Shown piece after piece: positions 1 to 64,000 of a stretch of 64,000 nt of DNA. Where the stretch lies: contig BTVJ01000043.1 of assembly GCA_045863395.1 (NCBI GenBank), positions 1 to 64,000 on the forward strand. Direction: 5' to 3'. Source of the stretch: Myxococcales bacterium. Lineage in GTDB: Bacteria; Myxococcota_A; UBA9042; JABWCM01; BTVJ01. The notes under the pieces were generated by a model that was not told the origin of the DNA, did no database searches, and worked only from the letters and a program-made list of their open reading frames with translations. How positions within the stretch are numbered: the stretch's first letter is position 1; each line of letters opens with the position of its first letter. The position numbers and the translations under genes were made by a program.

Positions 1-1537
1 CGTGCGCCGCCCGGTGTGGGTGGGGGGTATTCCGTGCACATTTCAAATTTGGGGGGGTGCAATATTTTGTTTTTTGTGCTGGCTTCACCCCCCTCAAGAG
101 CCTCAGGCCGGAGTCCTCCGCGACCAGCTCCAGACGCCACCCCTCGCCCCCCATCGGGACGACCACGTCGGTCAGCACGTAGTCCGCCGCTCCAATACAC
201 GCCTCCACGTAGCGACCAGGGCTGTTGGGCATGAGGAGGGAGGCCGCCTCCAGCTCGGGCCGCAGGTGGACGGGCATCAGCGGGTGGCTGAACGGGGCGA
301 TCACCGCGCCCCCCGAGCGTAGGCGGTGCAGCCAGACGTCGTGGATGGCCAGGGACCCGTGGATGGGGGAGCGCGGGTCGAAGGCGTACTGGACGACCCC
401 GAGGAGCGTCGCATCGCGGGGGACCAGCCGAAGCAGGCGCTCGGCGGGGCGCTCCCGGCTGCCGGCGCTGAGCAGCTCCGCGAGGAACAGCGAGTGCCAG
501 GCGGCGGCAAGGGCGAGCGGGGCCACGGCGAGCCACCGGGCGCGCCCCCTAATGGCGATGAGGCCTGGCAGGACGAGCGACAGCGGCAGGAGCAGGCGGT
601 CGGCGAGGCCCGAGATGGTGGGGCGCAGGGCGTGGTCCGGGAGCGCCAGCCAGGCGATGAGGAGCGCGATGATCGCGGCCAGCGGCGGCCTCCTTGCCCC
701 GCGAGACAGGACCGCACCCGCCGAGATGAGCCCCAACGCCAGGCCCGTGACCGTGCCGTCGATGCCAGAGATCAGCACATTGCCGAGACGCGCCGGCATC
801 TCAAGGACGCGCTGGAGGGGGCCCGTCACGTAGAGGAGCTCCTCTGCACGCGGCGCCGCCAGAGCACCGCCCAACGTGAGCGCGAGGGCTGGCGAGGCGG
901 CCAGGGCGACCGCGCCGAGGCGGCGTGTTGCCGATGGCGCGCCGGGCTCCCTCCGGGGGACGAGGGCAGCGGCGCCCCCCGCGAGGCAGGCCGCCAGCGC
1001 CCCGAAGGCGTGGAACCCATAGGCCACGAGGAGCCACGAAGCGGCGCCGACGACCCGCGCCCTGCCAGGGGCCTCCGCGAGCCGGTGCAGGCTCGCGAGC
1101 GCGACGACCCCGAGGGGCACCGACGCCACGAAGGGGACGTAGCCCATCACCACCGCCGGAGTCAGCAAAAGCGGCGCGCAGAAGGCGGCGCCGGCCACCG
1201 GGAGCCCCGCCGCGTGGAGCAACCTGGCCACGCTGGCCGGCATGGCGACCAGCGCCGCGGCGAGGAGGGCCCGGGTCGCCAGCTCCGCGCCCATGAGCAT
1301 CGAGAGCATCCACGCCAGCAGCTCGTACAGCCAGCCGTGGACGGGCCAGGGGGTGGCGACGAGCACGGGGTCGCGCCCACCCAGCGCGTCACCGACCGCG
1401 CCGCTCAGGGCCGCGCGGACCAGCAGGTCCTGGAAGGGGAGGCGCGCCGGGAGGAGGATCGCGGCCGCCGCGATCAGGGCCACCGCCGTCGTGGCGGCGA
1501 GCACCAGCCGGTCGAAGCGCGACACCCCACCCAGCAC
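1..1537 (-). CDS. Multi-pass integral membrane protein, possibly GT-C-like; 3' end runs off the window
   Basis: Not in the ORF track because it has no stop in the window. Manual translation from GTG 1537 (or 1525): VLGGVSRFDRLVLAATTAVALIAAAAILLPARLPFQDLLVR..., then many hydrophobic helices; frame stays open to position 2. Confidence 0.7.
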   Translation of the reverse strand, partial: MLGGVSRFDRLVLAATTAVALIAAAAILLPARLPFQDLLVRAALSGAVGDALGGRDPVLVATPWPVHGWLYELLAWMLSMLMGAELATRALLAAALVAMPASVARLLHAAGLPVAGAAFCAPLLLTPAVVMGYVPFVASVPLGVVALASLHRLAEAPGRARVVGAASWLLVAYGFHAFGALAACLAGGAAALVPRREPGAPSATRRLGAVALAASPALALTLGGALAAPRAEELLYVTGPLQRVLEMPARLGNVLISGIDGTVTGLALGLISAGAVLSRGARRPPLAAIIALLIAWLALPDHALRPTISGLADRLLLPLSLVLPGLIAIRGRARWLAVAPLALAAAWHSLFLAELLSAGSRERPAERLLRLVPRDATLLGVVQYAFDPRSPIHGSLAIHDVWLHRLRSGGAVIAPFSHPLMPVHLRPELEAASLLMPNSPGRYVEACIGAADYVLTDVVVPMGGEGWRLELVAEDSGLRLLRGVKPAQKTKYCTPPNLKCARNTPHPHRAAH

Positions 1538-1579
1538 CCCTCCACCAGCGGGCCCGCGCGGCTGCGCCCCCACGCGCCG

Positions 1580-2842
1580 TCAGTCCCCCGCGCAGCCCGC
1601 CAGCTCGCCGAGCCAGGTGGCGGCGTCCGCGGTGCGGCTGAGGCGGTCGGAGAGGCGCGCGCCTGGGGCCCACCCGCCGTCGGGAGCCTGGGCCTCGACG
1701 AGCCACGCGGCCATGCGGCCCGCCATGGCGAGGGCCGCCGCGTCGCCGGTGTCCTGGGCCCACAGCGCCGCGCCCCACGCCACCTTGCAGGCGGTCGGGT
1801 CACGCAGCAGGGACTGCTCCGAGCGCACCAGCGACATGAGCCGCCCCGCGGGCTCGAGGAGCCCCCGGTCCCCCGTCGCGCGGGCGAGCTGCACCAGGAA
1901 CCCGATGGCGTGGCCGACCACCAGCCATGGCTGCCGGGGCTGGCCCACCCGCGCCACGTGCAGGAAGCTGCTGCCCGGCTCGAAGTCCCGGATGATGACC
2001 TCGCCGCGCCTCCGCAGGTAGAGCTCCCCGTCGGCATCCTGTGCGGTGACCAGGTCCGCCACCCATGTGCCCGCGGCCAGTGCCCGCTCCGTGCGTCCCG
2101 CGGCGAGGAGTGTCAGGCCGACGCTCACCGTGGCGCGGAGATCCGTGACCGCGACGCCCCCCTCGTCCACGCAGAAGCCGCCGCCGTCCGACGCGCGCAG
2201 CAGGGATCGCAGGACGGGGCCCACCAGCTCGTAGCGGCCCACCCGCTGGGCGGCGAGGGCGAACCAGGCGTTGGACAGCGCCCACAGCTCGTCGTACCCG
2301 GCGGCCGCCCGCAGGCACCCCTCGCTGCCGAGCCAGGTGCGGGCGACGTGATCGAGGACCCGCTGCGCCCCCTCCGCCCAGCCAGCGGCGGCGAGGGCCG
2401 CGGGGGCGCGGTAGTGGGCACCGAGGTCGGGTGCGTCGGGTCCGAAGGAGCCGTCGGGGCGCAGGTGCGCGGCCAGGAAGCCCACGGCGCGGGCGCGGGC
2501 GTCGGCGAGGCGCTGGCGGTCCGGGCGCTCGCCGCCGCGGGCCTCGCCGCGCACCCACCCGACGTAGGGGGCCAGCGACGCGCCCACGTCGACGGGCAGG
2601 ACCAGGATCTCGGGCAGATCGTAGGGGTGGAGGTCCACGATGCGGGCCTTGGCCGCGGCGACCGCCTCCTCCGCCACCTTGATGAGCAGGGTGACCTCCG
2701 GGTCGCGGCAGATGGCGCCCTCCCAGCGGTAGGTGCTGGAGATCGCCAGCGCGTTGACGCACGCCGCGAGGCGCCGGTCCACGAGGTCCGACGCGATGCG
2801 CTCGGCGGCGTCGGGCGGGCAGTTGGTCAGGAGGATGCGCAC
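1580..2842 (-). CDS. cutA: CutA divalent-cation tolerance domain fused to an alpha-helical toroid-like C-terminal domain
   Basis: N-terminal ~100 aa carry CutA motifs LVDRRLAACVN, STYRWEG, LLIK, LHPYDLPEI; GGAGG RBS before GTG; ~310-aa helical C-domain with LRPDGSF and AQAPDGGW motifs. Confidence 0.75.
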   Translation of the reverse strand: MRILLTNCPPDAAERIASDLVDRRLAACVNALAISSTYRWEGAICRDPEVTLLIKVAEEAVAAAKARIVDLHPYDLPEILVLPVDVGASLAPYVGWVRGEARGGERPDRQRLADARARAVGFLAAHLRPDGSFGPDAPDLGAHYRAPAALAAAGWAEGAQRVLDHVARTWLGSEGCLRAAAGYDELWALSNAWFALAAQRVGRYELVGPVLRSLLRASDGGGFCVDEGGVAVTDLRATVSVGLTLLAAGRTERALAAGTWVADLVTAQDADGELYLRRRGEVIIRDFEPGSSFLHVARVGQPRQPWLVVGHAIGFLVQLARATGDRGLLEPAGRLMSLVRSEQSLLRDPTACKVAWGAALWAQDTGDAAALAMAGRMAAWLVEAQAPDGGWAPGARLSDRLSRTADAATWLGELAGCAGD

Positions 2843-2855
2843 GGGCTGCCCTCCA

Positions 2856-5576
2856 TCAAGGGACAGGGGCGCGGTACACGACGGCGTGCTGGGCTCCGTC
2901 CGACCACTCGCGGCCGACCACCCACAAGGTCCCGTCGTGGACCCACACCCCCGTCAAGGCGTTGTTGCCGTGGACGTCCTCGCCCACCTGGCAGGGGGGA
3001 CACTCGTGGGTGGACAGCACCGCCAGGTGGTCCGGGCTGAGGGCGCCACCACTCGCAGGCGCGGCCATCAGCACCAGCTCCGCGCGGTCCAGCGAGCCCA
3101 TGTAGGTGTGGCGCGTGCCGACGACCCACGCGCGCCCATGCGCCACGTGGACCGACTCGAGATCGTATGCGACCGCGAATCCACCGAGCTGCGGACCAGA
3201 CTCCCACCCGGCGGCGTCTCGACGCGCCCAGAGCCCCTGGGTACCCACCGCCCACACGCTGTCGAGGTCCGCGCCATCGACCGCCAGGAGCTTGTCACCG
3301 GGGGTGGAATCCAGCGTGCTCGCGAGCGCCCACTGCGGCATGAGCCCCGCGGACTCGAAGATCAGGTTGTCCGAGTCGCCGGGGAGCTTGTTGCCGACCA
3401 GGACGTGCTTGACCACCGTCGCCGGGGTGCAGCCCTCGCAGGGCGCCGGCAGGCCCCAGAGGCCGGCTGGCCCCACGCCCGCGACGGGGAGCGCAGACAG
3501 GTCCTCGCAGTACCACTTGAAGCCGCCCGCGGGGTTGGCCTCCCGGGCGCAGCGCGCCAGGAAGGGGGACGTACCGTTGATGTTGAGGCCCCCGACGAGC
3601 CACTGCTCCGTGGGGGTGGCGAGCCCCGGGGGGGCCGCCAGGGTGGTGCCCCACACGTCGGTCAGGTCGCCCATGCCAGGGACGGTCTTGAGGGCGGCCC
3701 ACAGGCCGGGCGCCCCGTCCCAGGTGGTCCCGGTCTGGAAGCCGACGCGCCCCGCCGTGCCGACCACGGCGCGGTGGCGGATCGCCCGGTACACCGAGTC
3801 CGTCCGCTCGCTGCCGGTCATGACGGAGGGAGCCTTGTCGGCTGACAGAGCCACCACGAACGAGGTGGTCGTCCCGAAGCCGTCCACCCGCCAGCCCGCC
3901 GCCACAGGCAGCCCCTGCGACGCGGTGACGTCGACCAGCGCCGTCGCCGCCGTCTTGGGGGTGGTCACGGGGGTCCACAGCGTCCGTGTGAACCCGACGC
4001 ACGCGCCGCTCAGGCAGACGTCGGGACCCGTGGCGTCGTCCCCGTCGTCACAGGGGGCGAGATCGGCCTGACCGGCGCAGTCGCCGCACAGATCGAAGGG
4101 GCCGGGCGAGCAAGCCCCGTCTGTGCAGGCGTCTCCGCCGGTGCAAGGGTCGCCGTCGTCGCAGGGCGTGCCCGTGCCTGCGGTGAACTTGCAGCCCCCG
4201 TCCGGGAGGCACGTGTCGAGGGTGCACGGCTCCCCGTCGTCGCAGCTCGTGACGGTCGCCGGCACGCAGGCGCCGCCGGAGCAGGCCTCGTCGAGGGTGC
4301 ACGGATCCCCGTCGTCGCACGCCCCGCCCGCGGGCGTATGGACGCACCCGGTCATGGGGTCGCAGGAGTCGGCGGTGCAGGGGTTGGCGTCGTCGCAGGG
4401 CGTGGCGCCAGCGGGCAGGCAGACGCCGTCCTTGCAGGTGTCGCCGGTGGTGCAGGCGTCGCCGTCATCGCAGGGCTGCGCCCAGGTGGGCACGTGGACG
4501 CACTTGCCGATGGCGCAGCCGTCGTCCGTGCAGACCGTCCCGTCGTCGCAGTCCTTCTTGGGACCGGGCTTGCAGGCGCCGCCTGCGCAGGCGTCGTCCT
4601 CCGTGCACAGGTCGCCGTCATCGCAGGGGCCCTCCACGGGCGGGTGCGTGCAGAGCCCGGCGGGCGTACACACGTCGCCCGTGCAGGGGTCGCCGCCGTC
4701 GCAGGGGATGGTCGTGGCGGGGACGCACGCGCCGCCCAGGCACGTCTCCCCCTGGGTGCAGGTGTTCCCGTCATCGCACGCGGCGCCGTCGGGGAGCACG
4801 TCCGCTACGCACCCGATGCCCGGCGCGCAGGAGCCGACGCCGCACGGCCCGACCTCGCCCGCGCAGTCCGGGATGGTCGCCGCGTCCGGCTCGCACAGAC
4901 CATCCACGCACACGAGGGCGCCGGTGCAGGGGTCCGTGTCCTCGTAGGCCGCACAGTCCGCGTCCACCGCGCAGACACAGCCGTTGCCCACGCCGACGCA
5001 GGCGCCGCCGTCGCAGGTGTCCACCGTCGTGCAGGGGTTGCCGTCATCGCAGGGGTCGCTGTTGTCGACGGTCGCGCACTTCCCCCCGTCACAGAGGTCC
5101 GCCGTACAGGGGTTGCCGTCGTCACAGTCGAGGGGCGCGCCGCCACATGCCCCTGCGGCACACTGGTCGCCGACCGTGCACGGGTCGCCGTCGTCGCAGA
5201 GATCGCCGTCATCGGCCGGACCGGCCACGCAGGCGCCGTTCAGGCACCGCGCGGCCTCACAGGTCCCAACCACGACGTGGTCGCAGTCGGCGTCCACCCC
5301 ACAGGTGGCCCCGTCGTTGGCATCGAGTGCGTCCGTGGCGTCCGAGCCGCCGTCCCCGGGACCCGCATCGGTGTCCGCCGCGCCCGCGTCGGGTGCCGCG
5401 TCGGGCGCAGTGTCTCCCCCCGCATCCAGCGTGTCGACGCCGACGACGTCGGCCGGGACGTAGCCCCCACCCCCTGGGTCAAAGGTGACCCCCGGTGTCG
5501 CATCGTCCGCGGGACAGGCCACCAGACCCAGCAGGGTCAGATGGAGGGCGAGCTGAAGGAAGGGACGTGATCGCAT
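2856..5576 (-). CDS. Lipoprotein with CDDGDPCT-type Cys-rich repeats and a probable beta-propeller C-terminal domain
   Basis: Signal with lipobox-like LGLVAC, D/A-rich linker, many CDDG[DN]xCT units, then a beta-rich domain with DVWG/SVWAVG/LWVVG motifs. ATG 5576 has a GGAG RBS. Confidence 0.8.
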   Translation of the reverse strand: MRSRPFLQLALHLTLLGLVACPADDATPGVTFDPGGGGYVPADVVGVDTLDAGGDTAPDAAPDAGAADTDAGPGDGGSDATDALDANDGATCGVDADCDHVVVGTCEAARCLNGACVAGPADDGDLCDDGDPCTVGDQCAAGACGGAPLDCDDGNPCTADLCDGGKCATVDNSDPCDDGNPCTTVDTCDGGACVGVGNGCVCAVDADCAAYEDTDPCTGALVCVDGLCEPDAATIPDCAGEVGPCGVGSCAPGIGCVADVLPDGAACDDGNTCTQGETCLGGACVPATTIPCDGGDPCTGDVCTPAGLCTHPPVEGPCDDGDLCTEDDACAGGACKPGPKKDCDDGTVCTDDGCAIGKCVHVPTWAQPCDDGDACTTGDTCKDGVCLPAGATPCDDANPCTADSCDPMTGCVHTPAGGACDDGDPCTLDEACSGGACVPATVTSCDDGEPCTLDTCLPDGGCKFTAGTGTPCDDGDPCTGGDACTDGACSPGPFDLCGDCAGQADLAPCDDGDDATGPDVCLSGACVGFTRTLWTPVTTPKTAATALVDVTASQGLPVAAGWRVDGFGTTTSFVVALSADKAPSVMTGSERTDSVYRAIRHRAVVGTAGRVGFQTGTTWDGAPGLWAALKTVPGMGDLTDVWGTTLAAPPGLATPTEQWLVGGLNINGTSPFLARCAREANPAGGFKWYCEDLSALPVAGVGPAGLWGLPAPCEGCTPATVVKHVLVGNKLPGDSDNLIFESAGLMPQWALASTLDSTPGDKLLAVDGADLDSVWAVGTQGLWARRDAAGWESGPQLGGFAVAYDLESVHVAHGRAWVVGTRHTYMGSLDRAELVLMAAPASGGALSPDHLAVLSTHECPPCQVGEDVHGNNALTGVWVHDGTLWVVGREWSDGAQHAVVYRAPVP

Positions 5577-5604
5577 GGGGCGGGCTCCGAGCATGGCGTG
5601 GTCC

Positions 5605-5632
5605 ACCATATCACGGCGCCGCTACCATGCAA
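5605..5632 (-). promoter_or_regulatory. Putative sigma70 promoter of the Cys-rich lipoprotein cluster
   Basis: Minus strand TTGCAT-N16-TATGGT with a TGn extended -10, ~30 nt upstream of ATG 5576. Confidence 0.4.
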
Positions 5633-5732
5633 ATCCTTGGCGTGTCGCGGAGTTTGGGGCGCCGGGCGCGCGCTGACCCAGGTGGGTCCGCGGTGACCCG
5701 GGCAGGAGAGCGGGGGTGGAGCGGCGCTCGGC

Positions 5733-5834
5733 TCAGGGGGCGAACAGGCCGAGCAGCATCCACCAGCAGCCAAGCGCGAGGATCATCAAGCTCTTGAGGA
5801 ACGTGAGCCCGAAGTGTCTCCATGTCGTAAGCAT
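5733..5834 (-). CDS. Small hydrophobic membrane peptide (33 aa)
   Basis: MLTTWRHFGLTFLKSLMILALGCWWMLLGLFAP*; GGGAG RBS 7 nt before ATG; sigma54 motif upstream; too short for the ORF track. Confidence 0.55.
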   Translation of the reverse strand: MLTTWRHFGLTFLKSLMILALGCWWMLLGLFAP

Positions 5835-5884
5835 CGCGGAGCTCCCGGCGGGGGGGCAAGTGACCCCGCCTCCCGGGTGTAGGT

Positions 5885-5900
5885 TGCAGAGCGCGTGCCA
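5885..5900 (-). promoter_or_regulatory. Sigma54 (-24/-12) promoter
   Basis: Minus strand TGGCACGCGCTCTGCA has the GG-N10-GC spacing of the TGGCAC-N5-TTGC consensus. Confidence 0.6.
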
Positions 5901-5945
5901 GCAAGCAAGCCGAACCGCTCCGACACGGTAACAGCGGTGGCTGGG

Positions 5946-6881
5946 TCACTCCTGCAGGAAGGCCCCCACGGCGCTGAAGGTGAGGGCCGCCGACAGCTCG
6001 GCGCACTCCCCGTCGGCTCCCCGCACCAGGTCCCCTGCGCCGTTGAGCAGCATCTCGACGGCAGCGAGCACGCCGAAGTCCGCCGAGTCCGCCACCGTCG
6101 CGATGGCCATGAGGTCCGCGATGGGGACGCCGCCGCCGAGGAGGCCGTCCTCCAGGCCGCCGTCCCAGGTGACCCGGGCCCGCAGGACGGCGTTGCGCAC
6201 CGTCAGCTCGTAGTGCACCCCGAAGACCACGATGGGAAGGCGGGTCTCGAAGGGGCCGGCGTGCAGCACACCCCCGGTGACGTGCGCGCCGGGGAGCGGG
6301 CTGTCGGGATAGGCCGGGTTCGGGCGGAAGGTCTGGCTGGCGAGCAGGAGCCCGTCCGTGCCGAGGAGCGGCTTGCCCTGCCCCACCCGCAAGGTCGCGG
6401 TCACCGAGTCGTCCTCCGTGATGTCGTCCAGCCCCTCGAGCTGGATCATCAGGAGCAGACCACCGTCCTCGATGGCCCCCTGGATGAGCCCCTCCACCGC
6501 ACCGATGCCCACGAGATCGAAGAGCGGCACCAGGAGCGCGAGCTGGTTGTCGACGCCCGCAAGCCCGTCCGGGGACATGAGATCCCCGTGCCCACACGTG
6601 CTCTCGTCGCCCTTGGCGCTGACCTTGCCGTCCAGGTCGAAGCCCCGCGCGACCCCTGGGGACGCCTCACGCGTGAAGCCCATGGTGTCGATGGCGGCGA
6701 CCCGGACGGCGGCGACGGGAGCCGGCGAGGCGGCGTCCCCTTCCGCCAAGGCCCCCCCCGGTGGGGGCCACCCCGCCGCGGAGACCGTACCGAGGTTCGG
6801 CGCCTCGGCAACCGCCGAGGGCTCCCCAGGGTCGGTCAGGCAGCCCGCGAGAAGCAGGATCCAGGCGAATCTCACGGTCAT
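5946..6881 (-). CDS. Hypothetical lipoprotein associated with the DUF1552/DUF1592 pair
   Basis: Lipobox LLAGC; GFDLDG...GVDNQL segment; ATGA overlap with the DUF1552 gene. Confidence 0.75.
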   Translation of the reverse strand: MTVRFAWILLLAGCLTDPGEPSAVAEAPNLGTVSAAGWPPPGGALAEGDAASPAPVAAVRVAAIDTMGFTREASPGVARGFDLDGKVSAKGDESTCGHGDLMSPDGLAGVDNQLALLVPLFDLVGIGAVEGLIQGAIEDGGLLLMIQLEGLDDITEDDSVTATLRVGQGKPLLGTDGLLLASQTFRPNPAYPDSPLPGAHVTGGVLHAGPFETRLPIVVFGVHYELTVRNAVLRARVTWDGGLEDGLLGGGVPIADLMAIATVADSADFGVLAAVEMLLNGAGDLVRGADGECAELSAALTFSAVGAFLQE

Positions 6882-8182
6882 GCCTCGATCACCCCCAGCC
6901 CGTCCTTGGTGTGGCCCTCGGCGTCACCGATCTCGGCGAGGTCCAACCCGAGGGCGCGGCAGAGGGTGAGCAGCACCTTGCTCGCGTTCTCGCTGGACGC
7001 GGAGCGATAGTGCACGCCGGTCCGCAGGCGCCCGCCCGCCGAGCCCGCGAGCACGATGGGGAAGTCCTCCGGCGAGTGGGTCTTGCCCAGGCTGACGTCC
7101 GAGGTGCCGAGCAGGACGCAGTGGTCGAGCAGGGTGCCGTCTCCCTCTTTCACCTTGGCGAGAGCCGCGACCTGGGCGGCAAAGGCCTCCATGCACTGGA
7201 GCGTGATCTTGTGGACCTCGGGCTGCTCCCCCGGCTCGTCGTGGGTGAGCTGGTGGTGACCCGCCGTGGCGCCCTGGAAGAGCAGGTTGTTGACCGGGTG
7301 CGTGAACCAGTTGCTGAACACCCGGGTCTGGTCGCAGGCGAGGGCCATGGCGGCGATCTCGCTCATGATGGCGTTCTTCTCCGCGAGCTGGGGGCGCCCG
7401 TCGATGTCGGGGTACTCGCTCACCGGCACGGTCGGCAAGGCGCACGCGGCGAGGTTCGGCGGGTCCTCCTCCAGCTTGGCGAGGCGCTTCTCCAGGGTGC
7501 GCACGCCGTCCAGGTGGGCCTCCAGGCGCTGCTTGTCCTCCGCGCCCAGCGTCCCCTGCAGCCGCAGGAGGTCGTCGCCCACCGCGTCGAGGACGCTGCG
7601 CTTCAGGGCGAGGCGCGGGTCCACCTTGGGCTCGTCGCCGGGGAGGGTGAAGCTGCCGCCGAAGACCCGCTCGAAGAAGGCGATGGGCGAGGTCTCCGCC
7701 GGGTTTCGGCTGTTGGGGCCGTTGTGACTCATGCCGTCGCTGGACTTGGTGCCCAGCTCCAGCGAGGCGAAGCGGGTCTCCTGGCCGATGACGCCCGCGA
7801 TGATCTGATCGATGCTGGGACCCGAGAAGGTGTAGTCGCCGCCGTTCTTGATGATGGGTCGCCCGGACAGGAAGCCCGCCGCGGTGGCGAAGTGGGGCTC
7901 CACGTTGGGGACGCCCACGCGCATGCCTGAGACGACCGTGACCGCGTCCTTGAAGGGCGCGAGGGGGGCGAGCTGCTCGGAGAGCTCCCAGGCGGTGCCC
8001 TGCGCAGTCGGGACCCAGCGGCTCGGGAGGATGCCGTTGCCCCAGAAGAACAGGCCGAAGCGGCGGGGGAAGCCGCCCGGGGAGGCGGCGCGTGCGGCCC
8101 GCTCGAAGAGCTCCAGCCACGGCAGGCCCACAGTGACGGCCGCGCCCCCCAGAATCCCCCTGAGCAGCGTGCGCCGGTTCAT
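6878..8182 (-). CDS. DUF1552 (HXXSHH-like) family protein with a Tat-like signal
   Basis: MNRRTLLRG...VGLPWLE, FFWGNG, SIDQIIA, SLELG, ALACDQTRV, HHQLTHD, GTLLDH motifs. Confidence 0.88.
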   Translation of the reverse strand: MNRRTLLRGILGGAAVTVGLPWLELFERAARAASPGGFPRRFGLFFWGNGILPSRWVPTAQGTAWELSEQLAPLAPFKDAVTVVSGMRVGVPNVEPHFATAAGFLSGRPIIKNGGDYTFSGPSIDQIIAGVIGQETRFASLELGTKSSDGMSHNGPNSRNPAETSPIAFFERVFGGSFTLPGDEPKVDPRLALKRSVLDAVGDDLLRLQGTLGAEDKQRLEAHLDGVRTLEKRLAKLEEDPPNLAACALPTVPVSEYPDIDGRPQLAEKNAIMSEIAAMALACDQTRVFSNWFTHPVNNLLFQGATAGHHQLTHDEPGEQPEVHKITLQCMEAFAAQVAALAKVKEGDGTLLDHCVLLGTSDVSLGKTHSPEDFPIVLAGSAGGRLRTGVHYRSASSENASKVLLTLCRALGLDLAEIGDAEGHTKDGLGVIEA

Positions 8183-9777
8183 GGCGCCTCCCCGACGCGC
8201 CGGAAGGCCGGGCTGGTCGCGATGTCGAAGAGCAGGCGCTCGAAGCGACCCTCGGCGGCGAAGGACGTGGCGATGGCGTCGAGCTGGGCGCGCTCGCCCG
8301 GGGTCTCCTCCCGATTGACCGCGTAGCGCCAGGCCGTGCGCGCGATGCAGGGCATGAGGTCCGGGTGGGCGGCGACCGCCTCGACGAGGGTGCGGGCACC
8401 GTCGAACGGGACGCCGTCCAGCTCGCCGCTCGGGTCGATGGGGGCACCGTTGTCCAGAAGGCGGAAGCGGCCGAGCCCGTCGAACACCTCGAAGCCGTAG
8501 CCCGGGGGGTCCATCATGTCGTGGCAGGACGCGCAGGCCGGGTCCAGGCGGTGCGCCTCCAGGCGGTCCCGCAGGGTCAGCGCGTCGGGCGAGGGCTCGG
8601 GGATGGCCGTGTTCAGCTCGGACGGCGGCGACGGCATGGTCTGGCAGAGGATCCGCTGGCGCAGCGCGACCCCCCGCTTGGTGGCCGACGACGAGGTCGG
8701 GTGCGCGTGGGGCGCCAGGAACGAGACGTGCCCGAGGATGCCGGCGCGGGCCCCCTCGCTCGGGAGCTCCACGAGGCCGAAGCCGTCCGGGTCCGGCGCG
8801 GGGACATCGTAGATGGCGGCGAGGCGGGGCGTGACATAGGTCTCGCGGGTCGTGAACAGCTCCCGCACGTCCGTGCGGCGGTCGAAGATCACGCGCTCGA
8901 CCAGGCGCAGGGTCTCTTCCCGGGCGGCCGGCCCGAGGTCCGCCGAGAACTGCTCGAAGACGGTCGGGTCCTTGCCGAGCTGGTCGAGCTCCGCGAGGCC
9001 GAGCCAGTCGGCGAAGAAGGCCCGCACCCCCTGGCGCGTGCGGGGGTCCTTCAGCATTCCCTCGACGACGGACGGCAGCGCGTCGGTGAGGTCACCGCGC
9101 GCCGCCGCCTCCAGGAGCGCGTCGTCGGGGACCGTGTTCCAGAGCAGCAGGGCGAGGCGCGCCGCCATCTCGTAGCCGGTGTAGCGGGGAGGCCCACCAT
9201 CGGGGGAGGGCTCGCCCAGCTCCACGCGGTACAGGAAGTGGGGGGACGCGAGCAGGGTCGCGAGCACCAGCTCTACTCCCCCGTCGCCGCCGAGGGCGGA
9301 CTGGGCCTGCTCGCCGATGGTCGCCAGCGTCGCGACCTCCTCGTCTGAGAGAGGGCGCCGCCACAGGCGCAGACCCCACGCCTTGACGATCGATGCGATG
9401 CAGCCGTCCGTCGCGGGGTCACACGTCCGCACGCGCGCTCGCACCGCGACGTTGGCGACCGCCTGGGAGGCCAGCGACAAGGCGGCGTCGAAGCTCTGCT
9501 CCACGCCACGCTTGGAGAGGGTGGCCACCGTGGCGCCGACGGCGACCAGGCCGCCCGAGGGCGTGTCCGGCTCCAGGCCCGCCGGGACGACCAGCTCGGG
9601 GCCCAGGGTGTCGCGGACGGCGTTGGTCACCTGGACGCGGCTCAGGCGCGCGAGGCGCGGCGGCGCGGGCGTGACCTGGATGCCGGTCACGACGTCCTGC
9701 GCCCCGCCGCCGAGGGGGACGCTGGCCTCGGGGGCGCAGGCGGCCAGGACCAGCAGCAGAGCGAGGCGCGACGTCAT
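8179..9777 (-). CDS. DUF1592/DUF1588/DUF1585-type protein with a CxxCH heme motif
   Basis: LLASPHFLYRVE, EMAARLALLLWNTVPD, SSATKRG, CASCH, PGYGFEVFDGLGRFR; lipobox-like VLAAC; start chosen at ATG 9777. Confidence 0.88.
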   Translation of the reverse strand: MTSRLALLLVLAACAPEASVPLGGGAQDVVTGIQVTPAPPRLARLSRVQVTNAVRDTLGPELVVPAGLEPDTPSGGLVAVGATVATLSKRGVEQSFDAALSLASQAVANVAVRARVRTCDPATDGCIASIVKAWGLRLWRRPLSDEEVATLATIGEQAQSALGGDGGVELVLATLLASPHFLYRVELGEPSPDGGPPRYTGYEMAARLALLLWNTVPDDALLEAAARGDLTDALPSVVEGMLKDPRTRQGVRAFFADWLGLAELDQLGKDPTVFEQFSADLGPAAREETLRLVERVIFDRRTDVRELFTTRETYVTPRLAAIYDVPAPDPDGFGLVELPSEGARAGILGHVSFLAPHAHPTSSSATKRGVALRQRILCQTMPSPPSELNTAIPEPSPDALTLRDRLEAHRLDPACASCHDMMDPPGYGFEVFDGLGRFRLLDNGAPIDPSGELDGVPFDGARTLVEAVAAHPDLMPCIARTAWRYAVNREETPGERAQLDAIATSFAAEGRFERLLFDIATSPAFRRVGEAP

Positions 9778-10071
9778 CGGGCGGCGGTTCTCCGGTGGTG
9801 GGGACCAGTGGAAGGTAGAGCAGGCTCGTGCTGGATTCAACGCCGAACGCGGGTCGAGTCGCGAGAGACGGCAACCGGGCGGGCGACGCGGCGCGCAGGC
9901 AGCGACAGTCACATTTGATATCAACAGCTTGGAAGAACTTGAGAGGAATCGTCGCCGCCCCTGTCAGATCCGCGGGGCCCGCCTCGAAGGGAGCGGGTGG
10001 GGAGAGTGGTGGCGACCCGACGCCATGACCCCCGACACCCCGCGAAGAGACGAACAGAGGGAGAACGACCG

Positions 10072-10923
10072 ATGACGCTGGACCTGATCGCTGTGGTCGA
10101 CCGGAGGAGGAACCAGACGCTGTGCAGCCGCGTCCGCGCGAGGCGGATCCGGCGGAGCCGCCGCGCGAGCGTGGTACAGGAGCGGTCCCGGCGCGACGTG
10201 CGCTGGGCTGAGGCCGGCGGGACCCTGGCGGGCGTGGAGAGGCTGGCCACGCTGGGGGCGCTCGCGGCGGACGTGGGGCACGAGCTGAACAACGTGGCCT
10301 GCGTGCTGCTCAACGCCATCGAGATGACGCGGGAGGCGGCTGCCGGCGGGCGGCCCGCCGACCCGCAGGACCTGGAGGCCCTGGACTACGCCTGCCGCCA
10401 CGTGGTCGCGCACGGGCGCAACCTGCTGCGGCTGGGGTCTCCCGCCACGAGCACCGGGGTGACGGATCTGGCTGAGGCCGCGGAGGCGACCGTGAAGGCG
10501 CTCCAGATGACGGGGCGGCGCAGACACGCACAGGTGCGGGTGGAGGTGGAGGGCCCACTGCGAGTGGCGATGCCCCGGATGCACGTGGAGCAGGTCCTGA
10601 TGAACCTGCTGCTCAACGCCCTCGACGCCCATGAGGAGTCCCGATCCCAGAGCCCCATGGTTCGAGTCGCGGCGGCGGCGCGGGACGGCCGGGTGACCTG
10701 CACGGTCGAGGACAACGGCCCTGGCATGTGCAACGAGGTCGCCGCGCGCGCCTTCGACGTCTACTTCACGACCAAGCGAGACGGCCGGGGGACGGGCCTG
10801 GGGCTGCCCCTGGTGCGCAAGATGGTCGAGGACGCTGGCGGCGCGGTGGCGCTCTGGACACGCGAGGGAGCCGGCACGCGGATCACGCTGGATCTGCCAG
10901 CCCTGGCCGAGCAACGGCGATGA
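10072..10923 (+). CDS. Histidine kinase (HisKA + HATPase) with no obvious sensor domain
   Basis: H-box ADVGHELNN, N-box EQVLMNLLLNALDA, G1 VEDNGPGM, F-box AFDVYFTTK, G2 GTGLGL; GAGGGAG RBS. Confidence 0.88.
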   Translation: MTLDLIAVVDRRRNQTLCSRVRARRIRRSRRASVVQERSRRDVRWAEAGGTLAGVERLATLGALAADVGHELNNVACVLLNAIEMTREAAAGGRPADPQDLEALDYACRHVVAHGRNLLRLGSPATSTGVTDLAEAAEATVKALQMTGRRRHAQVRVEVEGPLRVAMPRMHVEQVLMNLLLNALDAHEESRSQSPMVRVAAAARDGRVTCTVEDNGPGMCNEVAARAFDVYFTTKRDGRGTGLGLPLVRKMVEDAGGAVALWTREGAGTRITLDLPALAEQRR

Positions 10924-10998
10924 GGGCCCGAAATGCACGTTCTTGCTGGCAGTTGGGGCTTGAAGTACAGTCGCGCGCTCGACGGAGCGAACTGCCCC

Positions 10999-11649
10999 AT
11001 GACCGAAGCCCTCACGCCCGCGCTGTTCTCGAGAGCCGTGTTGGAGCGGGAGGAGCGGGCCATGGCGCGCGTCGTCGAGGCGCTGACCCCGGTCCTGCAC
11101 GCGCGGGTGGCGTCCATCCTGCTCCGGTGTCGCCGCGCCATGGGGGGGCGGGTCGTGCGCCAGGAGGTGGAGGACCTCACCCAGGACGTCTTCGCGCTGC
11201 TCTTCTCGGATGGTGGGAAGCGCCTGCTGGCCTGGCGGCCGGAGCGCGGGACGCCTGGCGCCTGGTTCGGGCTGCTGGCGGAGCGCTTCGTCCTGGACAC
11301 GCTGCGGAGCCGGCGCAGGAGCCCGTTCACCGACAGCCCGACCGACGACGTGGAGCTGGAGACGGAGCCGGAGCACCCGACGCAGGAGCGGCGGGTGGTG
11401 TCCCACAACCTGCTGGCGCTGCTCGCGGAGCGCCTGGAGGCCCAGCTCAACGAGCGGGATCGGCAGCTCTTTCGGCTCCTGTACGTGGAGGAGCTCTCGG
11501 ACGACGAGGTGCAGGCGAGGCTCGGGCTCAGCCAGGACGCGCTCTACCAGGCGCGGCGGCGGCTGAAGCAGAGGGTGGCCGCGGTGGTGAGCACGATGCC
11601 CAAGACCGGCGAGAACCAGAGGGCGAGGGTGCCAGGAGCGACGCCATGA
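10999..11649 (+). CDS. ECF-type sigma-70 factor
   Basis: Region 2 EVEDLTQDVFALLF...LDTLRSRRR; region 4 LNERDRQLFRLLYVEELSDDEVQARLGLSQDALYQARRRLK. Confidence 0.88.
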   Translation: MTEALTPALFSRAVLEREERAMARVVEALTPVLHARVASILLRCRRAMGGRVVRQEVEDLTQDVFALLFSDGGKRLLAWRPERGTPGAWFGLLAERFVLDTLRSRRRSPFTDSPTDDVELETEPEHPTQERRVVSHNLLALLAERLEAQLNERDRQLFRLLYVEELSDDEVQARLGLSQDALYQARRRLKQRVAAVVSTMPKTGENQRARVPGATP

Positions 11650-12446
11650 GCGAGATGACCGACGAGCAGTACCTGCGTGCGCTCGGGTCCGCCGTGCGAG
11701 GCGCGCGCCAGGAGGGCGATGAGGACGACCCGCGCTGGGAGCGCCTCGCGGCAGGCACCCTCAGCGCCGAGGAGGACGCGGCGCTGCGAGAGCTGGCGCA
11801 AGCCGACCCCGCCATCGCGGAGGCCCATGAGGCATTCCGGCCTTTGGGGCTGGACTTCCAGGCGGCGGTCATGGCGAGCTGGCGTGAGACCCCGCGGCGA
11901 GGGGCGCTGCGGGTCCTCATGCCTTGGAGGGAGCACCGGGTCCGGCAGGTCGCGCCGTGGCCGCTCGGGCGCCGCCGGGCCGCGTGGACCGGGGTGGCAG
12001 CCCTGGCCGCCGCCGTCGCGTGGCTCGTGCTGTCACCGGCGACGCTGCCCCCCCTGCCCTCCTACGGGATCGAGGTGCGAGGCGGCGAGGTCGCCGCCCG
12101 AGACGTCGCCGCAGCGAGCGGGGCTCTGGAGCTGGTGCCCGACTCCCTCGTGCACGTGACCGTGCGTCCCGCGACGGCGGTGGACGGGCCCGTGGGCGCT
12201 GTAGCGTTCGCCCTCGGGGACGGGGGGCCTCGCGCGGTGGCGCAGCCGACCGTCGGGGCTACCGGAGTCGTCACGCTGGAGGGGACCGCGGGGGAGGTGC
12301 TCGGGCTCCCGCCCGGCGCGTGGGAGCTGGTGGTGCTCGTGGGGCGACCCGGTGTTCTCCCCACCGACCCTGCCGCTGGCCAGCGGCTGCTCTCGGACCC
12401 GGGCGACGTCCAGGTGTTCAGGCAGCGGATCCTGATGGGACGATGA
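11646..12446 (+). CDS. Putative single-TM anti-sigma factor
   Basis: ATGA-coupled to the sigma gene; N-terminal domain (WERLAAGTLSAEE), TM helix WTGVAALAAAVAWLVLS, then a beta-rich C-terminal domain. Confidence 0.65.
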   Translation: MSEMTDEQYLRALGSAVRGARQEGDEDDPRWERLAAGTLSAEEDAALRELAQADPAIAEAHEAFRPLGLDFQAAVMASWRETPRRGALRVLMPWREHRVRQVAPWPLGRRRAAWTGVAALAAAVAWLVLSPATLPPLPSYGIEVRGGEVAARDVAAASGALELVPDSLVHVTVRPATAVDGPVGAVAFALGDGGPRAVAQPTVGATGVVTLEGTAGEVLGLPPGAWELVVLVGRPGVLPTDPAAGQRLLSDPGDVQVFRQRILMGR

Positions 12447-15070
12447 CGCGACCTGTCCTCTTGCTGGTGTTGGGCTTGGCAGCCTGCCGGTCGACTCCGG
12501 CCGAGCCCCCCGCGCCCCTCCGGATCGAGGTGTCCGGGTGCGCCGACGTGCGACGATCGGGCGAGTGCCTGCTCCCGTCGTCGGGAGGGCGGCTCTGCCT
12601 GTGGGCAGACGTCCCCGCCGGGGAGGAGGTCCAGGTCGAGGGGGGCGCTCGGGTGGCTTGCGGCGCGAGCTGCTGCTTCGCGGTGTCCGGCGGCGCCTCG
12701 AGGCTGACCGTGACCGCCGCGGGTCCTCGCCCCCGGCAGGCGATCGTGGCGCTTGGTCCGGTAGCGCCGTGCCCCGCCGCGGACACGGCGCGCGCGCTCC
12801 GAGGCGAGGGACGCACGGAGGAGGCCTTGGCGGGGCTCGACGGGCCGATGGGCTCGGACGCGTGCGCGGCGGAGGTGGCGGGCCTGAGGGCGCGCCTGCT
12901 GCTCGACGAGGGGGAGACCGAGGAGGGGATCGGGGCCTTCCGGGCCGCCCTCGCCATGCGCAAGGAGGCCGGAAGCGTCGCCGGGTTCGTCAACGACTCC
13001 CTCGCCCTGGCCCACACCCTCACCTACCGCGTGCGTCGCAGCGCCGAGGCCCGGGAGGTCATCGCTGCGGCGGCCCAGGCGGCTGGGCCGTACCACGAGG
13101 GGATCGCGCGCGTCCCGTACTACGAGGGCCGGCTGCTGCTGGAGCTTGGCGATCTGCGCGGCGCCCTGGACCGCCTGCGCGAGGCCGACCTGCGGGCGGG
13201 TCGCCTCGGCCTTGCGACCTTGAGGGGCCACGCCCGGGAGGCGATGGCGGAGGCGCTCCAGGTGCTGGGCCGCCCCTCCGAGGCCGCGGCGCTCCTCGAC
13301 ACCCTCGCGACGGGCGACCGGCCCGACCGGGATCGCGCCATGGCCCTGAACAACATCGGGTGGCTACGGCTGCTCCAGGCGGAGGCCGAGGGACGGGGTG
13401 CGGACCCGCTGCCGCCGCTGCGGGAGGCGGCGCGGCTCGCGGCTGCCTGCGGCGACGCGGGGTTGCTCGCCAACGTGCTGCTCAACCAGGCGCTCGCGGC
13501 ACTTCAGCGCGGCGACGTGGTCGGGGCTGCGGCGCTTGCTGCGAGAGCGCGGTCCACACAGCCGGCGCCCGACGACTACGTGGCCGAGTGGATGCTGGAC
13601 GTCGATGGGCGGGTGGCGCTCCGCTCGGGGCGGGCCGAGGAGGCGCTCGGCCACTTCGAGGCCCTCGCGGGGCGGGCCGGCGGCTCCTCCAACGGGCGGT
13701 GGCGGGCGGAGCTTGGGCGAGGACGCTCGCTTCAGGCCCTCGGCCGAGCGGTGGAGGCCGCGGCCGCCTACGAACGCGCCGAGGGGCTCCTGGACGAGCT
13801 GGCGCTCCTCGTGCCCCTCGGGGAGGGCCGCACCACCTTCCTCGGCGGGCACGACCTTGGGGCCAGGCTGCTCGTGGACCTGCTCGTGGAGCTGGAGCAG
13901 CCGGAACAGGCCCTTCGCGCTGCGCGACGCTCGGCCTCCCGGCTGGTGGCGGCGGTGCAGCGCATCGACCGCCTCACGCACCTGGGGGCCGCAGGGCGGG
14001 CGGCCTTCGAGCGCGACCTGGATGTCTACCGGCGAGCCCGCGCCGAGCTGGACGCCCTGCGGCGGAGCGCCCGCGAGGCCACCCAGGAGGAGCTGGTCAG
14101 CCTGCGGGCCCGGGAGGCCACGCTGGAGGCCGAGGCGCGGAGCACCCTGGATCGCGCCTTCGCGACCGCTGGGGTGAGGGCGCGCGAGGAGAGGCCGCCG
14201 GCGGAGGGAGAAGTGCTCCTGGTGTTCCACCCTGCGGGCGATGGCCTCGTGGGTCTCGCCGCCGGCGCCGAGACGAAGGCGGTGCGCCTGAGCGTGATGC
14301 CGGGCGATGGGCCGGTGGCCCTGTCCCGCAAGCTCCTCGAGCCGCTTCGGGCCCAGATCGCCGGCGCGCGACGGCTCCGCATCATCGCCGCAGGCCCGCT
14401 GCGCGAGGTGGACTTCCACGCGCTGCCGTGGGACGGAGGCGTCCTCGGCGAGCACGTCCCCGTCGCCTACGCGGTCGACACGGGCGCCCCTGCCACGCGA
14501 GGGGGCTTCGGGGCCCTGGTCGTGGCGGACCCGAGCGGCAACCTGCGGAGCGCCCGCAAGGAGGGCGACACCGTCGCGACCGCGCTCCGCGCGCTGGGCC
14601 CGGTCCGCGTGCTGGCGGGGAGCGCCGCGACGCGGGGCGCGATGGTGGAGGGGCTCCCCGGGGCGGCGCTGCTCCACTACGCCGGCCACGCGGAGGCGGA
14701 GGGCCGGGACGGCTTCGGCAGCGCGCTGGTCCTGGCCGGCGAGGATCGCCTGACCGTCGGCGACGTGCTCGCCCTCCCCGCGGTGCCGCAGGTCGTGGTG
14801 CTCGCCGCGTGTCGGAGCGGCCGGGACGACGCTGCTGGCCGCATCCAGAGCCTGGGCCTCGCGCAGGCCTTCGTCGCCGCAGGCGCGGGGGCCGTGATCG
14901 CCGCCACTCGCCCCGTCGACGACGCGTGCGGCGCGCTGCTGACGGCGAGCCTGTATGAGCACCCCCTCACGCCCGGCAGCGCCCCGGACCGCCTCGCCGA
15001 GGCGCAGGCGGCGCTGCGAACCGCTGCACCCCACTGCGACGGCGCGAGCTTCCGCGCCCTCATGCCCTGA
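12443..15070 (+). CDS. TPR-CHAT (caspase-like) protease lipoprotein
   Basis: Lipobox LGLAAC; TPR-like helices (ALNNIGWLRL, LLANVLLNQA); CHAT motifs VDFHALPW, ADPSGNL, LHYAGHA (His), VVLAACRSG (Cys), SLGLAQAF. Confidence 0.9.
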   Translation: MTRPVLLLVLGLAACRSTPAEPPAPLRIEVSGCADVRRSGECLLPSSGGRLCLWADVPAGEEVQVEGGARVACGASCCFAVSGGASRLTVTAAGPRPRQAIVALGPVAPCPAADTARALRGEGRTEEALAGLDGPMGSDACAAEVAGLRARLLLDEGETEEGIGAFRAALAMRKEAGSVAGFVNDSLALAHTLTYRVRRSAEAREVIAAAAQAAGPYHEGIARVPYYEGRLLLELGDLRGALDRLREADLRAGRLGLATLRGHAREAMAEALQVLGRPSEAAALLDTLATGDRPDRDRAMALNNIGWLRLLQAEAEGRGADPLPPLREAARLAAACGDAGLLANVLLNQALAALQRGDVVGAAALAARARSTQPAPDDYVAEWMLDVDGRVALRSGRAEEALGHFEALAGRAGGSSNGRWRAELGRGRSLQALGRAVEAAAAYERAEGLLDELALLVPLGEGRTTFLGGHDLGARLLVDLLVELEQPEQALRAARRSASRLVAAVQRIDRLTHLGAAGRAAFERDLDVYRRARAELDALRRSAREATQEELVSLRAREATLEAEARSTLDRAFATAGVRAREERPPAEGEVLLVFHPAGDGLVGLAAGAETKAVRLSVMPGDGPVALSRKLLEPLRAQIAGARRLRIIAAGPLREVDFHALPWDGGVLGEHVPVAYAVDTGAPATRGGFGALVVADPSGNLRSARKEGDTVATALRALGPVRVLAGSAATRGAMVEGLPGAALLHYAGHAEAEGRDGFGSALVLAGEDRLTVGDVLALPAVPQVVVLAACRSGRDDAAGRIQSLGLAQAFVAAGAGAVIAATRPVDDACGALLTASLYEHPLTPGSAPDRLAEAQAALRTAAPHCDGASFRALMP

Positions 15071-15088
15071 CGGCACAAGGAGTCACGA

Positions 15089-17062
15089 ATGTTCAGACCA
15101 GACCTCTCCAGCCGCGCCGCCCTGCTCGGAGCGCTGGCGCTGACCGCGCTGCTCGGGTCCTGCCGAGGCTGCGACCGCCCGGACCCGGCCCAGCCGCAGC
15201 CGCCGGTCAAGGGGACGGACGCGGGCACGTCGAAGGCTCCCCCCACCACCAAGGAGCGCGTCGGTTCCGCCCCGGACGAGCTGCCGGTGCGCCGCTGGGT
15301 GGCGAACCTGCCCGTGGAGGGAGGGCCACCGGCGTGCCCGCAGCCCACGAAGGGATCTTGGAAGGTGAGCGAGCTGATGCCCGCCGTGCCCGCCGACCTG
15401 GGCCTCACCCCGCCGGAGGGAGGGCGCCGCTTCTGCGCCTACGAGTGGGCGGGCAAGGGGGTGGACGCCAAGGAGGTCGCGGCGATGCTGCCGCCGGAGG
15501 CGCAGGCCGCACCGGACCCGCCAGTGATCACGGGGTTGGGGCTCGATGCGGCCAAGGAGCAGCTCCGCCTCGTGAGCCTCCACCAGAACCGGGGGGTCAC
15601 TCTGGAGGGGGCGCAGGCGAGCCCGGTGGTGGTCGCGGTGGTGGACAGCGCACCCCGCAACGCGGCGCAGCCGGTGGGATCGCTCACGGTGGGCCGGAGC
15701 CACCACGGTACGACGGTGGGGCTCGCCATCCACCAGATGGTGTGCCCGAAGCTGCCGGTGGGCGACCAGGGCTGCCCGGTGAGGCTGTCGCCTCAGCTCG
15801 CCCTCGACTCCGTGATCGAGGGCGGCGAGGTGCGGGAGGAGGCCGGGGGCGGCAACGTGGGCACGCTGTCCAGCGTCGCTCGCGCGGTCGTCCAAGGTGT
15901 GCTCGACTGGGCCGCCTTCCGCAAGACGAGCCCCGAGGCGCGGCTGGTGGTGAACCTGTCCATCGGCTGGGACCCCGCCATGGTGTCCGACGAGGCGACC
16001 TCCGCGGGCATGGCGGCCGTCCTCACCGCGCTGCGCTTCGCCGAGCGGAACGGCGCCCTGATCGTGGCCGCCGCAGGGAACCGCTCGGGTGGCGCCGCTG
16101 AGTCTGCGGGGCCCATGTTCCCGGCCCGCTGGGAGGCGACCCAGAAGTCAACGGGCTGCGCTCCGGGAGCGCAGGGTGCCTGCCCTCCACTGCTCTACGC
16201 GGTCGCAGGCGTGGACGACGACGGCCACCCGCTGACCAACGTCAGGGCCGAGGGCATCCCCCGCCTCGCGGCCAACGGCCTCCAGGTGACCGTGAGCCCA
16301 ACCCAGCTCGGAGGAGGGACGTCTCCGGCGCTGACGGGGTCGTCCATGGCGGCCGCCGCCGTCTCGGGGGCCGCTGCGGCCGTCCTCGCGGCCCGCTCCG
16401 GCATCACGCGCGAAGAGGTGATCGGGGTGCTCTACGAGAGCGGCAAGCCCACCGGGCTCACCGCCGACTTCTGCCCCGGCACCCTCAGCGGCTGCAAGAC
16501 CTCGGTCCGGATGGTGGGACCAGGGGGAGCCGATCTCCCGCCGTCCGTACCCAAGGCCCCGCCGCGTAGTGCGGTCGCCGAGGAGCTGGCGACCGTGACG
16601 CCCGACGAGGTGGCCACGGTCACGGTTCAGGTGGCAGTGATCGACGCCCCTGCGTGCGGCGAGGGGTACCGGCTGGCGGCGGCGGATGGCGAGGAGGCCA
16701 CGTGCGCCGAGGTCGCGGCCTTCCGCGCTCCGCGGGCGGTGCTGGTCCACCCGCAGCCGGGGTCTCCGGGGTGCGACGTCTGCACCCTCTTCCCAGAGGG
16801 CCAGACCACGCGACGTCTCTGGTACCAGGCGAACAAGGAGCTGACCGTCTCCAAGCTCGTGGTGTCGAGCCTCGTGCTGCACGACTCGGTCAAGCGCACC
16901 AGCACCGTGGTGCGCCTGGGTGACAAGTCCGTGGAGCCGGGGCGGCTGCTGGTCATCGAGGGCCTGCAGGTCGGGGCGATCCCCTTCGACCGGGCGGAGG
17001 TCGTCGCGACCTTCGAGCAGGCGGGGACCAAGGGCGTCATCGTGGACCAGCTCGCGTACTGA
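15089..17062 (+). CDS. S8 subtilisin-like serine peptidase, probable lipoprotein
   Basis: Catalytic motifs VAVVDS (Asp), HHGTTV (His), VNLSIG, AAAGN (oxyanion Asn), GSSMAAAAVSG (Ser); signal ending LLGSC. Confidence 0.85.
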   Translation: MFRPDLSSRAALLGALALTALLGSCRGCDRPDPAQPQPPVKGTDAGTSKAPPTTKERVGSAPDELPVRRWVANLPVEGGPPACPQPTKGSWKVSELMPAVPADLGLTPPEGGRRFCAYEWAGKGVDAKEVAAMLPPEAQAAPDPPVITGLGLDAAKEQLRLVSLHQNRGVTLEGAQASPVVVAVVDSAPRNAAQPVGSLTVGRSHHGTTVGLAIHQMVCPKLPVGDQGCPVRLSPQLALDSVIEGGEVREEAGGGNVGTLSSVARAVVQGVLDWAAFRKTSPEARLVVNLSIGWDPAMVSDEATSAGMAAVLTALRFAERNGALIVAAAGNRSGGAAESAGPMFPARWEATQKSTGCAPGAQGACPPLLYAVAGVDDDGHPLTNVRAEGIPRLAANGLQVTVSPTQLGGGTSPALTGSSMAAAAVSGAAAAVLAARSGITREEVIGVLYESGKPTGLTADFCPGTLSGCKTSVRMVGPGGADLPPSVPKAPPRSAVAEELATVTPDEVATVTVQVAVIDAPACGEGYRLAAADGEEATCAEVAAFRAPRAVLVHPQPGSPGCDVCTLFPEGQTTRRLWYQANKELTVSKLVVSSLVLHDSVKRTSTVVRLGDKSVEPGRLLVIEGLQVGAIPFDRAEVVATFEQAGTKGVIVDQLAY

Positions 17063-17088
17063 CGGCGTGCTCCCCTCCGCGCGCCCCG

Positions 17089-17772
17089 TCAGAACAGGGA
17101 GCCCTGCCGCGGCCTGGGTGCCACGGCCAAGGGCTCGTCGAAGCGGGGGTTGCCCACCCGGGGGTCCACGTCGTGGGCCGCCATGAGCTTCGGGTCCAGC
17201 GGCACCAGCAGAGCCTCCGCGCCCCCTGGCGGGAGCTCCCCCGGCGCCAACCATGCGTCACGCTGCTCAGGGGGCAGGATCACGGGCATGCGGTCGTGGA
17301 CCGGGCGCACCAGGTCGTTGGCCGCCGTGGTCAGGATGGTGCAGGACTCCACGACCGCGCCGTCGGGGCTGGTCCAGGTCTCCCACAGCCCGGCGAAGGT
17401 CAATACGCTGTCGTCCGCCAGGTGGAACCACACGGGCTGTTTGGAGGCGCCCTCCTTGCGCCACTCGAAGAAGCCGTCCGCGACGACGAGGCCCCGGCGA
17501 CGCTTGAAGGCCGCCCGGAAGGCGGGCTTCTCCTGAGCGGTCTCCGCGCGGGCGTTGATCAGGCTCGCGGCGATCTTCCGGTCCTTGGCCCAGGATGGCA
17601 CGAGGCCCCAGGTGAGCAGATCGAGGCGGCGCGCCTCCCCGACCAGCCGCACGAGCGGGACACCCTGGGTCGGGGCGATGTTGTACCGTGGCGTCAGGAG
17701 AGGGACCTCCGCGAGGCCCAGCTCCGCGGCGACCATCTCTGGGGTAGCGGTCAGGGTGAAGCGTCCGCACAT
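17089..17772 (-). CDS. SRAP / HMCES-YedK family abasic-site protection protein
   Basis: MCGRF N-terminus, RYNIAPTQ, WGLVP, INARAET, DGFFEW, HDRMPVIL. Confidence 0.95.
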   Translation of the reverse strand: MCGRFTLTATPEMVAAELGLAEVPLLTPRYNIAPTQGVPLVRLVGEARRLDLLTWGLVPSWAKDRKIAASLINARAETAQEKPAFRAAFKRRRGLVVADGFFEWRKEGASKQPVWFHLADDSVLTFAGLWETWTSPDGAVVESCTILTTAANDLVRPVHDRMPVILPPEQRDAWLAPGELPPGGAEALLVPLDPKLMAAHDVDPRVGNPRFDEPLAVAPRPRQGSLF

Positions 17773-17955
17773 GCTGCCTCCTCGGATCGTCGAGACTGGA
17801 CCAGCACGGAGCGGCGTGCAAGGGAGCTCGGCTGCTGGCGTCGCTCGGGGGCGGGTCTACCGGACGCACCGGCGATCAGTAGCGTGCGGCGCAGGATCCC
17901 GCCCGGGGGTTCTGCTACCATGGCGCTCCCTCGTCGGCCGCGGAGGAGTTGCGCC

Positions 17956-19086
17956 ATGACCGTCAGATACTTCGCCACCTGCCCGAAGGGCATCGAGCCC
18001 ATGCTGCGGGACGAGTGCCGCGAGGCCGGACTGCGGCGCGTCAAGCAGGCGCGAGGCGGGGTCCACTTCGAGGGGACGGCCAGGGACGGGATGCGCGCCT
18101 GCCTGTGGCTCCGGACCGCCCACCGGGTCCTCTGGCCGCTCGGGTCCTTCGCCTGCCCCGACACCGAGGCGCTGTACGCGGGCATCGTCGCCCTGCCTTG
18201 GGAGCAGCACCTGACGCCCCGGCACACCCTGGCGATCACGGCGCTCGGCACCAACGAGGCGCTGCGACACACGGGCTTCATCGCCCAGCGGTCGAAGGAC
18301 GCCATCGTGGACCGCCTGCGTGACCGGGCGGGCGGACGCCCCAGCGTGGAGCTGCACGAGCCGGACGTGCGCATCGTCGTCCACCTGGACCGGACCCTGG
18401 CGTCGGTCTCCTTGGACCTGAGCGGTGACGGACTCCACAGGCGCGGCTGGCGCGCTGCGAGCGTGGAGGCCCCGCTGCGTGAGACGCTCGCCGCCGCCAT
18501 CGTGCGCGCGACCGGCTGGGACCGCGTCATGCCCCTGGTAGACCCACTGTGTGGCGGCGCGACCATCCCCATCGAGGCCGCGCTGCTCGCGCGGCGGCTG
18601 GCGCCGGGCCTGGACCGGGCCCACGGCTTCCTGCGCTGGCCGACCTTCGGGGACGTGGAGAAGGCGGCCTGGCGCGAACTGTGCGATGAAGCACGGGCCG
18701 CCGCCCTCCCCGCGGCCCCCGCCGTGATCATGGGGGTGGACCGGGATCCCGAAGCCATGGAGGCCGCTCGCAGGAACGTGCGGGCCGCGGGCGTGGAGGG
18801 CGACGTGGAGCTCTCGGTAGGAGACGGCGCCAACCTGATGCTCCCGCAGGCACCCGGCCTCATCGTCACGAACCCGCCCTACGGAGAGCGCCTGGGCCGC
18901 CCCGGCCGCCCCATGCAGGACTTCTTCCGCCGCCTGGGCACGGGCTTCGCGCGCTACAAGGGCTACACGGCCTGGATCCTCAGCGGCAACGAGGAGTTCC
19001 CCCGCCACTTCGGCCTCCGCTGGACAAACCGCCTCCCCCTCTGGAACGGCCCCCTCCCCTGCAACCTCTTCCGCTACGAGCTGTAG
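17956..19086 (+). CDS. THUMP-domain class I SAM-dependent RNA methyltransferase (RlmL-like)
   Basis: YFATCPKGIE, SKDAIVD, LDLSGDGLHRRGWR, APLRETLAAA, DPLCGGATIPIEAA, VTNPPYGERL; GGAGGAG RBS. Confidence 0.9.
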   Translation: MTVRYFATCPKGIEPMLRDECREAGLRRVKQARGGVHFEGTARDGMRACLWLRTAHRVLWPLGSFACPDTEALYAGIVALPWEQHLTPRHTLAITALGTNEALRHTGFIAQRSKDAIVDRLRDRAGGRPSVELHEPDVRIVVHLDRTLASVSLDLSGDGLHRRGWRAASVEAPLRETLAAAIVRATGWDRVMPLVDPLCGGATIPIEAALLARRLAPGLDRAHGFLRWPTFGDVEKAAWRELCDEARAAALPAAPAVIMGVDRDPEAMEAARRNVRAAGVEGDVELSVGDGANLMLPQAPGLIVTNPPYGERLGRPGRPMQDFFRRLGTGFARYKGYTAWILSGNEEFPRHFGLRWTNRLPLWNGPLPCNLFRYEL

Positions 19087-19172
19087 AGGGGGGGGGGTCA
19101 AGTATACTCAATTCTCATTTATTCGGGACGGCGAGGCCCCCGGAGCATGAGCGACACCCACGAGCCTTCGCG

Positions 19173-21671
19173 ATGCACGCCCTGATCCCGCTGCCCATCG
19201 ACGCGGCGCTGCCGGCCATCGCCGAGGCGCTCCACGGGCGCCCATCCCTCGTGCTGGAGGCTCCCCCGGGGGCTGGCAAGACGACGCGCGTGCCACCGCT
19301 CCTCATTGGCGGCGGCCGCGTCGTGGTGTTGGAGCCGCGGCGGGTGGCGGCGCGGGCGGCGGCCCGGCGCATCGCCGAAGAGCAGGGCTGGACCCTCGGC
19401 GAGCAGGTGGGGTGGCACATCCGGTTCGAGGCGCGCTACCGCCCTGCTACTCGCCTGGTCTTCGCGACGGAGGGCGTCCTGCTGCGCTGGCTCCAGCGGG
19501 ATCCGCTCCTGGAGGGCGTGGGCGCGGTGGTGCTCGACGAGGTGCACGAGCGGAGCCTGCACACGGACCTGGCGCTCGCGCTGCTCCGGGAGGTTCAGGC
19601 GGCACGACCGGACCTGCGCCTCGTCGTGATGTCCGCCACCCTGGACGCCGAGCCGTTCCAGGCATTTCTGGGCGGCCCGGACCGCTGCGCGCTCCTGCGG
19701 GTGCCGGGCCGCTCCCACCCGGTCTCCGTCCACTACGATCCGCGCCCGGACCCCCGGCCCATGGACGTGAGGGTGGCATCCGCGGTCCGGCGCGCCCAGG
19801 GGAACGTGCTGGTCTTCCTCCCCGGCGCGGGGGAGATCGCGAGGGCCATCCGCGCCTGCGAGGGGATCGGGCCCATGGATCTCCTCCCCCTGCATGGGGG
19901 CCTCTCGGGCGACGAGCAGGACCGTGCCCTGGCCCCCTCCTCCCGTCGCAAGGCGGTCTTCGCCACCAACATCGCCGAGACCTCGCTCACCCTGGACGGC
20001 GTGACCACGGTCATCGACACGGGGCTGGAGCGCACGCTGCGGCACGACCCTGCGACCGGGGTGGACCGCCTCGTCCTCGGGCGCATCTCTGCGGTGTCCG
20101 CGACGCAGCGCGCAGGGCGGGCCGGACGCACCGGCCCCGGGGAGGCGCACCGCCTGTGGACCGAGGGCGAGCAGCAGACCCTGGTGCCCGCCCCGACGCC
20201 GGAGATCCGGCGCGTGGACCTGGCGCAGACCGTCTTGGAGCTGCGGGCTTGGGGAGTGCGCGACCCGCTGGCCTTCGGGTGGTTCGAGGCACCGCCGGCC
20301 GAGGCCATCGCCGCGGCGGACCGCCTGCTCCATCGGCTCGGCGCCCTCGCTGGCGCCTCCGTCACCCCACTCGGGGCGACGCTGCTGCGCCTGCCGCTCC
20401 ACCCCCGCATCGGGCGACTCCTGATCTCGGCCCACGCCGCCGGTCGCGCGTCGGACGGCGCGGCCCTCGCGGCGCTCATCTCCGAGCCGGACCTCCTGCG
20501 CCGCGCCCCCGACACCTCCGCGCCCAGCGATCTCCTCCTGCGCCTGGACGCACTCGGCCAGGTGGAGGACGCCCGCTTCGACCCATCGGTGGCAGCGCGA
20601 CTCGGCGTGGACGCGCGTGCGGCCCGCTCCGTGGCTCGGGTGCGCGACCAGCTCGCCGGGCTCGCTCGCGCTCTGGGTCCCGAGCCCGCAACGACCCCTG
20701 GCGACGAGCCCCTGCTCCGCGCGATGCTCGACGGCTGGGCGGATCGGGTGTGCCGCCGCCGCGCCCCCCGGTCGGAGCGGGCCCGCATGGTGGGCGGCCA
20801 GGGCGTCGCCCTCGACCGGGCGAGCGTCGTCCGGGACGCAGAGCTGTTCATCGCCGTGACGCTGGGCAGCGCCACCGGGACGCGGGCCGAGGCGACCGTC
20901 CGCCTCGCGAGCGCCGTGGAGCGGAGCTGGCTCTCGGAGGAGCTGCCCCACCTGGTCTTCGAGGAGACACGCCTGGCGTTCGACGAGGACCGCCTGGCCG
21001 TCGCCGCCGCGCGAGTCACCGGCTTCGACGATCTGGTGCTCGCGGAGCGCCCCACCCCAATCTCCCGCACAGACGCCCCCGAGGTGGAGCGGCTGCTGTC
21101 CGAGGCCGCCTCTCGGGACCTGGCGCGTGCGCTCCCCCTGGCCTCCGCCGATCAGCTCCTCGCGCGCATCGCCGCCGTCCGGACCTGGCGCCCGGCCCTG
21201 GACCTGCCCGCCCCGGACGACCTGGTCCGCCAGCACCTGCCGTCTCTCTGCGCTGGCCGCCGCAGCTTCGCCGAGCTGGCCGCCCTGGACCTGGTCTCCG
21301 CGCTCCTGGCCCTCCTGACGTGGGAGCAGCGCCAAGCCCTCGAGTCCCTCGCGCCCGAGCGCCTGGAGGTGCCGAGCGGCAGCCGCGTCCGTCTGGACTG
21401 GAGCGCCGGAGACGCCCCGGTCCTCGCCGTCCGCCTGCAGGAGATGTTCGGGTGCGCGCGCCACCCCACCGTGGGGGACGGAGTCCCCGTCGTCCTCCAC
21501 CTGCTGTCCCCCGCGATGCGCCCGGTCCAGGTCACCAGCGACCTGCCGGGCTTCTGGAGGCGCACGTGGCCGGAGGTGCGCAAGGAGCTGCGTGGACGCT
21601 ACCCGAAGCACGACTGGCCCGAGGACCCCCTGGCAGCCAGCCCACGCAGCCGCCCCGGTCGCCCCCGCTGA
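19173..21671 (+). CDS. hrpB: ATP-dependent helicase HrpB
   Basis: APPGAGKTT, EPRRVAARA, DEVHER, MSAT, TNIAETSLT, QRAGRAGR; C-terminal LSPAMRPVQVTSDLPGFW...RGRYPKHDWPEDP. Confidence 0.95.
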   Translation: MHALIPLPIDAALPAIAEALHGRPSLVLEAPPGAGKTTRVPPLLIGGGRVVVLEPRRVAARAAARRIAEEQGWTLGEQVGWHIRFEARYRPATRLVFATEGVLLRWLQRDPLLEGVGAVVLDEVHERSLHTDLALALLREVQAARPDLRLVVMSATLDAEPFQAFLGGPDRCALLRVPGRSHPVSVHYDPRPDPRPMDVRVASAVRRAQGNVLVFLPGAGEIARAIRACEGIGPMDLLPLHGGLSGDEQDRALAPSSRRKAVFATNIAETSLTLDGVTTVIDTGLERTLRHDPATGVDRLVLGRISAVSATQRAGRAGRTGPGEAHRLWTEGEQQTLVPAPTPEIRRVDLAQTVLELRAWGVRDPLAFGWFEAPPAEAIAAADRLLHRLGALAGASVTPLGATLLRLPLHPRIGRLLISAHAAGRASDGAALAALISEPDLLRRAPDTSAPSDLLLRLDALGQVEDARFDPSVAARLGVDARAARSVARVRDQLAGLARALGPEPATTPGDEPLLRAMLDGWADRVCRRRAPRSERARMVGGQGVALDRASVVRDAELFIAVTLGSATGTRAEATVRLASAVERSWLSEELPHLVFEETRLAFDEDRLAVAAARVTGFDDLVLAERPTPISRTDAPEVERLLSEAASRDLARALPLASADQLLARIAAVRTWRPALDLPAPDDLVRQHLPSLCAGRRSFAELAALDLVSALLALLTWEQRQALESLAPERLEVPSGSRVRLDWSAGDAPVLAVRLQEMFGCARHPTVGDGVPVVLHLLSPAMRPVQVTSDLPGFWRRTWPEVRKELRGRYPKHDWPEDPLAASPRSRPGRPR

Positions 21672-21686
21672 GGGTCCAGCGGGCTG

Positions 21687-23123
21687 TCAGGTGCCCGGCG
21701 TGCAGTCAGGGCAGGGGGCGCGGTCCTTCGGGTGCGCCGCCAGCTTCGCCGCCAGATCGCGCAGCGCCGTGCGCAGGCCCTCCTCGACGACGGGGTGGTA
21801 GAACGGGCGGGCGAGCATCTCGTCCACGGTCAGACCCGACTGGACCGACCACGCCAGCAGGTGGCCGATGTGCTCCGCCGCGGGCCCCGCCATCTCTGCA
21901 CCGAGGAAGCGCCCGGTCGCGATCTCGCCGTAGACCCGCAGGTGGCCCTTGTTCTTGCGCATGACCCGCGATCGGCCCTGGTCGTCGAAGGAGACCTCGC
22001 CGATGACGTAGCAGTCGGGTCGCAGCGAGCGGAAGCTGGCGCCGGCCATGGCGATCTGGGGGTCGGTGAACACCACCCCGAGCCGCGCGCGCCGCTCGCC
22101 GTGCACCATCGTCTCCCCCAGCGCGAGCCGGGCGGCGTTGTCCCCGGCGATGCGCCCCTCATCGGCCGCCTCGTGCAGAAGGGGGATGTAGTTGGCCGCG
22201 TCGCCAGCGATGAACACCGGCGCAGCGCCACACTGGGTGGTGCGCGGGTCCGAGACCGGCACACCGGCGGTGCCGAGGACGACCCCGGCGGCCTCCAGCC
22301 CCAGCCCCTCGACGTTCGGCGTGCGGCCCGTCGCCGCGAGCAGCCAGTCGTAGGTCTCGGTGCGCTCCGCTCCATCGAGGTCCGTGAAGGTGACGCTCAC
22401 CGCGTCGCCGACCCGCTTCAGGTCCCGGACCCGCGCGTCGGGATCCACGTAGAGCTCCTCCGAGATCGCCGCCAGGAAGCGGTCTCTCACCAGCGGATCG
22501 GTCAGCGGCCCGACGGCCCCCCCGCGCCCGAACACCCGCACCCGCACCCCGAGGCGCGCCAGGGCCTGCCCCAGCTCCAGGCCGATGACCCCGGGCCCGA
22601 ACACCGCCACGGACTCGGGCAGGTCCTGCCACGAGAAGACGTCGTCGTTGATGATCAGGCGGTCTCCCACGGCCTCGAAGTGCCGTGGCCAGGTGGCGCG
22701 GGAGCCCGTGGCGATCACCACCGCCTTGGCACTCACCACGTCCTCCCCCACCGCCAGGGTGTGGGTGTCCACGAAGCGGGCGGTCCCGTAGAGCTTGTCC
22801 TCGGCAGGGATCTGGTCCACGCCTCTGCGCACGAAGCCGACGAACCGGTCCCGCTCGTCGCGGACCCGCTTCATGACGGCCTTGCCGTCCACCCGGACCG
22901 GCCCCCCGTGGACGCCGAAGCCCGGCGCCGCAGAGATTGCGTGGGCGGCCTCCGCGGCGGCGATCAGCAGCTTGGACGGCATGCAGCCGACCCGCGCGCA
23001 GGTCGTCCCTCCAACGCCCCCCTCGATGATGACCGCGCGGGCCCCCCGCTGCCTGGCGGCGCGGTAGGCGGCGAGACCGGCAGTGCCGGCCCCGATGACG
23101 GCGACGTCCGTGTGGTGGTGCAA
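21687..23123 (-). CDS. Dihydrolipoyl dehydrogenase-like flavoprotein disulfide reductase, likely partner of the Prx-Grx hybrid
   Basis: GAGTAG FAD motif, CARVGCMPSK redox disulfide, GPGVIG, FYHPVVEEG, C-terminal CPDC. Confidence 0.9.
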   Translation of the reverse strand: MHHHTDVAVIGAGTAGLAAYRAARQRGARAVIIEGGVGGTTCARVGCMPSKLLIAAAEAAHAISAAPGFGVHGGPVRVDGKAVMKRVRDERDRFVGFVRRGVDQIPAEDKLYGTARFVDTHTLAVGEDVVSAKAVVIATGSRATWPRHFEAVGDRLIINDDVFSWQDLPESVAVFGPGVIGLELGQALARLGVRVRVFGRGGAVGPLTDPLVRDRFLAAISEELYVDPDARVRDLKRVGDAVSVTFTDLDGAERTETYDWLLAATGRTPNVEGLGLEAAGVVLGTAGVPVSDPRTTQCGAAPVFIAGDAANYIPLLHEAADEGRIAGDNAARLALGETMVHGERRARLGVVFTDPQIAMAGASFRSLRPDCYVIGEVSFDDQGRSRVMRKNKGHLRVYGEIATGRFLGAEMAGPAAEHIGHLLAWSVQSGLTVDEMLARPFYHPVVEEGLRTALRDLAAKLAAHPKDRAPCPDCTPGT

Positions 23124-23273
23124 GGTGCCTCCTGACTCGTGACGGGTGAATGTGGAGGACCGGAGAGTCCGCGGCGCGCAGACTCATCCGAGTCTCCGTA
23201 GACTCAGGAGTGTCGGGGGCAGACGCAGCCTCCTGCGCGCCCCCGAATCTCCATCATCGCCACAATCCGCAGC

Positions 23274-24014
23274 CTACTTCGCCCTCTTGGCCAGCCACGC
23301 AGCCAGCTCCTCGGAGCCGCCGATCCTCTGCCCGCCGACGAACACCTGGGGGGTGGTCCCGGCGCCCGCCACGGCGTTCAGGGTGCGCGACGTGATGCCC
23401 TTGCCGAGCTGAATCTCCTCGTAGTGCAGACCCGCCTCCCGCAGCATGGACTTGGCGCTGGCGCAGTAGGGGCAGCCCGCCTTGGAGAACATGGTGATCG
23501 CCGGGGGGGCCACCGCGTCGGGCGCGACGTAGCGGAGCATGGTGTCGGCGTCGGAGACCTCGAAGGGGTCGCCGTCCTTCTCGGGCTCGATGAACATCTT
23601 CTCGACGACGCCATCGCGCACCAGCATGGAGTAGCGCCAGGAGCGCATGCCGAAGCCCAGGTGGCGCTTGTCGACCAGCATGCCCATTCCCGCGGTGAAC
23701 TCCCCGTTGCCGTCGGGCACGAGCGTGACGTTCTCCGCCTCCTGGTCCTTGCCCCACTCATTCATGACGAAGGCGTCGTTCACCGAGAGGCACAGCACCG
23801 AGTCGATGCCGTGGGCCTTGAAGGTGCCCGCCAGCTCGTTGAAGCGCGGCAGGTGGGTGGTCGAGCAGGTCGGCGTGTACGCGCCCGGCAGGGAGAACAC
23901 GACGACGCTCTTGCCGGCGAACAGCTCCGCCGTGGTGACGTCGACCCACTTCCCGTCCTTGCGGGTCTTGAACGTGACGTTCGGGACGTGCTTCCCCTCG
24001 TTATTCGGCAACAT
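23274..24014 (-). CDS. pgdx: Peroxiredoxin 5-glutaredoxin hybrid (glutathione-dependent peroxidase)
   Basis: Prx5 motifs [27 protein letters not shown]-terminal Grx domain CPYC and [25 protein letters not shown]. Confidence 0.93.
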
Positions 24015-24078
24015 GGCTACTCCTCCAGGTTCTCTGGCGCTTCGTGGCCCCGGCGCGACCGCTGCCGGGGATGAGGGG

Positions 24079-24144
24079 AGTATGTGCCGCCAGCGCGGGG
24101 TCGGCAATTCGATTGTTCCTCTCCGAGTGATAGTCTGACGCTAT
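24079..24144 (-). promoter_or_regulatory. Sigma70 promoter with an adjacent OxyR-like binding site
   Basis: Minus strand ATAG-N7-CTAT-N7-AGAG-N7-CGAA (24144-24108) directly followed by TTGCCG-N17-CATACT (24107-24079). Confidence 0.7.
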
Positions 24145-26864
24145 TGCAACCCTCCCGGAGCGCCGCCCCCGGCAGGGAAGTCCAGGCGCTGCACGGTCGC
24201 CGCCTCGACCGCAGCGGGGAGCAGCAGCGTCCCATAGGACCCGTGGGCCAGCCAGGTCGACATCTGGGTCATCCAGTGGGGACCGCCCGGGTCGCCGCCC
24301 TGGCCACCCGCGAGCACGTTGAACCCCCGGGTGGCGTCGCCGGCAAGCTCGACGCAGAAGCGGAAGATGGCCCCCGACGTGGCCGTCAGGGGGAACTTGC
24401 GCACCGACCCGTCGGCCTCCGTGCCCGAGTAGTCCGACACATTGACCGTGTTGGGGCCGCCATCCATCTCGTAGGGCCCCTCCGACAGGTCGTCGAACAC
24501 GATGTGGTGCACCCGCAGCTCGTGGACCCGGCGCCAGGTCCAGGCGCTGATGGGCTCCTCCCCGAAGCGCTCCCGGAGCTGGGTGATCGCCTCCCCGAGG
24601 GCGGCCTCGGCGTGGTGGTCGAAGGTCTCCACCGCGTCGGTCTTGGGATCGTCCAGCCAATCCACGCTCGCCGCCGGCGCCCTCCCCTTCACCCAGGCGA
24701 CCACGTCCCGCCCGCCGATCGCATGGAGGAACCCGCCGACCACGCCCATGACGAGGCTGTTGAGGCGCTGCTTGAGGATGCGGTGGATCACGTGGGTGAG
24801 CCAGGTGTTGAAGACGGTCGCCTCGGCGCTGTCCAGGGCCTGCTGCCCGTCCCAGCCGGCGAGCAGCGTCAGAGCCTCGCAGGCGTCCCCGGGCACCGCG
24901 CACACCGCTTCCTTCCGCTCGAGGAGCAGCGGCAGGAGCTCCACCGAGAACACGGAGAGGTTGTCGGCCTGCCAGGAGGAGGCGTCCTCCAGGGTCGGCG
25001 CCGCTCCCCCGTTCAGGCGGGCGTGGATGATCTCCGTCAGGCGCCACGCGCGGTTGCCCAGGTCGGCGAAGTGCTGCAGGTACCGGTCGTCGTTGAGCGG
25101 GTCGCCGTCCATGTTCTGGGCGGTCATCGCCCCGTTGGCGTCCACGTGGTAGCCCTTGGGCGGGCGCAGGTCGTCCAGGGCCTCGGACGGCGGCGCGACG
25201 CGGGTCCACTCGTAGGCGCCGCCGCCGTCCAGCGGGGCCCAGGGCGGCGCGTCCGTGAGCTTCCAGTCTCGCACGGGCCAGGGCCCAGCCACGGAGTAGC
25301 CGATGTCCCCCCCGCCGTCCGCCAGGGTCCAGTTCATGGGGCCGCCGTCGAACAGGTTGAGGGCGGCCCGCGCCTCGTCGATGGTGCGCGCCCCCCACAG
25401 CGCGGCGATGGCGGCGGCGTCGTTGGTGTTCGGCTCGAAGCCCGTCCAGCGGGCGGACAGCACGACGCCGCTCGCCGACAGGAGAAACGCCATGTCGTCG
25501 GGGAGGAGGCCGTTGACGATGGGCCCGTGGTGGGGGACCACGTCGATGGTCACGCTCACCGTCTCGGGGCTCTTCCAGTCGCCCCCCTCCGGCTTCACCT
25601 CGATGATCTCCTCGCGCCGCTGGAGCGGCACCCAGCCCTCCTTGAACCGCACGGCGTCGCCGGCCTCGTTCAGCTCCTCGGCATACAGGTCCGTGACGTC
25701 CCCGAAGCTGGTGGTGATGCCGAAGGCCATGGCGCCCGTGTGTCCGCCCAGCACGTAGGGCAGCCCCGGCACGGCGTAGCCGAAGAGCCCGACCGGGTCG
25801 TCGCCCACGGTCAGGTGGACGGCCATGAAGCGATTGGGGGCGACGATGGGCTGATGGAACTCGTTGCAGAGCAGCGCGTGGCCCGAGGCGGTGCGCGCCC
25901 CCTCGATGGCGTAGGAGTTCGAGCCCGCCGCCGCCCCGAGCACGCTGCCGCGCAGCCCCGCCAGGCGCCGCGCCAGCTCCACCAGGGCATCGCCCATGGC
26001 GGCGCGGCGCTCCAGGGGCAGGCCGGCGAAGCGCGCGGCGAAGCTCTGTGCGACGACAGGGGCCGCGTCCGCCTTGCCTGGCAGCTTGGGGAAGCGCGAC
26101 TCGTCGCCCGGGGCCGGCTCGACGGCGTAGGTGGGCATCATGGGCTGGAACCGGAACAGGTCGCGGAAGGGCGCCTCCCCGAGCAGCAGGCTCGCCGCCA
26201 CTCCGAGCACTTCTTGATCCGCGCCGAAGGAGTTGGCGAGCACCACGAGCTTGCCGACCGCCAGGGTGTCCTCGGGCGCCCACGGGGGCGGCCACCAGTC
26301 GGTCCCGATGCGGTCCAGCTCGGGGGGACGCGGGTGCTTGCCGGCGCGCGCCTCGTCGAGCCACGCGTTGATGCCCGCGGTGTAGGAAAGCAGGTCCGCG
26401 TGGACCGCAGGGTGCTGCGCCTCGATCCACGCCAGGTTGGCGACCGCCAGCCCCTTGAGGCCCAGCACCCGCTTCGACTTGTCGTCGTCGAGCCAGGCGG
26501 GCCCATAGACCGCCGCCTGGGTGCCGTAGGCCTGCCTCCGCATGGAGTCGAGCTGGAGCAGCCGCTGGTGGGCCGTCACCCACCCCTGCAGGTACATGGA
26601 GTCCGTGCGGGACGCCGCGCGGATGTGCGGCACGCCCTGCGCGTCGAAGCGGATCTCGGCCGGCGCCTTGAGGGTGAGGCTCGGCTCGATCGGGGTGGCG
26701 ACGTCGGCGGCGGTCGCATCAACGGCGGCGGCATCGGTCGTCACGCGCGGCGCGTCCTCGTCGGGACACGCGCCGAGGACCAGGACCAGCGACACCACGG
26801 CGGGGCGCCAGGACCGCTGCGGGGCGCGGGGGACGTGTCGCCAGGGGCGATGGACTGTGTGCAT
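24141..26864 (-). CDS. Penicillin/AHL acylase family Ntn-hydrolase (peptidase S45), probable lipoprotein
   Basis: FDAQGVPHI, QGWVTAHQRLLQLD, GSNSYAI (beta-chain Ser), DVTDLYAE, HHGPIV, GGQGGDPGGPHWMTQM; lipobox-like VLGAC; start uncertain. Confidence 0.9.
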   Translation of the reverse strand: MHTVHRPWRHVPRAPQRSWRPAVVSLVLVLGACPDEDAPRVTTDAAAVDATAADVATPIEPSLTLKAPAEIRFDAQGVPHIRAASRTDSMYLQGWVTAHQRLLQLDSMRRQAYGTQAAVYGPAWLDDDKSKRVLGLKGLAVANLAWIEAQHPAVHADLLSYTAGINAWLDEARAGKHPRPPELDRIGTDWWPPPWAPEDTLAVGKLVVLANSFGADQEVLGVAASLLLGEAPFRDLFRFQPMMPTYAVEPAPGDESRFPKLPGKADAAPVVAQSFAARFAGLPLERRAAMGDALVELARRLAGLRGSVLGAAAGSNSYAIEGARTASGHALLCNEFHQPIVAPNRFMAVHLTVGDDPVGLFGYAVPGLPYVLGGHTGAMAFGITTSFGDVTDLYAEELNEAGDAVRFKEGWVPLQRREEIIEVKPEGGDWKSPETVSVTIDVVPHHGPIVNGLLPDDMAFLLSASGVVLSARWTGFEPNTNDAAAIAALWGARTIDEARAALNLFDGGPMNWTLADGGGDIGYSVAGPWPVRDWKLTDAPPWAPLDGGGAYEWTRVAPPSEALDDLRPPKGYHVDANGAMTAQNMDGDPLNDDRYLQHFADLGNRAWRLTEIIHARLNGGAAPTLEDASSWQADNLSVFSVELLPLLLERKEAVCAVPGDACEALTLLAGWDGQQALDSAEATVFNTWLTHVIHRILKQRLNSLVMGVVGGFLHAIGGRDVVAWVKGRAPAASVDWLDDPKTDAVETFDHHAEAALGEAITQLRERFGEEPISAWTWRRVHELRVHHIVFDDLSEGPYEMDGGPNTVNVSDYSGTEADGSVRKFPLTATSGAIFRFCVELAGDATRGFNVLAGGQGGDPGGPHWMTQMSTWLAHGSYGTLLLPAAVEAATVQRLDFPAGGGAPGGLQ

Positions 26865-27021
26865 GGGAGGCTCCTGCTGCGGGGAAGCCCCCTTATAGCC
26901 CAACCCCGACCTCGCGGCCACCCGGCAAGACCTCTACAGCGTGCGGATCGGCGACACGCCCCTCGGCTTGCGCGGCTGCCCCTTCGTCGCATCATGACGG
27001 GGCGCGAGGCCGCCCACCGTG

Positions 27022-27037
27022 TGGCACACCCCTTGCG
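27022..27037 (+). promoter_or_regulatory. Sigma54 (-24/-12) promoter
   Basis: TGGCACACCCCTTGCG matches TGGCAC-N5-TTGC; GGAGGT RBS and ATG 27064 follow. Confidence 0.75.
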
Positions 27038-27063
27038 AGCGGCCCCAGCCCGGAGGTGCGACC

Positions 27064-27987
27064 ATGAAGGTTGTGGCGCTGAGCATCATGATGGGAGCGG
27101 TGGCGGTCTTGGCGGGCTGCGAGGCGACTGGAGGCGGCGCGGCGGACACGCTCCATGGGGCGGATGCGGGGCAAGACGTGGGCTCCCTGGATGCGGGCCC
27201 GACGCCGGATGCCGGCGGCGTGACACCTGACTTCTCCCCTCCTGCCAGCCGGCTGAGCCTGGAGCTGGCGGACTGGGGGCTGAGCTTCACCGGGACGATC
27301 TACGGCGCGCCCCCCGCCTCCTGGCACACGGAGGCCGGACGCGACGGCCAATGCCGCCTGCTCACCTACACACCGGAGTTCTGCGACCCGATCTGCGAGT
27401 ACCCCGAGGTGTGCGCGGCCGGCAAGTGCGTGGGGCAGCCTCCCCTGGCCGACGCCGGCACCCTGACACTGACCGGCTTCGGGGACGCCATCACCATCGC
27501 CCCGTCTTTCCCGGGCTCCTACTTCTGGCAGACCGAGGCGCTGAAGCCGAAGGACGCGGGCCCGACCCTGACGCTCACGTCAGCCGGCGGCGACGTGCCC
27601 GCGTTCACGCTGTCCGTCGCGCCGGTGACCGCCCCCGTGCCCTCCGGCGACTGGTCCGCGCAGCTCGCCGCGCGCAAGAAGAGCGAGGACGTGACGCTCG
27701 CGTGGGCCGCCACCCCGGGCGCCCGCATCTCGCTGCGCATGACCACCGGCATCGGGACGCACGGCGGCATCTCCCCCACGGAGATCGAGTGCGAGGGGCC
27801 GGACGTGGGGTCGCTCCGCCTCCCCGGCGCCTGGCTCGACGCCCTGTACGCCGAGGGCTGGAGCTGCGGTGAGTGCGGCGGCAACGACCTGTGGCGCTAT
27901 CGCGCGGCGGCGACGGAGGCCGACCCGCGGGTCCAGCTCCGCGTGCAGGCGCGCGCCAGCTTCCACCACCACCCGAACCTCCACTGA
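27064..27987 (+). CDS. Hypothetical Cys-containing lipoprotein
   Basis: MKVVALS...VLAGC lipobox; CDPICEYPEVC and CGECGGN motifs; good RBS. Confidence 0.8.
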   Translation: MKVVALSIMMGAVAVLAGCEATGGGAADTLHGADAGQDVGSLDAGPTPDAGGVTPDFSPPASRLSLELADWGLSFTGTIYGAPPASWHTEAGRDGQCRLLTYTPEFCDPICEYPEVCAAGKCVGQPPLADAGTLTLTGFGDAITIAPSFPGSYFWQTEALKPKDAGPTLTLTSAGGDVPAFTLSVAPVTAPVPSGDWSAQLAARKKSEDVTLAWAATPGARISLRMTTGIGTHGGISPTEIECEGPDVGSLRLPGAWLDALYAEGWSCGECGGNDLWRYRAAATEADPRVQLRVQARASFHHHPNLH

Positions 27988-27999
27988 GAGGCTGCGTTC

Positions 28000-28037
28000 G
28001 CAGGGTCCGCAACCGATCTGCGGCGCCGCGACCCTGC
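28000..28037 (+). terminator. Hairpin after the lipoprotein gene, possible terminator
   Basis: GCAGGGTC...GACCCTGC stem with an inner CCGCA/TGCGG pairing; no U-tract. Confidence 0.3.
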
Positions 28038-28078
28038 CCAGCGGCTGCTCGGCCTTCCCCCGGTCGCGTCCCGGGGTG

Positions 28079-28450
28079 ATGCGGGAGGCGCGGGTCACGA
28101 GGCGGGGGCTCGACGGCCTGTACCTGCTCACCGAGAAGGCGAGCGCGATGGCGGGCACCTTCCTGGGCGGCGACAAGGGCGCCAGGGCCCTGGTCGGGGT
28201 GGCCAGCGACAGGGACGACGGCTGGCGCGCGGTGGAGGACGCGCCCCGTCAGGCCCGGGACACGCTGGGAGAACGTGGAGCTCGCGTCGCGGCGCTCCAG
28301 GTGCGCGCCTGGCCCGAGGTGGCGGCGGTCCGCACGAGACAGCTCCACACGGTGGCAGGCGGGGCTCCACTCCACTTCGCTCCCTTCCGGCATCGGACCC
28401 TGGGCATCGCCAGGCGGCTGGGCATCCCGGCGCTCGACCCGAGCGCCCCC
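28079..28450 (+). pseudogene. Possible degenerate IS1634/IS4-like transposase remnant
   Basis: LDGLYLLT, WRAVEDAPRQARDTLG and AWPEV...RQLHTV...RRLGIP resemble C-terminal blocks of IS1634-type transposases; far too short to be intact. Confidence 0.35.
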
Positions 28451-28619
28451 CTTCCAGTGCCCGGCCCCACCCACCGCGAGCCGGACCCCCTCTGGGCTGC
28501 GGTGGGGCTCGGGCTGGCCGCGGAGGCGGCGCGGCCCGTCGAGGCGGGCGCGCTCCTCGGCGGCGAGCCCGCCGAGGCTGGTCGATCCTCCGGCGCACGC
28601 GCGGTGTCACGGACTTCAG

Positions 28620-28650
28620 TTGAAGCAGAACTACTTCGCTTCAATTTTTT
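28620..28650 (+). terminator. AT-rich inverted repeat plus T-tract (intrinsic terminator or operator)
   Basis: TTGAAGC-N11-GCTTCAA followed by TTTTTT in an otherwise GC-rich region. Confidence 0.4.
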
Positions 28651-28983
28651 CGGGCGCATCCATACCCACAATGTAACCGAACGAGCCGACACGGGCGGCA
28701 GCGACCAGGCGCGCATCATGCAAACAAGTCTGGAGAACACGTAGTGTGGCGCAGGCGCGTGACCGTCGGCCCACCTGGATGGCCCTCCCTCCCCGCTCGA
28801 ATGGCCTGGCACCCGGCACCGCACGACCACCGTTGCCTGGCCGAACGTTGTTGATCGCCCCTCCTACAACACCTACGGTTGTCCCATCGCAATGGTAGCC
28901 GCTCTGCCTCGAGGCCCGCGCCCGAGCCCTGGCGGCCTGCTGCCACGCCCCCAAGGCGCGGGCGTCCAACCCGGACGTCCCCC

Positions 28984-31900
28984 ATGACGAGCGCGAAGAC
29001 ATCGAGGTGGATCGTGAGGCGAGTACTCCCCCCGTTGGCCGCAACCCTGCTCGTGGGGGCGCTCGCCGGCGCGCTCCATGGCGCCGAGCTGGACCGGACG
29101 CTCAACATCCAGGGCGCCGTCTACACCAGCGCCGGGATGCCCGCCCAGGGCACCTTCGGGATGACCTTCCGCCTCTTTGACGCCGCGTCCGGCGGCACCA
29201 AGCTCTGGGAGCAGGCGGTCCCCAACGTGGGAGTGGTCGGTGGCGTGTTCGACGCGCCCCTGGGGCCGCTGCCTGGTGGCGTCCTCGAGAGCGCGGGCGC
29301 CGTGTGGCTCGAGACCGACGTGGAGGGCACTGTCCTGCCGCGCCAGCCGCTCCGGTCGGTGCCCTACTCGCTGGTGTCCCAGACCGCCCTCGTGGCGCAG
29401 GACCTCCAGTGCAGCGGCTGCGTAGGGCCGACGGACCTCGCAGACGGGGCGATCACGCCGGCGAAGCTGAGCAGCGGCCTCTACGGCATCAACATCTCGG
29501 GCAACGCGGCCACCGCCACCACTGCTGCGAGCGCGGCCACGGCCGTAGCCTTCTCGGGGGCGCTGGCCGGCGACGTCACCGGCGGACAAGGCGCGACGAC
29601 GGTGGGGAGAATCCGAGGCGTCACCGTGGCCCCGGTCGCGCCCAACGGCGGCCAGGTCCTCAAATACAACGCAACACAGCAGCGGTGGGAGCCCTCTGCG
29701 GACGACAACGGCGGCGGCAGCGTCACCAGCGTGGGCACGGGCGGGGGACTCACCGGCGGGCCGATCACCGGCGCCGGCACCATCGATCTCAAGCTGGCGT
29801 CCGCCGGGGGCCTCAGCAAGTCCCTGGGCGCAGGGAGCGACCTGGGCATCGCCGCCGCGGGGATCCAACCGGGCATGGTGGCGAGCGGCCTGTACGGCAT
29901 CAGCATCTCGGGGAACGCCGCCACTGCGACGACGGCCACCGGCTTCGGCGGGGTGCTGGCCGGCGACGTGGCGGGGACCCAGGGGGCGACCTCCGTGCAG
30001 AAGATCCGCGGCGTCGCGGTCGCCGGGACCACCCCTGCCGCCAACCAGGTCCTCAAGTACAACGCCACGTCGAGCCAGTGGGAGCCTGGCGCGGACGCCA
30101 CCGGGGGCACGGTCACGCAGGTGTCGACGGGGGCCGGCCTCCAAGGGGGGCCCATCACCACCAGCGGCACCGTGTCGCTGCGGCTCAACTCGGGGGGCGG
30201 CCTGTCGAGCGGCCTCGGGGCAGCCACCAACGAGCTGGGCATCGCGGCGGGTGGGGTCACGCCGGGGATGGTCTCGGCGGGCACCTACGGCGTGAACATC
30301 TCCGGCAACGCGGCGACGGCGACCATCGCCACCACTGCTGACAGCCTGTCGGGTCCCCTCGCGGGTGACGTCACCGGGGGCCAGGGGACCACGAAGGTCG
30401 TGAAGCTCCAGGGCGTGGACGTGGCGACCGCCGCCCCGACAGGAGGGCAGGTCCTCAAGTTCAACTCCACGTCGGGCAAGTGGGAGCCGGGCACCGACAA
30501 CAACGGCCTCGGGGGCACGGTTTCGTCGGTGAACACGGGTGCGGGCCTGTCCGGTGGGCCCATCACGTCGTCGGGGACCATCGATCTGAAGCTCGCCTCG
30601 GCGGGCGGCCTCAGCAAGGCGCTGGGGTCCGGGGGCGACCTGGGCATCGCGGCGGGTGGGGTGGTGCCCACCATGGTGGCGAGCGGCACCTATGGCATCA
30701 ATGTCTCTGGCAATGCGGCGACGGCCACGACGGCGACCAGCGCCTCTTCGGCCACGAACTTCACCGGGGCGCTCGGTGGAGACGTCACCGGCAACCAGGC
30801 CACCACCAAGGTGGCGAAGATCCAGGGCGTGGCGGTCTCGGCGACCGCCCCGACGGGCGGACAGATCCTCAAGTACAACTCCGCCAGCGGGCTCTGGGCG
30901 CCGGCGGCGGACAACGCGGGTGACGGGGGGACCGTCACCACCGTCAACACTGGGGCCGGGCTGAGCGGGGGTCCCATCACCACCGCGGGGACCATCGACC
31001 TGAAGCTGGCCAGCGCCGGGGGCCTCTCCAAGACGCTCAACACCAACGAGCTGGGCATCGCGGCGGGTGGGGTCGTGCCGGCCATGGTGGGGAGCGGCCT
31101 CTACGGCATCAACATCTCCGGGAACGCCGCGACTGCCACCTCCGCGACCAGCGCAACGAGCGCGACCACCGCGACGAGCGCGACCAGCTTCACGGGCGCC
31201 CTGGGCGGGGACGTGACGGGCAATCAGGGCAGCACCCTGGTGGGGAGGATCCAGGGAGTGACTGTCTCGGCGACGGCGCCCACCGCCAACCAGGTGCTCA
31301 AGTACAACGGCACCCAGTGGGCGCCGGCAACCGACGCGTCGAACTCCGGCACCGTGACCAGCGTCGGGACCGGGCAGGGCCTGACCGGAGGCACGATTAC
31401 GACCGCTGGTACCATCAATCTGTCGCTCAACGCGAGCGGAGGCCTCTCCAAGACCCTGGGCACCGGCACCAACGAGCTGGGCATCGCCGCGGGGGGCGTC
31501 ACCCCTGCCATGGTGTCGAGCGGCCTCTACGGCATCAACATCTCCGGCAACGCGGCGACGGCGACCACGGCGACCAGCGCCACCAGCGCGACCACCGCGA
31601 CGACGGCGACCACCTTCACGGGGGCGCTGAACGGAGACGTGACCGGAAACCAGACCACCACCAAGGTGGCGAAGATCCAGGGCGTGACGGTGTCCACGAC
31701 GGCGCCGACCACCAACCAGGTGCTCAAGTACAACGGCACGCAGTGGGCGCCGGCAACCGACTCCTCCAACTCGGGCACGGTCACCAGCGTCGGGACGGGG
31801 CAGGGGCTGACTGGGGGGACCATCACCTCGTCCGGCACGATCAACCTGTCACTCAACGCCGGCGGAGGCCTGTCCAAGACGCTGGGCACCGGGACCAACG

Positions 31901-34900
31901 AGCTGGGCATCGCGGCGGGCGGCATCGTGCCGGCCATGGTGTCGAGCGGGCTGTACGGGGTCAACATCTCCGGCAACGCGGCCACGGCCACATCGGCGAC
32001 CAGCGCCACGAGCGCGACCTCTGCGGCGAACTTCACGGGCGCCCTGGGCGGCGACGTCACCGGCAACCAGACCGCGACGACGGTCACCAAGATTCAGGGG
32101 GTCGCGGTCGCGACGACCGCCCCCACCGCCAACCAGGTGATGAAGTTCAACGGCACCCAGTGGGCGCCGGCGGCGGACTTGTCCAACGCCGGCACCGTCA
32201 CCAGCGTGGCGACGGGCCAAGGCCTGAGCGGCGGCACCATCACCACGTCCGGCACGGTCAACCTGCGGCTGAACGCGACCGGCGGGCTGTCCAAGACGTT
32301 GGGCACGGGGACCAACGAGCTGGGCATCGCGACCGGAGGCATCGTCCCGGCCATGGTGTCGAGTGGGCTCTACGGGATCAACGTCTCGGGCAACGCAGCG
32401 ACGGCGACGAGCGCCACCAGCGCGACCACCGCGACCACGGCCACCAGCTTCTCGGGCGCCCTGGACGGGGACGTGACCGGCAACCAGACCACCACGACGG
32501 TCGCCAGGATCCAGGGGGTAGGGGTGGCCACCACGGCGCCTGCCGCCAACCAGGTGCTGAAGTACAACGGCACCCAGTGGGCGCCCGCAGCGGACGCGGG
32601 TGGGAACGGTACGGTGACCAGCGTCGCGACGGGACAGGGGCTGAGCGGGGGCACGATCACGACGACAGGGACCGTCAATCTGCGCCTCAACGCGACGGGG
32701 GGCCTGTCCAAGACCCTGGGCACAGGGACCAACGAGCTGGGCATCGCAGCGGGCGGCGTCGTTCCGACCATGGTGTCGAGCGGCCTCTACGGAATCAACA
32801 TCTCGGGCAACGCGGCGACGGCGACCACCGCGACCAGCGCCACCAGCGCGACGACCGCCAGCACGGCCACCAACTTCTCAGGTGCCCTGGGCGGCGACGT
32901 CACGGGCAGCCAGACCACCACGACGGTCGCCAGGATCCAGGGTGTCGGCGTCGCGACGACGGCCCCCACGATCAACCAAGTGATGAAGTTCAACGGCACG
33001 CAGTGGGCGCCGGCCACCGACGCCTCCAACTCCGGCACGGTCACCAGCGTGGCGACCGGGCAGGGGCTGAGCGGAGGCACCATCACCACCACAGGGACCG
33101 TGAACCTGCGCCTGAACGCAACCGGCGGGCTGTCGAAGACGCTGGGCACCGGCACCAACGAGCTGGGCATCGCGGCCAATGGCATCGTCCCGACCATGGT
33201 GTCGAGCGGCCTCTATGGCATCAACATCTCAGGAAACGCGGCCACGGCGACCACCGCCACCAGCGCCACCTCGGCGACGACTGCGACGACCGCCACCAAC
33301 TTCTCGGGCGCCCTGAACGGCGACGTCACCGGAAACCAGACCACCACGAAGGTCACGAAGATCCAGGGAGTCCCCGTCGTGACGACGGCCCCCACCATCA
33401 ACCAGGTGATGAAGTTCAACGGCACCCAGTGGGCGCCGGCCGCAGACGCCTCAAACGCGGGAACGGTCACGAGCGTGGCGACTGGTCAGGGCCTGAGCGG
33501 CGGCACGATCACGACCACCGGTACCTTGACCGTGCGCCTCAACGCGACCGGCGGTCTGTCCAAGACCCTGGGCACGGGCACCAACGAGCTGGGCATCGCC
33601 GCGGCGGGCATCGTCCCGGCCATGGTGTCCAGCGGGCTCTACGGCATCAACATCTCGGGCAACGCCGCGACGGCGACGTCGGCGACCAGCGCGGCGAGCG
33701 CGACCACGGCGACCAACTTCTCGGGGACCCTCAACGGAGACGTCACGGGCAACCAGACGACGACGAAGGTCACGAAGATCCAGGGAGTCCCCGTCGTGAC
33801 GACGGCCCCCACCATCAACCAGGTGATGAAGTTCAACGGCACCCAGTGGGCGCCGGCCGCAGACGCCTCAAACGCGGGAACGGTCACGAGCGTGGCGACT
33901 GGTCAGGGCCTGAGCGGCGGCACGATCACGACCACCGGTACCTTGACCGTGCGCCTCAACGCGACCGGCGGTCTGTCCAAGACCCTGGGCACGGGCACCA
34001 ACGAGCTGGGCATCGCCGCGGCGGGCATCGTCCCGGCCATGGTGTCCAGCGGGCTCTACGGCATCAACATCTCGGGCAACGCCGCGACGGCGACGTCGGC
34101 GACCAGCGCGGCGAGCGCGACCACGGCGACCAACTTCTCGGGGACCCTCAACGGAGACGTCACGGGCAACCAGACGACGACGAAGGTGGCAAAGATCCAG
34201 GGAGTCGCCGTGGCGACCACCGCGCCGACCACCAACCAGGTGCTGAAGTACAACGGGACCCAGTGGGCGCCCGCCGCGGACGTAGGCGGCGCGGGCACGG
34301 TGACCAGCGTCGCCACCGGCCAGGGCCTCATTGGCGGCACGATCACCTCCACGGGCACCATCGACCTGCGCCTGAACACGGCCGGCGGGCTGTCGAAGAC
34401 CTTGGGGGCGGGCACGAACGAGCTGGGCATCAAGGCCGGGGGGATCGTCCCCGGGATGGTGTCCAACGGCACCTACACCATGAGCATCTCGGGCAACGCG
34501 GCGACTGCCACGTCCGCCACCACCGCCACCAATGCCACCAACTTCACCGGCGCCCTCAACGGGGACGTGACGGGCAACCAGACCACGGCGAAGGTGGTGA
34601 AGATCCAGAACGTGCCGGTGGTGACCACCGTGCCGACCAGCGGGCAGGTGCTGAAGTACAACGGCACCCAGTGGGCGCCGGCGGCGGACGCGACGGGCTC
34701 CGGGGTCACGTCCGTGACGGCGAGCGCGCCCTTGGCGTCTTCGGGCGGGACGGCGCCCAACATCTCGCTGACGGGGACGGTCGCCATCGCCCGGGGAGGG
34801 ACGGGCATCACGACTGGACCCACCGCCGCGGGACAGTTCATGCGCAGCACCGGTAACGGGGCGTGGGGCGTGTCCACCATCGCTGCGGGCGACATCCCGA

Positions 34901-35910
34901 GCGGCAGCAACAACTACATTCGAAACGGCACTGCGGCCCAGTCGGCGAGCTTCAACGTGACGGGCACGGGCACGGTGGCCACGCTCTCCGTCACGGGGAC
35001 CGGGACGCTCGGCGCCCTCGCCGTGACGGGGGCCAGCACCATGAATGGCTCCCTGACGGCGCGGGGAGGGATCACCCACGACGGGGGGAACCTCAACCTC
35101 AACGCCAGCACCGGGATCGTCAACATCGGGAACTACCTCTACGCCAACTCGAAGCACGCCATCCAGGCTACGGACGCTTGGCTCCGCCTGAACCAGGGCG
35201 GGGCGTTCACGAGCGGCATCTACTCGCCGGGCTTCCTCCGCGTCGACGGCGGCTTCGCCTCCGGTGGCGTGGGCACCCTCGGGGCCGGCACCATCAACGC
35301 GACCAGCATGATCAAGATGGGGAACACGAGCGTGACGTGCAGCACCACCTACGCGGGCGCCGTGCGCTGGAACGGCACCGTGTTTCAGGGCTGTAATGGA
35401 ACGACGTGGGTGACGTTCAGCACGACCGGGGGCACGTGCAACTGCCCGTCGGGATTCACAGTGAGCGGCTCAAACTGCGTGAGGACCTACGACATCACCC
35501 AGGGTCAGCTCCTCGACATGCCCAACGAGTGCTCGGGGACGGCGTCGCACTACTACAGCCCATGCACCACGGTCGCTCCGGGCTTCACGTGGTCCGACCT
35601 GGGCGGATCGGTGGGGGCGGTGCAGGCGGTCAGCATCAGCATGAACTCGGGGATCATCTGCGCATCAGGCTCCGGCACCGCCACGCTGAACGGCACCGGC
35701 ATCGGGACCTACGCGCCTCCCTACGACTGCAATTGCACTCCAAGCCCGACAGTGGTGACATTCGCGAGCGTCTCGACGGGCGCCTACACGAAGGGCGGCA
35801 ACAACACAGTCAGACTTCCCGCCATTGGCAACACCTGCGTGGGCCTGAGTCGCAATGCGTCCTGGGGCAGCAACTTCGCGAGAGTTTCGGTCACCTACGC
35901 TTGCCAGTGA
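28984..35910 (+). CDS. Giant repetitive fibre-like adhesin (tail-fibre/MAT-like, ~2300 aa)
   Basis: Signal peptide; N-domain QG...MTFRLFDAASGGTKLWEQ...PRQPLRSVPY; 13 repeats of ~140 aa (GNAATAT...GDVTG...KIQG...QVLKYNGTQWAP...TVTSV.TG.GL.GGTITT.GT); GAVRWNG...CNGTTW neck; Cys-containing tip. Confidence 0.85.
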   Translation: MTSAKTSRWIVRRVLPPLAATLLVGALAGALHGAELDRTLNIQGAVYTSAGMPAQGTFGMTFRLFDAASGGTKLWEQAVPNVGVVGGVFDAPLGPLPGGVLESAGAVWLETDVEGTVLPRQPLRSVPYSLVSQTALVAQDLQCSGCVGPTDLADGAITPAKLSSGLYGINISGNAATATTAASAATAVAFSGALAGDVTGGQGATTVGRIRGVTVAPVAPNGGQVLKYNATQQRWEPSADDNGGGSVTSVGTGGGLTGGPITGAGTIDLKLASAGGLSKSLGAGSDLGIAAAGIQPGMVASGLYGISISGNAATATTATGFGGVLAGDVAGTQGATSVQKIRGVAVAGTTPAANQVLKYNATSSQWEPGADATGGTVTQVSTGAGLQGGPITTSGTVSLRLNSGGGLSSGLGAATNELGIAAGGVTPGMVSAGTYGVNISGNAATATIATTADSLSGPLAGDVTGGQGTTKVVKLQGVDVATAAPTGGQVLKFNSTSGKWEPGTDNNGLGGTVSSVNTGAGLSGGPITSSGTIDLKLASAGGLSKALGSGGDLGIAAGGVVPTMVASGTYGINVSGNAATATTATSASSATNFTGALGGDVTGNQATTKVAKIQGVAVSATAPTGGQILKYNSASGLWAPAADNAGDGGTVTTVNTGAGLSGGPITTAGTIDLKLASAGGLSKTLNTNELGIAAGGVVPAMVGSGLYGINISGNAATATSATSATSATTATSATSFTGALGGDVTGNQGSTLVGRIQGVTVSATAPTANQVLKYNGTQWAPATDASNSGTVTSVGTGQGLTGGTITTAGTINLSLNASGGLSKTLGTGTNELGIAAGGVTPAMVSSGLYGINISGNAATATTATSATSATTATTATTFTGALNGDVTGNQTTTKVAKIQGVTVSTTAPTTNQVLKYNGTQWAPATDSSNSGTVTSVGTGQGLTGGTITSSGTINLSLNAGGGLSKTLGTGTNELGIAAGGIVPAMVSSGLYGVNISGNAATATSATSATSATSAANFTGALGGDVTGNQTATTVTKIQGVAVATTAPTANQVMKFNGTQWAPAADLSNAGTVTSVATGQGLSGGTITTSGTVNLRLNATGGLSKTLGTGTNELGIATGGIVPAMVSSGLYGINVSGNAATATSATSATTATTATSFSGALDGDVTGNQTTTTVARIQGVGVATTAPAANQVLKYNGTQWAPAADAGGNGTVTSVATGQGLSGGTITTTGTVNLRLNATGGLSKTLGTGTNELGIAAGGVVPTMVSSGLYGINISGNAATATTATSATSATTASTATNFSGALGGDVTGSQTTTTVARIQGVGVATTAPTINQVMKFNGTQWAPATDASNSGTVTSVATGQGLSGGTITTTGTVNLRLNATGGLSKTLGTGTNELGIAANGIVPTMVSSGLYGINISGNAATATTATSATSATTATTATNFSGALNGDVTGNQTTTKVTKIQGVPVVTTAPTINQVMKFNGTQWAPAADASNAGTVTSVATGQGLSGGTITTTGTLTVRLNATGGLSKTLGTGTNELGIAAAGIVPAMVSSGLYGINISGNAATATSATSAASATTATNFSGTLNGDVTGNQTTTKVTKIQGVPVVTTAPTINQVMKFNGTQWAPAADASNAGTVTSVATGQGLSGGTITTTGTLTVRLNATGGLSKTLGTGTNELGIAAAGIVPAMVSSGLYGINISGNAATATSATSAASATTATNFSGTLNGDVTGNQTTTKVAKIQGVAVATTAPTTNQVLKYNGTQWAPAADVGGAGTVTSVATGQGLIGGTITSTGTIDLRLNTAGGLSKTLGAGTNELGIKAGGIVPGMVSNGTYTMSISGNAATATSATTATNATNFTGALNGDVTGNQTTAKVVKIQNVPVVTTVPTSGQVLKYNGTQWAPAADATGSGVTSVTASAPLASSGGTAPNISLTGTVAIARGGTGITTGPTAAGQFMRSTGNGAWGVSTIAAGDIPSGSNNYIRNGTAAQSASFNVTGTGTVATLSVTGTGTLGALAVTGASTMNGSLTARGGITHDGGNLNLNASTGIVNIGNYLYANSKHAIQATDAWLRLNQGGAFTSGIYSPGFLRVDGGFASGGVGTLGAGTINATSMIKMGNTSVTCSTTYAGAVRWNGTVFQGCNGTTWVTFSTTGGTCNCPSGFTVSGSNCVRTYDITQGQLLDMPNECSGTASHYYSPCTTVAPGFTWSDLGGSVGAVQAVSISMNSGIICASGSGTATLNGTGIGTYAPPYDCNCTPSPTVVTFASVSTGAYTKGGNNTVRLPAIGNTCVGLSRNASWGSNFARVSVTYACQ
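33346..34187 (+). repeat. Exact 417-bp tandem duplication inside the adhesin
   Basis: 33346-33762 and 33763-34179 read identical by eye, including synonymous positions. Confidence 0.9.
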
Positions 35911-35938
35911 CCGGGTCAGCGCACATCCGGAGATCCCC

Positions 35939-38900
35939 ATGAGCCGATCAGTGGCCGGCCCCCGCGGGCCGAATCAGCGCCCCGGGGGGCAGTGGCTCGT
36001 CCTGACCATCGCGCTCGCTGTGGGAGCGTGCGCCGACGTCAGCCCTCCCGGCTTCTCCGGCCTCCCGGCCAAGGACGCAGGCGCGGAGAGCGACTCGGTG
36101 GAAGACGTCGGTCCGGCGGACACCTCGGGTATCGACGCAGAGGACGCGGCCTGGATCGACAGCGCGGACCAGTATGGGGGAGACAAGGGAGACACGTCTG
36201 GAGACTCGGTTGATGGCGCGACGGACTCCGGCGGCTTCGAGGACACAGCAGACTCCGGGCCGGACGTCGGCGCGGACGCGGACTCAGGGCCACAGGACGT
36301 CCCTGACGCCTCTCTGGTGGAGTGCCTCGGCGACGGAGACTGCAACGACTTCGACCCCTGCACCACCGACGAGTGCGACGCGGGAGTGTGCTCACACACG
36401 CAGCTTCCCTGCGACGACGGAGACCCGTGTACGCTGAACCAGTGCGGTCCGGGTGGGTGCCTGCACCCCCCCAAGCCGTGCAGCGACGGCGACCCTTGCA
36501 CGGACGACGGCTGCGAGGCCGGGACCTGCACCCACGCACCCGCGGACTGCGACGACGGAGATGCCTGCACCGACGACGGGTGTGGCCCCCAGGGGTGCAC
36601 ACACTCGCCCGCGACCTGCACCGACGGGGACCCATGTACGGTGGACGTTTGCGCTGCCGGGGCGTGCACCTCCACGCCGACAGACTGCGATGACGGCAAC
36701 CCCTGCACCACCGACACCTGCGGAGTCAACGGCTGCCAGAACCTGGCGACCGCCTGCGATGACGGAGACCCGTGCACCGTCGACGGCTGCACGCCGGGCG
36801 GTGCGTGCAGTTGGTCGGCCGTGGCCTGTGACGACGACAACCCCTGCACCGCGGACGCGTGCGTGGGTGGGGCCTGCCTGAGCGAGCCCGCGCCGTGCGA
36901 CGACGGCGACGCATGCACGCTGGACACGTGTGTGCCGGGCGCCGGGTGCCTGGGCTTCCCCGTGCTGTGCGACGACGGCGACGCGTGCACCGACGACCTG
37001 TGCGACCCGGCGACTGGCTGCACCACCGCCGCTTCGGTGTGCGACGACGGCGACCCCTGCACCGCCGACGGGTGCGACCCCGCGGTCGGCTGCGGCCACC
37101 TGCCCAAGACCTGCACCGGCAACGCCTGCCTGGAGAGCGCGTGCGACCCCGTGACCGGGGGCTGCGCGACGACCCCCGTGAGCTGCGACGACGGAGATCC
37201 GTGCACGAACGATGCGTGCGACCCGACGAGCGGGTGCGAGCACGGGGCGGTCGTCTGCCAGGGCACCGCCTGCACCAACGTGGCGTGCGACCCGGAGACC
37301 GGCGGGTGCCTCTCCGCCCCCGTGGACTGCGGCCCCAGCGGAGACTGCATCGTCTCGGCCTGCGACCCGGCGAGCGGGTGCGTCTCGGCGCTCGAGGAGT
37401 GTGGCGACGGAGACCCCTGCACGTGGGACGCCTGCACCCCCGGCGCCGGGTGCGTCCACGTCGCCATCCCCGACTGCGAGGGCTGCTCGGTGAGCTCGCA
37501 GTGCAGCGACGGCGACGCCTGCACCGACGAGACCTGCGCTGCAGGAGTGTGCGCGTCGGCGGCGGTCTCCTGCGACGACGGCGACGGCTGCACGGTCGAT
37601 GCGTGCAGCGCGGTGCTCGGGTGCTCGAACACCGCCATCCTGTGCGGCGACGGGGACCCCTGCACGACGGACGCCTGCGACCCGACGGCGGGGGCTTGCG
37701 TCTACACCGAGGTCTCCTGCGACGACGGAGACCCGTGCACGAGCAACGGCTGCAACGGCGTGAGCGGGCTCTGCGTCTCGGCCCCCGCGCTCTGTGACGA
37801 CGGGGACCCCTGCACCGCGGACGCCTGCAACCCCGCTACCGGGGGCTGCGTGTCCTCGGCGAAGCCGTGCGACGACGGTGACGGATGCACCGTGGACACC
37901 TGCTCCCCGCTGACGGGCGCGTGCCAGTACAAGGCCATCGCCTGCAACGACGGAGATGTCTGTACGGCAGATTCGTGCGACCCGTCCTCGGGCACCTGCG
38001 CGAATGTTCCCACACTCTGCGATGACGGTGAGCCCTGCACCCTCGACGTCTGCAATGCCATCACCGGCGCCTGCCTGACGGCCCCCAACGACTGTGACGA
38101 CGACGACGCCTGCACCAGCGACTCGTGCACCCCCGGGGTCGGTTGCGCCCATGCCACGAAGACCTGCGACGACGGAGACGCCTGCACGGCCAACGCCTGC
38201 GACCCGCTGACCGGACAGTGCTCCTTCGAGAGCGCGGCCTGCGACGACGGGGACGCCTGCACGACGGACTCCTGCTCTCCGACCAGTGGAGACTGCTCCC
38301 ACGCTCCCATCGACTGCGAGGATGGCAACCCCTGCACCGACAACCCGTGCGCCAAGGAGACGGGCTGCGGGTCAGTCTCCGCGGCCTGCGACGACGACAA
38401 CGCCTGCACGGTGGATGGCTGCGAAATCCCAGGCGGCTGCTTCCACGGGTCCGGTGACTGCGCGGACGGAGACCCCTGCACGACGGACACCTGCGACCCG
38501 AGCACCGGGTGCCTCCATGTGCCCGTCGACTGCGGCGACGGGGAGCCATGCACCGACGATCACTGTCACGCGACCACCGGCGTATGCGCCTCCGTGCCGA
38601 CGGACTGCGATGACGGCAACCCTTGTACGGAGGAGACCTGCGTGCAGGGGGCGGGCTGCACATACTCGCCGAAGCCCTGCTCCGACGGGGACCTCTGCAC
38701 CCTGGACGGGTGTGACCCGGTCACGGGGGCCTGCCAGTTCGCGCCCATTAGCTGCGACGACGGGACCTCCTGCACCACGGACGCCTGCGACGCGGGCACC
38801 TGCGTGAATGACCCGGTGGACTGCGAGGACGGCAACCCCTGCACCGACAACCCGTGCGACGCTTCCGCGGGCTGCGGGTCGGCGCCCGCCACCTGCGGCG

Positions 38901-41900
38901 ACGGCAACGCCTGTACGGTGGACGACTGCGCCCTGCCTGGCGGCTGCTTCCATGGCGCCGGAGACTGTGACGACGGCGACCCGTGCACCGTAGACGTCTG
39001 CAACCCCCAGAGCGGCTGCGAGCACTCGCCCCTGACGTGTGACGACGGCGAGCCCTGCACCCTCGACGTGTGCCACGCGCCGGCCGGCGGGTGCATCGCC
39101 ATCCCGGACCCGTGCGACGACGCCGACGCGTGTACGGCGGACTCCTGTACGCTCGGGGTGGGCTGCGTCCACGCCTCCAAGACCTGCGAGGACGGCGACC
39201 TCTGCACCCTGGACGGGTGCGACCCCGCGAGCGGGCTCTGCACCTTCGACACCAAGGGGTGCGACGACGGCAGCGCGTGCACGGTGGACACCTGCGACGC
39301 TGCCGACGGCGCATGTACCCACGCCGAGGTGGACTGCGAGGACGGCAACCCCTGCACCGACAACCCGTGCGCCCCGGTGACGGGCTGCGGGTCCGTCGCG
39401 GCGGCCTGCGACGACGGGAACGCCTGCACGGCGGACGGCTGCGCCCTGCCCGACGGCTGCTTCCACGGGCCCGGAGACTGCGACGACGGCGACCCGTGCA
39501 CCGTCGATGTGTGCGACCCGCAGAGCGGCTGCCAGCACGCTCCGCTGGACTGCGACGACGGCGAGCCGTGCACGGTGAGCTTCTGCCACGCTCCGGCGGG
39601 CGGGTGCGTCACCCAGCCCAACGCCTGCGACGACGGCGACGCCTGCACGGCGGACTCGTGCGCTCCCGGGAGCGGCTGCGTCCACGCCTCCAAGACCTGC
39701 CAGGACGGCGACCTCTGCACGACGGACGGGTGCGACCCCGAGTCGGGCCAGTGCACGTTCGCCACGGTGAGCTGCGACGACGCCAGCCCTTGCACGACGG
39801 ACGGCTGCGACCCGCTCGATGGTGCCTGCGCCCACGTCGCCATCGACTGCGAGGACGGCAACCCCTGCACCGACAACCCCTGCGCGCAGGCGACGGGCTG
39901 CTCGTCCGTCCCCGCGGCGTGCGACGACGGGAACCCGTGCACCGCGGACGGCTGCGCCCTGCCCGGCGGCTGCTTCCACGGCCCGGCGGACTGCGACGAC
40001 TCGGACCCCTGCACCGTGGACCAGTGCACGGCGACCGGCTGCCAGCACCTGCCCCTCGCGTGCAACGACGGCGACGCCTGCACGGTCGACCTCTGCTCCA
40101 CCGCGGCAGGCGGCTGCACGACCGCCCCCCTCGACTGCGACGACGGCGACGCCTGCACGGTGGACGGGTGCCAGGCGGCCACCGGGTGCACCCACGGAGC
40201 CAGGCCGTGCAGCGACGGAGACCCCTGTACCCTGGACTCCTGCGACCCGGCGTCGGGCATCTGCCTCTTCGACCAGGTGAGCTGCGACGACGGGAACACC
40301 TGCACGACGGACGCCTGCGACCCGGCCGACGGCGTCTGCCAGCACGGGGGCGTGGACTGCGAGGACGGCAACCCCTGCACCGACAACCCGTGCCACCCCA
40401 TCAGCGGCTGTGGGTCCACACCTGCCGCCTGCGACGACGGCAACCCATGCACGGCCGACGGCTGCGCCCTGCCCGGGGGCTGCTTCCACGGGTCGAGCGG
40501 CTGCGACGACGGCAACCCGTGCACCGTCGACGTGTGCAACCTGGCGAGCGGCTGCCAGCACTCTCCGCTCGCCTGCGACGACGGGGACCCCTGCACGCTC
40601 GACGTCTGCCACGCGCCCTCCGGCGGGTGCGTGAGCCTCCCGGACCCCTGCGACGACGGCGACGCCTGCACGGCGGACTCCTGCACCGCGGGGGTCGGCT
40701 GCGCCCACGCGGCCAAGACCTGCGAGGACGGCGACCTCTGCACCCTGGACGGCTGCGACCCGGCGAGCGGGACCTGTATCTTCGACACGCTGGGCTGCGA
40801 CGACGGCGACGCCTGCACCGCGGACGCCTGCGCCCCAGAGAGCGGAGCCTGCACCCACGCCGCCGTGGACTGCGAGGACGGCAACCCGTGCACGGACAAC
40901 CCCTGCGCCCCCTTGACGGGGTGCGGCTCCGTGCCCGCGAGCTGCGACGACGGCAACGCCTGCACGACGGACGGCTGTGCCTTGCCCGGCGGCTGCTTCC
41001 ACGGCTCCGCCGGCTGCGACGACGGCGACCCGTGTACGGTGGACGTGTGCAACCCCCAGAGCGGCTGCGAGCACGCCCCCCTCGACTGCGATGACGGCGA
41101 GCCTTGCACAGTGAACTTCTGTCATGCGGCAGCCGGCGGTTGCGTCGCACAGGCCAACCCATGCGACGACGGCGACGCCTGTACGACGGACTCCTGCACC
41201 CCCGGGAGCGGCTGTGCCCACGCCGCGAAGTCCTGCCAGGACGGCGACCCCTGCACGTTGGACGGCTGCGACGCGGCGAGCGGGCTCTGCACCTTCGACA
41301 CGGTGAGCTGCGACGACGGCAGCGCCTGCACCACGGACGCCTGCGACCCGGCCGACGGCGCCTGCGCCTTTGCTCCCATCGACTGCGAGGACGGCAACCC
41401 GTGCACGGACAACCCGTGCGCGCCGCTCTCCGGCTGCTCGTCGGTCCCCGCGGCGTGCGACGACGGCAACGCCTGCACCACAGACGGCTGCGCCCTGCCC
41501 GGAGGGTGCTTCCACGGCCCGGCGACCTGCGACGACGGGAACCCGTGCACCGTGGACGTGTGCGACCCGCAGAGCGGCTGCCAGCACTCGCCGCTGCCCT
41601 GCGACGACGGCAACGCGTGTACGGTGGACTTCTGCAACGCGGCGGCGGGGGGCTGCGCGACCACGCCGCTCGACTGCGACGACGGCGACGCCTGCACGAC
41701 GGACACGTGCCAGGCGGCCAGCGGCTGTACACATGCCGCCAAGCCCTGCAGCGACGGGGACCCCTGTACCCTGGACGCCTGCGACCCGGCGTCGGGGCTG
41801 TGCACCGTCGACACCGTGAGCTGTGAGGACGGCAACGCCTGCACCGTGGACGCCTGCGAGCCCTTGGACGGAGTGTGCAGCCACGCGCCGGTCGACTGCG

Positions 41901-44830
41901 AGGACGGCAACCCCTGCACGGACAACCCCTGCGCGCCGCTGTCCGGGTGCAGCTCCATGCCGGCGAGCTGCGACGACGGAAACGCCTGCACGACGGACGG
42001 CTGCGCTCTGCCCGGTGGGTGCTTCCATGGGTCCGCGGCATGCGACGACGGCAACCCGTGCACCGTGGACACGTGCAACCCGGCTATCGGGTGCTCCCAC
42101 GCGCCCAAGCCCTGCTCCGACGGTGACCCCTGCACGGACGACGCGTGCAACGCCTCCACAGGCGTGTGTACGCACGTCGCAGCCTCCTGCGACGACGACG
42201 ACGCCTGCACGGCGGACGCCTGCAACCCGGCGACGGGGTGCACGCACGTCGCCACCTCCTGCGCGGACGGGGACCCGTGCACCGTCGACACCTGCTTCCC
42301 GGGCACCGGCGAGTGCCTGCACTCGGAGGACGCCTGCGACGACTCCAACCCGTGCACCATCGATCTGTGCGACCCGGTGAGCGGGGCGTGCTCGTCCGCG
42401 GGGTCGCCCTGCGACGACGGCAACGCCTGCACCGTCAATGGCTGCCACCCGGTGACCGGGTGCTCCACGACGCCCACGAGCTGCGACGACGGCAACGCCT
42501 GCACCGCCGATGCGTGCAACCCGGCGACGGGCTGTCAGCACACGCCAACCGTGTGCAATGACGGCGACGGCTGCACGGTGGACTCATGCTCCCCCGCCAC
42601 GGGCTGCGTCTTCGCTCCGAAGAGCTGCGACGACGGCAACGCCTGCACCGACGACGCCTGCACCGCGGGTGCCTGCACCCACACGCCCAGCGACTGCAAC
42701 GACCAGGACACCTGCACCCAGGACTCCTGCAACCCGGCCTCGGGCTGCATCCACACGGCGACGGTCTGCCCCGGCGCGGGCTGCGCCCAGGGCGTGTGCA
42801 TCTCGGGCCTCGGGTGCCAGGCGCCGGTCCTGCCGTGCGACGATGGGGACGCCTGCACCGCGGACGCGTGCGTGGGCTCGCAGTGCCAGCACACCCTGAA
42901 GGACTGCGCGGACGGCGACGTGTGCACCACCGATCTGTGCGACAAGGCCACGGGCGCTTGCGTGTACGACATCGAGATCTGCCCGGACGCGGGTTGCATG
43001 GTGGGCCTGTGCATCGGGCCCACCCAGGGGTGCACCCTCGTGCCGAAGGTCTGCCCCGGCGGGCCCTGCGCCATCGGCTCGTGTCAGGCTGGACAGTGTG
43101 TGCAGACCCCGGTCACCTGCAACGATGGGAACCCGTGCACCGCCGACGCGTGCGTCCCCGGCGCGGGCTGCGTGTTCACGCCCATCGCGGGGTGCTCGTC
43201 GTGCACGTCGGTGGCCGACTGCCCCGTCTGGGGCAATTGCATCGCGGCGGCGTGCTTGCCCGCCCCCATCGGGTGCAGCTACACGGTGCTTCCGTGCGAT
43301 TCGGGCGACCCGTGCGTCGCGGGGCTGTGCGGTGCGGGCGGCAACTGCGAGTACGAGAGCATCGACTGCGACGACGGCGACCCGTGCACCGACGACGCCT
43401 GCGACGCCGGCGGGCAGTGCGTCTCCGCCCCGAAGAGCTGCGACGACGGAGACCCCTGCTCCAAGGACCAGTGCTCCGGCGGGACCTGCGTCCACATCGG
43501 AGGCGCGTACTGCCACGCCTGCACGACGGCGGCCCAGTGCGACGACGAGGACGCCTGCACCGACAACCTGTGTGTGGGAGGCCAGTGCGCCTACGCGCCG
43601 GTGTCGTGCGACGACGGCGACCCGTGCACCACGGACCAGTGCAGCGGCGGGCAGTGCCTCCATGGGCCATCGCCGTGGTGTACGCCCTGCAGCGTGTCCA
43701 GCCAGTGCGAGGATCAGAACCCCTGCACCGACAACCTGTGCGTGGGCGGCACGTGCACGTTCCCGCCCAAGAGCTGCGACGATGGGGACCCGTGCACGGT
43801 GGACTCGTGCGCCTTCGGGACCTGCGTGCATGTGCCCGCCTCGCAGTGCGCGCCATGCACCACCGCGGCGCAGTGCACCCTCGCCCAGCCATGCACCATC
43901 GCGGCATGTGAAGGCGGCTTCTGCGCGTATCACCCAAAGGACTGCGACGACGGCAACCCCTGCACCACCGATCTCTGCGGCCCCGGCGGGGTCTGCTCGA
44001 ACACGCCCGTCCCCGGCTGCACCCCGTGCGCGACGGCAGCTCAGTGCAACGACGGCAGCGGATGCACCGTGGACGTGTGCGCCAACGGGGTGTGCTCCAA
44101 CGTGGTGAGCTGCGACGACGGTGACCCCTGCACGGCGGACAACTGCAGCCCGGTGACGGGACAGTGCGTCCACCCGGCCGTGCCAGGGTGCATCCCTTGC
44201 GCGACGGCGGCCCAGTGCAACGACGGCAACCCGTGCACGGAGGGCGTGTGCACCGGCGGTCAGTGCGCGTTCGTGCCGACCAACTGCGGCGGGGACGTGT
44301 GCCACACGACGTATTGCGACCCGGCGCTCGGGTGCCAGAGCGTCCCGCGCGACTGCGGCGACGGTGACCCCTGTACGACGGATGGCTGCAACCCCACCAC
44401 CGGGGCTTGCACCCACGCCGCGGTGCCCGGCTGCACGGGCTGCTCGAGCGCGGCCAACTGCAAGGACGCCGACCCATGCACGGTGGATGGCTGCACCGCC
44501 GGCCAGTGCACCTACACGGCAGTGACGTGCGAGGCGGACGGTGACCCCTGCTCCGTGTCCGCGTGCGTCGCCGGTCAGGGGTGCCAGAAGGGTCCGAAGT
44601 GCGACGACGGGGACGCCTGCACCGAGGACCAGTGCGCCCTGCCCTCTGGAGCGTGCTCCCACCAGGCCGTGGTGTGCGGCGACGACCCGCTGTGCGTCCT
44701 GGCGTCGTGCTCCCCCGCGCTCGGCTGTCTGCTCACGCCCCTGTGCGACGACGCCGACCCATGCACGGTGGACCTGTGCGACTCGGGGACTGGCCAGTGC
44801 TTCAACGTGGTGAAGCCAGGGTGCCCGTGA
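35939..44830 (+). CDS. Giant (~2960 aa) Cys-rich repeat lipoprotein with slime-mould-repeat-like units
   Basis: Lipobox-like AVGAC, D/S-rich linker, then roughly 100+ units of 23-25 aa (CDDG[DN]xCTxDxCxPxxGCxxxxx) up to the stop; no other domain seen. Confidence 0.88.
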   Translation: MSRSVAGPRGPNQRPGGQWLVLTIALAVGACADVSPPGFSGLPAKDAGAESDSVEDVGPADTSGIDAEDAAWIDSADQYGGDKGDTSGDSVDGATDSGGFEDTADSGPDVGADADSGPQDVPDASLVECLGDGDCNDFDPCTTDECDAGVCSHTQLPCDDGDPCTLNQCGPGGCLHPPKPCSDGDPCTDDGCEAGTCTHAPADCDDGDACTDDGCGPQGCTHSPATCTDGDPCTVDVCAAGACTSTPTDCDDGNPCTTDTCGVNGCQNLATACDDGDPCTVDGCTPGGACSWSAVACDDDNPCTADACVGGACLSEPAPCDDGDACTLDTCVPGAGCLGFPVLCDDGDACTDDLCDPATGCTTAASVCDDGDPCTADGCDPAVGCGHLPKTCTGNACLESACDPVTGGCATTPVSCDDGDPCTNDACDPTSGCEHGAVVCQGTACTNVACDPETGGCLSAPVDCGPSGDCIVSACDPASGCVSALEECGDGDPCTWDACTPGAGCVHVAIPDCEGCSVSSQCSDGDACTDETCAAGVCASAAVSCDDGDGCTVDACSAVLGCSNTAILCGDGDPCTTDACDPTAGACVYTEVSCDDGDPCTSNGCNGVSGLCVSAPALCDDGDPCTADACNPATGGCVSSAKPCDDGDGCTVDTCSPLTGACQYKAIACNDGDVCTADSCDPSSGTCANVPTLCDDGEPCTLDVCNAITGACLTAPNDCDDDDACTSDSCTPGVGCAHATKTCDDGDACTANACDPLTGQCSFESAACDDGDACTTDSCSPTSGDCSHAPIDCEDGNPCTDNPCAKETGCGSVSAACDDDNACTVDGCEIPGGCFHGSGDCADGDPCTTDTCDPSTGCLHVPVDCGDGEPCTDDHCHATTGVCASVPTDCDDGNPCTEETCVQGAGCTYSPKPCSDGDLCTLDGCDPVTGACQFAPISCDDGTSCTTDACDAGTCVNDPVDCEDGNPCTDNPCDASAGCGSAPATCGDGNACTVDDCALPGGCFHGAGDCDDGDPCTVDVCNPQSGCEHSPLTCDDGEPCTLDVCHAPAGGCIAIPDPCDDADACTADSCTLGVGCVHASKTCEDGDLCTLDGCDPASGLCTFDTKGCDDGSACTVDTCDAADGACTHAEVDCEDGNPCTDNPCAPVTGCGSVAAACDDGNACTADGCALPDGCFHGPGDCDDGDPCTVDVCDPQSGCQHAPLDCDDGEPCTVSFCHAPAGGCVTQPNACDDGDACTADSCAPGSGCVHASKTCQDGDLCTTDGCDPESGQCTFATVSCDDASPCTTDGCDPLDGACAHVAIDCEDGNPCTDNPCAQATGCSSVPAACDDGNPCTADGCALPGGCFHGPADCDDSDPCTVDQCTATGCQHLPLACNDGDACTVDLCSTAAGGCTTAPLDCDDGDACTVDGCQAATGCTHGARPCSDGDPCTLDSCDPASGICLFDQVSCDDGNTCTTDACDPADGVCQHGGVDCEDGNPCTDNPCHPISGCGSTPAACDDGNPCTADGCALPGGCFHGSSGCDDGNPCTVDVCNLASGCQHSPLACDDGDPCTLDVCHAPSGGCVSLPDPCDDGDACTADSCTAGVGCAHAAKTCEDGDLCTLDGCDPASGTCIFDTLGCDDGDACTADACAPESGACTHAAVDCEDGNPCTDNPCAPLTGCGSVPASCDDGNACTTDGCALPGGCFHGSAGCDDGDPCTVDVCNPQSGCEHAPLDCDDGEPCTVNFCHAAAGGCVAQANPCDDGDACTTDSCTPGSGCAHAAKSCQDGDPCTLDGCDAASGLCTFDTVSCDDGSACTTDACDPADGACAFAPIDCEDGNPCTDNPCAPLSGCSSVPAACDDGNACTTDGCALPGGCFHGPATCDDGNPCTVDVCDPQSGCQHSPLPCDDGNACTVDFCNAAAGGCATTPLDCDDGDACTTDTCQAASGCTHAAKPCSDGDPCTLDACDPASGLCTVDTVSCEDGNACTVDACEPLDGVCSHAPVDCEDGNPCTDNPCAPLSGCSSMPASCDDGNACTTDGCALPGGCFHGSAACDDGNPCTVDTCNPAIGCSHAPKPCSDGDPCTDDACNASTGVCTHVAASCDDDDACTADACNPATGCTHVATSCADGDPCTVDTCFPGTGECLHSEDACDDSNPCTIDLCDPVSGACSSAGSPCDDGNACTVNGCHPVTGCSTTPTSCDDGNACTADACNPATGCQHTPTVCNDGDGCTVDSCSPATGCVFAPKSCDDGNACTDDACTAGACTHTPSDCNDQDTCTQDSCNPASGCIHTATVCPGAGCAQGVCISGLGCQAPVLPCDDGDACTADACVGSQCQHTLKDCADGDVCTTDLCDKATGACVYDIEICPDAGCMVGLCIGPTQGCTLVPKVCPGGPCAIGSCQAGQCVQTPVTCNDGNPCTADACVPGAGCVFTPIAGCSSCTSVADCPVWGNCIAAACLPAPIGCSYTVLPCDSGDPCVAGLCGAGGNCEYESIDCDDGDPCTDDACDAGGQCVSAPKSCDDGDPCSKDQCSGGTCVHIGGAYCHACTTAAQCDDEDACTDNLCVGGQCAYAPVSCDDGDPCTTDQCSGGQCLHGPSPWCTPCSVSSQCEDQNPCTDNLCVGGTCTFPPKSCDDGDPCTVDSCAFGTCVHVPASQCAPCTTAAQCTLAQPCTIAACEGGFCAYHPKDCDDGNPCTTDLCGPGGVCSNTPVPGCTPCATAAQCNDGSGCTVDVCANGVCSNVVSCDDGDPCTADNCSPVTGQCVHPAVPGCIPCATAAQCNDGNPCTEGVCTGGQCAFVPTNCGGDVCHTTYCDPALGCQSVPRDCGDGDPCTTDGCNPTTGACTHAAVPGCTGCSSAANCKDADPCTVDGCTAGQCTYTAVTCEADGDPCSVSACVAGQGCQKGPKCDDGDACTEDQCALPSGACSHQAVVCGDDPLCVLASCSPALGCLLTPLCDDADPCTVDLCDSGTGQCFNVVKPGCP
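38315..42060 (+). repeat. Higher-order ~513-bp (171-aa, 7-unit) super-repeat
   Basis: Marker CEDGNPCTDNPC starts at 38315, 38822, 39335, 39848, 40358, 40871, 41384 and 41897. Confidence 0.85.
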
Positions 44831-44895
44831 CCTGCCTCGGGGCGACGGTGGGGGTGGACCAGAGGTGTTCTGCGTAGCGGAGGCTGCCCCGCAAG

Positions 44896-45855
44896 CTACG
44901 CGGGAACGACGGCGGGGATGGACCAGAGGCGCTCCACGTAGGCCCCGGGGCTCCCCGCCTTCTCTGCCCACGCGAGGGAGGCGGCCTCCCACGCCGCCAC
45001 ATCACCGACCACGTCCGGTATCTGCGACGAGTAGGACGCCAGAGCCTCCTTCACCGGGGACAGCTCCGCCGGCTGCCACGCGCGTACCTCGGCGCTGGCC
45101 ACCTGCAGTCCGTCACGGACCGCCGCCTGGAGCTGGTTTCCGTAGCGTGCCATGGCGGCGACCCGGTTGATGTTGCCGTGCAGGTAGGACTTCACGTAGC
45201 GGGCGCGGAACAGGGAGAAGAAGAACGCGGCGGTGAGCTCCCGGAGGCCCGCGGGGGCGAGGTCGGGCGCGTCGCCACGCAGGCCCAGAGCGGCCAGGCG
45301 CAGGCGCGTCGCGTGGGTCACCAGCGAGTACGGGCGGTCTTCATAGAAGCAGACGTGGGCCGCGCGAAAGTCGGCGGAGGCCACCCGGCACGCCTCGTGG
45401 GCCAGCCGGTGGTCGATGTGCTCGCCAACTCCCAGGGGAGCGACCACCGTCGTGGCGCCGGTGAGCCGGACGAGGCGGCCGATGAGCTCCGAGGCACGCC
45501 CCAGCACCCCGAGGTCCGCCGGGTCGCGGCCAAACACGATGGTGTTGAAGCTGCGGTAGGTGGAGGGCGCCCTCCCCGGAGCATCGGGGAGCCCCGCGAG
45601 CACCCCGTCGGCCCCGAAGCCATCCAGAGCGCGGGCCTCCTCGGTCCACCGGTCGCGGCACGCAGTGGAGGCCTGCTCCTGGTCTGCGCTGTCGCTGGTG
45701 AACAGGGTCAGCACCAGGGCGCGGCGCCCGGCCTTGCGGTCCGCGAGCACCGACGCCGGGCACGAGAGCGCCACGTCGTCCAGGTGGGGCGACACGTACA
45801 GGGTGTCGTAGGGGCCGGGGTCGCTCGGTACGGTCAGGTGCAGCACAGCATCCAT
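44896..45855 (-). CDS. PIG-L/LmbE family deacetylase
   Basis: YVSPHLDDVALSC, RWTEEARA, APLGVGEHIDH, FYEDRPY, YSSQI. Confidence 0.88.
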   Translation of the reverse strand: MDAVLHLTVPSDPGPYDTLYVSPHLDDVALSCPASVLADRKAGRRALVLTLFTSDSADQEQASTACRDRWTEEARALDGFGADGVLAGLPDAPGRAPSTYRSFNTIVFGRDPADLGVLGRASELIGRLVRLTGATTVVAPLGVGEHIDHRLAHEACRVASADFRAAHVCFYEDRPYSLVTHATRLRLAALGLRGDAPDLAPAGLRELTAAFFFSLFRARYVKSYLHGNINRVAAMARYGNQLQAAVRDGLQVASAEVRAWQPAELSPVKEALASYSSQIPDVVGDVAAWEAASLAWAEKAGSPGAYVERLWSIPAVVPA

Positions 45856-45910
45856 CCCTGCCCCGGCGTGTCGCGGGGCTCCCCCGTTATCTCGCCGCGG
45901 GGCCCGCCCG

Positions 45911-46654
45911 TCAACCGGAGGAGACGCCGACGTAGAGGTGGACCGCCCCAAACGAGAGGCGCTCGGCACGCACATCGGCCAGGGAGGCGTCCCGCATGAG
46001 CTGCATGAACGCGTCGGGCGGCGGAAAGGCGGCGATGGACTCCTGGAGGTAGCGGTACTCGCGCGAGCCCGAGAGCAGCGCCCCGAGCCGTGGGACGACG
46101 TGGCGGACGTGCAGGCGCGCGAGGGAGGAGAGGGCCCCGCCGCCCGGCTCACCGAGCTCCAGCACCGCGACGCGGCCGCCCGGGCGGGTCACCCGCGCCA
46201 TCTCTCGCAGCGCGGCGAGACGGTCAGGCACGTTGCGGATGCCAAAGGCGATGCACGCCGCGTCGAACGTGGAATCGGCAAAGGGGAGCGCCTGGGCGTC
46301 GCCCACGACGAGCGTGATGGCGTCCTCGCGACCCGCCCGCCGCACCTTGTCGGCGCCCACCGCGAGCATGGCGGCGCTCGGGTCGAGCCCCGTGACCCGC
46401 GCGCTGGCGTGCAGCGCGATGATGCGGAGCGCCACGTCGGCGGTCCCCGACGCGACGTCCAGGACGCGGGCGTCGGGTGGCAGGTCCAGGGCCCGCACGA
46501 GGCGCGTCCTCCAGCGCCGGTCGAGGCCCAGGCTCATCACGCGGTTCAGGAGGTCGTACCGGGCGGCGATGCGGTCGAACATGGCCCCGCTGCCTCCGCG
46601 GGGCACCAGGCCGCCTTGGTGCGCGTCGTCTCTGGGGGGCGTCGGGTGGGTCAT
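45911..46654 (-). CDS. menG: Demethylmenaquinone methyltransferase (UbiE/MenG)
   Basis: MFDRIAARYDLLNRVMSLG, VLDVASGTAD, GDAQALPF, FGIRNV, EYRYLQESI. Confidence 0.92.
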   Translation of the reverse strand: MTHPTPPRDDAHQGGLVPRGGSGAMFDRIAARYDLLNRVMSLGLDRRWRTRLVRALDLPPDARVLDVASGTADVALRIIALHASARVTGLDPSAAMLAVGADKVRRAGREDAITLVVGDAQALPFADSTFDAACIAFGIRNVPDRLAALREMARVTRPGGRVAVLELGEPGGGALSSLARLHVRHVVPRLGALLSGSREYRYLQESIAAFPPPDAFMQLMRDASLADVRAERLSFGAVHLYVGVSSG

Positions 46655-47634
46655 GGCCACACCCCGGCGCCGGTCACGTCGCGCCCGATGGCCGCCAGCT
46701 CGTCCGGGCTCAGGGCCTGGGGCCCATCGCTCCGGGCCTCGGCGGCGCGGGGGTGGACCTCGACGAGGACCCCAGCGGCGCCGGCGGCCAGCGCGGCCCG
46801 CGCCAGGGGGCGGATCAGATCGCGGCGGCCCACCGCGTGGGAGGGGTCGACCACCACGGTCTGGCGGTGTACGTGGGCGAGGAGCGCGACCGCGCCCAGG
46901 TCGAGGAGGTTGCGGGTCGAGGGGTCTCCTCCGTGCACGCCGCGCTCGCAGAAGATGACGGCGCGGGCGCCCGCCTCGAGCAGGTGCTCCCCGGCGAGCA
47001 GCCACTCCTCGACGGTGGCCGCCATGCCGCGCTTGAGCAGGACGGGGCGCCCGGTGCGCCCCACCGCCCGCAGGAGCGCGTAGCTCTGCATGTTGCGGGA
47101 CCCAATCTGGATCAGGTCCGCCACCTCGGCGACGGCGGCGGCGTCGGCCTCGGACAGGGCCTCCGTGACGACGCCGAGCCGATGGGCGTCCGCCGCGGAC
47201 CGGAGCCACCGCAGCGCCTCGCGCCCGTGGCCGCGGAAGGAGTAAGGGGAGGTCCGCGGCTTGAACGCACCACCCCGCAGGAGGCGGGCGCCGGACGCGG
47301 CCACCAGCGCCGCCACCTCGTGGATGCCCTCCTCGGACTCCACCGCGCACGGCCCCGCCGCGAGGATCGGGGCACCGCCGAGGGTCACGGGGCCCACCTG
47401 GACCTCGCGCGCCTGGGCATCCACCAGCGGGTGGGCGCTCGGCGACGCGAGGACGTCGGCGACCCCGGGCAGGTCTCGGAGGCGCTCGGCTGGCACGGCG
47501 GCGGAGCACGGGAGCACCGCGAGTGCCGATGTGATGCCGTCCACCCCTTGGAGGGCCTGGGTCCAGAGCCCGAGCCCCTGCAGGGCGGCGGCCACGGGGG
47601 CAGGGTCGGCACCAGCTCTCAGTGTCACGATCAT
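46651..47634 (-). CDS. aroF: DAHP synthase, class I-beta
   Basis: AGPCAVES, GGAFKPRTSPYSFRG, IQIGSRNMQ, LLKRG, CERG, TRNLLDL, VDPSH, EVHP, SDGPQAL. Confidence 0.92.
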   Translation of the reverse strand: MIVTLRAGADPAPVAAALQGLGLWTQALQGVDGITSALAVLPCSAAVPAERLRDLPGVADVLASPSAHPLVDAQAREVQVGPVTLGGAPILAAGPCAVESEEGIHEVAALVAASGARLLRGGAFKPRTSPYSFRGHGREALRWLRSAADAHRLGVVTEALSEADAAAVAEVADLIQIGSRNMQSYALLRAVGRTGRPVLLKRGMAATVEEWLLAGEHLLEAGARAVIFCERGVHGGDPSTRNLLDLGAVALLAHVHRQTVVVDPSHAVGRRDLIRPLARAALAAGAAGVLVEVHPRAAEARSDGPQALSPDELAAIGRDVTGAGVWP

Positions 47635-47638
47635 GCTG

Positions 47639-48700
47639 TCACCTCACGCGGCTCGTCGCCGCCTCCAGCACCAGCTCCAGCGCCTGGCGGGGGCGCCCCG
47701 CCGGCAGCGCGTCCAGGCGAGCGCGGGCCTGCGCCGCGTGCCCGGCCGCGAAGGCGCGGGAGTCGGCGATGGCCCCGGTCGCCCTCACCCGCGCGGCGAG
47801 CTGCCCGGCCCCCACTGACGGGGGCTCCTCCACCAGCGCCCGAAGCGCGACGAGGAGCTCCGGGTCACGCTCGCACGCCAGGATGACCGGCCAGGTCAGC
47901 TTGCCCTCGCGCAGGTCGGCGAAGGGCTCCTTGCCCGTCTCCAGCGGGTCGCCCTCCAGGTCGAGCACGTCGTCGATGACCTGGAAGGCCACGCCAAGAG
48001 ACAGGCCGGCCGCCCCGAGCGCGGCGAGCGCCTGCGGGGAGAGCCCTCCGAGGGTGCCCCCCGCGTGCAGGCACCACCGGAACAGGGCCGCCGTCTTGCC
48101 CCGGATCACCTCCAGATAGGCGCGCCGATCCGGGACGAAGCGGCCCCGGCGCTCGAGCTGCTGGGCCTCCGCGGCGACCATCTCGGAGATGGCGTCGAGG
48201 AGCGCGCCCATCAGCGCCGGGCGCCCCACACCATGCACCCGCCGCAGCGCCTCCAGCAGCAGGTGGTCCCCCGCGAGGATGCTCACCTGGTTGCCGAAGA
48301 CGACCCGCGCCGCGGGAACACCCCGCCGCTCCGTGCCCTCGTCGATGACGTCGTCGTGGAGCAGCGTGGCCGCGTGGACCAGCTCGGCGGCGGTGGCCAG
48401 GGCGACCACCTCGTCGTCGAGCTCGCGGCCTCCGATGCGGGCGCCAATCACCACGCACAGGGGCCGCAGGCGCTTGCCCGGGACGGCCAGCATGTGGCCG
48501 GCGGCCCTCCAGGCCAGGTCGTCCCCGTCCATGGTGAGGGCCTGATCCAGCTCCCGCAGGTCCTCACGGAGCCACCGCTTGAGCCGCAGGAGCCGCGCCT
48601 CCAGGGGCACGAGGCTCCGGCGACGGGAGACCTGCGCCAGCTCGGTGAGCACCAGGTCGTCGTTGGACAGGGCCAGAGTTGCGCTGCTATCGTGCTGCAT
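47639..48700 (-). CDS. Polyprenyl diphosphate synthase
   Basis: GKRLRP, LLHDDVIDEG.ERRG, AGDHLL, GKTAALF, FQVIDDVLD, DLREGKLT; ATG 48700 has a GGAGG RBS. Confidence 0.92.
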   Translation of the reverse strand: MQHDSSATLALSNDDLVLTELAQVSRRRSLVPLEARLLRLKRWLREDLRELDQALTMDGDDLAWRAAGHMLAVPGKRLRPLCVVIGARIGGRELDDEVVALATAAELVHAATLLHDDVIDEGTERRGVPAARVVFGNQVSILAGDHLLLEALRRVHGVGRPALMGALLDAISEMVAAEAQQLERRGRFVPDRRAYLEVIRGKTAALFRWCLHAGGTLGGLSPQALAALGAAGLSLGVAFQVIDDVLDLEGDPLETGKEPFADLREGKLTWPVILACERDPELLVALRALVEEPPSVGAGQLAARVRATGAIADSRAFAAGHAAQARARLDALPAGRPRQALELVLEAATSRVR

Positions 48701-50387
48701 CACACCCCTCCGGGAGGTCTGCATGGCGTGGGAGGTCGAGCTGACGGCCCGGTTCTACGAGGTGGACCGGGCGGGGATCGTGTTCTTCGGGCGCATCTTC
48801 GAGTACTGCCACGTCGCCTACGAGGAGCTGTGGACCGCGGCGCTCGGGCGCTTCGAGGCGGCCTTCGAGGCGGCCGAGTGGGCCACGCCGCTCGTCCACG
48901 CGGAGGCCGACTTCAAGCGACCCATCCGCATGGGCGACCGCTTCACGGTCAGCCTGGAGCTGGTGGAGCGGGGTGAGCGCTCCCTGACCTTCGGCTATCG
49001 GCTCGTGGGGACCGACGGCACCTTGCGCGCTACGGCGCGGCTCGTACACGCCATCGTCGACCCCCGGTCCTTCCGCCCCATCGCCGCCCCGGCGAGCCTC
49101 CTCGACGCCCTCCGTCGCGTAGAGCTGATCCCGTAGCAGGCGCCGCAGGGGCTTGCCCAGCGGCGTGCGGGGGATGAGCTCGACCGAGATCAGGCGGTCC
49201 GGGGTCGGCACCGGACCCAGGCGCTCGCGGACCCACTCCAGGACCCCGCGGAGGGGCCCCCGGGGGACCACGAAGGCGACGGGGCGCTCGCCCCAACGAG
49301 CGGAGTGGGTGGCAACCACCGCTGCGTCGGCAATGGCGGGGTGGGTGCACAGGGTCTCCTCGATGGGCTCCGGGAGGATCTTCTCTCCACCGGACAGGAT
49401 GGCGTCGTCGGAGCGCCCCACCACCACCACGTTGCCCGCGTCCACCCACCCCACGTCGGTGGTGGTGGTGGGTGTAGCCACCAGCGGACCATCCACCACC
49501 AGGCGCCCGGCGACGGCGGCGACGCGGGCGAAGGGGAGCGGAGGGCCGCTGTGGGGGGCGTCGCTCAGGTCACCGGGGAAGCGCGTCGCCACCTGGGAGG
49601 CCGCCTCCGTCATTCCCCACGAGAGGGCGACGGGGGCGCCGACGTGACGGCACCGAGCGAGGAGCTCGGGGGGGCACGGGGCGCCGCCGAGGAGGATGGC
49701 GCGGAGCGTGGGGGCAAACGGGCGATCCGCGCGGGCGTCCAGCACCCGCGCCAGCATCTGGGGGACCAGCGACACCAGGGTCACGGAGTCCAGCGCCGCG
49801 GCGACCCGGCCGGGGTCGAAGCCCGGGTGCAGGACGACGGTGGTGCCGTACCACGCGCTGCGCAGCAGGACCTGGAGCCCCCCCACGTGGTGGAGCGGCA
49901 GGCAGGCGAGCCAGCGGTCCGCGGGAGAGAGCCCGAGGCGGGTGGCCGACGCAAACGCGGACAGCAGGAGCTGGCCGGTGCTCAGGGTGACCCTGCGCGG
50001 CGTGCCCGTCGTGCCGGAGGTGTGCAGGGCGACCCGCGGCTCGTCCAGTGGCCACGGGCGCTCCGGCGCGGGCGCCAGATCGAGCCGAAGGGCGGCGTCA
50101 TCCAAGCGCCCGCCGTCCAGGGTGGACCCACCGCGGGGCTGCCCCGGCGGCAGCGGCACCGCCACCGCCCCCACCCACCCGAGAGCGTGCAGCGCGACGA
50201 CGGTCTCCACGGTGGGGCGCGCGGGGAGGCCCACCTCGGCGCCAGGCCCCACCCCCGCGTGGTGGAGGCCCGCCGCGAGCCGCCGGACCCGGTCGAGCCC
50301 CTCTCCCCAGGTCAGGGTGACCTCCCCCTCCACCATGGGGTGGTGGGGGCGAACGGCGGCGCTGGCGATGGGGTTGGGGATCAGCAT
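48687..50387 (-). CDS. menE: O-succinylbenzoate-CoA ligase with a ~150-aa C-terminal extension
   Basis: HTSGTTGTPR, LPLHHVGG, SLVPQML, SWGMTEAASQ, GRSDDAILSGGEKI, WGERP, PRTPLGK; no stop until 48687. Confidence 0.88.
   Translation of the reverse strand: MLIPNPIASAAVRPHHPMVEGEVTLTWGEGLDRVRRLAAGLHHAGVGPGAEVGLPARPTVETVVALHALGWVGAVAVPLPPGQPRGGSTLDGGRLDDAALRLDLAPAPERPWPLDEPRVALHTSGTTGTPRRVTLSTGQLLLSAFASATRLGLSPADRWLACLPLHHVGGLQVLLRSAWYGTTVVLHPGFDPGRVAAALDSVTLVSLVPQMLARVLDARADRPFAPTLRAILLGGAPCPPELLARCRHVGAPVALSWGMTEAASQVATRFPGDLSDAPHSGPPLPFARVAAVAGRLVVDGPLVATPTTTTDVGWVDAGNVVVVGRSDDAILSGGEKILPEPIEETLCTHPAIADAAVVATHSARWGERPVAFVVPRGPLRGVLEWVRERLGPVPTPDRLISVELIPRTPLGKPLRRLLRDQLYATEGVEEARRGGDGAEGPGVDDGVYEPRRSAQGAVGPHEPIAEGQGALTPLHQLQADREAVAHADGSLEVGLRVDERRGPLGRLEGRLEAPERRGPQLLVGDVAVLEDAPEEHDPRPVHLVEPGRQLDLPRHADLPEGCDAAR
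48707..48717. promoter_or_regulatory. Palindromic bidirectional Shine-Dalgarno site CCTCC-G-GGAGG
   Basis: GGAGG on + lies 5 nt before ATG 48723; GGAGG on - lies 6 nt before ATG 48700. Confidence 0.65.
48723..49136 (+). CDS. 4HBT-type hotdog acyl-CoA thioesterase, probable DHNA-CoA thioesterase
   Basis: RFYEVDRAGIVFF...YCHVAYEE, PLVHAEADFKRPIRMGD, SLTFGY; sits inside the men cluster on the opposite strand. Confidence 0.85.
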   Translation: MAWEVELTARFYEVDRAGIVFFGRIFEYCHVAYEELWTAALGRFEAAFEAAEWATPLVHAEADFKRPIRMGDRFTVSLELVERGERSLTFGYRLVGTDGTLRATARLVHAIVDPRSFRPIAAPASLLDALRRVELIP

Positions 50388-51304
50388 GGTCCCTCCGGGA
50401 CGGCCAGGCGCCCGGCCTGCGCGACGGGGAAGGGGGCGAGATCCTGCGACAGTGGCGCCTCCAGGCCGTGGTCCTCGTCGCCGGGCAGGGTGGCGGCGAG
50501 GCGCAGGGCCCCAAGGCGCCCCACCGCGGACTCGAGGGCGCAGGTGACCACCACCCGGAGCCCCGCCTCCAGGGCGCGGTGGGCGATGCGCGCACCTTCC
50601 AGGGGGCCACCCGCGAACATGGGCTTCACCACCACCGCGTCGGCGGCCCCCGCCGCGATGACGGCCTCCAGATCTGCCAGGGTCGCCACCGACTCGTCGG
50701 CCGCCACCGCGACGCCGAGGCGACGCACGGCGGCGAGCCCCTCCAGGGTGGGTGTGGGCTGCTCGATCCACTCGATGCCGTGGCGGGCGAGGCGCTCGGT
50801 GGCCCGCAACGCCTGCTCCGTGGTCCAGGCGCCGTTGGCGTCCAGGCGCAGGCGGGCGTCGCTGGCGGCGCGGACGGCGGCCACCCGGGCGTCGTCGGCG
50901 GCGAGGTCCCCTCCGACCTTGATCTTGAGGGTCCGGCGGGTGGGGTCCGGCGCGCCCGTCACCAGGGAGTGGACCCCGACCGTGGGCTGTCGCACGAGCC
51001 CCGGCGACTCGCCGGCGAGCTCCATCAGCGCCTGCTGCACCGCGTGGGCGGCCTCGGGCGGGAGGTCGAGGGAGGGGACGTCCGCCGGGCGCAGCCCGAG
51101 CAGGCGCTGAGGGTCGAGGGCGCGCAGGGCCTCCGCCGGGCAGCGCCCGTCGCCGAAGCCGGGCCACGGCGCCGCGTCGCCCCGCCCGACGCGACCGCTG
51201 TTCGCCAGCGTCAGGATCCACCCGCGGCGCGACGTGAAGACCCCAGTGGCCGTGTGGACCGGCTCCCGGAAGGGCAGCTCGTAGGGCGTCAGCGTCACGT
51301 CCAC
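50381..51304 (-). CDS. menC: O-succinylbenzoate synthase (enolase superfamily)
   Basis: LKIKVG, LRLDANGAW, EWIEQP, AADES, VVKPMFAGG; lies between menA and menE. Confidence 0.9.
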   Translation of the reverse strand: MDVTLTPYELPFREPVHTATGVFTSRRGWILTLANSGRVGRGDAAPWPGFGDGRCPAEALRALDPQRLLGLRPADVPSLDLPPEAAHAVQQALMELAGESPGLVRQPTVGVHSLVTGAPDPTRRTLKIKVGGDLAADDARVAAVRAASDARLRLDANGAWTTEQALRATERLARHGIEWIEQPTPTLEGLAAVRRLGVAVAADESVATLADLEAVIAAGAADAVVVKPMFAGGPLEGARIAHRALEAGLRVVVTCALESAVGRLGALRLAATLPGDEDHGLEAPLSQDLAPFPVAQAGRLAVPEGPC

Positions 51305-52221
51305 GACCGCCCCCAGAGCGCGACGCCCAGCGACAGGAGCGCCCCGAAGGCCACCCCGACCCGCGCGGTGGAGCCCAGGTGGGGGTTGAGGGCCGCGCCG
51401 TCCTTGCGTCGGACCTCGCGCACCTCTCGCACTGCGAGCGGCAGGCTCACCAGGGGAAGGAGCCACCCCGGACCCCCGAGGACCGCAGCCGCGGCGACCA
51501 TCGCATGGGGGGCGAGCAGCGTGACGGCGTGCTCCGCGCGCCCGAAGCGCTCCCCGAAGCGCACGACCAGGGTGCGCTTGCCGGCCCGGGCGTCCGTCTC
51601 CCGGTCACGGAGGTTGTTGACGACGAGGATCGCCGTCGCCATGAGGCCCGTGGCGACCGACGCCCACGCCGCGCCGCCTGTCACGGCGCGCGCCTGGACG
51701 TAGTAGGTCCCGCAGACGGCCGCTCCGCCGAAGAACAGGAGCACGAACAGGTCCCCGAGGCCCACGTAGGCCAGGGGGAACGGGCCGGCGGTGTAGGCCA
51801 CCGCGCAGGCCAGCGACGCGACCCCGATGAGCGCGATGGGCCAGCCGCCGGCGGCGACGAGCGCGATCCCCACGACCACGGCGCCAGCGAGGGCGGCGGC
51901 GGCGCCGGCCGCGACCTCCCGCTCGGTGAGCCACCCCCGCTGGACGGCACGGGGCGGCCCGAGGCGCTCGGCGGTGTCGGCGCCCCGGCGGAAGTCACCC
52001 AGATCATTGACCAGGTTGGTGCCCACCTGGATGAGCACGGCCCCGAGCAGCGCGGCGCCCGCGAGCGCGGGCCGCGCGACGCCATCCGCGACGGCGAGGG
52101 CGGTCCCGACGACCACGGGGACGACCCCCGCGGTCAGGGTCGCCGGGCGCGCCGCCGCGAGCCACGCCCGCAGCCGGCCGGGGTGGCCGGCGATGCCCCT
52201 GGGCCGTGCGGCCGTGCTCAC
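51295..52221 (-). CDS. menA: DHNA polyprenyltransferase
   Basis: [57 protein letters not shown] overlap with menB. Confidence 0.93.
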
Positions 52222-53036
52222 GGCAGCCTCGGGAAGCGCGAGAAGTCGGGGGACCGCTTCTCCAGGTACGCGGCCTTGCCCTCCTGCCCCTCCTCCGTCA
52301 TGTAGAACAGCAGCGTCGCGTTGCCCGCCAGCTCCTGGATGCCCGCCTGCCCGTCCAGCTCCGCGTTGAACGACGCCTTGAGCAGCCGCAGCGCCATGGG
52401 CGAGTGCTGGAGCATCTCGCGGCACCACCGGATGGTCTCCGCCTCCAGCTCCTCCAGGGGCACCACCGCGTTGACGAGGCCCATCTGCAGGGCCTCGCGG
52501 GCGTCGTACTGGCGGCAGAGGAACCAGATCTCCCGTGCCTTCTTCTGGCCGACGCTGCGAGCCAGGTAGCTCGCACCGAAGCCCCCGTCGAAGCTGCCGA
52601 CCCGGGGGCCCGTCTGCCCGAACACGGCGTTGTCGGCGGCGATGGTCAGGTCGCACACCACGTGCAGCACGTGGCCCCCACCGATGGCGTACCCGGCGAC
52701 GGCGGCCACCACCGGCTTCGGCAGGGAGCGGATCTGCTTCTGCAGGTCGAGCACGTTGAGGCGAGGCACCCCGTCGTCCCCCACGTAGCCCCGGTCGCCG
52801 CGCACCCGCTGGTCCCCACCGGAGCAGAAGGCGAGCGGCCCCTTGCCGGTCAGGATCACCACCCCAACGCTCGCGTCCTCGCGGGCGTCCGCGAAGGCGT
52901 GGGAGAGCTCGGTCAGGGTCTGCGGCCGGAAGGCGTTGCGCACCTCCGGGCGGTTGATGGTCACCCGGGCCATGCCCGCCCACTTCTCGTAGAGGATGTC
53001 GTCGTACCGCCCCGCCTGGGTCCAGTCTGGGTGCAT
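52218..53036 (-). CDS. menB: 1,4-dihydroxy-2-naphthoyl-CoA synthase
   Basis: [52 protein letters not shown]. Confidence 0.97.
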
Positions 53037-53045
53037 CTCGCTCTC

Positions 53046-54671
53046 CTACAAGCGCGCCCGGCGCGCGTTGGCTGTCTCTCGATCCACCACCGCGTGGATC
53101 ACGGTCACCCCGTCGCGGGCGAGCGCCTCGGACAGGGACCGCCGCAGGGCTTGGAGATCATCCACCCGCACGGCGTATGCCCCGAGCCCCGCCGCCGCGG
53201 CGGCCAGATCCCCGGGCTGGGGCGTCAGGAACAGGCGCTCGAAGGCGCCCTCGTGGCGCGCGATGGGGAGGGTCCCGAAGATCCCCCCTCCCCCGTTGTC
53301 GGCGACCACCACCACGAGGCGTGCGCCGAGCGCCCTCGCCGCGTGGAGCGCCGCGTGGTCATGCAGGAAGGCCAGGTCCCCCACCAGCGCCACCACCGGC
53401 CCCCGCCACCCGAGCGATGCGCCGAGCGCGGTGGCGATGGTCCCGTCGATGCCGTTGGCGCCCCGGTTGGAGGTCACGGCGAAGGGCGCAGGGGGCGCGA
53501 ACGCGTCCAGGTCCCGCACGGGCATGCTGCTCGCGACGTGGAGCAGCCCCGACGGGGGCAAGGCGGCCGCCACCTCCCGCGCCACCGCACCCTCCCACAA
53601 GGTGTCACACAGCGAGGCGGCCCGGGCGCGCGCGTCGGCGTCCGCAGCCTCCCAGGCCGCCAGCCACGCCGGGTCCGCGGGCCTGACCCGCGGCACGAGG
53701 GCCTCGCAGAGGGACGCGGGCTCCACCGCCGCCAGCAGGGTCGTCGTGTGGGACGGGTCGAGCCAGTCGCCGTCCGGGTCGACCAGCACCGTCTCCGCCC
53801 CCACCAGGCGCTCCGCCACCCGCCGGCGGGTGGGGGGCTGGCCGAGGCGGAGGACCACCTCCGGCGGCTCCATGCCGAGGACCGCCCCGGTGGAGTGGCC
53901 TCGGAGCTGGGACAGGGGCTCGGCGACCACCGGCCACCCCAGCGCCGCACCGAGCCGGGCGACCGCTGCGCCCACCGCGCGGTCCCCCGGGGGCGCCGCG
54001 CGAGGCCCGGCGTAGATGACGCCGCGCCCCACCAGACGCTCGGCCACGGCGGCGGCGGTGGAGGCGTCGGCGGTGGGGGGCGGGCGCAGGATGCGCGCAG
54101 GCTCGACCGCGACGGGCTTCGCGCCCGGCTCCCACAGCGGCTCGCGGAACGCGACGTTGGCGTGGACCGGGCCGCGGGCGGCGTCCAGGAGACGCGCTGC
54201 CACCGTGCGAAGCCAGCGAGGGTCCACCCCGGCGCTCGCGGGGCCCACGTCGACGCGCAGCAGCGCGTAGGGCGCAAACAGCTCCGCCTGCGGGACGGTC
54301 TGGGGCGCGCCGCAGCCGTGCAGCTCCGGGGGGCGGTCCGCCGTCAGCAGGATCAGGGGCACCCGGGAGTGGCGCGCCTCGATGACGGCGGGGAGCCAGT
54401 GGGCGCCCGCGCTCCCGGAGGTGCAGACCAGCGCGACGGGCCCCGCCACCCGCGCGAGGCCCAGCGCCACGAAGGCCGCCACGCGCTCGTCGAGGACCAC
54501 GTGCGTCCGGGCGTCCGCGTCCGCAAACGCGAGCACCAACGGGGTGCTCCTCGAACCGGGAGACATGACCACGTGCCGCACGCCGCCGGCCACCAGGGAC
54601 CGGGCGAGGACCGCGGCGGCCTCGGCGTTTGCGCGCGCCGTCTCGGGTGCGCCCTCAGCGACGCCGCTCAC
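53046..54671 (-). CDS. menD: SEPHCHC synthase (ThDP-dependent)
   Basis: SPGSRSTPL, DERVAAF, CTSGSA, TADRPPEL, SSMPVRD, NRGANGIDG, GDLAFLHD, DNGGGGIF. Confidence 0.95.
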   Translation of the reverse strand: MSGVAEGAPETARANAEAAAVLARSLVAGGVRHVVMSPGSRSTPLVLAFADADARTHVVLDERVAAFVALGLARVAGPVALVCTSGSAGAHWLPAVIEARHSRVPLILLTADRPPELHGCGAPQTVPQAELFAPYALLRVDVGPASAGVDPRWLRTVAARLLDAARGPVHANVAFREPLWEPGAKPVAVEPARILRPPPTADASTAAAVAERLVGRGVIYAGPRAAPPGDRAVGAAVARLGAALGWPVVAEPLSQLRGHSTGAVLGMEPPEVVLRLGQPPTRRRVAERLVGAETVLVDPDGDWLDPSHTTTLLAAVEPASLCEALVPRVRPADPAWLAAWEAADADARARAASLCDTLWEGAVAREVAAALPPSGLLHVASSMPVRDLDAFAPPAPFAVTSNRGANGIDGTIATALGASLGWRGPVVALVGDLAFLHDHAALHAARALGARLVVVVADNGGGGIFGTLPIARHEGAFERLFLTPQPGDLAAAAAGLGAYAVRVDDLQALRRSLSEALARDGVTVIHAVVDRETANARRARL

Positions 54672-56074
54672 GGCCGGCTCCGCCGGGCGCAGAGCGCCTC
54701 CCGGATGACGCCCAGCTTCAGGTGGGTCTCCCGCCACTCGGCCTCCGGGTCCGACCCGCGCACGACGCCCGCGCCGGCCCACGCCAGCGCCTCGTCGGGC
54801 CGCACCAGCGCGGCGCGGATCCCCAGCGCAAAGGTGGCCTCCCCCGGGGCCGCCCACCCGACGGGTCCGGCGAAGAGCCCACGGGCCACGGGCTCCTCCC
54901 GCCGCAGCCAGGCGAGGGCCTCCTCGCGGGGCCACCCGCCCACCGCGGGGGTGGGGTGCATCCGCGCGAGCAGGTCGAGGAGGGGTGCCTGGCTCCGGCC
55001 AGTGATGCGGGTCTCCAGGTGCAGCATGGTGGGGAGGTGCGCGACCCCAGGGGGCGCGACGCGCAGGTCCTCGCAGAGCGGCGCCAGGGCCGCGGCCAGC
55101 GCGTCGACCACCATGCGGTGCTCCCGGCGCTCCTTGGCGCTCTCCAGGAGCGCGCGGGCCAGCTCGCCGTCCCGCTCCGGGTCCGAGCCTCGGGCGGCCG
55201 TGCCCGCGAGGGGGCGGCTCTCCACCCGGTCCCCGTCCCGGCGCAGCAGGAGCTCGGGGGAGGCCCCGAGGAACCACCCACCGGGGCCGCCCACCCCGAA
55301 GCACAGCGCGCCCGGGTTGCGCCGGCGGAGCGCGTCCAACGTAGCCGACGGGTCGAAGCGGAACCCGAGGGGCGGGAGCAGCCGCACGGCGCGGGCGGGC
55401 ACCACCTTGCGAAGCGCGCCCGCGGAGATCGCGTGGAGCGCCCTCTCGACGCGAGCGCACCACTCCTCCCGGGGCTCCGAGGACCGCGCGAGGAGGCCCG
55501 GGCACGCGGCCCCCACCTCGCGCGCCCACGAGGCGCCGGCGGTCCGCCGGGAGAGCCGCTCCAGGCCCGCAGCCGCACGCGCGGCCACGTCTGCGGGCCG
55601 CTCTCCCGGACGCACCCACACCTGGGCGACGAGGCCGCGCTCCTCCCCCCGCCTCCACGCCACCGTGGACGGCACCCGCGCGACGGGCGCCCAGCCCTCC
55701 CACTCCCCCGCCAGAGACGTGGCGTCGAAGGGCAGCGCGACCGCGGCGGCGGGCGCGCCTGCCGCTTCCGACCCCACCTCCACCACTTGTTCACGTCTCT
55801 GTGAACATGACCCGAGCACGCCGTCGAGGTGACCGGCCGCCTCCTCCCCAAAGCCGACGAAGCACAGCCCGCTCCACGGATCGTCCATGGCCACGCCGAC
55901 ATCCGCTCCGAGCAAGGCCCAGGGGTCGTCGACGGCGAGGAGGCCGTGGACCCGGAGCAGCGCTCCCCCTTCCCGGCTGGCCACCGCGACCGCGGCGCGG
56001 GCGCCGTCGAGCACCTGCGCCTCGACGGCGGTCAGACTGGCCTCGTGAGCGCCCGTGGCTGGTAGAGCTTGCAT
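54668..56074 (-). CDS. menF: Isochorismate synthase
   Basis: KVVPAR, FLGASPELL, LAGT, KERREH, HPTPAVGGWP, RGLFAGPVGW, AGAGVVRGSDPEAEWRET; ATG 56074 with GGGAG RBS. Confidence 0.9.
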   Translation of the reverse strand: MQALPATGAHEASLTAVEAQVLDGARAAVAVASREGGALLRVHGLLAVDDPWALLGADVGVAMDDPWSGLCFVGFGEEAAGHLDGVLGSCSQRREQVVEVGSEAAGAPAAAVALPFDATSLAGEWEGWAPVARVPSTVAWRRGEERGLVAQVWVRPGERPADVAARAAAGLERLSRRTAGASWAREVGAACPGLLARSSEPREEWCARVERALHAISAGALRKVVPARAVRLLPPLGFRFDPSATLDALRRRNPGALCFGVGGPGGWFLGASPELLLRRDGDRVESRPLAGTAARGSDPERDGELARALLESAKERREHRMVVDALAAALAPLCEDLRVAPPGVAHLPTMLHLETRITGRSQAPLLDLLARMHPTPAVGGWPREEALAWLRREEPVARGLFAGPVGWAAPGEATFALGIRAALVRPDEALAWAGAGVVRGSDPEAEWRETHLKLGVIREALCARRSRP

Positions 56075-56093
56075 TGGAACACTCCCACCGATC

Positions 56094-56115
56094 TTGTTCA
56101 CGATGCCTTGAACAA
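56094..56115. promoter_or_regulatory. Perfect inverted-repeat operator candidate
   Basis: TTGTTCA-N8-TGAACAA, ~20 nt upstream of the menF start, between menF and the divergent regulator. Confidence 0.65.
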
Positions 56116-56257
56116 CGTGATCACCACTCTTAGTCCGGCCCGCGAGCCGACGCAAGCAGGAGCTGAATCGCTCTGTTGTTCCATGGACTTGCCGGACCAC
56201 GCTGCATCAGATCCCCCCTCGACGCCGCCGGACGGCGGGTGTAGGATGCTTCACGCC

Positions 56258-56836
56258 ATGATGAAGAAGCGGGACGAATCCGAGCACGCGCCCCCAGCCG
56301 ACCCGCTGGACAGGCGCGTCATCGAGGTGTGCGACGCCGCGGGCTCGTTCATCGAGTACTGGGGCTTCAAGGCGGTGCAGGGGCGCATCTGGACGCTCCT
56401 CGCGCTGCACGCTGAGCCCCTGTCACAGACGGAGGTCGCCGAGCTGCTCGGCATCAGCCGCTCCCTGGTCAGCGGCACGGTGGCGGAGCTGGTCGCCCTG
56501 GGGCTGCTCCGTCAGGTGGGCGACCACAGGAACGACCCCTACGAGGCGGTCGTGGACGTGTGGCCCACCATCGCGGACGTGCTCCGCAGCCGGGAGTGGA
56601 TGCTCATCAAGAAGGCGCGCCTCGCCCTGGAGGCCGCCATCGAGGAGGCGGAGCTCGCAGGCCCCCAGGGGCACTCCTGGTCCGTGTCCCGCATGCGCCT
56701 CCTGCTCACCATGACGGAGATGGCCCAGTCCCTGCTGCGCATGCTCATCGCCATCCGGGTCCCCCGGTCCCTGGACAGCTTCGCCGACTGGATCCGCAAG
56801 GCCGGCGCCTTCCTCGGAGCGTTCAGGCCCGGCTGA
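56258..56836 (+). CDS. GbsR/MarR-family transcriptional regulator
   Basis: GSFIEYWGFKAVQGRIWTLL...PLSQTEVAELLGISRSLVS winged-helix pattern; start could be 56246, 56258 or 56261. Confidence 0.82.
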   Translation: MMKKRDESEHAPPADPLDRRVIEVCDAAGSFIEYWGFKAVQGRIWTLLALHAEPLSQTEVAELLGISRSLVSGTVAELVALGLLRQVGDHRNDPYEAVVDVWPTIADVLRSREWMLIKKARLALEAAIEEAELAGPQGHSWSVSRMRLLLTMTEMAQSLLRMLIAIRVPRSLDSFADWIRKAGAFLGAFRPG

Positions 56837-56901
56837 CGGGACCCCAAGGAGCCACGACACCGCTCCCGGGGGTGTGCCGGTCGGTGCGCCCCCGCGCCCG
56901 C

Positions 56902-59030
56902 CTATCCACCCACCCACCGCCGGGCCCCCGCCACGTCGAGCAGCGCGCGGGCGATGACCTCGCGCTCCACCCACGGAGGCATCAGCGGCTGGAACTTGCT
57001 GAGGCGGTAGCTCGGCAGCCCCTCCGCCACCTCCGCCCAGAGCTTCGCGTCCTCCCACAGGGCCGGGTCTGCGAGGCGCGCCCGCGCCTCCCCCACCGCC
57101 CGCGCGTCCACGTGGTCTCCCCGCACCCGCACCGCGTGGTTGTCGGGGGTGACCTTCCAGCCCGTCCCGAGCGCCTCCAGCGCGTAGCGCAGCGTCGCGT
57201 TGATGCGCCCCCCGGCGAAGGTCCACCAGCGGACCTCGCCGCCGGTCCCGCTGCTCCCGCCGCCCGCGTCCAGCTCCTCGATGCCCCCTCGCGGGTCGTC
57301 GAGCAGGCCCGCCATGGCCTCGCGCCTCTCGCTGAGCACCGCCCAGGCCGCGTCGTCCAGGTACGCCGGCCGCCCCTCGCCCCGCAACGCCTCCCGGGCC
57401 GCCTGGCACACCTCGAAGCCCAGGAACTGCGGCAGGATGCCGCCCCACGTCGGCTGCCTGCCCCGGGGGGCCGGCTCCACGACCACCCGGCGGTCGTCGT
57501 GGCGCACCGCGACCACCGCCCACGCGCGCCCGCCGAGGAGGAAGCTGCTGACGCCGTCCACGAGGCGGTCCACGAAGGCCTGGGTCAGCGTGCCGAGGGG
57601 CTGCGCCCCCAGCGTCTCGACCGAGTAGGTCTGCGGGCTCGAGAAGACCGCGTAGAGCTCCATGAAGCTCTTCCGCCCGTAGCGCCGCTCCGCCTTCGGG
57701 CCGAGGACGAGGCGGCCCCCGGCGAGCCGCAGGGCCCCGTCCTTCAGCATCCACCCGACGAGCCGCTCCCCCTCGTCGCGCGAGATGCCCGCAAAGTCCG
57801 ACACCGTCGCGAGGTGCTGCCAGGCGTCGTCGAACGTGACCCCGTCGTCCGCAAGCGCCATCGCCAGGAGCTGGTGGAGCAGCACGGGCCAGCAGCGCCC
57901 GTCCAGCGCCACGCTCTCGACCCACCCCGCCCGCGCCAGCTCGATGAGCGCCACCGCCTGCACCACGCCCTCGGCCGTCTCGCAGAAGAAGGTGGTGTTC
58001 GCCGCCTGCCCCGGCCGCCGCCCCGTGCGGCCCATGCGCTGCAGGAACGAGCCCACCGTGTCCGGCGCCTCGGCCTGCATCACCCGGTCCAGGTCGCCCA
58101 CGTCGATGCCCAGCTCCAGGGTGGACGTGCACACCACGCACGCGTCGCTCCCGTGGTGGAAGCGCTCCTCCGCGAGGAGCCGCTCCTCCCTCGACACGGC
58201 GCTGTGGTGGACGAACACCGCCGTCCCCGCCCGCCGGAGCTGCTCCGCCACCGCCTCCGTCGTCGCCCGCGACTGGCAGAAGAACAGGCTCTTCGCCCCC
58301 CGCGCCAGCCGCGCCGCGTCCCGCGCCACCACCCCCAGGTGCGGCCGGTGCGCCACCAGGAGCTGCCGCCGCGCCGGCTCCCGCGGCGGGTCCACCACCA
58401 CCCCGCTCCGCCGCGACGTGCCCGCCAGCCACCCGAGGATCGCAGCCGGGTTGCCCACCGTCGCCGACAGCCCCACCCGCTGCACGTCGTGCCGCGACAG
58501 GCGCGCCACCCGCTCGAGGACGCTCATCAGGTGTGCCCCCCGGTCCGTCCCCGCCAGCGCGTGGATCTCGTCGACGATCACCGCCCGCAGGTCTGAGAAC
58601 AGCCGCCCCGCATCCACCTTGCGCGACGCCAGCATCACCTCCAGCGACTCGGGCGTCGTCATCAGGAGCGCCGCCGGCTCGCGCAGGAAGCGCGCCCGCT
58701 CCGCCGCGGGCGTGTCCCCGTGCCACACGAAGCGCGAGAGCCCGACCATCTCCGTGTACAGCCCGAGCCGGTCCGCCTGGTTGTTGAGCAGCGCCTTGAT
58801 CGGCGCCACGTAGAGGGCCCCCACGCCGCCGGGCGCGTCCTCCACGAGCCCGGACAGCACGGGGAACACCGCCGCCTCGGTCTTGCCCCCCGCCGTCGGC
58901 GCCAGGATGACGGCGTTGCTCCCCCCGAGGAGCGCGGCGCCCGCCTGCTCCTGCACCGGCCGCAGGCTCGTCCACCCGAGGCGCGCCGCGATGGCCTGCT
59001 GGAGCCGCGGCGCCAGCCGGGCGAACACGC

Positions 59031-59034
<4 letters not shown>
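56902..59034 (-). CDS. brxHI: Lhr-like DEAH helicase (BREX BrxHI)
   Basis: APTAGGKTEA, PIKAL, TTPESLE, DEIH, SAT, TSTLELGIDVG, QRMGRTGR; GTGA-coupled to brxD. Confidence 0.85.
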
Positions 59035-60331
<1,297 letters not shown>

Positions 60332-60344
<13 letters not shown>

Positions 60345-63220
60345 GTGCCTCCCTCGCGCACGTAGCGCTTCACGCCTGCCACCACGTCGATGCGCACCCC
60401 GAACGGGGCCCGCCGCCCGTGCTCCTCCAGCCGCACGGCGAAGCGCCGCAGCGCCCGGGGGCCGCCGGCCAGCGCCGCGGCCTCGTCCTCCGTCACCGCG
60501 CCGTGGGCCGCCAGGTGCCCGAAGATCGCCCGCGCCGCGGGGTCGTCGAGGGCAGAGAGCCACCGGTCGCCCTCCGGCTCCCGTCCCCCCGCGCCAGCCC
60601 GCGTCGCCTCCACCGCGAACCGGCCCTCCGGCGCGCACGGCGCGACCTGCACCGCCGCGCTCGGGTGGTGGAGCTCCACCCGCACCCGCCGGTCGCTCCC
60701 CCCCTCGAGGCGGAAGAACAGCTCGAAGGGCTCCCCCACCGTCGCCACCACCAGGCCCCGGGCGAGCCGCGCCCGCCCCCGGGTCTGGCACAGCTCGACC
60801 TGGACGTCCGGCGCGTCGGGCACCCGCAGCGCCAGCTCCACCTCGCGGGCCCCGCCGAAGTCCAGCGACGCCTGGGCCGCCACGTCCACCCGCGCCTCGA
60901 TGCAGTGCATGCCGGCCACGCCCTCGCGCGCCGCGGCCCGCAGCGCATACTCCTGGGCGCTCCCCCCCGCGGCCGCCCGGTGTACGACCGTCAGCACGGG
61001 GATCACGCGCTCCTGCAGGCTGCTGCCCCCGTGCACGAAGGTCGCGGGCCTGTGCCCCGTGTCGAAGACCGCCGTCGTCTCGGGGAACATCAGGTGCCCG
61101 GTCGCCCCCTCGTAGCCCAGGTCCGCGAGCGCCACCCGGACCTCCCCCGGGTGGTCGGCGCCCACCGGCGAGAGGACGTGCCGCCGCTTCGGGTCCACGC
61201 GCCGCCCGTGGGCCTGGGTGCCCCCCGCCGTGTCGTCGAGCAGCAGGAAGCCGTGGTCCGCCGTGAACACGAAGCGCCGCACGCCGGCGTCCCGCAGGAG
61301 CCGCCACGCCGCCCGCAGCTTCTGCATCACCAGGTCGAAGGCCCCGGGCCCGGCGCCGCTCTCGCCCGCCGCGTCGATCTCCAGGCTGTGCACCACCACG
61401 AGGCGCGCCTGGGCCACCGCCTTCCGCAGCGAGGGCACGTCCCGGCCCGTGACCTCGTCCAGCGACAGCCACGGGCAGGTGCCGCCACCCACCCGGTCGT
61501 GCATGGCGCGCCGCCGGCTCTCGGGGTCGCTCACCCGGAACTCCCCCGCCTGGAAGCCGGTGATCCCCCCCGGGCCGATCACCGGCACGAGCCGCCCCTG
61601 GCACACGGGGGCGAGCACGTTCATGCCGACCGCCGTCACCGACGGCAGCTCGCACAGCCGCGCGTCGAGGCGCACCGTCGTCGCGGCGGTCCCGTCGAGC
61701 TGCCGGGCCAGCTCCTCCCCCATCTCGTAGCGCAGGGCGTCCACGACGAACAGCGCGGTGACCCCCGGCTCCCGGGTCAGCGGCCGCACCACGTCGTCGA
61801 AGAGGGTCCGCTGCTGGAGCTCCGCCGGGGGCAGGAAGCCGTCGGCCCGGCACAGGGCGCTGAAGTCCCGCGCCCAGGCATCCGCCCACGCCCGCCACGC
61901 CCGCCGCAACCCGTCGAGGCGGGCGCGCAGGGCGTCGGCCTCCGGGAGCTGGGGCAGGAGCAGCGCGACCCGCCGCTGCTCCAGGTGCCGGTGTGCCTGG
62001 TCCACCGCGGCGCCCCGCTCCACGTAGCGCGCGACGGCCCCGGCGAGGCCCTCGGACCGCCCCGCGCTCGGCCCCCCGACGAGCCGCTCCCCCGCCCGCG
62101 CCAGCGCCTGCCCGAGCCGCGCGCCCGCCCGCACGAGCTCCCACGCCGACCGGCGCGCCGGGTCCTGCCGCAGCCAGAAGGAGCCGGCCCCCGGCCCGTC
62201 GAGCCGGGCGTCCGCCCACCCGGCGCAGAGGGCCCAGTCTCCCCGGCCGAGGGCGTCCAGGGCCGCCGCCAGCACCTTGTCCTCCTCGAAGCGGAAGGTG
62301 TCCACCTTGCCCAGGTCCTCGGCGCGGGCGGCCTCCACCTCGTCGCCGAGCAGGGCCTCCGTCTCGTCGGCGGTGCGCCCGTAGAAGCCGGGGTGGCGCT
62401 CCCGCAGGTGCGCGGCCAGCGCGCGGCAGGCGTCGATGACGGGGCGCGGCAGCGCGCGCGCAGGCCCGAGGTGGCCGCTGACCGGCGGGCGCGCCAGGTC
62501 GTCCACGTACTCCACGCAGAGCGCCCAGCTCGCCGCCACGAAGGCCACGTCCTCGGCGCGCACTCCCCCGGGCGGCAGCGTCGCGTCGCGCCACGCACCG
62601 GGAAGCCCGGTCCACGCGGCGAGGCGCTCCCACAGCGCCGCCGCGTCCGCCCCCCCGCCCGCGATCCGTCCCGCCACGAAGCCGCCGCCGAGCAGGTCGT
62701 CGAGGACCGCCGCCGGCGCCATGGCCCGGAGCTGAGCCCCGAGGCCCCCCGCGTCCTCGGCCAGCAGGCCCGCGAGCCACGCGTCGGCCACCTCCAGCGT
62801 CAGGCCCGGGCCCGCGAGGCGCTCCGCGATGCGCTCGGGCCGCACCCGCCCCGCGGCGGCCTCGGTGACCAGCGTGTCGAGGGCCTTGCGGTAGCGCACC
62901 CCGGCCGCGTAGAGCGCCAGCACCGGCGTCGCCCGCACCGCCTCCTCGTTGAACCCGGGCAGGTGCACGACGAGCGGCGCCCGCTCCACCCCCGCCGCCG
63001 CCCCCTCCAGCGCCAGCATCAGCGCGAGGTGGCTCCCCCGGAACGCCGCCACCTCGTAGGGCAGCTCCCCCGCCGCCCGCCGCTCCCGCAGCCGGTCCAC
63101 GAACCCCGTGTAGTGGCCGTCGAGGTCGAGCCACACCACGACGCCGTGGCGCCGCACCCAGGTGCGCAGGTCGGCCTCCAGGGCGGCGGAGACGGGGCCG
63201 CTCGAAGTCGTGGCGGTCAT
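60332..63220 (-). CDS. pglZ: BREX (type 6-like) PglZ alkaline-phosphatase-fold protein
   Basis: VVWLD N-terminus, LFVVDALRYEMG, LPSVTAVGM, EIDAAGE, FTADHGF, FVHGGSSLQERVIPV. Confidence 0.9.
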
Positions 63221-64000
63221 GCGTCCTCCTCCTCGGGCGACAGCTCGGCCTCGATGGCGTCGATGGTCGGCAGGACCGACGCAAGCTCGCCGGGCAGCGC
63301 CCGCGTCAGCTCGTACTCGGACACGCCGATGGGCTTGTCCAGCCCGCGCAACGCGTACTCCGCCAGGACGCGCTTGTTCTCCTGGCACAGGATGAGCCCG
63401 ATGGAGGGACCATCGGTCGGGTGCCGCAGCGTATCGTCCACGAGGTTCAGGTAGAGGTTCATCTTGCCGGCGTACTCCGCGATGAACGGGCCCACCTTGA
63501 GCTCCACCACCACGAAGCAGCGCAGCTTCAGGTGGTAGAAGAGCAGATCGACGAAGAACTCGTCGTCCTCCAGGGCGAGCCGTACCTGCCTGCCCACGAA
63601 CGCGAAGCCGACACCCAGCTCCAGCAGGAAGCGCTCGAGGTGTGCCAGGAGCCCCGCTTCGAGCTCGCGCTCACGAAAGCCCGCCTCGAGGCTCAGGAAG
63701 TCGAAGACGTACGGGTCCTTCAGCGCCTGCTGAGCGAGGTCCGAGTGCGGCGACGGGAGGCTCCGCGCGAAGTTGGTGACCGCCGCCCCCTGGCGGCGAT
63801 GCGCCCCGGTCTCCAGCATCGAGGCGAGGACGTGGCGGCTCCAGCCCTCGACGGCGCAGCGCTGCATGTACCAGAGGCGCACCGCGGCGTCAGAGGCCCG
63901 TTGAAGGAGCAGGATGTTGTGACCCCAGGGCAGGTCGAGGGCGAGCCGAGCACAGGCGGCGCGTGGGTCGGCTTCCGGTTGGGCCACGGTCTGTGGCCCG
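63217..64000 (-). CDS. DUF1016/YhcG-family PD-(D/E)XK nuclease-like protein, 5' truncated by the window
   Basis: LPWGHN, LKDPYVFDFL, ERFLLELGVGFAFVGRQ, FVDLLFYH, VVELK, GKMNLY, IGLILC, PIGVSEY; ATGA overlap with pglZ. Confidence 0.92.
   Translation of the reverse strand, partial: GPQTVAQPEADPRAACARLALDLPWGHNILLLQRASDAAVRLWYMQRCAVEGWSRHVLASMLETGAHRRQGAAVTNFARSLPSPHSDLAQQALKDPYVFDFLSLEAGFRERELEAGLLAHLERFLLELGVGFAFVGRQVRLALEDDEFFVDLLFYHLKLRCFVVVELKVGPFIAEYAGKMNLYLNLVDDTLRHPTDGPSIGLILCQENKRVLAEYALRGLDKPIGVSEYELTRALPGELASVLPTIDAIEAELSPEEEDA

Follow-up and report, generated by a model that had tools for sequence, protein, structure and literature searches.

A myxobacterial cassette of ECF sigma factor, membrane anti-sigma-like protein, exported TPR-CHAT protease and subtilase-linked tail domain as a candidate regulated-proteolysis switch

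The closest described relative of the system considered here is DdvA/DdvS of Myxococcus xanthus, in which a membrane anti-sigma factor is fused to a periplasmic TPR-CHAT module (PMC11506125; PMC6061681; PDB 8rot, 8rw5). Truncated forms of DdvA are RseP substrates, CHAT activity is unproven, with catalytic mutants lacking a phenotype when no signal is given, and the ddvA operon ends in a putative peptidase gene (PMC11506125). A second precedent is ECF54, which has subtilase and TPR-CHAT genes nearby and for which proteolytic control has been proposed; the group lies entirely (100%) in Actinobacteria, with a carboxypeptidase-regulatory-like protein at position +1, no named anti-sigma factor and a predicted promoter of GTATCAG / CTCC (Casas-Pastor 2021 supplement, PMC7826278). 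Two further related systems are cytoplasmic: Craspase/CASP (Csx29-Csx30-CASP-sigma) is gated by CRISPR RNA (PMC10028731, PMC9729208), and SAVED-CHAT/PCaspase is a two-protease cascade with a sigma factor that is gated by cyclic oligoadenylate (bioRxiv 10.1101/2023.06.23.546230).

The window analysed here, a stretch of 64,000 nucleotides from a Myxococcales bacterium, contains a cassette that is a split, lipoprotein version of the DdvA-type arrangement. Both systems have an ECF sigma factor, a single-pass anti-sigma protein and an exported TPR-CHAT protein with a His/Cys dyad, and release of the sigma factor by CHAT and then RseP is proposed for both. Unlike in DdvA, the TPR-CHAT protease is a separate lipoprotein (unfused in all 31 four-gene loci), the CHCC zinc site is missing from the anti-sigma-like protein, whose outer domain is an Ig-like one of its own, a subtilase/tail gene is linked, and there is no CRISPR-Cas or CBASS island among the nearest flanking genes. 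Proximity of the sigma factor to subtilase and TPR-CHAT genes is shared with ECF54, from which the cassette differs in being myxobacterial and in having a membrane anti-sigma protein and a TGTCAG-N17-CGAA promoter motif. Huang 2015 is reportedly a further source on the ECF54 neighbourhood. The TGTCAG/CGAA elements matched none of the six TGTCA passages in the part of the PMC7826278 supplement covered. Craspase/CASP and SAVED-CHAT/PCaspase each rely on a CHAT protease under allosteric control, whose target is either an inhibitor of a sigma factor or another protease, and cleavage of a sigma inhibitor is proposed here as well; in contrast to both, the CHAT protease of the cassette is exported and no Cas7-11, SAVED or Csx30-like part is present. 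Nor were there any Cas matches at the cassette that would place it in type III-E. The earlier note had treated the pairing of TPR-CHAT with a sigma inhibitor as cytoplasmic only, a view unsupported given the structurally solved, periplasmic DdvA (PMC11506125) and the occurrence of these gene types in ECF54 (PMC7826278). It knew of no experimental characterisation; the literature covered (subscription papers lay outside) contained no study of this cassette and returned DdvA, CASP and ECF reviews. DdvA/DdvS and the ECF54 neighbourhood are precedents.

The gene layout was as previously described, with four co-oriented genes (Table 1). The sigma and anti-sigma genes overlap by ATGA at 11646-11649 and the anti-sigma and TPR-CHAT genes at 12443-12446; the subtilase (S8) gene follows after 18 nt, with AAGGAG ahead of its ATG. 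Neither a sigma-70 promoter nor an intrinsic terminator was found in 9700-17400. Metatranscriptome contigs (four runs from two sludge studies) covered all four genes and bridged every junction, although DNA carry-over is possible since these contigs also cover the neighbours and one crosses the convergent S8/SRAP boundary. Cover was low over 9777-10053, which we counted neither for nor against any reading.

Table 1. Features of the cassette and its upstream region (positions in the window)
Feature	Position	Strand	Basis
Promoter motif predicted to be recognised by the sigma factor encoded in the cassette, TGTCAG-N17-CGAA	9962..9988	+	Spacing statistics and genome-wide matrix ranking
Sensor-less histidine kinase, HisKA-type H box and HATPase	10072..10923	+	PF02518 E 1.5e-21
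ECF-type sigma factor, 216 aa	10999..11649 (alternative start 10933)	+	TIGR02937 above cut-off; family alignment
Single-pass anti-sigma-like protein, 266 aa	11646..12446	+	AlphaFold, fold search, 43 homologues
Arg152 of anti-sigma, candidate CHAT cut site in flexible outer-domain loop	12099..12101	+	Conservation and loop pLDDT
Lipoprotein TPR-CHAT cysteine protease, 875 aa	12443..15070	+	PF12770, dyad, lipobox
Lipoprotein subtilase (S8) of a dedicated subfamily, 657 aa	15089..17062	+	PF00082, catalytic residues, AlphaFold
C-terminal tail domain of subtilase, PQP-x4-CxxC, Ig-like beta sandwich	16745..17059	+	Tail profile, structure search

The cassette is conserved in myxobacteria. Similar neighbourhoods, whose existence the earlier note had suspected, were found: the complete set occurs in 28 of 59 loci located through the TPR-CHAT gene, and four-gene loci (n = 31) display 12 different gene orders. 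Among 401 genomes sampled from the phylum, about 1 in 10 carries the CHAT subfamily; the S8 subfamily was detected in 27, all within the 39 that have this CHAT, and 42 of 47 S8 matches adjoin a CHAT gene. The suggestion that the system is CRISPR-independent was borne out, with no Cas or CBASS models matched among 104 proteins flanking 61 loci (PADLOC; nearest gene on each side; 8 of the 104 had some PADLOC match at E<=1e-10). A reading of the cassette as part of a defence island was thus ruled out at the nearest flanking genes. Metagenome scans with P0004 and one free tail protein as queries returned no relative.

The sigma factor scores 52.6 bits against TIGR02937 (cut-off 42.9), with its Pfam sigma70 matches falling under cut-off. 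The anti-sigma-like protein matched nothing in Pfam; the single transmembrane segment and outer domain ascribed to it were recovered as one hydrophobic helix (window peak 1.89; residues 110-129 in the AlphaFold model, pLDDT 83.7) between a helical N-domain without zinc and an Ig-like domain at 136-266, for which a fold search returned filamin/Ig-type folds (Z 8.3, matches spanning residues 136-266 only). A membrane helix is present in 41 of 43 homologues. The zinc-binding ZAS motif HxxxCxxC is absent from P0002 and was seen in two of the 43 aligned homologues and at the L056 N-terminus, and 18% of members in a related Atlas cluster carry zf-HC2. Cytoplasmic helical bundle, single membrane helix, outer domain and position +1 of the sigma factor together make up the architecture of a class I membrane anti-sigma factor, and the protein very probably holds the sigma factor at the membrane.

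Within the outer domain, 42 of the 43 homologues have an Arg placed 11-13 residues past a conserved Tyr, a frequency that no other non-overlapping three-residue window tested approached (at most 22/43). The residue after it is G, S or A in 39 of 42; in the protein studied here Arg152 is followed by Asp, as in only two of the 42. The surrounding loop is modelled at pLDDT 60.

The CHAT domain (PF12770, E 2e-28) lies behind the TPRs and its dyad, H749/C790, is kept in 41/41 homologues, in line with the earlier claim that both proteases have lipobox-like signals and intact catalytic motifs. Its signal ends in the lipobox LAAC15 (Cys15), followed by a small N-domain; by the in-house pattern used for export signals in place of SignalP, 33 of 42 homologues have a lipobox and 8 another hydrophobic anchor. 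The best match among solved structures is DdvA (E 2.8e-16); searching the PDB with the CHAT domain as a single sequence gave nothing relevant. Two acidic positions may bear on specificity, namely E707, past the first strand (38 Glu and one Asp among 41), and D827, in the loop following the catalytic Cys (40/41). MALT1 and gingipain have Arg-binding acids in these same two regions (PMC4357240). The D827 column holds Ser in the Leu-cutting Csx29 and Asp in DdvA. The S1 aspartate of separase corresponds to Csx29 K670 (PMC9729208), and the equivalent column, four residues beyond D827, has no conserved acid in this CHAT family, so the predicted Arg specificity rests on topology only.

Upstream of the sigma gene, a histidine kinase ORF and a promoter-like motif were observed that are absent from the earlier note. 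TGTCAG-N17-CGAA occurs 18 times at spacing 17 and 0-3 times at each of 18 other spacings across 69 module loci, although in just 12 of the 69. These strict sites precede S8/tail (8), anti-sigma (4), sigma (1) and CHAT (1) genes, flanking exported genes (3) and the kinase at the present locus (1). The site here is intergenic and scores highest in the whole genome even when it is left out of the matrix training. Across the genome the strict motif shows no enrichment (7 at N17, 0-6 at other spacings) and no wider regulon can therefore be named. The kinase ORF has NCBIfam kinase matches from residue ~50 onward, and none of the other loci compared had a close homologue of it next to the module; the kinase is lineage-specific and, with the promoter motif ahead of it, is predicted to be the first gene of a five-gene operon.

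The subtilase (PF00082, E 2e-11; lipobox LGSC25) comprises a prodomain, a catalytic domain, a Cys-rich linker and the tail domain, and its catalytic residues D186/H206/N331/S419 are kept in 150/150 homologues. Its AlphaFold model (pLDDT 82.2, pTM 0.85) matches pro-subtilisin E best in Foldseek (E 1e-12). The tail domain is Ig-like (Atlas structure search, TM 0.66), and its 46 members have no Pfam family in common. At eight loci the tail occurs as a free exported protein with no subtilase catalytic domain, two of these retaining the prodomain; at other loci it is attached to a different, more canonical subtilase. A profile of 113 tails run over 228 ORFs placed five CHAT-adjacent free proteins among its seven best non-subtilase rows, with weak matches (E 3e-6 to 0.09); two more scored 0.04-0.05 and L045 was recognised by eye. 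Two further free tails are P0160 and P0161. L078 was dropped as a free tail, having a divergent subtilase attached. Five free-tail genomes yielded no subtilase of the family, namely G244 (96% complete), G383 (98%), G349 (96%), G412 and G414 (a complete chromosome), and in four of these five the sigma and anti-sigma genes also stand beside the CHAT and free tail genes. On a CHAT tree built by a quick method only, tail without subtilase requires five changes, of which strongly supported branches force one; repeated loss of the subtilase with retention of the tail is likely. Judged by gene content, the subtilase catalytic domain is dispensable, whereas the tail domain is the fourth component that the cassette keeps throughout. 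It is thus likely to be this small domain, rather than a second protease, that takes part in the switch.

We propose a regulated-proteolysis switch, with about an even chance of being right as a whole, in which the activated, exported TPR-CHAT protease would cut the membrane anti-sigma protein after Arg152 and RseP, which is encoded in this genome, would complete its degradation and so free the sigma factor. CHAT is the likely site-1 protease, acting in trans, and a cut at Arg152 itself is somewhat favoured. The freed sigma factor would, with good probability, transcribe TGTCAG-N17-CGAA promoters, at this locus that of the kinase-led operon.

Whether the subtilase is both a sigma output and a carrier, removing its prodomain, cutting or binding its own V-x-P-Q-P and freeing the tail, appears evenly balanced. 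The end of the prodomain resembles the tail motif (V-x-P-[L/Q/A/M]), and [P/S/G]QP occurs in 37 of 38 subtilase-linked tails against none of eight free tails (QP alone in one). At the proposed Q cut the next residue is a proline, which as a rule prevents cleavage by subtilisins. Cleavage after XPQ is reported for some of these enzymes (PMC8053163).

Feedback of the tail on TPR-CHAT is a tentative element, slightly more doubtful than not. The TPR-CHAT proteases studied so far are inactive at rest and need an allosteric trigger; an activating ligand, possible if doubtful, is therefore a more likely role for the tail than an inhibitor, which seems quite unlikely. The best-surviving alternative, itself unlikely, keeps the CHAT/anti-sigma/sigma switch and makes subtilase and tail pure outputs, with CHAT sensing some other protein (e.g., of a phage, prey or competitor). 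The S8/tail gene is indeed the commonest promoter target, Ig-like tails are frequent on subtilases, and S8/tail is the fastest-diverging part, co-varying least with sigma, anti-sigma and CHAT, whose divergences are mutually correlated (0.43-0.74). A mirror-tree comparison gave Spearman values of 0.31 for tail against TPR and 0.42 for tail against sigma (89 pairs, 14 loci), with no tail-TPR signal. However, a mere accessory domain would not be expected to persist as a free gene beside CHAT after loss of its protease, nor would CHAT + S8 pairs be expected to duplicate with no sigma or anti-sigma gene nearby, as seen at eight loci.

The cascade put forward in the earlier note, in which CHAT and subtilase both act proteolytically and the subtilase activates CHAT or clips the anti-sigma protein, fares less well and now seems rather improbable. 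Both proteases are exported with intact catalytic residues, a subtilase is present in 42 of 59 CHAT-anchored loci, and SAVED-CHAT/PCaspase is a cytoplasmic, sigma-linked precedent (bioRxiv 10.1101/2023.06.23.546230), but the eight tail-only loci indicate that the subtilase is not required, and five genomes pair CHAT with a free tail in the absence of a detectable family subtilase, even if an unrelated protease could stand in there. CHAT-dependent release of sigma, the other half of that proposal, remains plausible. Least probable is that CHAT matures or releases the subtilase/tail protein and that the Arg of the anti-sigma protein serves for docking, so that the signal would be passed on by binding and not by cleavage of the anti-sigma protein: CHAT adjoins S8 or tail (51/59) more often than anti-sigma (44/59) and orphan CHAT + S8 pairs exist, but the Arg sits in a variable, flexible loop before a small residue, as a cut site would, and no comparable Arg is conserved ahead of the tail.

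Returning to the proposed switch, the DdvA work leaves open whether a periplasmic CHAT cuts its anti-sigma factor, a cleavage undemonstrated because the trigger is unknown. The split cassette, which is common, offers soluble parts that can be handled separately, Arg152 as the predicted cut site and a predicted promoter for a reporter, and so makes this question directly testable in vitro. Its tail domain, retained by the protease even where the subtilase has been lost, is a candidate trigger or brake. In a bolder and improbable form, the cassette would be an envelope protein-pheromone circuit, in which the subtilase matures and releases a fast-evolving, disulphide-bonded tail that binds in the TPR groove of its cognate caspase-like CHAT receptor-protease, leading to a cut at one arginine of the anti-sigma protein and to sigma-driven production of more precursor. 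If so, an envelope TPR-CHAT protease would for the first time have a named activating ligand, further CHAT + subtilase pairs within one genome would each feed that sigma factor through an additional receptor-ligand channel, and bacteria would possess a eukaryote-like signal of propeptide and receptor protease.

The four open reading frames described in the earlier note are real and placed as stated there according to ORF calls, and the cassette that they form occurs once in the window genome (8.77 Mb, 97% complete; same class as G004, the genome of locus L001). The sigma factor scores above the TIGR02937 cut-off, and the lipobox-like signals attributed to both proteases hold, gene 3 being a lipoprotein TPR-CHAT protease and gene 4 a lipoprotein subtilase. 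A Pfam scan of gene 2 gave no match. In its predicted fold (pLDDT 83.7), a single membrane helix joins a helical N-domain to an outer domain of Ig-like type, and a fold search returned filamin repeats as best (Z 8.3), which is a generic Ig match.

Coordinates of the cassette, its neighbours and other features (L, cassette-type loci compared; G000, the window genome)
Feature	Coordinates	Strand	Remarks
917-aa protein	2856-5609		Cys-rich repeats
DUF1592/DUF1588-type and DUF1552 (HXXSHH) genes, lipoprotein	5946-9777	-	divergent from predicted promoter
Predicted promoter	9962-9988	+	
Sensor-less histidine kinase ORF	10072-10923	+	
Sigma factor (gene 1)	10999-11649	+	
Anti-sigma-like protein (gene 2)	11646-12446	+	
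TPR-CHAT protease (gene 3)	12443-15070	+	
S8 subtilase (gene 4)	15089-17062	+	
Tail domain of subtilase	16745-17059	+	C-terminal, Ig-like, CxxC
SRAP gene, then THUMP/RlmL-type methyltransferase	17089-19086		SRAP convergent with subtilase
CGTCAG-N17-CGAA	17961-17987		weaker promoter match, at start of methyltransferase gene
Two exported proteins, both very large (2308 aa, 2959 aa)	28984-44830	+	Cys-rich repeats of 2959-aa protein resemble those of 917-aa protein
Helicase-like, ATPase-like and PglZ-like ORFs	56902-63999	-	by eye, resembling a BREX-type defence cluster
Two further CHAT-domain genes	G000:C54:41966-42802; G000:C32:50932-51747		outside subfamily
Conserved 232-251-aa exported protein	L001:10541-11239; L004:1269-1979; L025:2909-3664		no family assigned; convergent with CHAT; one genus
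Sigma, 247-aa ORF, two other-subfamily CHAT genes	L011:6096-12397		beside phage-tail-like genes (labels by eye)
CHAT gene, then two tandem subtilase copies	L021:3335-7909		tails differ
Subtilase split over two frames	L048:4737-6789		tail motif PAP, not PQP

Among 401 genomes sampled from the phylum, 39 have a match to the CHAT profile (E ≤ 1e-40, with two candidates per genome scored) and 27 to the subtilase profile (E ≤ 1e-30, with three), counts that include kin and are not independent; all 27 subtilase-positive genomes fall within the 39. Most subtilase matches (35/47) lie ≤3 kb from a listed CHAT gene. In the fetched surroundings of the other 12, CHAT adjoins seven, sigma and/or anti-sigma adjoins two at contig ends, and no cassette partner was found in three. 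The 64 CHAT loci (E ≤ 1e-55) include 40 with sigma, 49 with anti-sigma, 47 with subtilase, 53 with the tail domain and 31 with all four genes, as judged by partner profiles built from the same loci, with divergent sigmas scoring below the cut-off. When the five loci fetched through their subtilase are removed (n = 59), the numbers are 37, 44, 42, 48 and 28. The cassette is real and conserved among CHAT loci, and the four-gene loci show 12 different gene orders and orientations; six CHAT loci lack partners, three of them at contig ends. At eight loci (L028, L029, L030, L031, L032, L036, L051, L052) CHAT adjoins a subtilase or free tail, and neither sigma nor anti-sigma was found within 5 kb. 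Several of the genomes concerned have a complete cassette at another place, and the promoter motif described below accompanies four of the eight pairs. The CHAT genes of L052, L060, L067 and L069 are fragmented, through decay or assembly error.

The subtilase tail is the constant fourth part of the cassette. The subtilase subfamily is large (865 clusters at E ≤ 1e-10) and ends in a domain of ~105 residues that starts PQP-x(2-6)-CxxC (motif in 117/150). A profile made solely from 113 subtilase tails was searched against 228 ORFs taken from the first loci, where the small exported CHAT-adjoining proteins of all five subtilase-less loci ranked top among non-subtilase rows (E = 3e-6, 9e-5, 0.002, 0.003 and 0.09), interspersed with a subtilase-tail fragment and one unrelated ORF at E 0.014. 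Further free tails came from L028 (E 0.05) and L033 (E 0.04), by profile among 424 ORFs, and from L045, recognised by eye; those of L033 and L045 keep the prodomain without the catalytic domain. At L059, L064, L065, L078 and L079 the tail is attached to a different, more canonical subtilase. The family subtilase was not found in the genomes of five of the eight free-tail loci and is located elsewhere in the other three. The PQP-type motif accompanies the catalytic domain, occurring in 37/38 subtilase-linked tails versus 0/8 free tails. It resembles the prodomain C-terminal V-x-P-[L/Q/A/M], and we infer that it may be a self-recognition site of the subtilase, either cut or a pseudo-substrate.

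The membrane helix of the anti-sigma is found in 41/43 homologues, with basic residues commoner before the helix in 39. HxxxCxxC is retained in three homologues and zf-HC2 occurs in 18% of members of a close Atlas cluster, so the N-domain probably represents a class I anti-sigma domain of zinc-less type. An arginine lies 11-13 residues past a conserved tyrosine in 42/43 homologues, in a loop predicted at pLDDT 60; the next residue is G (18), S (14), A (7), D (2) or N (1). Cleavage there would cut through strand 1 of the Ig domain, and the remaining stub would be similar to the one that RseP removes in truncated DdvA (PMC11506125). The CHAT protease has two conserved acids, E707 and D827, which by sequence may be placed in the regions where MALT1 and gingipain have their acids for binding P1 Arg (PMC4357240). 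Sequence comparison found the separase-type acid not conserved in this CHAT family.

Upstream of subtilase/tail genes, GTCA-N-GAA words are enriched. The 69 loci contain 18 copies of TGTCAG-N17-CGAA, while every other spacing from 8 to 26 gives 0-3. These sites are spread over 12 loci, each beside a gene start: eight subtilase/tail genes (a share that is partly by construction, as the motif was derived from the subtilase set), four anti-sigma, one sigma, one CHAT, three flanking exported and, in the window, the kinase. The predicted promoter is the best of the window genome's 16 sites scoring ≥17. Because it lies 110 nt upstream of the kinase ORF, which runs into the sigma gene, kinase, sigma, anti-sigma, CHAT and subtilase probably form one autoregulated operon. 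The kinase is not conserved beside the other modules compared.

Most likely, the sigma factor would be held by the anti-sigma until activated periplasmic CHAT cuts the latter after Arg152, the candidate site in the outer-domain loop; RseP, which is present in the window genome, would then free the sigma, which would re-express the cassette, above all the subtilase/tail, and the tail would act back on CHAT. A protein ligand for CHAT would suit its TPR region, which is similar to the peptide-binding TPRs of proteins like Pins/LGN and kinesin light chain, and the tail is a candidate for this ligand. A mirror-tree test found no tail-TPR co-variation, which counts against the feedback step.

The working model is DdvA/DdvS, in which, as far as the cited portions describe, anti-sigma and TPR-CHAT are fused (PMC11506125; PMC6061681), whereas here they are split. 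DdvA/DdvS is also tied there to a CRISPR/CBASS island, but a scan of the nearest flanking genes of the loci tied this cassette to none, in line with the CRISPR independence proposed in the earlier note. ECF54 has the same gene types, but in Actinobacteria and, in the sections cited, without a named anti-sigma (PMC7826278; PMC8999054). Craspase and SAVED-CHAT appear in the cited parts of their reports as cytoplasmic analogues (PMC10028731; PMC9729208; bioRxiv 10.1101/2023.06.23.546230). Literature searches found no paper on a form that is both exported and split, and none on the tail domain. By this comparison, we consider the cassette a new version of the switch that DdvA represents rather than a new kind of system. 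It makes the open step of that switch directly testable, and it points to a candidate ligand for the CHAT protease.
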